The notes under the pieces: model-generated | Seen by the model: only the letters and a program-made list of their open reading frames with translations | The model's database searches: none | What the model was told of the DNA's origin: nothing | DNA from: Tubulanus polymorphus | Taxonomy: Eukaryota; Animalia; Nemertea | Length of the DNA: 64,000 nt | Direction of reading: 5' to 3' | Assembly: GCF_964204645.1 (NCBI RefSeq) | Contig: NC_134026.1 | Location: forward strand, 16,216,150-16,280,149 | Shown: positions 1 through 64,000 of the stretch, one piece after another | Position numbering within the stretch: the first letter of the stretch is position 1 | Layout of the letters: the number at the start of each line of letters is the position of its first letter | Program-made: the position numbers and the translations under genes

Positions 1-1382
1 CTACCAGATGGATCTGTAATATGAAAGAAAAAGAGGGTGTTCTGGTACCTAAAGCTAGACTGGTAGCGAGAGGGTTCGAAGAAAAAGAACTGTCTGCTGA
101 AAGAGATTCACCTACATGTTCCAGTGAGTCGCAGAAAATAGTGCTAACTATCCTTGCTAAAAAAAATGGCTGCCCAAGTCAATGGACATTAAAAGTGCTT
201 TTCTCCACGGAGACAACTTTGACAGACAAGTCTTTTTGGTACCCCCTAAAGAAGCCTGTGAAAATGGTTATCTATGGCAGTTAAAAAAATGCGTTTATGG
301 TCTCTAGTGATGCTTCTCTGTGTTGGTACAAGAAGGTAAAATCCACCTTGTCTGGTATGGGAGCAAGGATATGTCAATATGACCCAGCTGTTTTCTACTG
401 GCTTGATGAGAATGGTCTACTTACTGGCATACTATTATGTCATGTTGATGATTTTCTGTGGGGAGGTGATGAATCATTTGAAAAAACTGTTATCTGCAAG
501 ATTCGAGAGAAATTTATCGTTGGAAGGGAAGATGTACAGGCTTTCAGATATGTTGGTATGCATCTAAACATATCGCAAGATGTCACGACTCTCGATCAGG
601 ATTTCTATAAGCAAAATTTAGAATTCGTAAAAATTAGTAGTGTCCGGGCACAAAACCAAAGTGATTGTCTTACTGAAAATGAGAAGACAGCGATGAGAAA
701 AAAAGTAGGTCAGCTTCTGTGGCTTGGCCGTCAAACAAGACCAGATTTAATATTCGATGTCTGCCAGCTTGCATCCTCAATAAAGAAAGGAAAAGTTGGA
801 TTTATTTTGGCGTTGAATAAAGTGATTAAAAGAGCTAAAGCTGAAAATGTCAGTATACAATTTCAGTATCTGAAGAATCCTAGAATGTTGGTTTATTGTG
901 ATGCATCATTAGGGAATTTATCTGATGGCGGTACTCAAGGTGGCTATTTTATTTGTTTCGTTGGTGAGGATGGAAATATGTCACCAATATGTTGGAGCTC
1001 AAAGAAGGTCAGTAGGGTTGTGCGAAGTACCCTTGCGGGTGAGACATTAGCTTTAGCGGATGCGGTTAATGCCGCCTTACCTTTATGCTTGATGTACACT
1101 GAGCTTATGTTTGGCAGAAAGGAGTTTGGTTTAGTTGATGTGATATGCCTCACTGATAGTAAATCGCTGTGTGAAGCAGTCGTTTCCAACAAAGCAGTCA
1201 CTGAGAAACGTCTCAGAATCGATATAGCTGCTATAAAAGAAGTTATTGAAAATGGTGCGCTGAAAGAGCTGCGTTGGATCGACTCGAATAAACAACTAGC
1301 TGATTGCCTTACAAAAAAAGGTGCGTCAGCTGCGGGTCTGTTGCAGGCTTTGGAGTCTGGAACTATTCAGTGGACGCTATAA
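1..1382 (+). mobile_element. Ty1/Copia LTR retrotransposon pol C-terminus (RT + RNase H), probably GalEa-like, with two frameshifts
   Basis: Motifs KARLVARGF, then MDIKSAFLHG and LWQLKKCVYGL in a shifted frame (167-304), then HVDDF, TRPDL, YCDAS, TDSKSL and QLADCLTK. Frameshifts lie at the A8 run (159-166) and near 300-305. Confidence 0.93.
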
Positions 1383-1427
1383 ACATTGTTGATGCCATGT
1401 AAATAGATAAGCCATGACTTATCAATT

Positions 1428-1566
1428 TTTGTAATTCCTCAGTAGAAAAGTGTTCTACTCCGTTAGAAAGTTACGACTTGTAATTCTTCAGTAGAAAAGT
1501 GTTGTTCTACTCCGTTAGAAAGTTACGACTTGTAATTCTTCAGTGGAAAAGCGTTCTGCTCCGTTA
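1428..1566 (+). repeat. About 3 tandem copies of a ~50-bp unit in the Copia 3' UTR
   Basis: ttgtaattcttcagtagaaaagtgttctactccgttagaaagttacgac occurs three times with small variants. Confidence 0.85.
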
Positions 1567-1586
1567 AAAAGAAAGATAGATGAGAT

Positions 1587-1773
1587 TGTTAGATATGTGG
1601 ACTTGGGCTTTTTGGGGTTAGAAAAATTGACGTGACAGAGATGTGATACCGAGCTCGGTTGTGCGTGTGCGTGGATGGTGTGTTTAGGAATTAGTCTTTT
1701 ACAATGCGTGTAAGAGGCCTTACTGGAAATTAAGGTGATTATCATGGGGTTCCAGCGGACTATTTTGTTCACA
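1587..1773 (+). repeat. Candidate 3' LTR of the Copia element
   Basis: A purine tract (aaaaagaaagatagatgaga, PPT-like) lies just before TGTT at 1587. The candidate end is ...ttcaca at 1773. The 5' LTR is outside the window, so this is unconfirmed. Confidence 0.5.
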
Positions 1774-1931
1774 TTTCGTGGTTTTATGCTGCAAATTGAT
1801 ATACACCTGCATTAGTTTGGATGGGAATTCGAAAAAAATTTGCTGTACATAAGGCATAACCTTAACAAGAGAAATCCCACAATAAGTTCAGCCAAAACGA
1901 GAAACTTAAATAGAAGAGTTATATATATTTG

Positions 1932-1971
1932 CGCAACGTTTCGGCTAAAGACTATTAGCCATCATCAGGCG
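1932..1971 (-). ncRNA. Second hammerhead ribozyme copy in the inverted pLTR
   Basis: Exact reverse complement of 3072-3111. Confidence 0.85.
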
Positions 1972-2038
1972 TACTGAGTACAGGAGAATATTACAAGATC
2001 AAAACAATAGAAGCAGAGTGAGTGATTAAAATATTAGA

Positions 2039-2752
2039 ACATACCTACATTATTTCTCCTTCACCGCTCATAACATTAAACTTAGTGTTGCCCAAAGCTT
2101 ATTCCTTCGCGCATTAAGGATTTGTGACCCCCTTTTCTTGGATGATGAACTAACCCAGATCAAGACCTCTCTTAATAAATTAGCTTACCCCGACGACATT
2201 TTGAATAAAGCTCTCTTGAGAGCCCGTCGTTCACATTTCAGTCACTCTCAAGGGACCCGCGCGCGTAAACAGCCTATTATTGTACCTTTTGTTCCTTTTC
2301 TGGAAAAATCTAAAACTCCCCTCCATCTCTTAAACAAACAACTCATTTTTACTTATAACAACAAACTTAGTCGTAATCTTACTCATAACTCCCCCAAAAT
2401 TGAACCCCTGAACATTGGTCTATATAAAATTCCCTGTAAAGTTTGTAACAAAATATATATCGGCGAAACCGGACGCGATTTACACAAGCGCATTCGTGAA
2501 CATAAGAATGATGTAAAGAATTTTAAGCCTGAAAGCGGTGTTGCCAATCACGTATACGAAACCAGCCACAATTTTGATTTTGAAAATGCCTCCATAATTT
2601 TCCCCTGTTCAGAAAAGATTAAACGACACATTATGGAATCGGCCCTGATTATTGAAAACTTGGAAAATTGTGTTAATTTGAATAACGGTTTCTCCCCCCA
2701 CAACATTTTGATCTCCAAATTTCTCGCTTCTCTTGTACCCCCGTTATACTAA
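2039..2752 (+). CDS. Penelope RT thumb + GIY-YIG endonuclease (5'-truncated ORF)
   Basis: Open frame from TYLHYFS...LFLRALRIC through GLYKIPCKVCNKIYIGETGR...RIREH...H...H...MESALI...NLNNG. Confidence 0.93.
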   Translation, partial: TYLHYFSFTAHNIKLSVAQSLFLRALRICDPLFLDDELTQIKTSLNKLAYPDDILNKALLRARRSHFSHSQGTRARKQPIIVPFVPFLEKSKTPLHLLNKQLIFTYNNKLSRNLTHNSPKIEPLNIGLYKIPCKVCNKIYIGETGRDLHKRIREHKNDVKNFKPESGVANHVYETSHNFDFENASIIFPCSEKIKRHIMESALIIENLENCVNLNNGFSPHNILISKFLASLVPPLY

Positions 2753-3071
2753 TTCCCTCCATTGTTTTGCCTTTATCATAGTTTGCTTGTTTCCACTCAC
2801 TCACTGATTATCGCCTTTCATGTTCCTTCTCTTTGTTTTATTTGATTACCCCTCAGCTTGTCCTCCCGTTTTAATCACGTTAGCTTGTGTCTTTGTTTAT
2901 TAATTACTTTAATCTACATTGCCCCTAGTTTGCCTTGCTTATTTTAGCATTGTTTTCTAGTTGTTATGTCATTACTTTAATCTATTCCCCTTTCAATATT
3001 TTAATCACTCACTCTGCTTCTATTGTTTTGGTCTTGTATAAATATCTTGTAATATTCTCCTGTACTCAGTA

Positions 3072-3111
3072 CGCCTGATGATGGCTAATAGTCTTTAGCC
3101 GAAACGTTGCG
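3072..3111 (+). ncRNA. Minimal type I hammerhead ribozyme in the Penelope pLTR
   Basis: Sequence cgc-CTGATGA-tggcta-atagtctt-tagcc-GAAAC-GTT-gcg. It has the core boxes, stem II ggcta/tagcc, a palindromic minimal stem III (aacgtt) and stem I cgc/gcg. Confidence 0.85.
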
Positions 3112-3316
3112 CAAATATATATAACTCTTCTATTTAAGTTTCTCGTTTTGGCTGAACTTATTGTGGGATTTCTCTTGTTATCTTCTTACACGGATATTGT
3201 GTATCTTCTCGTCTCAACAAGGCATAACCTTGTGTTAATTTTTGGGACATCCCAGATTATCTATCTTATGTTTCCATCTTGCTTGTTTGGTAATTTTACA
3301 AGTTGATACACAGCCA

Positions 3317-5196
3317 TTTTTACCTTCATGACGTTGTCATGAAGGTTATAAGATGGTAGTGAGTCGATGATGTCATTTTCGTGTCACCACTTACAACTTG
3401 TTGGTGGGAGTTCAGAGGAAGATTTGTCAAACGAACAAATACTTTAATTTTATTCATGCAGAGTGTGAAATTTCGCTTTTTTAGAATATTTCCCTAAATT
3501 ATTAGAAAATGCCTTTAAGACCGTGGGAAAGTTTTTATCGTCGAATGGGCGAATCACAGTAGCAGAGTTCACCTGTGATAAGGCGGAAATAGTTCCATAT
3601 GGAGGCAAAGCTTTTAAATGATTAGACAGTCGGAGGTGGTTTATCAACTTTTGGTTTACCTTTGTCAGCAGTATGAGGTTGGCATTGACTGAGCCAATCC
3701 ATGTAAAATCGTTTTTTTTTGTGAGCATTTTTTCATCGGTTCTCGGGTTAAACAACGTATAATCGATGCGATTGAAGACATGGAGAACATCCGTCGATGA
3801 CATGGTCAACTTTGTTTAAATTCGAAGAAAAACTGTTTTTGGCGAGAAAATTCTTAGCTCTTGCGTATAAAATTGCAATGACCTCGATTGGGGGTCGTCG
3901 TCTCTACGAGCAAATGTGATCGGCTGTTTTTGGGATATACAGGGAATTCCGGCGCTACCAAAATAATTATGGGAAAGACATTGATGGCGAACGTTTCATT
4001 GGACTAGGTGTCGTCTTTGTGCGAATTTTAAATGCTCATTGCTGGTGAGAATATAATTATTTCACATATCGCCATAGGTATTGTTTCATTTTAATACCCG
4101 GTGATTGTGTTGACTGAGATTGAAGTGAAGCGAAAGTTCACTACACAAGCCCTCCACGTGCGAGGGAGTGCTAACATTAGACTGTTGCACACACAAACAC
4201 ACTATCATGCATCATATATGGCGATGCTGTAACGCTTCTTGGTGCGTGCACGTTTGGTATGATAACAGGCTGAATAATCGTCGTAGCAGTCGACACCCTC
4301 TATGTGACATCATATGAATTTTATTTGAATGTTTTCATATTGTGAAAAATATTTTTTTGAAAATATAAAAAAGTTTCCCTGTTGCGCCTACCTGTACCTT
4401 ACAAAATTTTGGACGTAGACCATAAACAAATGTTTATCTTTGGTCTTATTTGACTACAAAATGATTCTTTAAGAAAGATAAAATACAATATTAACTTGTA
4501 GAACTTTCAAGTCACGAATTAAAAAGATTTTTCAAGCAATGCCTCTTACTCCAAACAACCTCTAGCTTTCAAGGTAAACCACACTTTGCCCATGGGCAAT
4601 TTATTTCAACCATACTGCTGCTATTTTCCCAATCAAATTGCTAGATTTCGATCGTTTCTCTAATTCGCCTGTAATTTGCAATGAATCATTTTAAAAATTA
4701 GCTTGAAGATTGGGTCCACCCATGATGTCCACCCCTATTGTAAAAAAATGTCATTGGTGATCAAATATGGCTGCCATTGGGGTGGCCATCTTGAATTTCT
4801 TGTTTGCACGATGCAGCCCACAATTCTTGATGCATTTTCATGATACTAGGTGTAAGAATTTTGGTAGGTGAAATGTCTACCCTTATTGAAAATTGAGTTC
4901 TAGTATGGCCACCAGGGTTGCCATCCATCTTGGATTTCTTATCAGCACGATGCCTACACCAATTCTTAATGCATTTTTTCATGTAGTGTGATCTTTTGGG
5001 TAGCTAAAATGGGCTTGTCTTTTCATGTAAGGATATATTAACAGATAATGAACATTATCGCCACATAGCCTATACCATCTTAACTATTTTAAAACTTGTT
5101 ACATCGTTACAATGTCAATCTCTCTGTAAAACTTTGAATACTGAATCATTATTCTTCTACTGCGTCATGAAGGTAGTGGCCCGTGGGCCTCTTGTT
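3317..5196 (+). mobile_element. HINE/Helentron-associated non-autonomous element with nested insert
   Basis: The 5' end is ttttTACCTTCATGACG followed by its inverted copy gtcatgaaggtta. The 3' end is CGTCATGAAGGTA, then the hairpin ggccc-gt-gggcc, then cttgtt. Confidence 0.75.
3891..4606 (+). repeat. Interspersed repeat, copy 1 (shared with 19896-20835)
   Basis: High similarity to 19896-20835 by eye. Both copies end in the palindrome ttgcccatgggcaa followed by tttattt. Confidence 0.85.
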
Positions 5197-5381
5197 AGGT
5201 GAAGTCACCTACATGTTAAGTATTTGTCCCAACCACGTAGTTTTGGATATGTACCGAATCCTATGTCAAGTATAAGTAGACTGCAAATTTGCTGTCATAG
5301 ATGTTTCTTGGCTCGATATTTAAATCTAATTTTTCTAGATATTTAAGTTTGAAATCATTCACATTTTGTATTATCTATCAG

Positions 5382-5438
5382 GCTGAAATTGAGTATATTG
5401 CTGAGGAAGATTTTGATGCAAGTGATCTTGAATTAGAG
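5382..5438 (+). CDS. MAK16: MAK16 penultimate coding exon
   Basis: cag| AEIEYIAEEDFDASDLELE |gtaag. The exon is 57 bp, phase 0/0, and acidic like the MAK16 tail. Confidence 0.8.
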
Positions 5439-6189
5439 GTAAGACATTTCCAAAAATATTTCATTATTTGATACACTTCTACACTGTAGTGGCAGCTATT
5501 TGCTATCGGAAAAAAGATGTGACTTAAGCTAAGCTCAGGTCCACTTATGATCCGATCATCTCGTCGGGATGAGAGTCTGCAATTTTTTTCATGGGAGATT
5601 GTTTCGATATGAGTTTACTTACTCGATATGACCACGACGAATTGATCACAGATCGATCGTAAGCTGAATCGCAAGGATTCAGCGAATTCTATTTTTACGA
5701 CCCGATCAGATAGTTGCAGCCAATCAGCAATGACAATCACATGACTTTGAGACTCGGTGATTATCGAGTTGTAGGTACAGCCTAACCCTAACCTTACTCT
5801 ATTGTAATGCAAAAAATTTTTCCCAACTCTTGACCTTATGTGTCTGTGGTTAAAAGCTGGTATTTACGTAGTCCTTGCTACCTGGATATGGGAGTGATAA
5901 TCCGACAATTGTTACCGTGGTTCATTATATTGGTGAACATGAGAATAATAAAAATCGTTGTGTATGATGCAGTTGTTGACTGTAATGCTAAGAAGGATTT
6001 GATATGCGATCAGGATGGCACGTTCGGGTATGGCAAAATCCTATTTGTAGCTCATATTCCGTAGTTCCGCAAAGTGAGGACCCTCTGGCAATCGTCATGA
6101 AGTCCAGAAAGGGTGCATTTCTGAGAAAACAGGCATCATTATTCATATTTTCAATGATTGTTTGAGTTTGATTATCTGTCTTATTGTAG

Positions 6190-6381
6190 GAAACCGTGAA
6201 ACTAGCTGGTGAAGAATCCTCATCGGATGAAAGTTCTGAGTCCGGTGAAGAGGTCTGGACTAAAAGAAAAAGTGGAAGCAAAAAGTCACAAAAGTCACTG
6301 TTGGGTAGAGGAAAACGAGCTCGAGTCGAGATAGAATATGAAGAGGAAGCAGACAGACCGGCTAAATTAAAAGCTACTTGA
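6190..6381 (+). CDS. MAK16: MAK16 last coding exon (60S ribosome biogenesis protein)
   Basis: tag| ETVKLAGEESSSDE...KRARVEIEYEEEADRPAKLKAT*. This matches the recalled MAK16 C-terminal motif KRxxVEIEYE. AATAAA is at 6388-6393. Confidence 0.88.
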   Translation, partial: ETVKLAGEESSSDESSESGEEVWTKRKSGSKKSQKSLLGRGKRARVEIEYEEEADRPAKLKAT

Positions 6382-7227
6382 TAATATAATAAATTCCTTT
6401 TTTTGATTTATATCATTCAGTCTTTTTAACTATACCCAGTTTTACTTGATATTTAAGGACTTCACATTGAGGCTTAAGCTCGTTCTGGGTGGCATTTCGG
6501 ACTACAATGCAAAAACTTTTTCTGTTTAAAATATTTAAAAACTGCGGCAGCAGGGTTGATTGTATGCATATTTTTTTGAACGTGGATATGTCTCATTCCC
6601 TGGCCGTGTATGATAAATCAACAGTTATAATTGTAGAAATGAAATGCTGCCAGCCGGGCCTAGGGTTAATACCTTCTTTTTGTGATGAAAATAAAAATCG
6701 ACCGGATAGGTCAATTTGAAAAATATTGTAACGATTTTATTTGTTTAAAATCGAGTGTTGTATTGCGTGAGGTCAGGACTGAAACCTACTATGCACTGGC
6801 ATGCAAGTTTTTTTATCTTAAAATAGGGATTATTATTATTTGTTTATTTGGTTGGTAAATTTCGTTTGATTTTTTGATCAAGTCAAAATCTTTTAATCAA
6901 GTTTTGATCGAGTCAGTGCCCCTTACAGACCAACCACACCTGCCGGGAACGAAACAGGGGGTCTGATTTTGTCCATTTTTATATTTTTTGGTCGTTTTCT
7001 ACGTATGAATAGTCCGACTGTAGTTTTTTCTCTGGTAGAGTTGATGTAGAAGTCCTCTAAGTTGATTGTCCCACGTGTTGACCAGATAGAAAGGAAGCAC
7101 ATTTCGAAACACAAATTTTTCAGATGAGAGAATGGTCCTAGGGTATCCAAAGTGTAGATGTATGACATTGACGGTGCAGCCCCGATGAGGAGGGGTTTCT
7201 CCGTCAAGGGGTGCGTAGCACGCATGC

Positions 7228-7283
7228 ATACGTACGTACGTACGTTCGTACATACATACATACATACATACATACATACATAC
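7228..7283 (+). repeat. (TACG)n/(TACA)n microsatellite
   Basis: Visible directly in the sequence. Confidence 0.95.
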
Positions 7284-7429
7284 AGATAATTAACAAATGA
7301 TAAACGTACATAGACGCCAATAAACACACACATAAAAAATACATACCGAATTCCCAATACATCAACATATACAAAAATGGCATAAAGGTATTTGGAAGCA
7401 GTTTTGATAAATTTTGAAAGTTGTTTGAG

Positions 7430-8405
7430 TTGTTTACCTTTAGTTTTCATTAGTTGGGTAAATTTGTGCACACTTGGCCTAGTCCTGAAAAATGGTTTTA
7501 AGAATTTAGTGCGGATGTTTTGGAAAAAAAGGCATTTAATGACATGGTGGAATTAGTCCCCGACATTTCAGTGTCGCAGAGACTAAAAAGTGTTTCCTAG
7601 GGTTTCGATTGTATCTTCCAGTTTCTATTGGTAGTTTATGATTTGAGCGCCGAAAACGGCAAAAATTATTCTTAAGTCCGATGGCAGTGTGTGAGATATT
7701 CTTCAAAGCCCCATTAACTTTTGAAATGTTAATAGTATAAAGCTGTGTTAGAGTTGTTTAGGGCCCCAAAGTTGTACTGATCTCTTGAGCGATTATTTAC
7801 GATGGTAGCAAAAATATTTGGGTCTAGGTTATTCTGTGTATACCATATTTAACCCAATCCATTGGTTTCTAGCACATTTCTTATGAAATCAAGCCATTTA
7901 CTAGTGTTTATGATAAATACGATGGTAATCTGTTAGTGTTTAATAGGTTTCTCCAAAAATTAAGCATTCTACTTTTAATAGTAATGGAAAGAGGGAATCG
8001 TCCTAGTTCACCATAAATAAAAAAGCTTGGTGTTGATCTTTTTAATTTGAGTAGGTACTTGAAAAGAGTTAATTCTACTCTCTCTAGTCGGTTCAGATTT
8101 AGAAAAACCCAAATTTCACAGCCAAAAGTTAGAACGGGAACCACCATAGAGTTGAAGAGTTGAAGTCAAAGAGTTGAAGTGCTAGATCTATTCCTAGTGA
8201 ACATTCCTGAACCTTTGTCAATACGGTACGAAAAAACATGGCTTTTTTGCATGCGTTTCTAGTGAATCAATTAAATGATAAACTACCATTATAACGAAAA
8301 AAGATACCTAGGTATTTAAAACAATCCACCAGTTCTATTTTGTTACCGTCCAAGTAAAACTCTAGGGGGTTAAGACGCTTTCTCTTCTGAAAGATGATTA
8401 CTTAA
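7430..8405 (-). pseudogene. Decayed LINE ORF2 C-terminal region
   Basis: Motifs FKYLGI, VVPVLTFGCEIW, YGELGRFPL and HKLPIETGRY, with many disruptions. Confidence 0.85.
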
Positions 8406-9610
8406 GTTATGTCAACGGTCTGGCCGATCGATAATCATTCGTATGCTTAATACACTACGCTCAAAGCTATTTTTAGCACACGCAATTTCAGTGGCCTGTA
8501 ATTTCACTACTATTGGGCGAATTGGACGGATTAAGCAAAAATATATTTCTTAATTTGTTTTTCTTTATTGTGCGAAAAGTTGAATGCCGTGGGTTTCATA
8601 TTTTTTTAGAAATTGACCAAAAAGTGTCAAAAATTCGATTTATTTGAGCACTTATTTATGCAGCATCTTTAACTGTCCAAAATAACACATGTAAAAATTC
8701 AATGCTATTTGCGTCGGAAGAACTTTATCTCGTGAAGATCCGACGCTTTGTTCGGTAGTTATGGGGCTTTGAAAGACGAAACCCCCCAAAATATCGGCTA
8801 TATATGATTTGTGTTGACCCGGTTTGAACTCCATCATGACGTCAAAACATTCGTTGAATATGTAAATGAGGTGGATCAGTAAGTGATATTTCGCTTAGCA
8901 AAATGGCGGCCCAATTGAAGAGGTCCATATTCATCATTTCTAGCGCGAATACTGATACTCAAGGCGTATGATATAATGACTTATTGTGTGCGATGACGAA
9001 ATTCTGTTTCAAATTGCAGAAATTTACTACCGTGTTCGCCACACGGATTCACTGGATCAGCTGATAGCATCGAATTTTTTAAGTTGAGTCTGATATTTAC
9101 ACGACTGGAATAATTGTTTTATCATCATTAATTGAAGTCATTTGACGGTCGCATTAACGATCCGTTTTGGAGCCTGATTATTTGTATTAGTTTGTAAATC
9201 GCGGCACAGTGATGAGCGTTCGCGTTGAAAACAGTCGTGTACAGTCGCATAGGCAATATAGCCTTATACTCTCGTGTTCACTGCGTGTATTTATCAGTCG
9301 TCGGTAACGCGCGCCACAGTGTAGGACGCACGTAACAACGATTTGTCTTGAGTGAAGATGTAGGCATGCATGCCTACAAAAAGCAATCCTATGGTGAAAT
9401 TATTAAAAACCATGTCAGTTGATTTCGCCAGCAGCCGGCACTGGCCTCAAATTTGCATAAACTTGGTCACTCGTAGTTTTAGTTGTTTTATATGTCATTC
9501 CAGGGATGTATTAATTTTTAATGAACATTAATCTTTTGAGACAAACATTCCCATAATCAACTTCTCGAAGATTTCATTCTCGTTTAAAGTCAGTGGCCAA
9601 AATTAAGTCC

Positions 9611-10542
9611 TTTTTATGCCCCAACAACGCGTTGTGGTGGGTATATTCTAATCACTTCGTCGTTCGTCCGTCTGTCCGTCCGTCCGTTCGTCTGTCTGTC
9701 TGTCCGCAGTGGTTTCCGTGCCCTAGCAGCTAAACCCTTCGACAGATTTTCTTCAAATTCTCGAGTTGTGTTGTACTACATGAGGTCAGTAACTAATTAG
9801 ATCTTGGGTCCTGTACATCTATGGTCAAGGTCGCAGGAAACCATTTTTTGAATTTCATTACCGGGCTCTAACTCATAAACGGTTTAAGATAACTGACTGA
9901 AATTCTATGGATGGGTTGTCCTAGGGACCGTGGGTAACTGATTAGATTTTGGGTCCTGTAAGGGTAAGGTCAAGGTCGCAGGAAGCCATTTTGTGAATTT
10001 CATTTCTGGGCTCTAACTCATAAACGGTTTAAGATAACTTACTGAAATTCTATGGATGCGTTATCCTAGGGACCGTGGGTAACTGATTAGATTTCAGGTC
10101 GTGTTGGTCAAAGGTCAAGGTTACTAGAAGTTGTTACGTATTTTTCATTTCCGGGCTCTATCTTATAGATGGTTTAAGATGATTTGGTGACACTTTTTGG
10201 GTGGGTTATCCTAAAGACCATGAGTAACTGATTACATTTCGGGTCCTCTAGGTCAAAGGTCAAGGTCACAAGGAGCTGTTTTGTATTTTTCATTTCCGGG
10301 CTCTTAATTCAAAAACGATATAAGATAACTTTGTGAAATTTAATGGATGGGTTACCCTAGAGACCGTGAGTGACTGATTAGATTTCGAGTCATGTAGGTC
10401 AAAGGTCAAGGAAACCGGAAGCCGTTTTGTATTATTCATTTCCTGCCTTCAGAAATAGGTCGACATACACTCGGGGTGTATTTTACACTCGGGCGTTTCA
10501 CCTGATGTGGGGGCATCAGTCGTCTTTAGCGACATTCTAGTT
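9611..10542 (+). mobile_element. HINE-like element with a ~145-bp internal tandem array (~5 units)
   Basis: Starts tttttatgcccca with an inverted repeat and a (gtcc/gtct)n microsatellite. Unit anchors (aactgattag) are at ~9791, 9936, 10081, 10226 and 10372. The 3' end is ggggcat, a gtcg...cgac hairpin, then ctagtt. Confidence 0.85.
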
Positions 10543-10669
10543 GATATATTTTTTCTTTTTTAATTTTCAATGATATTGAATTTTTGCGTGCTAGTAGGTC
10601 TAGCCTATACATGACAAATTTTTTTACGTCACACCAGTTTAGCGAGCCACTGGACCATTGGTCCTTTAT

Positions 10670-11850
10670 TTCCAAATTGATATCCAGTCTCCATAGGTGA
10701 CAGTAGTCAAATAGCACATCTATTTCATATTGTAAATCCCCGGACTTTCTGCTAGGGGCACAGCATCATCGGCATAGAATAAAACAAAAAGTTTAAACCA
10801 GAAGTCTAAGTTGTCTTGGTCATGAAAGAGATGAATGCCATCACATCGATTTTTCAATAAGTATAATTCCATAAATAGATTAAGAAAAGGATTGGGGAAA
10901 GGTTTACACCTTGCCGCAATCCTTTAAAACTCTGAAAATAATCTGGCCGTATTCCATCTACACGGATACACGACTTGGCGTTTTGATAGATATTAGTAAT
11001 TACCAGAAGGATCTTCCCTGTTACACCAGTACTTATAATTTTGTGTCATAACGCTTTTCCTCCAAATCGAATCAAAAACTTCACGATAGTCGATAAAGAC
11101 ACGATAGAGCCTTTTATTACTAGCCAAGAATAGATCAATTATTGACTTCAATGAGAAGATATGATCAAGCACCGAGTGCCCCTTTCTGAATCCGGCTTGG
11201 TTCTTTAGCAAAAGATCGTTCAATTCTAAGTAGCTTTCCTAGGCAGCTAAGTAGGGTAATCCCTCTATAGTTGTCACGGTTTGTAACGTCACCTTTCTGT
11301 GTATAAATGGGGGTAATCGGTACCAATACTCCAAGTCTCAGGGATATCCCAAGTATCTAGGATGTTAATAAGAATAAAAGGACCAATGTAGGCAAAATGA
11401 AAGCCTTAAGAATTTCGTTTGTAATTTGATCTATTCCTGGCGCCTTACTGACTTCGTCTTCTGTGAAGTAAACATTAAGTACTAACAGTATTAGTATTAA
11501 CATCGTCACCGTCTAGAGTGAAATCACTAACGTTAAACAAAGCATCAGGAAGATTTCCCCGTCTTCAGGATTTTTGTGAGGATCAACGTTGAAGCTAAAG
11601 ATATCTTCTAGTGAGGCACTGCATGTGGATGGTTTGTATCTGACCTTTCATTTGTCTCAGTATGTTATTGGTATTTCGTACTTTTTTCTTGTCAGTTCTA
11701 ATGTCTTTCATATATTTTCTACAGGCCCTATTCATTTTTTGTACTTTGTTATTGCAGGTTCTCGAACCTTTTTACCTACGTTTCACGAGACGGTAATTTC
11801 TCCTAGACTGGTTGGTTTGGGTTTTTTGACGCCTTATAAAATGTTACCAT
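10670..11850 (-). pseudogene. Decayed LINE RT, likely the upstream part of the 7430-8405 LINE
   Basis: Motifs NQAGFRKGHSVLDHIFSL, FIDY..FDSIWR, GLRQG and YADD (~10765-10776). Confidence 0.85.
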
Positions 11851-14800
11851 TATGAAACCTAAACAATGATAACCATTCAGCGTCATTTTACAAACGACAA
11901 ATGTAAATCGATGTGCAAAACGTCACAGGTCTATGTGTACACATACAAGTTATTCGGCAAAATATTATTGACAAAGATGTAGAATGGCTCCCTGTGATTA
12001 TGTAATGAGCACTATTTGAACGTCGAAATGTTATATTGCATTGAATATCATTAGAAGACGTATTGTAATAGTAAAGGATGTATGATTATATCAGAAGCGG
12101 CAGGCATAAATAGAAATGATAAGCAAATCGGATTATTCGGTTAAATGGCGGATGTATACACGATGCGGAAGTCTGATATAAAGTCAGACCCTGACATGTG
12201 GATGCTGGTGGAATGATGAAGCTATCTACAATCTGTGTAGGGCCGGCGTGAATTTCATCGGCGGCTTCAGCGGTCAATATGAAAATGTGTAAACTTATAA
12301 TTAGGGTTTTCTGTTATTTCACAGAAAACTCTATTGAGATTCGCGTGTTTCTTCTTATTATTATTTTATGACACACTATTTTCACTAAAAGAACTAAGGC
12401 TTTGTTACCTTGCCGCTGTTGTCGATACAATCCGTATGATATCGTTTAGCTCACTGAGATCTACAAATACTCCGCGTGTTTTTTCACGAATCATCGTTAC
12501 AAAAGCACTGTCGGGCCGTTAACATCGAAAATTTAGCCCCATTCAATGGGGCGACATGTTTTTCGAGTCGTCATCCCGAAATCAACCCGCAGGCCGATTG
12601 TCACTTCGATTATCAATTCAAGTATAAAGGAACTAATTTATTGCCGCAGACTTCACATTCAGCCGCGGTCTTCAAACAGTGATTATAACAATAGCCCATT
12701 TTCCTCATCAAATCATATTACCGATACACTGGAAATTTACTACTTAAGATTTTAAAAGCACTGTCGAGCTGTTAATGAATCGACGCGTGTTACTACATCG
12801 TCGTTCCGGGGATCAGCTGCGAGTTTCTCCTCATCATGAGAATCAAATCGAGGACAAATTAATTTATTACTACCAGTGATTTGGCTGCGGGTTTCAAGGA
12901 GTTAGTTTATCAATACCTATTTTTCTTTACCGAATTAACCGTGTGTTTACTAAGATAAATCTTTAGTGTACCGGGGAATCGTAAGCCTAAACTAAACACG
13001 CCGAAGAGATATAGCGGAGAAAAGCTGTTATGTCGACGAGGTATCAAAATAGAATAATATGTTACTTTATTCGGCCGCGGGCTTCAACCTGTATATCAAT
13101 ACCATCAATACTCTATATTTCCTACAGTACATACCGATCATTGTCAAATGCACAAGGTATTTACTAAATACAAGTACGCGCTCTTGCGACTGGCAGAAAC
13201 TAGTCGCACATAGTCGCTGACAATCGTATCGCAACCGACTTGCAGCGAAACTTGCGATGCAACGCGAGGATCGCATCGCGTCGCAAGGCCGACCTACGTC
13301 CGGCTTTAAGTTACTGCGGAGCCCCAGAAATATCTTTTTTTCGTTCATAAGACCTTTCGCTTGAAAATCCTTTCGTCGGAACAAAATTTATTTCGTTCGA
13401 ATCAATAATATTCTGTTCGATTGTTCCAATTTGAAAAAATATTTCAAAAAGAAAAGATTTTCATTCAAACATTCGTTCCAAAAGAGTTGTTTTCGCTCAA
13501 CCAAATTTCTTTGCCGGGACAAAAAGTTCTTCATTTCAACAATAACATAGCTCTTTATTCGAACACATTTTTGTCAGAATGAAGAAAAGTTTTGGTTCAA
13601 ACAAAAAGCGTATTGTTCGATCAAACAGAATTGTTTTCAGTCGAACAATATTTTCTTGTCGGAACATTAAGTTTTTTGGTCGAACGGCGTGTTAAGGTCG
13701 TTTTGGAAATTTACTCGGTCTGGTATATTTTGGATTACTGTGTATGTCAGGACATTAAACAGAAGACGACTTAGGATTCTACTTTGCGTAACTCCACTAG
13801 TTAGACCGACTTATTCCAAGATTCCGTTTCGGCTACAAGTTTTCGTTCAGAGATAACTGCTGAGCCATTTGAGCGACCTATCATTGATACCGTTTTCTAA
13901 TAGCCTGTTTAGTAATGGCTGACGTTGAACCTTATCAAATGCTTTGTCGAAATCCACCGTTGAACAGGATTCAAGACTGTGCAGAAAACCCGTTATTGCT
14001 GCTATGCAGCTACATTTTCAATATTCAAATGTTATAGAAAATATGTTCGATATTAGGGGTACGCAGGTTTCATGAGATTAGCAATTTATAATAACATGGC
14101 TGTCATATACGGCTCTGCGTCCTCTGATGGCATGTATATTAGGTGACAATTCAATTCAATTTATTGATCCTTATTACATATAAAATTCCAAAATTCAATA
14201 AAGTTACAAATTTCAAAATAAGAAAATACAACATACAAGACACACGCGTAATTCACACAAAATAACATAAATAAAATATTTTAAATGACAATGTCTACTT
14301 CAACCCACTCAAGAGGATATCGAGTGACAGCCAAACCGAGCAGGGACTCCGGCCGGCTGGCTAGACCACACACGATATGCTCCAAATACGGATGAAGCAG
14401 ACATCAGAAGAGCTCGTTCCTCAACCATGGAGGCAATGAAGTTGCAGACCAGCTTAGTGGCAAAAGTGAATGAAGTCGGTGGGGAGTTATCAATTATTGA
14501 CAATTTTCAATAAAAAAATTAGATGAAACCACTACTACAGTCGAAGACCTGTATCATCTACCCAATCGCTTCGATTTCAAATTTGCAATTTCACATTAGC
14601 TTATCCCAAAAATTCTACATTTTTTGCAGGCGTCAAATAATTTATTAAAATTGATTTTCTTGTTTCTTTTTCACACAATGACGGAAACTGAAGTTATATA
14701 TATTAATTTTTGTATTTTGTATGTAACCGGAGGCTTTCGTTTTGTATAAGTTCGTTTTTATAAATATCAACAGTTTCGTTTTTCCAATTAATTTTTTCAA

Positions 14801-16092
14801 ATCGTTGCGGGTTTGACAAGCTAAGCGGCTTAGGTATAGTTCCTATCAATACACCCTTTTAGATCCGACAACTAGTTGGCACATGGACATCGGAAAAGAG
14901 TTTGTCAAAACTGTCGTATGAATGCATTGTTTCAACTGGCATTCAAATGTAACTTTTTAGTCATTAAAATAACTATAATTGATCATGAATAATTATTTAA
15001 ACTATTTCTTATAGCAGAAGATGAGCACTGTTAAACTTATTATGGTCCGTTAGAGTCCATTTTGCCACAACGTTTCTTTCTTGCATAGCTGCTTGTTAAC
15101 GCGATTACGTCTTTTTGGTACCTTTAACCTCATAATTAAGTTCTAAAACTTCAATTTGGTAAATGAACTTTTAAATCAAAATTGTTAAAATTGGCCGGTC
15201 TCCTATACAGTTTCGGTTCGGTTTATTACTGTCCAATTTAAGTAACATTGCGCTGAACACAAAAACAGAAATTACTTAAATTACAATTAAGTACAATATG
15301 GCATATGGCGTAATGTTGAAATTCGGGGTCGTCTACTCATTACTCCGAAGTCCCAATTACTCCGACATTGCGTTTTAAGACAGCACATAATCTCCCATAA
15401 TCGTGACATTGATGAACATTATTTGAGGGGTTTCAGATGGGAGCCGTTAAGGTTTGAGCAAACAGTTTTGAAATAACTCACCTGGCCACGGAATATCGCA
15501 AAACGGAGAATTCTTAATTATCGTATAGCCGTCGTACCCTGTATCACTATCATAGGTCTACCCCGGCATTATGTTATTGTAAAAATCAATAAAACATTTT
15601 CAGAGATGTTTAAGCGCGTTAAATTAAACATTTATTATAATTTTCCCTCACAGAAATTGACTCTCGCAGATAACATGTTCATTAAGAAATACGCAACGAA
15701 ATTCGCTATAGTAGCGGACTCGAAAAGCTGACTTAAACATACGAACCCAGTCTAGTGTGGCATGTTTCCGCGCCGTGGCCGAGTTAAGCGATATAATCCG
15801 GTTCGAATTCCTGCTGGGGAGAATGATCCGCGCATGTTCATAAACAACACGAAGGGACCGATTAGTAAATTACGGGTTAGAGAACGAAGTGTGCTTTAAA
15901 ACATATCTCGAAGTGTTTAGGCTAAAAAGTGATGTCGACCCAGCCGGCCGCCTATCTGCCCTGTAGATTACTTCTTTTACAGAAAATGACCCGGCCGCTG
16001 CGGAAAAAGAAGGTATTCATTTTTTAGCCTTAGGCTTCATTGGTTTCCAGGAAACCATCACTTTGAATTTACGCCGATCAGGTGACCTTCTG

Positions 16093-16230
16093 GGGTCGGT
16101 TCCACAGTCGAGACTTAAGTCCAAAAATGGGCTTAAGTCTTAAAATTGGTCTTAAGTTGTTAGATTGGCTATAGAACTAATATGGTCTCAGACAGGTCTT
16201 AAGTCTAAGCGATGACTATGGAACTGGCCC
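16093..16230. mobile_element. PIF/Harbinger-like MITE
   Basis: TIRs gggtcggttccacagtc / gactatggaactggccc, flanked by a CTG 3-bp direct repeat. Confidence 0.65.
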
Positions 16231-16494
16231 CTGGTTCCTTAAAGCGATTCATGTTGTTTGATCCATGATGGAAGGAATGAAATAACGACCACACACTACA
16301 GATTCCGATGAATATTCATCACATCAACTTTGGGGCCGTCTCAAAATGTCAATAGGCTAACAACCTTCCAGTTTAAGAACATAAATTCTTGAATACTTTT
16401 AAAAGATCATTTACATGTACCGCCAAAATTTTAACAGTCCCGTGGCGTTATAGCGGGCTTTGACTTTGAGTATGGTCTTGTTTGAAATATAACC

Positions 16495-16650
16495 ATTTCG
16501 TTTCGTATTTCGTTTCGTAATTTAGCACTACTCACAAAAAATTTACATTTTGTTATTTCGTTTCGCATTTCGTGATTTCGTAGTTTCATAATTTCGCTTC
16601 ATATTTCGTAATTTCGTTTCACATTTCGTAATTTCGTCGTTTCGTACTTT
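16495..16650 (+). repeat. Low-complexity (tttcg) repeat array
   Basis: Many tttcgt / tttcgta units. Confidence 0.8.
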
Positions 16651-19600
16651 GGCAGGACCCGTTCGTAGTTTTGGGACCTTTGAGTAATGCGTCTTCGGAG
16701 TAATGGGACCAGCTTTTACTTCATCTTATCTAATGGATTTTCGGAGTAATGGGAGTTCGGAGTATTGGGACTTTGGGGTAATGGGACTTCGGAGCATAGG
16801 TATGCTCCGAGATCCGACCAGTATTAGAATAAACAAGAACAATACACAAGTCGTTTATGGTCTAAGATCATTACATAAATTATTTGATATCGCCACATTT
16901 AGCTAGGTTTTGACCTCTCGAATAGAAAAATGTAATGTAGGCTTTTTCATCGGGATGTCACCAGAAGTATCTTGGTATGAATTTTCTTCTCATGCTTTGA
17001 AAAAGGGACATACTAAAAGAAAATAGAATTCCTCCCCTGAGTTGCTGCCAAAGTACATTTTTTGCCAAAAAAACCCAGAAGGCTTGTTACACAATTTTGG
17101 GGTTCTGTTGGGTAAAGCTCTACCACCATTAAAAATGAACAACTAACGAAACCTGATTTACTAATCGATGTGCACGAGGTAAAAAGTAAAGGGTTACCTC
17201 TTCAGATAAGCATGGAAGTGATACATTGTGTATACCTTAAAAGGTATCATAATAAGTTTATAACGGATGCGATATTCAACTGGTGGCCAGTGTAGAATAC
17301 GCAGAACGAGTAGAATAGACGAAGATTTGATAAGTACGAGAAGTAAGAAGTTCTTTTCACTCGTCTCTGGAGTGATTTGAGAGAGTTAGCGGGTAGCCCA
17401 TCAAGTAGTCACTGAAATCAAGACGTTGGGTAACTGAGTCATGGTCATAAATACGAGCAGCATCAGCAGACATTTCTAATTTTGCTTATGTTTGAAGAAG
17501 GAAAATTACAGTACATGTATTTAACAGTTAACACTATTTATGTCCTCGAAAGTAAGCTCGGAATAAAATAATTGCACCAAGATTCCGAACAGACGTGGAT
17601 GGTGTCAAAATGAATATTTCCGATATATTAGGTAGCTGCTGAAGCTGATTATACTTATCTCTGATATAAACAAATGTTATTAAATTAGTGTATTAAAATT
17701 ACATTCTTATTTCCTAGTGACATTTTTTCGTACTGTGCAAAAAGGCCATTTACCGGTGAAATCAAACCTATGTAACAAAATTTGGTTGCATTTCTTCCGG
17801 TTGTAATTTTTTCCGTTTTACCCCTTAGCATCAGTCAACCTTTCCACTATCCACTCAATTCCCTGACCTCGATATGTTGATAGATTCTAGTGAGTAGCAC
17901 GTTAGGTGTATGCTTCATGTATATCCAACTCAAGCCGCTTAATGAGATAACATAGCTTGGAAATGGGATCTTCACGCGTGTATAATTGTCGTTTATCAAT
18001 TTAGTAGACATCATCGACCGTCAAAATCTATTTGATTTATGATCATTATTGTGTATACGTACTAACATTGTTCCGAGTATAGTAACTTGTTCGTGTGTTT
18101 TTATGTTGTTATATTTATCAGTCCTGAAAATCAAGTATATATTTAATATTCTGCTTTTGAGGGCAAAAGTGATGCTATTTGAGAATAAAGTAAAGAGAAA
18201 ATAGAGGATTCATTTCAATATTTAAAGAAAATTGAATAGATGTTTTTAGTATTTCTAGTTAATCCATAATTGATAAAAGTATGCCATCTGTTAATCTGTG
18301 TACTCTGTGTAATCTGTAGAGTTTGTAAATTAGTAAGTTTGTTTATGGTTCACCCATAATTGTTTTGATATCAATTTTATTTCAGTTATTTAATTGAGTA
18401 TTTCAGAAATAAATTACAACATCGTGTGCAATGTGACAATCAATGCAATGTTGTAACATAAGACAAAAAGGTTACAGTGTAAAGCAAAGTTTGTATGCAC
18501 TATAACCGAAGAGGAATGTAGAATATGACATGTAGTCGTTGGTAGATAGAGAGCTACTGTTCAAAATACAACTGTGATGAATACAGGTATTTGGAAATAC
18601 AACAGTTTATCAGATGAATATGACAACTTCAACGTTCATTAAAACTTAACTGTGCTTACTTCAACTCGTAATCCACCCGGAGGAGCGCATTTGAACTTTA
18701 TTACTATGGAAAACTGCGCTATATAAATGACTATTATTATTATTATTATTAACTTGGGCTACTGAGCCCACAAAGGAGGATTATGAATTAATATATTAGC
18801 AGAGATATAAATGGCGTTGAAAAATTTCAAACGTTTACTGTTCTCCAATGACTTAATTGATTCCAAAGTTTAGGATCCTTCCATAATGAAGATTTTCTTT
18901 TGTTAGCGTTATAATGAATCAAATAGAGATTAGTCCTCGACCCGGTGGGGGCTCCTACCTAATTCAACTTATTTCTTCATTTCTTAATTGAGCCTAATAC
19001 TTTTCAAATAACATGAAAGCCCATATCTTAAAACACTAGAGTGTAAGACTTTGATACACAACGTAACACAAATAATTATAATCCAAGATCAAACACGAGA
19101 GACAGCAATCGGTATGACTATATAGAGCGTTGTCTATCCTTCGAGTCGGTTAGTAGATTTGACCGTGATATAATAAATGTTAGTATCTTTTATACATAAT
19201 GGTTGCTATGTACAATAAACAAAACATAAATATAATTAAAAACCATGAGCACTAATTAGGCTTTGTCTGGGCGGAACCCGTTAATCCGTGTTCCGCTCAG
19301 GCCTAACAAGAAATAGTGAAAAAAAATTAAAAACTAACTTTGTTGTTGCCATAGCAATCGCTTTCGTCAATTTTTAGCAGGAATTTTAAAACACGATTTC
19401 TCATAATCGCTTCATGATGATTAGAAGGACTTAACTCCATAATATTTAGAATAATTATGTACGGGTTTTGTACGTACCTCGGTTGAGGAGTTATCTCAAT
19501 ATTTAGATATTTTATCCTGGGTTTTAAAAATTGTTCACATTTTTGAAAATTTTTAAGTGGCTTGAAGCAGCATTATTACGTCACCTTCCAATCAAATTGG

Positions 19601-19895
19601 ATATTGGAGGCATGTTCCCTCAAATTACATTCCTGCTACATGCTTACCAAGTCTCAGGCAAATAGGATGAATACTTTTTTAGTCATCGTGTTTTGAAACT
19701 CACACCTACGTCCCAATATGGATTCAGAGAAAAAGTGATATCTGTGGGTGACCTACATATGAGACTGGCGGTGGAACACGACCCAAAAAATCCTTGAAAT
19801 GAACTTACAGTGTTCTAGTTTGCCACAGTGTGGCAGCACCTCCTAGTCAACATTTTAGAGTGAGAATAAAGTGGGCGCTCCGTTCAAGAAGCGAT

Positions 19896-20835
19896 GGGGG
19901 GCGTCGTCTCTACGAGCGAATGTGATTGGCTGTTTTTGGGATATACGGGGAATTCCGGTGCTACTAAAATAATTATACGGACGCTATTAATGGCGAACGT
20001 TTCATTTGACTAGGTGCCGTATATGTACGAATTTTAAATGCTCATTGCTGGTGAGAATATTATTATTTCACATATCGCCATAGGTATTGTTTCATTTTGA
20101 TACCCGGTGATTGTGTTGATTGAGATTGAGGTGAAGCGTTCGTTCACTACACAAGGGCTCCACGTGCGCGGGAGTGCTAAACATTAGACTGTTGCTCACA
20201 CAAACACACGCTCGAATACAGACTACTATATGGTGATGCTGTAACGCTGCTTGGCGCGTGCACGTTTGGTACGATAACAGGCTGAATAATCGTCGTAGCA
20301 GAAGATGAGCGCTGTGTTTTCTGTTTGATAGAATTTATAATAAATTGTAATTTCTTGTGACCTGGAAATACTAAGCAGCAAACTATAGGTATAGGTCGAG
20401 GTCTGAATATTGTAGTGATACATTCCAGGATTTAAAACGATCTAATACTACGCCCCGGTGTTTTAGCTTCCGCGGCCATACATTCGAAGAGGTTTCGTTG
20501 CCAAGTCTCAATATTCAGCCACCCTCTGATATGTGACATTATATGAATTTTATTTGAATATGTTTTCATATTGTGAAAAATATTTTTTTGAAAATATAAA
20601 ATAGTTTCCAATGCCGCGCCTACCTGTACCCTACGAAATTTTGGACGTAGACCATAAAAAAATGTTATCTTTGGTCTTATTTGACTACAAAATGATTATT
20701 TAAGAAAGATGAAATACAATATAAACTTCTAGAACTTTGAAGTCACGAATTAAAAGATTTTTCAAGCAATGCCCTTACTCCAAACAACCTCTAGCTTTCA
20801 AGGTAAACCACACTTTGCCCATGGGCAATTTATTT
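19896..20835 (+). repeat. Interspersed repeat, copy 2 (~220 bp longer than copy 1)
   Basis: Homologous to 3891-4606, with an extra segment at ~20302-20518. Confidence 0.85.
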
Positions 20836-21768
20836 AAGATCCCAGTGGATTTAAATAATGGGCATGTGTGTTCTAGAAAGTAACTTCTGGTGATCAATTC
20901 TGACACTTTTTTGAAGTTTGAATAATTTTCCTTGAGCAGAATCTAGGTCGGTGCCTCTAGCAATATTGCAATAAAATCGGTGAAGGTAGATAAGGCTGTC
21001 TTGGTACATTACCAGGTAAAAATCTAGATGATTTGGGTGTGATACCAATATTTTTGGTTACCGTTGTGGAGATGATACTTATATGTTTTCTCCAGTTTAG
21101 TCCGTCAGTTCGAACGCATAAGAATTTTGTATCAGAAACCCTAGATAGGGGTTTTCCATCTATAAACAAGTTCATTGGAATATTGCCAGACCTATCAAAA
21201 TCAAAATCATGTATTAGATTAAATGTAGTATAGATTTAACGATAATTTGTTTGCTTTAAACCAATTTATAAGTTAAGCTTATTATGTGTTAATAATGAGT
21301 TCAAGATGGTTCGGATTGGTTTGGCTTCTGAAACTATCGGAGACATCAGCAAACAAGGTCGAAAGGTCGAAAAATAAATTCTCGCACACTCGAATTTATT
21401 TTTCGACCCTTCAACCTTTAACCTGAACCCCCATTATCCCTTTTACTCTTATGATATTCATATATATGAACATTATTTAAATGAATTTCATATATTTCAA
21501 AATAAATTTCATGTTTTAAAAGTGAGAGTGAAATGTTAGCTTAATAATCTAGAAAATAAGATCAAATATAGATTTCAGTAAAATAAAAAATCAATTTTTA
21601 AACATAAAAAGTGTGAGTAATTAACGAGTGAAATAATTTATCTCTATTTTATATCTAAAACAGTGAATATTTATATTTATATGCGTTAAATTCTTATTTT
21701 CAATATAAAAATAACGAGTAATTAACGAGTTGAAGAAAATATCAATTTTAATAAAAAAATGGCTAATA

Positions 21769-22062
21769 AATGAACAGATACTACAGTTCAAAGATATCGA
21801 TTTAAATGAATTAGAAAAATATTTTACGATTAGAAATTTCATTCCTATTAAAGATTTGATCAAAACTGGACGTTTCCGTTTTCAAGTGAAAAATATTTCT
21901 GAATTAATATTTAAAAATCATTATCTAATAATAGAGTTACCGAATGATAAAGATAAAATCTTATTCAATACAATAATTCCAAAATTCACAACATTTGAAG
22001 AAATAGATCAACATTTAATAATTACAGATGAAATGCAATCACTTTTAAATTTGAAATGTTGA
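21769..22062 (+). pseudogene. Short arm copy of the unknown element-A protein (start codon lost)
   Basis: NEQILQFKDID...MQSLLN is near-identical to the right-arm ORF. A 4-bp deletion removed the in-frame ATG. Confidence 0.6.
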
Positions 22063-22194
22063 TTTCTCTAAATAAGATGTAATAAATTTATTATATTTTC
22101 ACTCATTTAATTATTTGATTAATTCACTAATCTCATTCAATATTAACTTTTTTATTTCGATGATTGTTTCCATTTAACTTTTTTAACTTTTTAC

Positions 22195-22329
22195 TCAATT
22201 TAATGTTTCATTCATTAGATCCTTACTGATATTTTCATAGTAAAAGTAAAGTGCAGCTAATATTAATCCTCCAGCAACTAAATAATGCTTCAAATCACTT
22301 TTTCCAATTGGAATGCTGAAACCATCCAT
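22195..22329 (-). CDS. Small single-pass membrane protein of element A (probably frameshift-truncated)
   Basis: MDGFSIPIGKSDLKHYLVAGGLILAALYFYYENISKDLMN, homologous to 60639-60845. It is not in the supplied ORF track. Confidence 0.7.
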   Translation of the reverse strand: MDGFSIPIGKSDLKHYLVAGGLILAALYFYYENISKDLMNETLN

Positions 22330-22517
22330 TTATTTAAGAGAAAAATTAAAAGTAATTTGATTTATCTTATTTCGAATATTTAGAGTTGAATTATTATTTT
22401 TGAGTTATGATATTTTGATTTAAGATGGTGTGATTTATTGCTTCGAGTATAATATTTTCCCCAATTAAATAACGCTTTTTCATTAGGTTCATATTTAGGT
22501 GTTTCGATTTCATTATC

Positions 22518-22955
22518 TTAGTTACATTGAACTGCAACATCTTTGAATGATTTTTCATTTGGAATGTCTGGGGTAAATCTTTTTTCTTCTACTCTGAAAA
22601 ACATTACATAGCATTCTCTGAAAGGGCAGTAACGTAAGTGTAAAAATAATGTTTTATGTGAATTTTCATTATTCAAAAGTGATTGCATTTCATCTGTAAT
22701 TATTAAATGTTGATCTATTTCTTCAAATATTGTGAATTTTGGAATTATTGTATTGAATAAGATTTTATTTTTATCATTCGATAACTCTATTATTAGACAA
22801 TGATTTTTAAATATTAATTCAGTAATATTTTTCACTTGAAAACGGAAACGCCCAGTTTTAATCAAATCTTTAATAGGAATGAAATTTCTAATTGTAAAAT
22901 ATTTTTCTAATTCATCTAAATCGATATCTTTGAACTGTAGTATCTGTTCATTCAT
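22518..22955 (-). CDS. Unknown protein of element A (long arm copy)
   Basis: 145-aa ORF. Past the TAA the frame continues DNEIETPKYEPNEK...GKYYTRSNKSHHLKSKYH, homologous to the zinc-finger tail of 60276-60569, so the stop is probably premature. Confidence 0.6.
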   Translation of the reverse strand: MNEQILQFKDIDLDELEKYFTIRNFIPIKDLIKTGRFRFQVKNITELIFKNHCLIIELSNDKNKILFNTIIPKFTIFEEIDQHLIITDEMQSLLNNENSHKTLFLHLRYCPFRECYVMFFRVEEKRFTPDIPNEKSFKDVAVQCN

Positions 22956-23493
22956 ATATTAGCCATTTCTATATCAAAATTGATATTTTCTTCAACTCGT
23001 TAATTACTCGTTATTTTTATATTGAAAATAAGAATTTAACGCATATAAATATAAATATTCACTGTTTAAATATGAATTATTTCAATCGTTAATTACTCAC
23101 CCTTTTTATATTTAAAAATTGATTTTTTATTACTGAAATCTATATTTGATCTTATTTTCTAGATTATTATGCTAACATTTCACTCTCATCTTTAAAACAT
23201 GAAATTTATTTTTAAATATAGGAAATTCATTTAAATAATGTTCATATATATGAATATTATAAGAGTAATATGGATAATGGGGGTTCAGGTCAAAGGGTGG
23301 AGGGTCGAAAAATAAATTCGAGTGTGCGAGAATTTATTTTTCGACCTTTCGACCTTTGGCCTGAACCCCCATTATCCCTATTACTTATGTTTATCAATAA
23401 ACGACTGCCTGGTTTCTCTTCAACAAGTAACTTTGAAACCATAAAAGAGATAAGCCTCTGATACCGTAGTGATCAAATTTGTTGAGTGATAAA

Positions 23494-23667
23494 CAGTGGA
23501 ACCTCGTTATAACGAACTCGGATACAACAATTCATCGGATATAACAAATAAAGAATTTCGTCCCGAGAACGAAAATTTAATTAATTTCATATTGGATATA
23601 ACGAACTATCGGTTATAACGAACATATTTTCTGGTCCCGTGAAGTTCGTTGTAACGAGGTTCCACTT
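23494..23667. mobile_element. Tc1/mariner (pogo/Tigger-like) MITE
   Basis: TIRs cagtggaacctcgttataacgaa / ttcgttgtaacgaggttccact. Confidence 0.85.
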
Positions 23668-26600
23668 TGTATAATATCAAAGGCTTTTGACAAGATTAGA
23701 AATATTCCAAATTTAGTCTCACCTTTATCCATACTTTCAGTAATTTTGTCAGAAATGGCTGCAACTGCTAGAAACGTAGAATAGTGTTTTCTGAAACCAA
23801 ACTGATATTCTCTAAGAATTTTATATGTGTCTAGGAAACTAGTGAAACGGATATTTTTCTTCTGGAAATTTGCTAAAGCACTGAAGTAATGAAACAGGCT
23901 TGTAATTGCTAAAAATATCGTCATCTCCCGATTTGTACCATGGCTTTACCCTGGCAATTCTTAAAGCGTTAGGGGCAACACCCGTGGCCATACTGCGATT
24001 AAATACATGAGTTTGATGAAACGTTGGCTTCTATCATAATGACTACAACTATCTTCAAGTGTGAAATTTTTGACAATATTTTGGATTTCAAAAACTGTTA
24101 GAAGGCAAAATCATCTGTTTCTGAGCAGTTGTACGTTTTAAGTGATATCTTTTAGAATGTATCATAAACGTGTTTAGTTTATTGAAGATAAAATCAGTTT
24201 CTAAAATTGTGCGAGTCAGTCAGAGCATGGCCGTATTTGTCCATGGTCTGAGTTAGATTTTCGACTTCCAAGTATATATGGAACCTCGCTGACTTGGACT
24301 TTCCATACCCGATATTGAGAACGCCAGGATTTTGTTTACTTTGAATTGTCTATAGTTGAAACAAACACGGTTTCATCAGGTTTTTGATCGACTTGTCTAA
24401 TCTTTCGATGACCCACGGTCACAGGTCACTAACTGAATAAGAGACATTATATTAGGCTAAGCAAATTTGATACTTACTTAGTTCTCCTTTCTACTGAGTT
24501 TGAAAGTTGGCCCGCCTGTCTACCCTGTACATAACGTTTTTCAAAAATCATATCATCAAGCTAACAAGTACAGATTAGGTAGCTATAGAAATGAACTGAT
24601 TACAAATTTCATTGCGATTTGATTTACAAAATGACGCAGCCGATTAGGAGACACAATTAGGAATGATTTTTAGCCTTATTCGCGCTCAAAATCGAGCTAA
24701 ACTGAAGAGCAAAAATCCACATTATTATACAAGCACAGCGCCTTTCTCATGGAACGTCTTACGACTACAATTAATCGATCGTTTCCTAATGCAAGTCCAT
24801 TCCCTCAAGAGCAGTCAAAACCGTTGCTAAACACCTGTGTTTCTTGGTAATTCTGCCGCAACATCGTTGGTTACATTGTCCAGGGAAGTAAGAGCAAGAG
24901 AACGTTCTTGCGTAGTAAAGAAAGATCCATTGTCACTTCGACCAGTCGCTCTTAAGCGTAAATGTACATTCATCTTGAGCACATTTAAAAAAAACTCATT
25001 TATTAAAAATTTGCCGTTAGGCTTACAGATATACGGAATCCGATGACACTTGAAATTGCAACGGCGGCGAATGAACATCTATGGTTTAATTACTAGATAA
25101 CAAGCTACACTGGGATGTACGCAACATTGGAGAATAGTTTTTTTAAGCTCGAGGGAAATGATCTCTTCAGAGCAGCCTCTTATGTAAAATATGGATTCTT
25201 CGATTTTCTTTTACGCTCGAATTAGTCAGTTCACGTCGCTGCGATATTATTATATCCCTTGCGTGTTGCGAAGGCTTGAATTGGAATCTGATTGCTGGGA
25301 CGATATTGGACGTGCAACACCGATAATACATGCACACGTCAATGGCAAAATAGTCCTTGGCAATTCGATTGTCGCGAGTAAATGCCAATTACTGACCTAA
25401 TGTCCTCGTTTCGGCTGATTTAACTTACGTTCGGGTTTTCGAAGCGAAAGAACATCTTATTGCGCGAAAATTCAATTTCATAGTCGAAAATAGTCACTTA
25501 TTGTATACGAAACAGACGTGAAATCGATGGTAGATTAGCATTCATTGAACTGCCGTTAACCTGTCATTTGACATTCCTCATTTTGTTGGTGTATAAAACC
25601 AAATAGTAACGGTATAACAGGAATACTCTATACAGCCAACCGGTTTGTTCCATCGCGTGTATTCTCGAGTTAGGGTTGATTAAACTTTTGAGCGTGTTCG
25701 TTATCAGTTTGATCATAGTGATGGAGTTGCCTCTAATCCCCGAAACACATAAAATACCTTCAGTAATCACATTACGTGAGTTGTTCAAGACATTCATCAA
25801 CTGCATGTTTGAGAAACGCTTAATTTCCAAATATTTTCTTACATCCATTATTCACTGTTAGATTTGAACTCATTGGAACGGGGTACCGGTACGGAAAACA
25901 TATCATCCTGAATCAATACAGTTCTACTTAAAATTTTGCAATACCACATTCATAGTTTGATGTGTATTGACTTAATTGTTTCTTCAGTACTGTCACGTGA
26001 GTTATGGAGAGATATACCGGTAACTTCATATCGTCAATTTGATCTCTGATACAACATTATACTCCATGATAATACCATGTTATTTTTTGATTAGCCCAAT
26101 CGATTCAATGTAATTAATCAATGGATATCATTCTTTCAGATGTTCAAATATGGTTTAACTCCATGTCCATGGTCATTGCATAAGACCTTGTTAAGCCCCG
26201 CGCGGTAGATATTTTTTGTACATGCTCAATCTACTAAAGAAAGCTTGATATTTTACCTTAGAATCAATCATTAACCTTTCTTGAGTGTGCTGGAATACGT
26301 GTTAATAATCTAATAAGTATGACCTACACTTCATTTTCCGCGTGCATTGATTTTGATTTTAACGTCCGTGAAAAGCAAATGTTTTTTACAGAAATGATGT
26401 TAGTATGCTCGCTACAGTAACCATAAGATGTTAAGTGTAATAGAGATTGATAAAAGTAAATGGTATTTACTGGAAATCCTCAATAGTCAAATTTGCTGTA
26501 CGCGAACAGAGATAACGATGCCCATAGTGTAATATCATCTTAGATGAATAGCTAATTTTCGAGTACTCTGGATCACTTTTTTAGTCAAAGTTTCTTCTAG

Positions 26601-27690
26601 TAAACTTATAAGAATTTAGTAGGCATATGTTGGTCTTAACCCTCATTTGATTACCACTTCATTACTATACATTTTGGAAATATATATATATAATTTAGAT
26701 CAGAATTTCTTCTGTTAGATAATTAATCTTGTGAATATTACTTTTGTCTTGGATAGAAAGTAGTTATTTGCGGTTGTAATTGCTATTGATCTGAAGCGCG
26801 CCAACACGAGGGAACGTGAAGGAAGACGCTTCTTCTCGTGCATTCACTGTGTAAGCTGCAAGCTCGTGCTATAATTCCTCTAGCATCGGTGGCGATGGAA
26901 TACTCGGTTTAACTGAACTTGACATTTCAAAAATCTATAATCTTTTGGATTAATGTATGTTTTACAAGATGACCAGGTAAGATTATTTTTATTCAACTTC
27001 CATAAAAGTGGACCTTGCGATCAACGTAGATTACGGCGCCGGTTAACACAGTTTGGTTTTTCATGATCTTTTGTTTATACGTGTTTCTACGTCTGCAGCC
27101 AAAAAAATGATCTGATCGTAATTTCGATGGCGGCCGGATTGATGTTACCAAGATCAGCCGTTTCTACACATGTTTTAGGTTGTGAAGGGACATTTTTAGA
27201 CGGTTTAATCAATTGTCTTTAGGTTGATATTTCCCCTTTTGGTCTATAATCCCAAGAAAACAATGGATGAAAAATGGACTTGTGGCCTTTTGTGTCCTAC
27301 ACAGGGTCTGGATTTATAAGCCTGTAGCTACTTTATCTTTTGTCACACATATGACATCTAAATTAAAGGTACGTAGCTACACTTTGGGAAGACGTATTTT
27401 AGATATCGGACCGTGCTTTCGGTCCGCCATTTTTACGCATCTTCGGCTATCTAAGTCTCACCAAGACTTGTCCATAGACAATAAATGATGTTAAAGGAAA
27501 GTACCGACTAATGTTTACTTACAGTTCAATATTTCAACGGCACTGTCTTAGGACATCTCCTAAGGTAGAATTGGGACTATCCAGTGTTTTGTTCTCCCTA
27601 CTTGGAGGGATTGATTAGACAGTTTTAGACCACCTTTTTGACATCTTATTAAACGTAACCGTATAAAGTGAAGCAATTATTAGGCCTACT

Positions 27691-27858
27691 CAGTGCAACC
27701 TCGTTATAACGAACGCGGATGCAACGATTCATCGGATATCACAAATATAGATTTTAAGTAAGACACTTAAATTATGTTCATACTGTAAATAACGAACTGT
27801 CGGTTATAAAGAACATATTTTCTGGTCCCGAGAAGTTCGTTGTAACGAGGTTCCACTG
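27691..27858. mobile_element. Second copy of the same pogo/Tigger-like MITE
   Basis: cagtgcaacctcgttataacgaa...ttcgttgtaacgaggttccactg|ta. The interior is similar to the 23494 copy. Confidence 0.85.
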
Positions 27859-28838
27859 TATTGAGCTTCATTATAAGCTAGCCGATGAAGAAGAGATCGA
27901 TGCGCAGAACGTCACTGCTCCATGTTTTCAATTGTTCGCGAAATATTGTTGACAAAGATATAGCTGAGAGATTGTCATCACCAAATGAAGGAGTGATTTC
28001 TCATTTTACGCCCACTATGAACTACCAGTTCAACAAACCATGATTAAACCATTGAAACTCTCTGAACAGTGCTTTGTCCTATCTACGTATTGCTACATAA
28101 GCGCACGCTTACATTTTTTCCAGGGCGTCAAATAATTTTTTCATGATTAATTTTCTTTTTTTATCCATTTGGTACCTATGCATATTTTATAACCGCAGTC
28201 TATTGCATTTTTGTAGATGATGACATGCTTTACGATTTTACAGTCTTAATTCATTCAGTCGCATCATTAGGTTCTGTATCTCACCATGGGCGTTTACTAT
28301 TGAAAGTGCATGTATTTTCGTTTGTACCGGAACCATGAATATTTTGTAAACATAGTCAATTGGTAAACCTGTAGCCCATGACATAATATGTGATTCGTGT
28401 AATTTCAATGAACAATTGATAATGCATTATCTTTATTTGGAGGATTTTCCAGAATGTAGATAGCCAACAAAATCATATTTTTCTGGAATTGGGCTCGTAT
28501 ATTCGGCATATCTTTTGAATTCATTCATTCAGCATTGAATTCACTCTATAAAATTCACTTAGTTCGCGTTTTAGAAAACAAGGGATAATACGTAGCTGCT
28601 CCCTAACGACATATCTACCAAAATAGATGTATTTCGACTATAAGAGTTAACTCGTTGAAAATTAGATAATTTTTGATTCTTGGCTTTGAAGTAATTAAAT
28701 CATTGGACCTAGGTGTCCAGGAAAGGACTTGGCACAGTGAATTATATTCGTCGATAGTACATAAAGGGACGAATGAAAATGATTAAGCAATGTTTTTAAG
28801 GTCTCATCAGTTACCGTGGCAACGGTAACCGATAAGAC

Positions 28839-29117
<279 letters not shown>

Positions 29118-29465
29118 TCGTCGATAAATCGACTTTTCTTGTTTTTGCAAGATCGATCTGCTGAAAAATATGCAGTATGTATTGCATAATTTTGATATAG
29201 GAATAACAAAACCAAACCTCATTAGTTTCAGATTCGACTCTTTTCTAGGGTGTCACAGTGGTGTCACAACGTATCTTAAGTTAATATCAGCTTGGTATTT
29301 AAGCTTATCATTTCATCAAACGTCTTAGCTATAAAAAAAGCAACCGATCAAACTATTCATTGCCGTTCAAATTTAAAAGCGACATTAAGGATCAGTATCA
29401 GCCGGTCACGACGCCTTACTTTGCACCGGTCACAGGCTAAAATAAAGTCGTTTCATTCTATTTAG

Positions 29466-30460
29466 TTTTTTAGCTCCGCTGTGACCGAAGGTCAGCGGAG
29501 CTAATGGGTTAGGGGGTGAGCTGTCGTCGTCCGTCAACTTTTCCTTCAAATCGCTAGTAGTCCTACAGTTTTAATCGGATCAATTCCAAATTTGGTATGA
29601 ATGTTCTATGGACCTAGGCCTACAAAGTTACAGAGCGATTTTTTGGATTTGTTCCCCAGGGGCGCCCCCTGGGGGTGGAGTTTCTATTTCTTCAAATTGC
29701 TACTCGTCCTACAGTTTTAATCGGATCAATTCAAAATTTGGTATGAATGTTCTATGGAGCAAGGCCTACAAAGTTAGAGAGCGATTTTTTTGATTTGTCC
29801 CCCAGGGGCGCCCCCTAGGGGTGGAGTTTCTATTTCTTCAAATCGCTACTAGTCGTACAGTTTTAATCGGATCAATTCCAAATTTAGTATGAATGTTCTA
29901 TGGACCTAGGCCTATAAAGTTACAGAGCCATTGTTTTGAATTCGTTCCCCAGGGGGCGCCCCTGGGGGTGGAGTTAATATTCTAATTGCTACTAGTCCTA
30001 CAGTTTTAATCAGATCAATTCCAAATTTGGTGTGAATGTTCTATGGACCTAGGCCTATAAAGTTACAGAGCGATTTTTTTAGATTTGTCCTCCAGGGGCG
30101 CACCCTGGGGGTGAAGTTTCTATTTCTTCAAATCGCTACTAGTCCTGCAGTTTAAATCAGATCAATACCAAATTTGGTATGAATGTTCTATGGACCACGG
30201 ACTATGAAGTAACAGAGCCATTTTTTATTTATCCACCAGGCGGCGCCCCTGGGGGTGGAGTTTCTATTTCTTCATATTGCTATTAGTCCTACAGTTTTAA
30301 TCAGATCAAGTCGAAATTTGGTATGAATGTTCTATGGACCAATACCTACAAAGTACAGAGCCCTTTTTGGATTTGGCCAAAAGGGGACACCCCTAGGTAT
30401 GGAACTTCCATTTCTTCAAATCACACAGTGGAGCTATATAAGCCGATAGGCTCCTTGACT
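29466..30460 (+). mobile_element. HINE-like element with a ~146-bp internal tandem array (~6 units)
   Basis: SubTIR tagctccgctgtg / cacagtggagcta, 5' inverted repeat cagcggagcta, 3' hairpin agcc-gata-ggct. Unit anchors (cagttt) are at ~29566, 29712, 29858, 30001, 30147 and 30292. Confidence 0.88.
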
Positions 30461-32099
30461 ATATAGCGAGGGTAGCGACCCGTCTGATTCTGATCTTTAA
30501 CAGCTTATTGTTTATTTTTGATGTTTACAGCGGATAAATAGGTAATGCAAGCGTGAGATATTTTCCTGCGATATTTCGAATTTACTCGCAGTTTGAATTT
30601 AGTGCCATTATTAGCGAGCGCATGATCCTCAACGTCTCAAAATGAGATACGAACACCCAGTGATCAAGTATTAAGCTGCATGAGATTAGGAACGTCGATA
30701 CGAAAATTCGTCCCAAAAATTACCGAACGGTTTCTCTATCTTATTCAGGTCGATAATCGACTGGAAAATGGATATCTATCTGTTTCTAGATTCACGAGCA
30801 AGTAATCCATAGGTAAGTTTTGTAGGCGTGTCCTGGGTCGATTAGTTTTCAAATCTGCATCGATTTATGTGCTTTAGTTACGCATGTTCAGGGAAAGCAG
30901 AAATAGAAGCTACAATTGATACTATATATAGCGCAGATTTTTCCTTCAATAGCTCATATTCAAATTTTGATAGCAAATGAATCACATTAGGCATTCTAGC
31001 ACAAAATGTGTAATTACATTCACATCATAAACTCCTAAAAATTGGATTGTTCTTACGTCATTATGTAACGTTTGTGGTTTTTAGGTTTCATATACATATA
31101 CGCTCTTCCCCTACATTCCACTACCAATCTTCGAAGAGGCTAACTTCAAATTATCCTGTATCCTTCATCGCGCCGGGGTTTCACCGACTTTCATCCTAAT
31201 GATTACCTCAAACAGAGTACCTGCATATTGGTTTACTAAACGTAAAACATCATTTTTCTTTGGTCGGATATTTAAATAAAATACGCATTACCTAATTGTT
31301 GATAAAATTCAATGAGGTATTCCGCTAAAATTTAGGAGCAATTCAAAAGTCGGAAGGAAGTTTGATCACTTCCACAAGTGATTAGATAACAAGCTACACG
31401 ATATAATGCGCGATGTTACAACTCCCGGGTACATTTTTAATCACCGTGTTATTGGCCAGAAAATCACCTTATCAACGTTGTAACCAGCGTGGTTCATTGG
31501 TGGCAACGAACAATTTACAGGATGCTTGTATGTGAGAAGCCTGGTCGGTGCTTGTTCACAAAGTTCATCGTATATTACTCATTACACGGTTTCGCTTACT
31601 GCGCGATTGGCATTTTGAGTCAAAATGTGGGACGATGTTAGATTAAAACAAATGATTTTCGTTCTAGGTTTTAGGCTTTTTCACATAAATCCCTAATGCT
31701 TACCTCCGAATTAATGTAATAATGTTAAAATCATTCCATCCCCTTTCCACACAGTTAATCTCCAAAAGTCACGAAAACGAAAGCTACTTAACGCAGATTT
31801 TGGTGGAGTAAGAAAGCAATAATAATATGATTTGAAATATATGATACATACTTGGATTGTGAAGCCGTTCCAGCGCGAGTGCCGTGGGCGCCGAGCCGTT
31901 AAGAATGGTCTTGGGGCCCTCCCCACACGAAATAAACTTAAAGCAGATTTGCGGCTACCATCGAACATATTAGTTTTTCCATATACATATATTGTATATG
32001 TATATGTAGTGCGTTGAAAAAATTCAAGAAGTTGACATTCATATTAACAATTATGCGATGAAAAAGTCAACCTTTCTTGTTCATTTGCTCGGCAGGGAT

Positions 32100-32940
32100 G
32101 TATGATTATTTCTTTAAAGAAAACTGTATTACTCTATGAAAACAAAAAAGGCTACACTTGGAAAACAAATATTATTTGGTTGTAGGGGATTAGGGAATAA
32201 ACTGTTCCATATGGGGAATCAGAATATTGAGGTTGTTACCAGCGATAAGTACCTAGTAATATCACTACATAAGAAATATAGTTTTTTGTAGACAATAAAT
32301 ACTTGGTTTCATAGACAAAAAAGTACTAAACGCTCTTTATTGTAAAACTTACAATATAGTTTAAAGCTCCCTTTAGATTGCCAGCTAAGCTATTCGATTG
32401 GACGGTGGTACCTATTATCCTATATGGATGCGAAGTTTGGAGGTTCTCAAACATAGGGAGTCTGTTCACCTAATAAGTTTTTTGAGACATGTATTGAAAG
32501 CGCGAAATTAGTTCGCCTACGTTCATATTGTACAGGGAAACTGGTAGGTTCACCTTTTTTAGTAATTCATTCTAGAATTGTTTCCTTTTGGAAAATTTGG
32601 TTACTTCCCGAAGCAAACTCTCTAGCATTCTGAACAAATCAGTTATGGGACCATTTTACATATACGGCATAGTTCCACATTTTGAATGGATTGGAAACGT
32701 TAAAAATACATTCTGTATTTCATAGGTCTTAACAACGTGTCGGATGAGCAATCCTTCCTAAATTCTAGATCTAGCTGAAATCTACTTCAAAACGAAACTA
32801 ATCGACCTGTTCTTCCAAGTTGGAGAGCATCAATAATGGTGACCATTACTCTCTATTCAAAGATAATCATAGCCTGGGAATTCTTTACATGTCAGACATC
32901 CCTGATGACCTGATTTATAGTTTGGGTAGATTAATAACTT
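32100..32940 (+). pseudogene. Decayed LINE ORF2 C-terminal fragment
   Basis: Motifs KLFDWTVVPIILYGCEVW and YRETGRF, of the same type as 7430-8405. Confidence 0.75.
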
Positions 32941-32986
32941 GCATCCACAATTGAAATTGGATAAACGTACAGAGAAAATATGATTG

Positions 32987-33180
<194 letters not shown>

Positions 33181-33799
33181 TGCATGTATCGTGTATGTAT
33201 CGTGTATGTATAGTGCATCAGTGTATTGCGTATGGGAATGAACCACAACCGCTAGGACTTCTCCCGAATATTATTAGTATTATTTCTGTGTAATAATGTA
33301 TCTGAGGATTATTAAATTCTTCACCATCTAAACACTAGAAAGTTTATTAACATTTTTTTCGCTTGTTTCAATTTTTCAATGCGAAAGGTGCAACTATTCT
33401 GAAAACCCTTTATCGCAGTTTTGTAGCTGTAGGTTTTTAGTTATAATGTTCGAAGGTTTGCATATCAATGATGCTTAGGCAGAAAACCCGTTATCGCTGC
33501 TTTGAAGCTATATTCGTCAAATGATTTTGTTCCGAATTGCTTCAATCTTCAAGAATATAAAGTGAAAATAGAAAATATGCTGGTAAGCAGTTGATCTTTA
33601 AATTATATGACTTTTAACGAATCTTCTCTAGATGGAAGAACTAATTTTTTAAATGTTTCAAGCATATGTTATACCGGTCGATATACGTATATGATTACCG
33701 CAGCATAAGACCTACCATTTTCTCAAGAGGTTCCTTATCACGATTATAAGATTCTCATTTTTGGATTATACGCACTCTTATATAACGGCAAGCTTTTGT

Positions 33800-34140
33800 C
33801 CATCCTCCCCCGGCAGGGATTCGAACCTGATGGCATCGAGATTGCCACGGCACGAAACCCTGCCATAATCGACCGTGTGCGCAGATACATGCGCAGTTCA
33901 GATGATGTGATTTTTAGCCAATCAGATATCCCGTTTTATTTTAGCCCGGGGTTTCCCATTTATAGTTCTTCCTTGAAATTTGCCTCAACGATTATACAAC
34001 GAGCAATCTGATTGGTGCCGCCAGTTTTCGTTCGGAAAGCTGCGCATGTACCTGCGCACCCGGTCTACTGATGCAGGGGTTCGTGCCGTGGCTGAGTGTA
34101 GCGATGCCATCAGGTTCGAGTCCCTGCAGAGGGAGAATGG
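33800..34140. mobile_element. MITE with ~100-bp TIRs containing tRNA-like A/B boxes; 7-bp TSD
   Basis: 33800-33897 is inverted at 34040-34140. cttttgt flanks both sides (33793-33799 and 34141-34147). Confidence 0.7.
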
Positions 34141-37100
34141 CTTTTGTGATGTATGAAATTTTCAGTGAATGAAACACGCAGCATTCGCGACAGTCATCAT
34201 TCGTAGGTGTTCATCGTAATACTTATCATATATTTCTGTAACATGTGACGCTCGGGTCTCTTGTGAATCAACAAATCATCGAAATGAATTTTATCGATCA
34301 AATCTTGTTAAAGCAATTTCGAAAATTGACTATAGACAACAACCATGTATAAAGTGATTTACCTTCTCAGAATGAAATTCTCGATGAACCATGACATGAA
34401 TCAGCTCAGATAATCTTCCATATGACATGTTTATGTAAAGTTAAATGTTTTCAGATATCTTATATAAGCTTAGTTGTCACGTACATTATCTATTTCATGC
34501 GTTTATTTGTGGTAGACTCATTCCATTGTTACATTGCCGTGTAACGCAAATTAGATTATAAACATACAGCTTTTGATACGTACAGAGATTTATTCTATTA
34601 ATTTTCATTATGAGATTAAAATCTTCTTACTAAATAAAGCAGGAGTTCCTATCGACAGTGACAACTATCGAGGTAGTTGAAGACATAATGAGGGGCCACG
34701 CAAGCCTTCGAGTGGGGTAATTGTCATATTTTATTCAGCGTGCGCCATCCGCCGTCCCCTTGAAACCATTTTAGTGCAATGCAGCCTTTAATCCTTTAAA
34801 GTTTATTGGCCAGCCGTAGGCTGAGCCTATTACTATACAAATGGAGCAAATTTAAATGAAATGCTTTTCAGAGCTAAGGCCCTTTGACTTTGCAACTGAG
34901 CATGTATTCATACAAATCATCCATAAGCATTATCCATTCTCCAAATCCTATGGAGTTGAATTTTGAAAAAAGCCTCGTTAAAATTTATATGAGCTTTTTC
35001 GCGAAAGTCTGAACGCAAAAATATCAGTTTTTTTTTTAAATCCAATCAGACAAAGGCTCCTCTGTGATTGGATTAGCCGCAGAAATCAGCGGTGTTTACG
35101 TAAACCCGCGGTATCGTCTACTGTTTTACTTATTTACACTGCAGAAAGTCCAAGAAAAATAGCTTTTTCTCAAATCGGATGGATGACCGCGATATGCTTA
35201 TTAGCGATGTGCTCAAACCACAAATTCAATCAAATTTTGTTCTGCAAAAAATGTCAAATCCAATTAAATTTTACTTTATTGAACAAATAAAACATCAAAT
35301 CCAATTCAATTTTGTATTATTGGGCAAATTTCAGAAAATGCAAATCAATTGTATTCTGCATTGAAATCAATAAAACCGAGGGAATATGTTGATCTGAGGT
35401 ATTTGTTCCTGTCAGTTCCCTGTCTGTGCTACCTATGAAAACACGATTGTACTGTGTAAATTATAGGTATTGACAGGGAGAGTATTTTGACAAATATAAC
35501 CCATTGACAGGGAGTGTATTTTGACAAATATTACCCACAGAATGCATCCTTTGCCGTTTATGTAAAGCCGAAAGCCTGGCCATAGTGCCCCTTGGGACTT
35601 TTGTTCATAAACTTAGTGTGATGATCGTATCAGGTGAGATGCCCATCCCTATTGAAAAGGGGGCGATCGGCCATCAAATATGGCTGCCAGTGCAGCCATC
35701 TTGATTTCTTTGTGGATTTTCATGATACTTAGTTTGAAGGTCTGGGCAGTGTCCACCCCTATTAAAAAGGGAGGTCTTTAACCATCAAATATGGCCGCCA
35801 GCGCAGCCAGCTTGTTTAATTTAATGTTAGTACAATACGCACTGCAGTTGTCTGATGGCTATCCATGAAACCTTAGAGTTAGAGTAAATACAGGTTTATT
35901 TACTCTCCGCTTCAACCAATAATTTTTACAAATTCAATGAACAATTAAGTTAATTCTGCTATTCATGAAGTATGCAATATTTTTGTAACCCGTCTTCAGT
36001 TTCGTGCCCCTTTACTTAGCTTACCCCGGGGAGGCATACAGGGCGTTGCCACATTTTAGTAATGCTACTTTGGAAATCAAGGATTCATGCAACAAGCGAG
36101 GATCGACCATTTTTGTTGGTTGTCTGTTTTCAGGTTATGTTTTGTTCAACAATCCCATTAAAAATGAATCATGTTTTCTCCTCAATCATCCAAAATTGGA
36201 TTCGGACGCCTAAACTGTTAAATGGAAAATGGGTAGTTTTAAATTGAATATGTAGCGATGCCAGGGATATTCCGAATGACATTTGGAAAGTCGTTTTGTA
36301 AAAGAACGTAAAAGTATACGAGAAAATTCTTATTGCTTCTCTCCTTATGCTGTACTGGTAGTCTGGTGTGCGTGCGTCCGTGCGTCAGGTTTCTTGTGAA
36401 CACTCTGGTCAAAAATTGTGGTCTGTGTAGTGTTCATAAGAAACCTGTGATAATTGTCTTCAAATTTGGATGTATTGTGTATACCTATAATTCCCTGACG
36501 AGTTCAATATTTGGGGTAATCGGATCCGACATGGCCGATTGGCGGTCGTCTAAACCAGTATCTAAAGCCGGGCGCACACTAGGCGATTTAGTTACTGAAA
36601 ATGAACTTTTTGGCTATATATTGATATAATACTCCACGTAGAGCTTTCATTTTTTATATGAGAATTTTAAAATGGATACATACATAACCCCGTCATCATG
36701 TCGGATTTGAATCCTATACACATTTTTTATATAACAATAATACAATATATACAATGCCGTAGTGCCATTTATATTTATTGTACTGTAACCCATGCTCAAT
36801 TCTGCCGTTCAAAGTACCTGCTGTTCATTACCACATCCAAGTCAGTCGAAAGTCATTCGTTTTAATCAAGACTCGGCCTTCAAGTTGTTTGCTTTGGCCA
36901 TGTCCGTAATCTATATCATCTGTCACACTCCTTAGGATAACCCCATCGACGAGTCAAATGGATGAGGTAAAAGTGGCCATTGTTCGCGTATGTTGTTTGA
37001 TGTGGTGTCGGAATATCACACGGCGGGAATGAAATCTCTTTTTACGGGCGTTGTTTAAATTAACTTGGTGCGCTGAAAATTGATTATCAAATGACGCGAA

Positions 37101-39368
37101 CCAACAGCTGAGGTTAAAGCAGACATTTTATTTTGGTCATGGCAGTTTGAGCATGGCCTTGCTGAGAAATAGAAAGTCCTAATTTGAAAGCTATAGGTCA
37201 CAAAGTAATCTTTTAACAAAGAGTGCTTGTTTGAAATACTCGACTTGCATTAAGTGCATTGCAATGAGGTTTCCCGTATCGATGCCTGGAGTCACTGACG
37301 CGTATTGTTGCGCATGTTATATATAAATGAGTTATATCAGGAAAATTTAACGATCGGCCGAATCGAATGATATCATTACTTTCATTCTATATTTTTCTAA
37401 TACAGGGATATGGAGTCAAATGTATGATTTAGTATGTGGCTGCTGATCATCGAATAGGGGTTTTCTGCAGTAATCATTCGAACTTAAGAGAATTATTGAA
37501 CTTATAACAACAAGCCATTGTCTAGAATTCGTACCTTACGTTAAACGAATTATGTAACCCTAAGCATTATTAACGAAATCGCTAGGCCTGAAGTGGAACT
37601 CAAGGATTCCAAATGAAATCTTACAAGGCTGGTGTAAGGATTCAAGGCCTAATATGATTCAAATCCATGACAACTGTCAGTAGAAAAACTCGAATGTCCT
37701 TCACGTAATAATCATAGGCTTTTGTGCGAACGCAGCAAGAGAACCATAGTAAGAAAAATATGGAAACAAACAACAATGCGGGCCGAATTGGTACCCCAAT
37801 GACGTTAACATGAACACACCGAAACGGCGTATTGATCTCAAGGATCAATTGGTATAGTATGGTACCATTTTTCAAATGAAGTAATTTAACGTTTTTAATT
37901 ATAAAGCGTGATTGGTATTCTCGTTAGACAGCGAGGGTTCCATCCCTTATACACCCGTAGTAGCATTCCATCCAAATCCGAATAATCATCGTTTATCCAT
38001 ACAGCATAGACAAGATCATCCTTCCATAACCAACCGTCCAATGCATGCGATTATTCACTAGATCAATATTTCCTCCAATAACCAATCAATAAAGATATAA
38101 TCAACCCAATCGTGAAATACATGAATATGATACGAACTTTCATGTCATGAATTGGACGTGCTCAATCCAATAACCAAATCAGTACAACAGAGAAAATATT
38201 TAAAGGAGAAAATCAGTAATAGACATTGAATGAAAGTTTATTACATGCCACCTTGCATTGTATTTCGCAAGGATAGTACTCGTTCAATATTTTTAGACGC
38301 ATTTATCGTAGACGTAGTAATACGTTCTATCGTTTGTTTACGTATCGCATTATACCATGAATTGTTTTCTTTCAATCCTAGTAATGTTGTTTGCACTTTA
38401 AGTGTAGAATTAGTTAACCCTCACTCACCTCTTATCTGCAAATTAAAATTCAAACTTCATCCAAAATAAACGTTTGAACAAAGATAACTAACCCAAGTAT
38501 TACATAACGGAGAATAAACCAGTAAAACATAGCTGCAAAGCAGTGATAACGGGTTTTCTGCATAGCTGCTCCTCTCATATTCGAACTGAAAGGATTTATC
38601 GAAATTTTTCAATGTCGGGAATTCGAACCCCAAGCGATTACTGAGCCACTATGTTAATTGATTATGTGCTCCAGAACATATCTAAATCGATGGAATAAAA
38701 TAAAATACAAAAAAGAAATACCACATAGTCAGTTAATATGAATCGATTCGATTCAGCATTTATTTCGGGAGTGTAATACGTATATGATATCAATTTTTCG
38801 TAAATCATACATACAATATGATTATTGATCAATAATTTAATGATTCGAACTTGGTGATATCATTCCACTCCCGCCAAAGCGCTAAAAAGAACTGGTTAGC
38901 TGAATAGAAGGATCCAACCCAAACTGGGGTACACGACCTCTGAAACCTACCACGTACCCGTTTTATGAGTGGAAGGCTGAGATTTAGTAGGGCTACCATC
39001 TTGTAAACGTTAAGAAGTGGCTCAAGTCATTGGATACGAAGCACAGCCCGCCGACTTCGCGACGCGATTTATCACAACAGCGGACTGTTAAAGCCGTAGC
39101 ACTTTATCAATGCACCGACGTCTATCGACGTTGGATGGCCATTATATATTATGGCTACACTGGCCGTTCTGACAGAAGCGCATAATATGAATGGTTGTAC
39201 ATTTCTGACGCATGTTTACGGATTGTTATGTTTTGTCATTGGAAGTTGTCATTGTCAAAATTGAGAAAGATTTTCATCTACGTTAAAGTGGAAAAAGACA
39301 CAATCAATATAGCTGCAAAGCGGCGATAAATAATTTTCTGCCTTGTTGAATGAAATGTTAGTAGGCCT

Positions 39369-39468
39369 AATATAAAGCATATGTCAGTTTCATAATATAA
39401 AAGCATACTTAAGTTTCATAATATAAAAGCATACTTAAGTTTCATGATATAAAGCATATATAAGTTTC
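39369..39468 (+). repeat. ~25-bp minisatellite, 4 copies
   Basis: taatataaagcatacttaagtttca units. Confidence 0.85.
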
Positions 39469-41109
39469 GTGGAAATAAGTCTATCAGTTCAGAATATACG
39501 GCTTCTTTGTAGGAGCGCCACCTATGGACCAACACGTGTACTAGCTGGTATGTGGATCTGTGGGATTGAATAATTTTTCGAAGAATCGGTTTAGGCCTAT
39601 ATTCACAACTGATTCGCATAGTTTTATTGGATGCTGACAGCTCTTTAAACGGTTCTAAATTGTCACAAAATGTGCTGGTATATCGAATATGCGTGGACGT
39701 TGGTTGAGTTACCACAAAATATGTATGCTGTCATCGGCATCGATTTCGGGCGTTTCGGATATTTCCAGATTATCAGATGCTATTAATCCTTCAATTGTAA
39801 CGACTGTAGCGGGATATCAATCAATAAACGAATTAGATGGTGACGGCAGTTCGGTAACACTGCTTACCGTTTCACAAGATGTATCGTTACCATCGCGTGC
39901 ATGACCGGAGGCCATCATTTTGTTTCTTTGCCCCTTTGAATGAATTAACTTGGACGAGAACAACCGTTCGACAGAAGGCAAATAAGTACAAACGCGCAAA
40001 ATGAACGAAAAGTGGCACATGTTGATATCAAGGCTACATGTGCCTACAATAATGTCTATAAATCCGGGCGGTGTCTTTGCTTAAACCTATAAACCTATCG
40101 TTCGAGTGGATGGTTTACGTGTGAATAAGGCACGGGCCAAATTTGACTCGGCGTGATCCGCGCTAGCTAACGGGGGAGGGAGGGGGGTGGGGGTGGTTAA
40201 CGTGGACCAACGACAGACTCCAATAATTTCCAAAAAGTGTTGATAATTGTGTTGGTCAAATGAAACAAATTTCCATGTTTTCTTTGCCGGTATTGATGAA
40301 ACATTCATTCCCTGCGCCACGTGACAGGTGAATTTAGATTATCCAGTTTCTTGTCTGAAAACGTGAGATGAGTCCTTTGCACAAGAAAGACGATGTGCAT
40401 CTCATGGGATTTTGATAGATGATGCAATCACTGTCGATAACATGGTAAATGAATGAGAGACGCTCCGAGCCGCTGTGTCGAGTCGAATTATCATGGCACG
40501 ATAGAAAAGATCAATGGTTTGCTTACGACGGTCTCAAACGGAAATCACTCAAAACTTCAAGTATATAGTAAACCTTACGAAAAAACAATATACATGTTTG
40601 ATACGTTGTACATAAAGAAGGCAACTAGGTGTAGATACAGACTCATACATCTAAGAGCAGCCATTGTCAATGTGTTAAAAAGAACTGGCAATGAATAACA
40701 ATAATATGCTGCGAATAATACATGTTAAGTCGGATAACATTGGCCCGGAAGTATGATATGTCCGAAAAAAATCCAACCAAGAACAATTCGGATTAAGGGA
40801 AGAAATCCGTATCTGAAAAAATTTAAAATCAAAATCTGATCTTTGAATAGAAAATGATGAAGCATCTTTTACCTGCCCATTTCGGATGCATTGCGTTCAT
40901 ACGTTTGATAAGTTAATGGAGGTAGGAACCACATGATATAACAAACGTTCGATTTAGAAAGTGTTATTTTCATTAGATAAGTATTTTGGGGATTCCGCTG
41001 TAGACGACGACTTAGCTTATCCAATTTAGAGCCAGAATTTATGAAAAAATTAATTGGAAAATTTCGGATTTTGTTATTTCAGCCCATTGTGAATTGAGAC
41101 CGATCGGAG

Positions 41110-41450
41110 GGGGGTAAAAATCCCAAAGTCTTCTAAATAGGCGAAAATCCCCATTTTTCAATAACATTTCAAAGCAAGATGTTTCTCCAATTTTATTCAG
41201 TTGCAATAAAACTACAATATATTTGAACTGTCCAATAAACTCTTTTGTTGCGATAAATTCTCGGAGTTAACTACATAAATTGTTATAATTAGTAGAATTA
41301 ATGAACTTTATATTTGTAATATTTCTAAATATATAATAACTCTTTTTAACTTGTGGTATAGAATGTGAATATGTTGACCTCAAAATTGTATACTTGCACT
41401 CCAAGTCAAAAGGTGGGGGGTTTTTACCTATTTTGAAGAATTCGGGATGT
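41110..41450. mobile_element. MITE-like repeat, with a partial second copy at ~42843-43045
   Basis: Inverted ends atcccaaagtcttctaaataggcgaaaatcccc / ggggtttttacctattttgaagaattcgggat. The interior is shared with 42843-43045. Confidence 0.6.
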
Positions 41451-43249
41451 ATTGATGACGTTTTGTTGTAAGACCACCTCGAGCAACGTCGTCGAGGTGG
41501 TTACTTCTTGGACTTTAGATCACAAGATGTAGGGTATGATAAGAAATCAATCCGATTCGCAATTCTATCGCGTCAATCACATACTGAGCCAATACTTGTA
41601 TGAGGAGTTTCTGCGTGAGATGCGAATGCATGTTCATTCTTTTTTCGATCGTTGTCGTCAGAGCTGTGTGCTCTCGGATACTGGTTCGATGAACAAGATT
41701 ACCGAAACACGAGGAACATGAATCATCTGCCACTAGTGACACCGGAAATTCCAACTATAATTAGCTTAGTTACGTTCTCATAAATAAAAACTATAATTTA
41801 TGTGGTAATGCGTATAATTAGACGTCCTAAGACATTGCTTCGACAGAAAAAATTCTATCCTCGCCCTTAATATGATTTCAGATTAAATATTTTCCATCGT
41901 GCCCAGCGCCAAATATATTTTTGCGATTTCAGGGCCTACGTTAATAAAGAATACATTAGAATACAGTACTCTAGTCAGCACATATAACCAGCGGAATCAT
42001 TGCTATTAGACCGTATCTTGGAATGAGCGTTGACTTGTTCGTTTTACGATTCGTATAGGTTAACGATTTCACAACTGCAGTCGTGCGATTACGAGATCCG
42101 TTTCGTTTAACATGAATTATTAAAGAATACATCGATCTTCATAGAAAACGACTAAACTTTACGATATGCAACTCTTGGAAATTTAATGGTATGAGCGTTG
42201 CGACGGAATTCAATTCCCAGTCAGTGATTTACGATCCATACATCTGGCACAAGGTGCGTGCATTCTCGCTGACTAGGCGCTTACCTCATCAATTGGATCG
42301 AGAGTAATCAATAGATATATTCATATATCTATATATTATAATAAAAATCAATTTCAACCTATTAATGGCATTCAATACCCAATACGATATTGTTCGAGAC
42401 ATGAAAGGGCAGTGAATATCGAGTAGCCGAGGTGGGACACTACAACGTTCCAAGTCAGTGCCATGTTTGGTCGACCTTTCGCAGCTGAATGAGACGCTGT
42501 TATTGCATTGCTTTAGTATTGAGCCATGTCATTACAACAGTTATTCTGAAATACGCAATCATGGTTCAAACGTCGTTGAAGCGACACAGTAGCAGACGTT
42601 TCGTCGAAAGTAACTATTTTTGTCATTCAAACTCATAGGACAGGTGACTTCAACGTAGGTAATACCTACGTTGAAATCTACATTTTGGAACCAAAGCATT
42701 CATCATTGAATGACCATCTCTTGATACTGTGGATATAAAAATGTCTGGTGTGTGTAGTACATTTCCGGAAGAGGTCCTGAACTCGATATACTGTATTCCG
42801 ATTTTCAGCGATTTTTACTAATGAGCTTAGAATGGTCTAATGTAGGTAAAAATCGCAAAATCTTCGTAGTAGGTAAATACCCCCACTTGAGCAATTTTTC
42901 AACAACACTTCAATGCCAAGATATTTCTCCAATTCTATTCATTTGCAAAAAAAACTGGAAAGTTTTAACTGTGCAATAGACTCATTCGTTTGGGATAAAC
43001 CTTGGAATTAGCTAAATATGTTAGAATTAATGGGATTAATGAACCTTTTATTTGTGATAAAAACAGTCCGATATTCCATATTCTTACTCAAATATTATTG
43101 CCTACAAAAAATAATTTGCGTAGAGCAAAAAGTACAAATTTACAAAAATTGTTCTAACAAGATGGTAAATAGAACAATACATCGAAAAGTATTTAAGCCT
43201 TTTCTAATATAAAGAACTAAGTTCTTCCTGTAGAATTCATAAGTTGGTA

Positions 43250-45050
43250 GAGTTTTAAATGACTTGGTCCAATTCTCTAAAATAAGGTATTATGAGCGCT
43301 GCACCCATGTCATTGAAAAAGGGACAAATCAACACAAAATGGTATTTGTCTTCAAGTCCGGCTCCGTTGCATTTAGCACATATTCTCTCTTCTTGCGGGG
43401 TACGATCGATCCACTTCGATCAGTAACACATGATTTGAACAGCGGAATCGCCCAACTGAAATCCGTAAGTCAGTGGCAAGTCTGCGAGAAAGTTGTTTTG
43501 AATAATTTGTAACTATCAGCAACTCGAGTTTGATTATATAAAGCTTGCCATGTTTGTATATATGGATCTTTTAGGTGGAGGGAGAGAATATGTGTTAAAT
43601 ATTAGTCTGGGCTTGGGGAGTTCTCAGCTATCCAGAAATCTCCAAGACCAGTTCCTTCCAAAGTGTCGCGTAAAAATGATAACCACTTATTTCCATTGCC
43701 ATTTTCATAAGATTCATACAATGCTTCGTGCGTATACGATGATGATTTACCTCCAATCTTCAATTCGGCCCAAAATACAACCACTCTGCATTTAACTATA
43801 ATTTTGATAGGGTAACGACCAAGTTCTCCATACACAAATTCTGTTGGGGTAGTTTTCCTTAGTTTCAAAAGGTACTTGGAAAATAATATAGATAGATTTT
43901 CGTTCCCCCAAATTTCAGAGCATAAAGATAAAACAGGTTTAACCATACTGTCATATAGCTGCAGTGCCAAGTCTTCATCAAGGGAGTGTTGTTTAACCTT
44001 TTTTTTAATACAAAATACACCGCTTTTAGCGCATTTGCAGACACCGTTTTACGACTAAGAGTCAATTTTTCATTGTAACTAAAAGTGCTACCAAGATACC
44101 TGAAACGTTCAACTGATTCAATTAAGTTACCATCAGCATACACTAGGCGGCTTTTTCTTTGGAAAACAATGACACTTGTTTTATCGTAATTTATTAATAG
44201 ATTCCACCGGCACGATATTCTGTTAACTTAGTTACCACTGTTTGTAATTCATTTGGACAAGTAATACCGAATCGTCAGCGTATAAAAGGATAAGTATTTA
44301 AACCATAGCGTGTTGTCATCAGTTGGATAGTTAATTCCAGTACACCCGTTGTTCAATAAGTGAGCTTCCATGTCATGTACAAAGATGGAAAAAAGTACAG
44401 GTGAGAGATTCTCGCCTCGTCTGTGAAGCTCTTTAAAAAACCAGATGAATCTCCATTTACACTAACACGGGACACTTTTTATTTGTATATGCATTAGATA
44501 TCAATTGAAGGATTTTCCCAGTGACTCCCGTTTGGATGAGTTTATGCTAAAGAGCTTTGCGCCATGTGGTATCGAAACACTTTTTAAAGTCTATAAAGAT
44601 ACAATAAGATTTTTTTCCGCAGGCGAAAAACATATCTACTAAACCTTTAAGCGTAAATATATGTTCCAAGATCCTATGGTCTTTTCGGAATCCTGCCTAG
44701 TTTTCGGAAAGTAAGTTATTAGTTTCCAGAAATTCTTGGAGGCATACGGTCGAACAGCTTACCCAGACAACTTAACAAGGTGATTCCTCGATAATTATCT
44801 GGGTCACCAGTGCTACCCTTCCCTTTATAAATGGGGATTATGGTTCCTATTGACCAACTATCTGGGATAAAACCTGTATCGAGAACATTGTTAAACAATA
44901 ACACCAACTAGGGCTGTTTTCAATATTTCGTTGGTAATTATGTCTTTTCCTGGGGACTTAATAATAGACATAATTTTTTAAAGCATTAGTACTTTTTTGA
45001 ATTTCATCTGGTGTGAAATGCCGATTTAGTGCATTATCACCTATACCAAT
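43250..45050 (-). pseudogene. Decayed LINE ORF2 (RT and C-terminal region)
   Basis: Motifs IIPIYKGKG..DPDNYRGITLLSCLGKLF, AGFRK, YADD (~44272-44283), FRYLG and YGELGRYP. Confidence 0.9.
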
Positions 45051-46575
45051 ATAGTCCGCGGTATCGTGTAAAGGCTCGCCTTCGTTGTCTGTATATTCTG
45101 GGTCTTGACGTATCGGCCCCACTCCGCGCGGTTGCGCCACCACGCGGTATTTATGCGAAGCAGCAGAACACAAACATGGCCACTCTCTCAATTTTCAATG
45201 ATAGAAATCGTGTGTGCATTTCAATTATTTCGGCTGTTAGGGTTTTAATGCACAATATGAGTTGATGATGTGATATGGCGATGTTAATTAATGATAATTC
45301 CGCAGTGAAGCTAGTCACGAACGGTGCCGATTGAGTGTACAGCTGCCAAAAACACTGAAATGTGCGTAGTTGCGTAACTATTTGCAGTGAATTGCAGGCG
45401 AAACATGAAGTCTTAACGGCCGTTTAAAAAAAATTATACAAATCGCAATTGTAAAATAAAAATGATATAGAACCTAAGTTAAAATTCTGACCATTTCTAA
45501 AATGTTATTACTAATTTGTAGTCAGTGCGGAACGTTTAGTTTTCCAACAATAATGAGGGTTGGTAGGTAGTCATGCAATTCAAGTCATCATTTATTACAC
45601 GTTACTTCCGTGTTGTTGAAAATCTCGCGAGTCCTGGACCAAACCCCAATGAACAATGTGATTTGTGTGCTGGCCACAAATGCACACAGATCACACTACA
45701 CTACCCATTACACACTCCAGTACCCACAGCTTTCATATATCCATCCAAATATTTAGTGGCTTTCTTCCTGGGTTCAGTCTAGTATAGAAATGAAATAAGT
45801 CTTGTAGTGAGGCCTTGCAATTTGTGCTTCTTCGTTTGCTGAACAGTTTCCAATATTCTTTTGGCTTGGCGTAACGCATCAGCCTCAGTGAATCAATGAA
45901 ACGTTGTCTATCTAACCGTCGGTTTATTTTAGTTTAATTTTTTTTTATAGAGGCGGAACGCCCGATTCATTTCAAGCTTACGTGCTATTGGCCGTGCGGA
46001 CTCTATAATAGTATCGACGGTAATTAAGTTAGCTTGTCTTTAAGTTTTCATTATAGATATAAGTTCTTTTCCTAGGTATATTAACAGTTAACTTTTGGGT
46101 CCCCATAGACGATTTAGCAGTTTTGATCAGGAAATAACACAAAAAGAGATTCGCATTTCCAACGTAGATGGTTCCGTTAATTAGATTACTATTCAAGTTA
46201 TTAAATATATTTTCCCTATTTTTCAGTTGATCCCTGAATGAGCTACCTTTTTCTTTTCGCCTATTAATTTTGACGGTTGTTACATTTTTGATTGGTGTGA
46301 TTTCAGTTTGTGTGGCCCTTCTAGTGACGGAGCATACAATAGCTGCGTGTACGTATGAGCAAAGCTTCAAAACCCTATACCTGGAAGTCAGTAACATTTT
46401 CAAACATCTCAGAGGACACAATAAGATAATCAACCAAGTGTTCGGTTTTACCTTTGAAACACGTAGCTCTATCCGTGTTATTTATTCTACCCCATGGTAT
46501 TTAATTTACAAGATTGACCCAATAACCTTAAACCATTATTCGTATTGACATCTGGGCTAGACCGTCTTGAAATAC

Positions 46576-47418
46576 CTAAACTTTCCAATTCAAAAACGGC
46601 TTGTTCATTTTTTTCAAACTGACATCGGTTGTAGCCAGGGTCCCGCCTTTTTCTCGCTCTGTAACATTCGTTTGCAAATCTTCATTGTTCGGCAATGGTA
46701 GAGCGCTTTCCGTTATCTTCGGCGGTGTCCGAGTTGCTATAGTCGTCTGCTGACTCTGGTCGTTCCTTCTGCTACTGGCTACTGCCGGCAATGTGATGGG
46801 GGCTGGTTGTCCCCGTTTCTTTCTTCTTTGGTCGTCGGTAACAGTTACCTTCAATTCGCATTCGAAAACTTTGTAGATCGATCCGTTGTGTAAAGTTACG
46901 TACGCCACTGCCTCTGGATTGGCTGCTCTGATTGCGTTTAATCTTTCGAACAGAAGTTTGCGTTTTGCCCTTATCTCGGTTGGTAAGTTTTCGGGAGTTC
47001 TAATAGCTTGATTGGTGCTGGCAAATCGTGCTTTATATACAAATTGCCCGTCTTTGAAATCTCGAAACTTCGCTGTAATTAAGCGAGTATCGCCGCTATT
47101 ACTGGGGTTTCTATGAACCCGCTGAAACACTATTTCGTCGACGTGTTCTTGGGGAATTTTATAATAGTCTACCAAAGTTTTTCTCACAACAGCCTCCGTA
47201 TCCTCTTTCGCAAGTTCACCTAGTGCACCGATGAATACGAGATTATCTCTCCTTGATCGCACTTCCTGGTCAATAAGTTTATTCTCTATTTCTTCCCGCA
47301 AAGATCTAAACTTACGGTTCATTTTAGTCTCCGGCGCTTTTTCAGGCCTGATTTCGATCAGAACATTCTTAAACGAGACTGAGTCTTCATCCGGTTCAGG
47401 ATCAGAGCCACGACTCAT
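46576..47418 (-). CDS. LINE ORF1 protein (L1-type RRM/CTD, Transposase_22-like)
   Basis: Motifs RSRRDNLVFIG, FQRVHR, RLITAKF and ENLPTEIRAKRKLL. It lies upstream of, and co-oriented with, the 43250-46480 ORF2 remnants. Confidence 0.82.
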   Translation of the reverse strand: MSRGSDPEPDEDSVSFKNVLIEIRPEKAPETKMNRKFRSLREEIENKLIDQEVRSRRDNLVFIGALGELAKEDTEAVVRKTLVDYYKIPQEHVDEIVFQRVHRNPSNSGDTRLITAKFRDFKDGQFVYKARFASTNQAIRTPENLPTEIRAKRKLLFERLNAIRAANPEAVAYVTLHNGSIYKVFECELKVTVTDDQRRKKRGQPAPITLPAVASSRRNDQSQQTTIATRTPPKITESALPLPNNEDLQTNVTEREKGGTLATTDVSLKKMNKPFLNWKV

Positions 47419-49128
47419 ATTGCTATCACTAACATCGTCAGCGGAAGAAATCAGGTCACTAACTTTGATTGCCTTTTTAATCGGTGTCCTGCTTACGGCG
47501 GACGTAGACCCGCTCGAACGTCGGAGCTTCGACGTTTTTTCAGGCGGGGTTTTGTCGGCAACCTTTCCTAAATAAATCCAACTTTATTCGTGAGTTCGCC
47601 GGCGTGACATCCTCACGCTGCCATCTTGTATATTCAGAACACGGGTACTCGGGTACGCTAAAGAAGTTTCCAGTTTCTAGGCGCCATTTTGTGGCGGTCC
47701 CTCGAGGTCCCCATTGTTGCGATAATTAGCGCTCATTTTTAAAACATAAGTTTAGATTGAATATCATATAGTTCTGCAGCCCCTTGCTCGACGAAATCAA
47801 TTTATACACCATTTTAAAGGAAATGAAATGCAGATATTTGCTGGCGATTCTTGGAATTTTTGAACGCAACAATTGAGAACAGTGACGATGTGAAACCAAG
47901 GACCGCATATCTTAACCGCGCGTAAAAGAAATCGCAATATTTATTAATTTTAAAATATCTAAGTATCTCTTAAAGCTATATTTCCTATTTTCATAGAGGT
48001 TAAAGAGGGTTATTTGCAGTTTAAGCCTGCGTTGATTTTTTTTTGAATATCTTTCCTGACGACTGATCTGTAACCGCTTGAGTTTGAGATTACGCGCAAA
48101 AGGGGTCTCTGTCAATTGAATATAACTAAAGGCGAGTGAAATTTCAGTGTTTCATTGATAGTTGATAGTTGACGACAGTATTGTAAGTTGAACAAAATTG
48201 CTGAGGGCGGTGTCACGATCTACTGCTTTTTCACAAATTGAGATTATTCCTAGACAGTGATAGCCTGCGATTATGAAACGTAATGAACAGTTTAATGAGG
48301 TCATAAATATTTAAACTGTGAAAACTAACTCAACTGCTGTGCAAAGAAGGACTGATTAAACAAAAATTGCTCGTGAGCATAAACATTTCAAACTATCCCC
48401 GTTCATTCTGCAATCGCTAACAGGAAATTAGACTAACGAAATGCACCAATGTTCACTGTGATTGAGGCGATACAATATTCTTTTATGTCGCACTTTTGCA
48501 CCCAGCTCGTATAGTTTTACTTAAGTCGGAGTATGCTCCGATGAACTATATTATCTAAGAGGTCTATTATCTATTAGGTCTAAGAGATCCATCATTTTTG
48601 ATTTAAGACTTCCCCTGAATATCCAAGATAGTTCAACGGAATTCACCTGGGAGAGATCATCAGAAAATTGGAAATCTTTAATTTTCTTATTAATTTGTTA
48701 GCAAAATATTTCAGGTATCTCAATGTGATCTTTCCAAGAATAGAATTTCAGCGCGGTCTTCACATGAAGCCTCATAATCGTCTTTTGTCTTGGTTTGTTT
48801 AGGGATTTCTGAACATTCGGAAGACCATTTTGTCATCTCTTGATTATTATTAGGGTTTTCTGATCATTCGCCAACGTTATTGCTATTCCATGAATTGATG
48901 TCAATCTGCTTTTTCCTGGACACCTCTTACAAAACATGTATTACTTACCGCCCATTATTAATATCATCGTTTACACATCGTAGATCTTACCCCGCTGAAT
49001 GAAACAAGTCAAGTGTAAATTCAATTTGTGTCGCAAATTTTACACATTTGGCCGAGCGATTAAAACGATGATTAAGTGGCAGCTATAATAGATCCCTACG
49101 GGACTGTCCTAAAAACATTTCAGTGTTA

Positions 49129-49201
49129 AGGCGGGCGTAGGTCGGCCTTGCGACGCGATGCGACGATCGCGTCGAGTCGCAAGGCCGACCTACGCCCGGC
49201 T
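49129..49201. mobile_element. Tiny palindromic Harbinger-like MITE; a related end is at ~13280-13306
   Basis: aggcgggcgtaggtcggccttgcgac...gtcgcaaggccgacctacgcccggct between taa/tta. Confidence 0.6.
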
Positions 49202-52200
49202 TTAGAAAATATAACAACAATCATTGTAGTAATAGATTATGCGAGGAATTAGGTAAAGCCAAACATGGCTTAACCTAGTCCTAATCCTTCGACCACTCAT
49301 ATGCACTCGTTACCAGAAAGTTAGGATTCATACATACAAATGGAAAAGCATGCAATGGGTTTCAATCAATAGTTTCAACTAAGAAATTTATAGAGAGTAT
49401 TTTTAAAAGCTTGTGGCGATTGTGGGCATTTGATGCTTGTAGTCAGCTCGTCCGGCGTCCGTCTTAACTATTAGCTCCCTCTTCTTTTAACTTGACATAA
49501 TGTTTGTTTCGATTAGTTATGCACCTGCGTTTTATTTTGTGGTATGGGATCCAAGATGGCTGACTGGCGGCCTGGATGCTCATTGCATAAAAAAGAAGCT
49601 GTCACATGAATCAAAATGATTCATATTTAACGAAGGTATCGTGCAGATATTTAGATGTTGGAATGATAAGCCCCTGCGCAAAGTTTCAAGGTCACGTCAT
49701 ATTCCATGTATCCACCAGGGTAGTGCCAAATACTTGAAAATGCGAGAAATTTCAGATCACCTTGCAAACGTAATTCATTTCAAAACAAAGATATGTTGAA
49801 GATATGTAGCCCATGGAATGATACGCCCCTGTGAAAATTTTCAAGGTCACGTGATTTTCACTTTGGCCACCAGGGGTTGCTGCATACATGAAAAAGAGGC
49901 GATTCCGGATTAACTTCTAAACGAAGCAGAATTTCATAATGATGTGTTGCCGATATTTGGTCTATGGCCTCGAGGGGTAGAGAATATCGCACGGCTTCCA
50001 GGGGTAAGAGTGTATTGCCTTTTAGGAACATTTTCAAAATTTAAGTGTGGACGGAATGCGCCGAATGGTGGTTCTTGTTTTTACATTCGAATCAATCGAG
50101 ATCGAGGTTAAATTTTATTTCATAATATTTCAGGCGCAATGTTGACATTTTGTTTCAACAGATCGATAGTTTCGAGTTTCTTTGATTACATTTGTGAATG
50201 ACCCCGATCCGTCTCCGTACACACTAGAGACATCGCGCACTACCGCGCATTTCCTGGTTTGTTTACGGGTGTATATACACGGTATTTCTGCTCATTGAAG
50301 GTAAGATATTCTATGAGTTATGATTGTCATTGGTCCTAAATGCCCCGAAAATGTCTACTACAGCAGGATGTTAGCACGGGACGGAGAGAATATCAAAACC
50401 TCTATCTACTACGATGTGATTACAATTCAATTCAATGCAATTTAATTGATCTTAAACATTGAGAGCGAATCACCACATCGACTCATCGAAGCCGGAAATA
50501 ATCAATTTTTTCGTAAAACACATTTCAACTAATATTGTAAGACACAACTTCTGATATAATTAGGCCTAGCTCATATACCATCGTTACGATAAGATACGGT
50601 ATCTTTTGATATGAATATTATTATCGAAAAATGAATATGATTATTGGAATTGGGTAATTTGCCGTTAGATTTTGATCGCTCCTTTAAAGGTTTGAAAGGT
50701 GATGTGTATGTCGATTTTCCTCTTCCCCTCTTGCCACCGGCCCTTGCAATAAGACAAGCATCTAATCCAAAACATTTTTAGACCTAACAAGTTTAAACAA
50801 CCTATTAGTTAATGGTCAGGTGAGCTACAAGACCACTGGTCTTTTATTATCTTTTATAAAATTCTTTATAATGCCTATAGTATATATTGTGTCGCCCTCG
50901 TCAGAATTTCAAGGTCTTGTTTAGCATTTTCATTTGAACTTCTTTGAAGAAAATAAATATGACCATCACGCTCCCTCGTGAACTTTTTCTGAATACTGAC
51001 GAGAACCCAATTTTGTGCGGCCTTATTTTGTCGTCAAGGCAACGGTGTAGTATCTATTCATAAGTTTTGATCTTTTGTCCAAAAAACAGACGTCTACTTT
51101 TACTAAGAGGCTACTTGGAGCACTAACTAAATGTCAACACATGTACTTGATTTGAGGATCACTATAGGCTTCTAAGTACAAAGTCCTGATGTACCACGTT
51201 TAGTCAAAATGTTTTAGGATTGCGAAGATATGGTCTTTTCGCTATATTGTCCCCCTGGCGGTAATTGTATAATAAACCATTTTACAGTTGCTAGCCGCCA
51301 TTTTGTTAGGGTACTTTTTTCCCGTATTGTTGGGTCATTTTTTTCCCTTTTTTAAAAACTATCTGTGATGCGTGTTGTATCATATTTCATCTGTCCATGG
51401 ATGGATTTTGACAGTTTCAGCAACAATCAAACCGCGTGAATCTCTTGTTTTCAGTTATGTAAAAATCATTTTTTAAATTTGCAACAATGCGACATGAGAG
51501 CGATATAAAAATTGGCGGTCAGTTTTTGCCGTGCGCATAGAAATCAAGGTTACTGAACTTTGAAGTTCGTTATTTTCAGAAATAATTTTCTAAAAAATCT
51601 AAACATTTCAAGAACTGTGCGCATAAATGCCCCCTTTCAGGTGAACTTTGAAATTTTAAGATATCTTGCCTAGTTTTTTTTCTATGGCTCTTTAACTGCA
51701 GCGCGTGTATTGTCATTCCGAGATTCGGCGCTGTTTTCTTTGCGTGTATTTCAGTATATGGGTGTTATTTTTTCATTTTTACTACACTTGTCTCTACGAA
51801 AAATGGTTTTAATATGAGTTATGTTCAAATCCCATTATTTGCAGGCTATTTCATCGGAAAATAGTTAACGATTCCGTTGACTGGCTGCCAGCTACAACCT
51901 GCAGCAGCAATCAGAATCAAGTAGGAAAAAGAGACCACCTAGGCGAACTTCGGTTATCGAAGTTAGTCGACTTTTTTTGCGAACCTTTTTCAGAACGAAT
52001 ACTATCAGTTGAATTTGAGCACATTCGCGGTAGGTCGAACCGTATCATCGATTAAGACATAATGCATGTTAATCAACATTTGGATTAAGATTAATGTGAG
52101 TAAATTTCGTGTCATGATTTTAGTATATATTTTTTTCAGATAGATGTAGTCCCCTAGGTTCACATGAACATTTGAAAGAAGGATTGAACATTTAAAAGAA

Positions 52201-54179
52201 TTATATTAATCAAAATAAAAGCTCTAAAATGTGAGACTGAAAAGATGGCTTATTTCTCACTTTTGCCAGTCACCAGAATCTTTTGTTATTACCTTTTGAA
52301 GAAAAATCATACGTTCAAAATCATAATTCTTTTTAATTCGTCGAAAAAAAAATTGCCTATACAATGCAATTTTTATTATAATGACCACCCAAACACTAAA
52401 GCTGCTTTTTGTTGTTCAACATCAAGTTATACCACTGATGCGAACTACAATGCACAATGGGATACATCGTTGGCTCTAAGCATTGTTTATCGTCGAGAGA
52501 GTAGCACTACCTAATAAAAGTGGATTCAGTGATGCTAAAACCGATCAAATGCATGACTTGAAGCCTGTAAGTCTGAAAACGATTGTCATCAACGATAGAT
52601 AGAACTCTGTTGAGGTTTTGAAATGCCATCATACCCCTGCGTCTTGACTTAATTCATTTCTTTCGAATGATTGACCTTGATAATAACTAAGACAACGATT
52701 AGCATATCGGATGGCAAACAATCTTGCGGTAATTTCGAGTCATTTACTTCCATCAATCTTTAAAGATAACGTAATCTTAACTATGGCCGTATCTCTTGAC
52801 CGCATCTTGTAAACAGATATGACAACTCTTTCTGTAGGTAGACCGTATAGGAATGATAAATGATGACTGTTAGAGTTGGTTGGATCATCGTGAAAATAAC
52901 GACGCTATTAAATAATGAAAGTTAGCATCGTTTAGTATTGTTATGGTAGTTATATAGTGACTATGCCGCAATTGACTCTCGGCCATAGATCATTCTAATG
53001 GTGTATACTTGTCATTCGACGCAAAAGCGCAAAAGTAATTTACGTTTGTCGTAATTTGTCGGAACATAGTCGCCCTTTAGTATTCATAAAGACAGCTATT
53101 ACTGGCCTTCGAATGGCTGCATGCATTGATCGCAAGCTTCCGCAGGATGCCGAAGATGGATCCCTTACACGGAATAGATTACCACTTTATTTCGATTTTA
53201 TTGTAATACCACATAATCCAACTAATCTGATAATGTGGTCCAAGACTTAACACTTTGGTGAAGGAGAACATTGAAATAACGTATCTTCAAAGAACAACGG
53301 TTTTCTGCCTAGCAACATCATCGATATGGAAACTATAAATGGAAAATATAGCTGCAAAGCAGCGATAAAGGGTTTTCTGACAGCTGCCTCACGAGTATTC
53401 GAAATGAAAGGAATTATGGAACCTTTCTTGGTTGGGTTGAAAGATTGCCATATCCCCGTAGAGTTTACTGTCATCCACATAGTCTTGAGGAACCCCACTT
53501 AATACATCAGATAGGGCGAACATGGCCTTGCTTACTAGTTATCATCTTCCATTCAGAAAATTCGATCATCCAATTTAGAATTTTACCTTTCATGCCCATG
53601 CTGCGTATTTCCTTCGTCGGTGAGGCACCCCGTCAAACGCCCGTTCAAAGTCTAGATTAATCGAGCACACCTTTCATGTTCGGTCCAGTGTTTCAGTCCA
53701 TTTCTCTAAAACACATAGATAGGTTAGTTTGAAAATTGGGGACAGAAACTAATTGTACTGGGGATATAAAGGATTGTATATTTAAGTGCTCTTTTGTACA
53801 GATAATTACGTGTCCGGGGATAATTCATAGTCGGAGATTCGAAACTGAAATATTTTTTAGAAATAGTTATAGATCAACGATCACTAAGGAAGTTGAATGT
53901 GGGATGAGGTAAAAGCATTATGCATTTATCATCTTATCCGTGTTATCAAAGCATTTCTAAGTGCTTGATTTTTTACGACACAACGCAACACGAAAGGAAT
54001 AGGGAATTTAGAAAAACAATAATCGAATAATCGACTTCGATATCATGACAATTGAATAATTACTAGAAGAGCTTTTACGTAAGACAAATGAATGCCGACA
54101 AAAATGGCGTTTGTTCGGTGGACTTGAATTTGCGGCTATTCTATTGATGTACTTTTAGCGAAAAACGTGAGGAAAAGGA

Positions 54180-54267
54180 AATGATAATAATGATGATACA
54201 GATAATTATGATGATAATAATAATGATAAAGATTATGATGATAATAATGATAGTAATGATAATAACA
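54180..54267 (+). repeat. (ATA/ATG)n degenerate trinucleotide repeat
   Basis: Visible directly in the sequence. Confidence 0.85.
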
Positions 54268-56769
54268 ATCCAGAAAAAAAGAATATAGGGGTTTTAGGTA
54301 CGTAAGAGCAGCAGAGGTCCCTAAATACACGTAGCGTAAATCACCTTCGGCAATGGGGTGAATATTCTCAGCAATTTAACTTGGTTCTAAAGCTATTTTC
54401 ACGTGGAAACGAATTTTAATTAGATTGGTCCACAACACCTTGGAATATAGTATCTTCAGCTCTTCGGATGTGCACTGAAACTCGTTAATTGGAATCATAA
54501 TGAATAGCCACACGGAACGCCGCAGTCAGTTGCCGTCCTTAATAAGCAATCCGCCATTGCAAATTAGCGCATGCAGGTGTTCTATGGGGTTGCTGATTAC
54601 ACCTTAGGATTTGCACTGTTTTGCACGGAAAGTAATCGGCAGCAAATTATCTTCTCTACAAGTGGCATCGGTTTCAAATAAAAAAGAAATAAATGTACAA
54701 TTCCAAGCCTCTGTATGTCAACCACCTGTATTGACATGCAGGTCTAAAAATGCCAACTTTTAAGCCCGTAGCGTTGGTGACGTACAGGTAGGTTCTTTAA
54801 TGTGGTTGTAACTCCAAGGAGTCCTACCCCGCTAAAAGTGGGTTCGCCCGAACCCCTGGCTCGATTTATATATTTTCTATCATTTTCAAACATGTGAAAC
54901 TAGTATAAATTGTAAAATTATTCGCAATTCATTCACAGATCTGATTATTGAATTTGAATTTCACCGATTTGATTATCGAATTTTCCATGCTAAAGATACT
55001 TAATTATAATTTTGGAAAGCTGGGACGCGAATGATTCATTTGCTGTATGTCCTTAAATGGAATCTTCATAGACAAAACTAGGTTATGGTCATATTTGATA
55101 ATAAGGAGAGTTCCAGTAAAACACAAACGAAGATCCATTTTTACAATTGGGTAATAATTCCGTGAAACGTTACATGCTTCCTTTTGAATGATTAACCATT
55201 GCTTATCGGCAAATAGCTTATATTATGATGACAAGTTTTCCACACAAGAGACGTTGCCGGAAGTTAAACTTGTGAGTAATCTGATCTACTTTTGATTTAT
55301 TCGTCAATCTGCTTCGGGATCGTGTTGAGGAATGCATCAAACATCCGTTGAATACTACCTTCCGGCATCCGCAAGTCAGATTCATTGAATTGCCTGTAGG
55401 CGAATAAGACGATTAACTTTACTTTGTTGATAGGGTTTTTCGAAGAGATCAATAGCTTGTGTTTGAACAAAGACATTTCACCTAAAGTAGTGTGTCAAGG
55501 GTGTATGCCTATGATGCGTATCATACAGACAAGATTTTCGAAATCTCCAGTTAATCTGTAGGGCTTACTTTATTATAATCAGTAATCAGTCACCACATCA
55601 ACCGAGAGATGAAAAAGCATATAATCTTTTTTCGAAAAGTATGGAAATTTATGGAGTAATACCATATCATTTACCACTTATGCCACGCACTAAAACGTTG
55701 GTACGTATTGGTATATACAAAGACTTATAGAGTGGTGTTGTATACGAATTTGACCGTGCATGAGCATGGGTGACTAATCCCTTCAATAACTGTATTAACT
55801 CAATTAGTTTTGGCGTGTGGTTGTAGCGTGGGTGTAAGGGTTTGGTCACTCGTTTATTGCGATCAAATATCAGATACACAGGTCCAAGGGTCCACGGGTC
55901 TAAGATATATAAGGTTAAATAGGTACACAAGCACTGGTGGATCCACGAGTCCAAGGGTCCACAGACTTATCGCCGGACGACAAATTATCGTTACTTATAA
56001 TTATTTATCGTGTTCAATCCTGCAATACGATGATTAAAGTGAATTCGATTTGAATTACTAATTACCGCTTAAAAACGCCTAAATGCACTCTAATTGTAGC
56101 AATACATTCTAATTGAATTTATCCGTCTATTTTTCGTTAACTTGCTTTCATTCGAACGTCTAAAAAAGCGATTTTGATTCCCGAGACACTTCTGAAACAT
56201 AATCTTGAAACTACATTTCAGGATTGAAGGTACGAAAGTGCAATAGCACACACCATGATTGACAATGAGGAATTGCGATTGACGAAAAGTATATAAAAGC
56301 ATAGTTCTTCAGAAGTTTGCAAGTTGCGATTTTATTTTCTACAAGAGACACGCGCATGCGCAGTAATGAATAATATACAATCGTAAACAAACCACGAAAG
56401 CGAGAGATATAGTCTGCGCATGGGCTGGTCATAGATGATCGCGAAGCTAGAAAACTACCGCTATTATACTCAATTTCAATCCAATTTCAATTTCAATTTA
56501 TTTTCAGAGAAAAGCGTTACATTTTAACAGGTTAAACAATTCAAAAAAGAGAGAAAAAAATATATAAATTTAACAGTGTGCTTTTCCATGTGGGCCTTGC
56601 AAAGCCTTGCAGGCCGCTAGCGCAGGCACCCAATGAAAGAGAGAAAAAAAGAAATGAGAGAGAAGACAGGAGAGAAAGATGAAAAAAGCTGAGCTCGTAC
56701 TAGAGAAGTTACAAGAAAAGTAGATTGGTGTAGGAAATGCATGTATAATGATAATAATGAATAATGAAC

Positions 56770-57650
56770 GTTAAGTTGATGTATTGGCGAATTTGGAGCA
56801 ATTGTAACAGTTTGGGTTGCCGCAGATTATGTTTGTATTGTATTTGAGATATGATTTTAGATGGTGTTTAAGTGTATGTTTGTTCATGAGCAGTGCTTGT
56901 GTTGGTAAGGGACGGTTTTGCGAGATTGACAGAATTTTTGAGAACGATTTAGTGCTTGTACTTGGTAATTGGTAGACGATATGTGTGATCATGTTGAATG
57001 TTTTTGTAGGTGTCCATAGTGGGAGGAAGGTTTTCAATGGTAAAAATGTTGTTGAAATAATGTGGTGATGATAGTAGAGGATGTTGTGGTGGATAAATAG
57101 GGTGGCTTTTTGTATGACGATGTCGTTTATTTTGAGATTGTTTAACCTTTTGAAAAGAGGATCAGAGTGGGCAGTATAATTTGATTTGGTTATGATTCTG
57201 ACAATTTTCTTCTGAACGAGTAGGAATTTGTTGTTGTGTTGTGAGTGCCCCCATGCTAGTAAACCGTTAAGGTTAAGTGCGGATATATGAGAGTATTGTA
57301 GAGTGTAACAAGGTTTTGATAGTTAAGTATGTTCTTCGTTTTTTTTTATTATTCCAGTGATGCGAGAGATTTTTTTTGTGCATTTTTTGTGTGGTTTCCA
57401 ATTGAGATTCTCATGTTTCGTCAGACCTAGGAAGTCTGTTTGCTTTACTCTTTCTATAATGGTTTTGCCTAATTTGATGTAAAAAATGTGGTGCAAGTAC
57501 GGGTTTCTTTGGTAATTGTGAAATATAATGTACCAATGTTTCTGTGTGTTAATCTGTTGGCTAGAAGCCAGTCATTTGATTTTGCGAGATCATTATTTAC
57601 ATTTTGTGCTAGTGTGTTGAGGTTCTTATGAGATGGAATGCAATTTACGA
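56770..57650 (-). pseudogene. Decayed LINE 3' region
   Basis: Motifs NDWLLANRL, DFLG, AWG, QKKIVRIIT, HSDPLFK. An aataaattgaaattgaaa-type tail is at ~56485-56503. Confidence 0.75.
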
Positions 57651-59946
57651 TGAGATGCAATGAGATACTGTCCGTACAGTGTCACCCCTAGCGTCATTTA
57701 GCCGACGTCACACTTTACATTTTATTAAAGTACAGACAAATAGACGAAACGCTGACTTTTGAAGGGAATTGTTGCCCGTAAATGAGCATCAACCGGGACT
57801 CTTTCGTGAGGTTAATGAACCTTTGTCACAATATAGACACCTCAGAGCAAAATTTCTAGCAATCAACTTCGCTGGCGCCATCAATCCGATTGGCTACAGT
57901 CACACTCGAAACAAATAGGGACTCAAAACAGTGACGTTATCTAATGACGGCTTATCCCTTCAGTTGGTATATGATTGTACTTTTGAGATAAGCATTATTA
58001 AGGCCTTGTGGACATGTTCAGAAGTATCTGTTCAAAGATTCTTAACCAGGAAATAACTAGCAAAGTTAAATCCGATACGCCCTATTCAACATTGAATGGT
58101 AATGCATACATCTGTACTATCGGGGTAGCATTTGGAAAGATCAGTACTGCTCAACGAACATGCGTGCAACAAAATATGCAGGTACTACGTCCTTTATTCA
58201 GATTTATAAGCCAGCCGATCACAGGAGATTCTTGGCCCCACCAAAATCATTGGACCGGGCCTTAGCCAAAGCTAGGCACGGATCAAATGCAAAGCGCGTA
58301 AATCGCGACAGTTCCAGAAGTGGCTTTATCACTTCGCATTGTCACGGGAGGGGAAGATTTATGTTCGTAGTAGGCCGATCGTAGGTCTTGGGCTACTGAA
58401 AGGACTGTATTGAATCAATCAATATTGATTGGCAGGGTGGCAGACAGCCACGTAGGTTTAGGTTCACCGGGGCTAAATAATGAATACATATACCGTAACA
58501 CCAGGGAGGGCTAGGGCTGAATTTGATAGATGAATCTCATGAACGAAAGAAATATGAAATATATGATACATAGTCAAGAGTATTACAAAAGGGTTTTAGG
58601 CGAAGTGCGAACCCTATTAACTATTTAATTGTCAACGTAACGACTTCGGAAATATCGCACATCAGGACTAATACGACAAATGTAATGTCCATATGGTGTC
58701 GCCATCTGCTGCTATTTAGCAGCTGTTTCATGGTTTAACGTTACGCTCAGTTTTTTTTACTTCGTCATTTTATCACAGTACCGCCAAAAACTCGAAACAC
58801 CCTACACACGGAAGACACGCGTGGTAAAAAAAGCTAAACCGCAAACGACAAGGGAAAGCCAAAGCCAAACCGGTGTTTTCCGTCTGTATGCAGTGCAGCG
58901 TGGTGAATATGCATAGAACGACAAACGGCCCCAGTAAAAAAATGACGTGGAAAGATACAGGCAAAATAGTGTATTGCAATCTTCGGTACACAACGGATAT
59001 ACAGTACCGTGTTGTTTGAAAGTTCAACTCTATCAATCAGAGGCCACAAATCTCCATTGATGAACTTATTTCGATCGGTAATTCCTTCTATACATGGTAT
59101 AAATAATTGTCGCAACGATGAAATCCCGCTATGCGGGCGCATGCAAAATCGACATAGAAGCATTACATCCATATCGATCGCGGCAAGTTATTTGAGTCAT
59201 TCTCATGAAAAAGGATTCTTTGCTCTCCTTGTCTAAAATACATTATTCAGCTTATCTCATGTTATTGGATCCATTCCTAAAATGAGTGACGGTTTGTCGC
59301 CTAGCCCAACGCGTACGGGAAACAGTATAATAGTAAGAATGATTATAATCTGTAAATTTGTATAGGGTCTGTTCCATTTACAAGATGTTCACCAGCGCTC
59401 TTAGCGTTTAAGCGAAAACTGCATCTAAAGTTCACAGAAAAGCAGATGTTCAAACTGTGTTTAAATGTGTACCGATCATAGAATTTCCGAATCGCTGAAT
59501 CCAAAGAGTTTGATATGTTGTGAGTAATAGGGAATATGGGGGTTCAGATCAAAGGTCGAAAGGTCGAACTCATAAAAAATAAAAAACGCTCGAATTAATT
59601 TTTTACTCACTCGCCCCTTCAACCTTTAACCTGAACCCCCATATTCCCTATTACTTCTAATATTTCCATATGTTAAAAGTGTGAGTAAAGTGTTAGCGTA
59701 ATAATCTAGATAAATAAGATCAAATATAGATTTCGAATAATAAAAAATCAATTTTAAACATAAAAAGTGTGAGTAAAGTGCAAACATGAAAAGTGTGAGA
59801 AAAAGTAACGAGTACATAACGAGTTGTTAGAATTAAAATCAATTTCAAACATAAAAAGTGTGAGTAAAGTGTGATTGAAATAATTTATATTTTAAACATT
59901 GAATATTTATATTTGAATGAGTTTTAATAAAAGTTTTGTAATAAAA

Positions 59947-60569
59947 ATGAAGACAGAAGAAGAAGAACCCAAATTCAAAATCGAAATCAATGACACCAAT
60001 AAATTATTTTGATTATCTGATATTAAAAATTATATTTCAGCAACAAATCTAGTGTATGCAAGACAAAATAAAATCGATAATATTACTATAATTAATCAAA
60101 TATTATCAAATGAAAAATATTTAATTACTGAACTAATTGATACTTTTGATAATGGAATCAAAAATCCTAAAGTATTCAATACAGTTTTAAATTATAAAGG
60201 GAATTTAGTTTTAATTTAGGAACTCCTTTTAATGAAAGAGATTGTGATTTAATACTTTCTAAAGATTACAATGATTTGATTAACTTAAGAATTGAAAAAA
60301 GACAATTATATTATTTAAATTTTGATAATAAACAAATTATCTATAATGAAAATTCATCAAATATTGGAATTCAATGTGAATCAGTTAATAATAATTCATC
60401 AAATATTGGAATTCAATGTAATTTAGATGATGAATTTAAAAAATTCAATCCTAATGAAAAAGTGTATTGTTATTGCGAAGGTAAATATTTAAAATCACAT
60501 AAATCAAAGCATTATCAGACAATTAAACATATCAAATATGAAAAGAATGATAATTCTATATTGAAATAG
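59947..60569 (+). pseudogene. Disrupted long ORF of element B with C-terminal C2H2-like zinc finger
   Basis: MKTEEEEPKF...IKNYISATNLV...EKYLITEL...VFNTV (with stops), then the 60276-60569 frame CYCEGKYLKSHKSKHYQTIKH. Confidence 0.6.
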
Positions 60570-60638
60570 AATTAAGCTGTATGAGTAACTCAAAAAAAGA
60601 TATTTCAAATCACTTTTAATTTTTTTTTCTTAAAATAA

Positions 60639-60845
60639 ATGGAAGGTTTCATTCCAACCGGAAGTAGTGATTTGAAACATTATCTTGTAGCTGGAGGTTT
60701 AATTTTGGCATCGCTTTTCTTTTACTATGAAAATATTAGTAAAGATCTAATGAATAAAAATATGAAATTGTGTAAGAAATTAAAGAAATTGAATGGGAAT
60801 AATTATAGAAATAATCATAAAAAAGTTAAAATTGAATCAGATTAG
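60639..60845 (+). CDS. Small single-pass membrane protein with basic tail (element B)
   Basis: Hydrophobic YLVAGGLILASLFFYY segment; homolog at 22195-22329 (-). Confidence 0.72.
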   Translation: MEGFIPTGSSDLKHYLVAGGLILASLFFYYENISKDLMNKNMKLCKKLKKLNGNNYRNNHKKVKIESD

Positions 60846-61556
60846 TGAATTAATCGAATAATTAAATGAGTAAAAATATATTAAATTTATTACATCTTAT
60901 TTACAGAAATCAAGAGCAACTGAAATTAATAATTATGGTTTCAGGTTTATTTTCATTCTCGGTTTACTCATTAAAACAGTTATTAGAATTCTATGATAAC
61001 TGTAATTATTTTTCATTTGATAATATTTGATTAGCTTGCATACACTAAATTTGTTGATGAATTATAATTTTTGATATTAAATAATGAAAATAATTTATTG
61101 GTTTCATTGATTTTGATTTTGAATTTGGATTCTTCTTTTTCTGTCTTCATTTTTATAACAAAACTTTTATCAAAACTCATTCAAATATAGATATTCAATG
61201 TTTAAAATATAAATTATTTCAATCACACTTTACTCACACTTTTTATGTTTGAAATTGATTTTAATTCTAACAACTCGTTAATTACTCGTTATTTTTTCTC
61301 ACACTTTTTATGTTTGCTTTTTACTCACACTTAACTCGCACTTTTTATGTTTAAAATTGATTTTTTATTATTCGAAATCTATATTTGATCTTATTTATCT
61401 AGATTATTACGCTAACACTTTACTCACACTTTTAATATATGGAAATATTAGAAGTAATAGGGAATACGGGGGTTCAGGTTAAAGGTTGAAGGGGCGAATG
61501 AGTAAAAAATTAAAAATAAATTCGAGCGTGTGTGGCAATAGATTGGAAGTTACATC

Positions 61557-62039
61557 TTGGTGAAAGGTTATTATAATTCTAAACATAGTTCTATAAATAT
61601 GAAACCAATACAAGCTAGAAAAGAAGGTAATTCAGAAATAGTTAGGAATAATTTATATGGAGCATTTGTTACACATGATTTTGGAGAACCTAAATTTAAG
61701 ATAGGACAACACGTTAGAATATCTAAATATAGAAAAACATTTTATAAAGGTTATACCCCTAATTTTACTGAAGAAATATTCAAGATTAAAAAGATAATAT
61801 TAACTAAACCTTTTGTTTATAAACTAGAAGATCTTAAAGATGAAGAAAAATTAGGTTATTTCTATGAACAAGAATTATCACTTGTACCAAATCCAGATGA
61901 AATAGAATACAAAATAGAAAAAGTATTGAAAACAAAAACTCTTAAAGGAAAAAAGTATTCGTTGGTGAAATATAAAGGATATGATGATAAATTTAATGAA
62001 TGGATTTTATCTAGTAAAATTAAAAGAATAAATGAATAA
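61557..62039 (+). CDS. Polinton/Maverick retroviral-type integrase, C-terminal half with chromodomain (DDE core missing)
   Basis: Motifs HSSINMKP, FKIGQHVRIS, FYKGYTPNFTEEIF and GYFYEQEL; chromodomain YKIEKVL...LVKYKGYDDKFNEWI. Confidence 0.9.
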   Translation: MVKGYYNSKHSSINMKPIQARKEGNSEIVRNNLYGAFVTHDFGEPKFKIGQHVRISKYRKTFYKGYTPNFTEEIFKIKKIILTKPFVYKLEDLKDEEKLGYFYEQELSLVPNPDEIEYKIEKVLKTKTLKGKKYSLVKYKGYDDKFNEWILSSKIKRINE

Positions 62040-62627
62040 AGATTTATTTATATTTGAACCGCATAATATGTTAGTTACTGGGGTAACAAACTGTGGTAAA
62101 ACACATTTCATATTAGACTTGTTAGAAACTATTTATAAGAATCATTTTGATAATATAGTAGCATTTTGTCCTACATATGAAATGAATAAAACATATAATA
62201 GAGATATAGTTAAGATAAAAAAGTTTATTATATTAGATCCTAAAACAGTAAAAGAAAATTTAGATAATTGTATAAAAATAGCAATTGATACTTATAAAGG
62301 ATCAAATACACTATTCATTATAGATGATTGTGCAAATTTACATGATTCAAGTTATGTTATTTAGCTTTTTCTGGGAGACATTTTGGGATAACAACATGGG
62401 TTTTAAATCAAAAATATAATTCAATTGTTAAAGACTTTAGGGAGAATATAAGATTTCTAGTTTTATTCTACAATAAAGATAGAAAATCTATGCAACAATC
62501 ATTGGAAGAAAATCAAATTATACCTACTGAATTACATGATGAATATATGAATAAATTAAAGAATAATAAAGGTTCAAAATTATTACTGAGGCTTCAATTT
62601 CCCTATGAATATAAATTTATAAAATAA
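62032..62627 (+). pseudogene. A32/FtsK-like DNA packaging ATPase, frameshifted near 62350
   Basis: Walker A GVTNCGKT and Walker B LFIIDD. The shifted frame reads LAFSGRHFGITTWVLNQKY through to TAA at 62625-62627. Confidence 0.9.
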
Positions 62628-62635
62628 CTATTTAT

Positions 62636-62752
62636 ATACCTATGTATTAGATACCCTATTAGATACCCTAATACCTGATGCCCTATTAAATACCCTAATA
62701 CCTACCTATGTATTAGATACCCTATTAGATACCTTAAATCCTTAAAACCCCC
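62636..62752 (+). repeat. Short iterated gataccctatta units between convergent Polinton genes
   Basis: acctatgtattagataccctattagatacc is duplicated, with additional partial units. Confidence 0.75.
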
Positions 62753-62804
62753 TTTTTTATTTACTATTATTTTATACAATTTTCAACCAATATTATTATT
62801 TGTG

Positions 62805-63662
62805 TTAAATATAATTAATATCTGAATCACTTTCATCATCACTCTCTAATTCATAATCAGGCGCTAACAATTTGTTCAAACTCTCTACCGAATCTTCATA
62901 AATAATTGGTTTATTTTTATTCTTATTCTTCCTCCTTTCTAGCATATCATCAATAGTTACTACTTTATCTTTCGTAAAAAATGTATCCACATTATCTTTA
63001 ATATCAATATGCTTATCTGTAACTATATTTTCATTATCATCTTTCTTAGTGTTTGCTGCTAATATTTCATTTACAATGTTTGATCCTAATATTTTATAAT
63101 CATTTGTTAAATCTAATTCCTCTTTATTAGGTGTTGCTAATAATAAATCTTCATATAATTCTTTACCATTTACTTTTTTATTTGAAACAAACTTTGTTAC
63201 ATATCTAAATGGCTGTTCTATAAATTCTCTTAAACCAACCCGTTCTATAACATTAGTAATATGTACCTTTGTATTCATATGTTTATTCCAATTTGATGGA
63301 TCGTTTGAAAATTCACCTTTACAATAATCACAATAATTTCTATTTTCACTAATATTTAATATTATTTCATTATTTGATGTAGAAGGTATTACATTATTAG
63401 ATGTAGAAGGTATTACATTATTAGATGTAGAAGGTATTACATTATTAGATGTAGAAGGTATTACATTATTATCAATTACATTACTTAAATTATCAACAAC
63501 ACCACTTTTATTATTATCGATTTCTATTAGTTTAGTTTTATAAATTTTGAAAATAGGATCAAATATCAAAGCTATATTACAAGGTATTACATAATATAAA
63601 CCATCATTATTTTCATGTGTATTGATGTATGGAATATGTTTATATACTTTACCTCCTTCCAT
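62805..63662 (-). CDS. Polinton orphan protein with (NNVIPSTS)x4 repeat, C2H2 zinc finger and acidic tail
   Basis: Intact 285-aa ORF containing YCDYCKGEF...WNKHMNTKVH and a 24-bp tandem repeat at ~63370-63470. Confidence 0.75.
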   Translation of the reverse strand: MEGGKVYKHIPYINTHENNDGLYYVIPCNIALIFDPIFKIYKTKLIEIDNNKSGVVDNLSNVIDNNVIPSTSNNVIPSTSNNVIPSTSNNVIPSTSNNEIILNISENRNYCDYCKGEFSNDPSNWNKHMNTKVHITNVIERVGLREFIEQPFRYVTKFVSNKKVNGKELYEDLLLATPNKEELDLTNDYKILGSNIVNEILAANTKKDDNENIVTDKHIDIKDNVDTFFTKDKVVTIDDMLERRKNKNKNKPIIYEDSVESLNKLLAPDYELESDDESDSDINYI

Positions 63663-63694
63663 TTATTATATAAATTTTTATTAAAGCTAAAATT

Positions 63695-64000
63695 CTAATA
63701 CATAACACTATTTAATTGAGAATTTACAATATTTAATTGCGCGTCAGATATAATGTAAATGTGCATTTTGAAATTTTTGATTCCTTTATTCTTTGTCATG
63801 AATAATTGTATTCCATCTTTAGTGTTCTGGAGTTTTTTTCCAGAACATTGTAATGAATTATCCTCTGTTGTTCTAAAATCTAACCATAATGCATATTTAT
63901 TACCGGTATAATAATCAATTTGATTAATATTACAATTTTCAGATGATTTTACTTTTTCATTCATAAAATGTTTTCTAATTTCTGGCCATTGATCTATCAT
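63695..64000 (-). CDS. Polinton/adintovirus major capsid protein C-terminus (runs off the window)
   Basis: YYTGNKYALWLDFRTTEDNSL..SG..L.NTKDGIQL...HIYIISDAQLNI resembles recalled Polinton/adintovirus MCP C-termini. The context (ATPase, integrase) supports this. Confidence 0.75.
   Translation of the reverse strand: MIDQWPEIRKHFMNEKVKSSENCNINQIDYYTGNKYALWLDFRTTEDNSLQCSGKKLQNTKDGIQLFMTKNKGIKNFKMHIYIISDAQLNIVNSQLNSVMY

What the first reader, a model, noticed from the sequence alone, without database searches (positions are those of the whole stretch)
21355..23385. Hairpin-ended, near-palindromic 2-kb gene-bearing element: candidate Polinton satellite or mini linear replicon
Seen: ~700-bp inverted arms around a ~620-bp core; ~120-bp fold-back ends; the terminus ...ccctattACT; very high AT; small unknown ORFs; no transposase, polymerase or capsid. 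A diverged relative (59523-61533) has the same architecture. Known: Polinton TIRs begin AG and end CT, and hairpin ends are origins in parvoviruses and other linear replicons. Inference: this is a family of non-autonomous elements replicated, integrated or packaged by a Polinton/adintovirus helper (satellite- or transpoviron-like) that keeps its own cargo genes.
Basis: partly seen in the sequence, partly recalled or inferred. Interest (0 to 1): 0.9.

Follow-up and report, generated by a model that had tools for sequence, protein, structure and literature searches.

The report
Fold-back scraps of a hairpin-ended Polinton
The two 2-kb near-palindromes are real, but each is likely a one-off defective scrap made of two copies of one end of a larger multi-copy mobile element, probably the Polinton-type integrated virus whose genes touch the second scrap; the unusual part is that those ends carry a conserved ~125-base hairpin, which would offer a way to prime DNA copying that I found described for protist relatives but not for animal Polintons.

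Summary
E1 (21355-23385) and E2 (59523-61533) are real near-palindromes (arms 93% alike, 76% A+T), but each has only one whole hairpin end. Genomic reads show the hairpin terminus is a true mobile end: 1272 reads leave at base 23385 into mixed flanks, roughly 330 ends per genome against roughly 100-140 integrase/capsid copies. The 2-kb layout itself is not the family's form: E1's arm-core joint is carried by at most about 5 (likely 1-2) of about 26 related copies, and the duplicated arm shows no doubled depth. The arms are as old as the insertion. Best reading: independent snap-back (or internally deleted) derivatives of one end of a hairpin-ended Polinton-type element, not a fixed satellite family. 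Against this, both would measure about 2.06 kb with two whole ends, and the hairpin-Polinton link rests on one rearranged joint. Terminal palindromes are already reported in protist virophages/PLVs (2026 preprint); I found no report for animal Polintons. The scan's index held nothing similar. New variant of a known kind; interest 0.42.

The parts
21355..23385 (.). E1, 2031-bp near-palindrome (2060 bp if the left hairpin were whole)
23264..23385 (.). E1 whole terminal hairpin, 122 bp, AGT...ACT; true mobile end at 23385
   Evidence: fold z -14.2; 1272 reads leave at 23385 with agreement 0.35
21355..21447 (.). E1 left hairpin, outer 29 bp missing
21355..22050 (+). E1 short arm: cut hairpin, non-coding stretch and an inverted copy of the first ~95 codons of gene A (21766-22050)
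22671..23356 (-). E1 arm on the long side
22380..22955 (-). Gene A (191 codons read through with X; broken by a stop at 22518-22520); C-terminal His-rich motif shared with E2's gene A; no known relative
   Evidence: (36% over 45 aa)
22059..22375 (-). Gene B region (ORF 22195-22329, 44 aa before a frameshift; hydrophobic N-terminus), 83% alike to E2 60590-60913
22047..22059 (.). E1 arm-core joint, private to one or a few copies
   Evidence: depth 21x in bin 21951-22084 against 97 reads at 22091; bound
21222..21354 (-). Left flank: decayed LINE reverse transcriptase, later part (motif recognition recalled; Pfam gave no hit on the short piece)
23386..23492 (-). Right flank: the same LINE reverse transcriptase, earlier part; about 40 codons appear lost between the flanks (estimate from recalled RT motifs)
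59523..61533 (.). E2, 2011-bp near-palindrome of a sister subfamily
59523..59655 (.). E2 whole terminal hairpin, 133 bp
   Evidence: fold z -10.1
59947..60569 (+). E2 gene A, broken into several frames; N-terminal part unlike E1's
60639..60845 (+). E2 gene B, open, 68 aa
60866..61030 (+). Small ORF (54 aa) that runs into E2's arm-core joint near 61003
61003..61533 (-). E2 short arm, ending at the hairpin loop
61557..62039 (+). C-terminal part of an rve-chromodomain integrase (residues 203-361 of a 362-aa relative, 86% identical); the front part is absent here
62032..62627 (+). A32-type packaging ATPase, split into two frames near 62349
   Evidence: PF04665 E 1.6e-5
62805..63662 (-). 285-aa ORF with a weak zinc-finger match and a 24-bp tandem repeat
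63695..64000 (-). C-terminal 101 aa of a double jelly-roll major capsid protein (runs off the window)
   Evidence: 74% to P0003, whose model matches iridovirus, PBCV-1 and mavirus capsids

Best explanation
E1 and E2 are each built from two inverted copies of one hairpin-bearing end of a larger multi-copy element, and likely arose separately as defective snap-back products of a Polinton-type integrated virus around the time they inserted. Shown: the terminus is a multi-copy mobile end with a conserved ~122-133-bp hairpin; behind it lie genes A and B; E1's joint is rare; the arms are as old as the insertion; Polinton-type genes abut E2. Inferred: during copying from the end, the new strand passed genes A and B, switched back onto the opposite strand inside gene A and copied back to the end, giving an asymmetric snap-back molecule with two ends that the parent's integrase would accept. 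Inferred: small later deletions starting in the hairpin removed one end of each. Inferred and untested: the hairpin is the end of the Polinton itself, and its 3' strand folds flush and could prime replication. The second-best route to the same product is an internal deletion between unusually long terminal repeats.
For: Terminus: 1272 reads leave at exactly 23385 with agreement 0.35; calibrated on the 61560 joint this is about 330 ends, against about 98 integrase, 96 ATPase and 137 capsid copies at a single-copy depth of about 6, i.e. about two to three ends per gene copy. Layout rare: gene A depth in the duplicated arm 158x vs 156x in the single core (ratio 1.0, bin range 0.85-1.30; 2 expected if all copies were like E1); E1's joint in at most about 5 of about 26 copies; 9 contigs of run X2 leave E2's sequence at 61005 and 301 reads leave at 61560 with one common continuation. 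Different joints in E1 and E2. Age: at 9 of 12 listed sites where one arm differs from most reads, the other arm agrees with the reads; 2 shared, 1 third state. Only one end's sequence is present in 2 of 2; random break points would both fall inside 1.5-kb repeats of a 15-kb element about 2% of the time, and long repeats would have to be 1335 and 1480 bp or more, against 46-1447 bp in 134 vertebrate Mavericks (PMC8097293). Same layout as asymmetric snap-back genomes of AAV (PMC8235507). Polinton identity of the neighbour. Hairpin kept by selection or conversion: 2 adjacent positions of 45 changed in both stems between subfamilies; 3 outer/inner differences are kept in both, and all three pair as G-T on the 3'-ending strand, which folds better (-49.8 vs -46.2; -43.1 vs -36.0 kcal/mol).
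Against: With whole ends E1 would be 2060 bp and E2 about 2052-2070 bp; chance of such a match is about 0.5-2.5% under uniform break points (post hoc), which suggests size selection. Two such elements lie in one 64-kb window although they should be a minority. The link between hairpin and Polinton genes rests on one joint that reads show to be non-standard; no intact copy was seen. Depth cannot exclude that up to about a quarter to a third of copies are 2-kb forms with varied joints, and cannot separate snap-back from long repeats because subfamilies cross-map. E2's joint was not measured by depth. No target-site duplication could be read. Only the top rows of the loose-end tables were shown (1375 and 830 rows hidden).
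Confidence: 0.6

Rival explanations
1. Plain internal deletion: the parent is a Polinton with terminal repeats of 1.5 kb or more that hold genes A and B at both ends, and E1 and E2 are its two repeats joined after loss of the interior.
For: Flat depth from the non-coding arm through gene A in E2-type copies (364 reads at 61190, 316-358 in the gene A start, 295-430 further in); arms as old as the insertion; E1's flanks look like two parts of one LINE gene; repeats up to 1447-1500 bp are on record.
Against: Needs repeats at or above the longest on record; both break points inside the repeats in 2 of 2 cases (about 2% each if random); E1-type non-coding depth (254-267 reads near 23155) is about 1.7 times gene A depth, though cross-mapping may explain that.
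Confidence: 0.17
2. A separate hairpin-ended satellite class: the ends and genes A-B belong to non-autonomous elements (2.06-kb or somewhat longer) that borrow a Polinton's integrase and capsid; E2 merely sits against a Polinton fragment.
For: Matching total length; two subfamilies with the same gene order; gene B under purifying selection; up to 3.3 ends per integrase copy; gene A has no relative among 1.84 billion representatives, so nothing ties it to known Polintons; the E2-integrase joint is non-standard.
Against: No doubled depth on the arm; E1's joint rare; other copies run on past both joints; ends per capsid copy about 2.4, as expected for the Polinton's own ends.
Confidence: 0.18
3. 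Inverted duplications made in the chromosome long after insertion, or an assembly fold-back; never a mobile unit.
For: In 2 of 2 the short arm is the one cut inside the hairpin; E2 plus the integrase fragment reads as one inverted-duplication-with-deletion.
Against: Arms differ by 4-5%, so not an assembly mirror; 9 of 12 private differences are arm-specific, so the duplication is not late. An in-chromosome event at the time of insertion cannot be told from the best explanation.
Confidence: 0.05

Closest known systems
Polintons/Mavericks (animal 'adintoviruses', PMC8502044; vertebrate Mavericks, PMC8097293)
   Same: rve integrase with chromodomain, A32 ATPase, double jelly-roll capsid next to E2; ends AGTAAT...ATTACT resemble the (AGT)2//(ACT)2 motif; 100 or more decayed copies per genome.
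   Different: [quoted passage not shown] No polymerase gene is visible in the window. E1 and E2 hold none of the core genes.
Halocafeteria virophages and PLVs with terminal palindromes (bioRxiv 10.64898/2026.07.28.741278)
   Same: Palindromes at the outer edge of the terminal repeats of integrated capsid-bearing elements with rve integrases; the authors propose hairpin priming and note a link to non-pPolB replication genes.
   Different: Protist host; the one length I saw is 52 nt against 122-133 here; here the palindrome is imperfect with conserved mismatches; that paper's section describes no 2-kb fold-back derivatives.
Asymmetric snap-back genomes of adeno-associated virus (PMC8235507)
   Same: Two copies of one hairpin-bearing end, strands of unequal length, a unique loop, partial genes, dependence on the parent.
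   Different: Here integrated, decayed, 76% A+T, next to Polinton-type genes; no Rep or parvovirus capsid match; the hairpin is a simple stem, and 4 of 4 ends in the window have the same orientation.
Drosophila Vesanto virus segments (PMC8363768) and transpovirons (recalled)
   Same: Small gene-bearing linear DNAs with inverted ends that depend on other segments or a helper.
   Different: Vesanto segments are 3.3-5.8 kb, free and of fixed layout; E1's layout is not multi-copy and no free form was shown.

Membership tests
Polinton/Maverick (the element at 61534-64000, proposed parent) | rve integrase | tested here: met
   Window piece 86% identical to P0048, which has PF00665 and a chromodomain; only the C-terminal part is in the window
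Polinton/Maverick (the element at 61534-64000, proposed parent) | Packaging ATPase and double jelly-roll capsid | tested here: met
   PF04665 above cut-off; capsid tail 74% to P0003, whose model matches double jelly-roll capsids at E 1e-16
Polinton/Maverick (the element at 61534-64000, proposed parent) | Protein-primed DNA polymerase B | not testable with these tools
   The element runs off the window at 64000; no genome is held; no close relative in IMG/VR
Polinton/Maverick (the element at 61534-64000, proposed parent) | Terminal repeats with (AGT)2//(ACT)2-type ends bounding the genes | tested here: inconclusive
   Ends read AGTAAT...ATTACT; ends per gene copy 2.4-3.4; the only physical link is a non-standard joint
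Polinton/Maverick (the element at 61534-64000, proposed parent) | 5-8-bp target-site duplication | tested here: inconclusive
   None of 6-8 bp in the 80 bp left of E1, one 5-mer 72 bp away; the left end is deleted; E2's other end is rearranged
Non-autonomous family / satellite of fixed layout | Many copies with the same internal layout | tested here: not met
   E1 joint in at most about 5 of about 26 copies; arm/core ratio 1.0; other copies leave E2 at 61005
Non-autonomous family / satellite of fixed layout | Two intact ends and no enzymes of its own | tested here: inconclusive
   No enzyme match; only one whole end in each of 2 copies
Non-autonomous family / satellite of fixed layout | Free or packaged linear molecules | not testable with these tools
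   Short-read genomic run only; no place where many molecules begin or end was listed, which such a library need not show
Snap-back defective genome | Both arms from one end of the parent, with variable joints | tested here: met
   Both arms carry hairpin, non-coding part and start of gene A; joints differ between E1 and E2
Snap-back defective genome | Parent carries gene A at one end only | tested here: inconclusive
   Depth ratios conflict between subfamilies and are blurred by cross-mapping
Parvovirus/densovirus-type hairpin replicon | Rep/NS1 and parvovirus capsid genes | tested here: not met
   No such Pfam match in 12 ORFs scanned nor in gene A read through
Parvovirus/densovirus-type hairpin replicon | Flip/flop orientation of the terminal hairpin | tested here: inconclusive
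   4 of 4 ends in the window have one orientation; too few to exclude

The most novel reading that the evidence does not exclude
An animal Polinton-type virus that primes its replication from flush 3' terminal hairpins, perhaps without a protein-primed polymerase, and that repeatedly spawns size-selected ~2.06-kb snap-back satellites which keep two small cargo genes, are integrated by the parent's integrase and act as defective interfering genomes: parvovirus-like population biology fossilised in a germline.
Probability: 0.2. Interest if true: 0.8.

Novelty: new variant of a known kind. Interest (0 to 1): 0.42.

Why it matters
Polinton replication has been modelled (protein priming from paired terminal repeats) rather than observed. 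A family with about 300 hairpin-bearing ends per genome, conserved across subfamilies, extends to an animal genome a feature so far reported for protist virophages and PLVs, where it goes with non-pPolB replication genes, and makes a direct prediction: look at which replication gene the intact copies carry. Snap-back-shaped scraps as old as their insertion would be a fossil trace that these elements replicate as free linear DNA and make defective genomes like true viruses.

Tried and rejected
No whole genome held, so no genome-wide copy table. Hairpin motif: 0 matches in IMG/VR; 7 of 7 metagenome matches were chance (41-54% G+C, no extension, no hairpin). Gene A: no relative. Gene B: no usable Atlas hit. 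Integrase and capsid queries in IMG/VR: 0 of 16, 0 of 7, 0 of 37, 0 of 4 candidates; 5 of 147 with an integrase alignment, 40-45% identical fragments without recognisable ends; 2 of 40 in GTDB contigs, short fragments; none in phages; no solved-structure sequence match for the capsid relative. No Rfam match. No RNA holder listed. One search used a mis-registered structure string and is void; one search replaces it. Pfam did not confirm the short LINE flank pieces. The scan's own index gave nothing related. Rejected: assembly mirror (arms 4-5% apart); densovirus (no Rep or capsid match); structured RNA gene; late duplication in the chromosome.

Full report
OBSERVATION. E1 has inverted arms at 21355-22050 and 22671-23356 (93.4% over 700 columns) around a 620-bp core, and is 23.7% G+C in 36.6-36.9% flanks. 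Its right end is a 122-bp hairpin, 23264-23385, that begins AGT and ends ACT (z -14.2; 0 of 200 shuffles). Its left end starts 29 bp inside the hairpin. E2 (59523-61533) has a whole 133-bp hairpin on the left (z -10.1) and stops at the hairpin loop on the right (z 0.09); its arms are 59595-60062 and 61035-61513 (92.9%) plus a 31-bp piece. An 18-base hairpin motif occurs 6 times in the window, all in these four ends, against 0 in 100 shuffles. The arms differ at 4.1% and 4.9% of aligned sites, so neither is an assembly mirror.

ANATOMY. Read from the whole end inward, both elements run: hairpin, about 300 bp of non-coding repeats, gene A, gene B, a joint, then an inverted copy of the start of gene A, the non-coding part and a cut hairpin. 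E1's gene A (22380-22955, minus) is broken by one stop; read through with X it shares only a C-terminal His-rich stretch with E2's gene A (36% over 45 aa) and has no relative in Pfam or among 1.84 billion representatives. Gene B is shared (83% DNA identity); over 35 in-frame codons dN is 0.075 and dS 0.87 (Fisher p 9e-6), so it was a working gene while the two subfamilies diverged. The joints differ: long and short sides are 1335 and 696 bp in E1, 1480 and 531 bp in E2. E1's flanks translate as two consecutive parts of one LINE reverse transcriptase with about 40 codons lost (motif reading recalled, not confirmed by Pfam), so E1 fills a single insertion site; no 6-8-bp duplication is present.

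THE NEIGHBOUR. E2 runs directly into 61534-64000, of the same G+C (23.8%): the back part of an integrase (chromodomain; residues 203-361 of P0048 at 86%, an rve-plus-chromodomain protein), an A32 ATPase in two frames, a 285-aa ORF, and the tail of a capsid protein (35 relatives of 48 candidates). A model of relative P0003 (pLDDT 79.8) matches iridovirus, PBCV-1, mavirus and Sputnik double jelly-roll capsids (best E 1e-16). This is a Polinton-type fragment; the polymerase region is not in the window.

READS. Nine runs were listed, 3 holding 0.12-0.19 of E1's words. I laid 4 on 21951-25950 and 2 on 60063-64000 at 85% likeness. X2 contigs match the flank without a difference over 831 and 1361 bp, so the organism is the window's species or very close. 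X4 is raw genomic reads (12% of the run read); flank depth has median 6.2 (4.2-12.2 over 10 of the 18 flank bins, the repeat-rich ones left out). (a) 1272 reads leave the sequence at exactly 23385 with agreement 0.35: a true end with many different flanks. Calibrated on the 61560 joint (301 loose reads at depth 479) this is about 330 ends, an upper figure since inner stems of other subfamilies can add to it. Integrase, ATPase and capsid come to about 98, 96 and 137 copies, gene A to about 26 (E1 type) and 44 (E2 type). (b) If relatives had E1's layout, the part of gene A in the arm would be twice as deep as the part in the core; it is 158x against 156x (ratio 1.0, bin range 0.85-1.30). (c) The bin holding E1's joint is 21x while 97 reads cover 22091, just inside; at most about 5 copies, likely 1-2, carry the joint. 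(d) At E2, 9 contigs of X2 leave the sequence at 61005, and 301 reads leave at 61560 with one common continuation (agreement 0.94), so both of E2's joints are non-standard. (e) Of the 12 listed sites in the arms where at least three quarters of reads differ from the window, the other arm agrees with the reads at 9, shares the window's state at 2 and has a third state at 1 (only the best-supported rows are printed, 367 and 549 are hidden). The arms were therefore alike when the elements inserted.

MECHANISM. Shown: a multi-copy hairpin end followed by cargo genes; rare, differing joints; arms as old as the insertion; only one end's sequence in 2 of 2. Inferred: a strand copied from the end switched back inside gene A and returned to the end, giving the asymmetric snap-back form known from AAV (PMC8235507, passages), with two ends the integrase would accept; later deletions seeded at the hairpin trimmed one end of each. 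Plain deletion between long repeats gives the same product but needs repeats of at least 1335 and 1480 bp, against 46-1447 bp in vertebrate Mavericks (PMC8097293, passages) and 100-1500 bp quoted generally (10.1101/2023.08.22.554363, passages), and both break points inside them (about 2% if random). That the hairpin is the Polinton's own end is inferred from adjacency, base composition, the AGTAAT...ATTACT ends and 2.4-3.4 ends per gene copy; I put it at about 75-80%. The hairpin looks maintained: 2 adjacent positions of 45 changed in both stems between subfamilies (possibly one event), 7 other positions differ without compensation, and 3 outer/inner differences are kept in both subfamilies. 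All three pair as G-T on the strand that ends 3' in the hairpin, which folds flush and more stably. That is what a self-primer would look like, but three sites are weak evidence, and 4 of 4 ends show one orientation, giving no sign of flip/flop.

AGAINST THIS READING. With whole ends the two elements would be 2060 and 2052-2070 bp, a match expected 0.5-2.5% of the time under uniform break points (post hoc). Two of them share one window. Depth allows a minority of copies, perhaps a quarter to a third, to be short forms with varied joints. No intact parent was seen, and non-coding versus gene A depth is about 1.7 in the E1 type but about 1 in the E2 type.

WHAT IS KNOWN. Terminal palindromes at the edge of the terminal repeats were reported in virophage subtypes 1, 2, 5, 6 and PLV subtype 4 of Halocafeteria, tied to non-pPolB replication genes, with a hairpin-priming model (10.64898/2026.07.28.741278; passages and section 7 read; its supplements are closed and may list lengths or further cases). 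For animal Polintons I found no such report: searches (listings), and word look-ups in PMC8502044, PMC8097293, 10.1101/2023.08.22.554363, PMC8363768, PMC6431247, PMC11296320 and 10.1101/2025.04.19.649669 (passages only). The library lacks most subscription papers, and I did not see the original Polinton descriptions or Repbase; short non-autonomous Polinton entries there are recalled, not checked. Polinton terminal repeats left without genes and causing rearrangements are described in C. elegans (10.1101/2024.01.15.575659, passages); the anole paper notes an apparent absence of non-autonomous copies (PMC3014272, passages).

VERDICT. Observation partly confirmed; interpretation partly supported. 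Best reading 0.60, plain deletion 0.17, separate satellite class 0.18, late duplication or artefact 0.05. New variant of a known kind; interest 0.42. The most novel reading not excluded (hairpin-primed animal Polinton with size-selected snap-back satellites) has probability about 0.2 and would deserve 0.8.

Noticed in passing
window 23493-23666 and 27691-27859: A ~174-bp element with inverted ends, present twice in the window (84% alike) and at very high depth in reads (about 3000x in one bin); looks like a Tc1/pogo-type MITE (family label recalled). It lies 107 bp from E1's right end.
   Followed up: partly
window 1863-3180: Inverted repeats of 137-186 bp around a 240-aa ORF (2030-2752) with a GIY-YIG-like motif; resembles a Penelope-like retroelement with inverted ends (label recalled).
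   Followed up: no
window 9788-10443 and 29544-30422: Tandem arrays with a 145-146-bp unit; the first contains GGTCAAAGGTCAAGGTCA, close to the GGTCAAAGGTCGAAAGGTCG run in the outer hairpin stem. Probably chance; not tested.
   Followed up: no
proteins P0048/P0037, P0050/P0004, P0051/P0002: The closest integrase and capsid relatives report the same longest-contig lengths (7378, 3122, 2790 bp), so they probably share contigs. All close relatives lie on short contigs; the 7378-bp one could show whether a polymerase gene is present.
   Followed up: no
window 61453-61533 (loose ends at 61473 and 61530): About 317 reads point to a third subfamily of the hairpin end with another stem variant, and the hairpin centre varies between copies while the stem is kept.
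   Followed up: partly
window 285-1382; 46576-47583; 28841-29116: A Copia-like RT-RNase H ORF (365 aa), a LINE ORF1-like frame (335 aa) (labels recalled), and a 276-bp TA run: the window is a dense field of decayed mobile elements of an animal-type genome.
   Followed up: no
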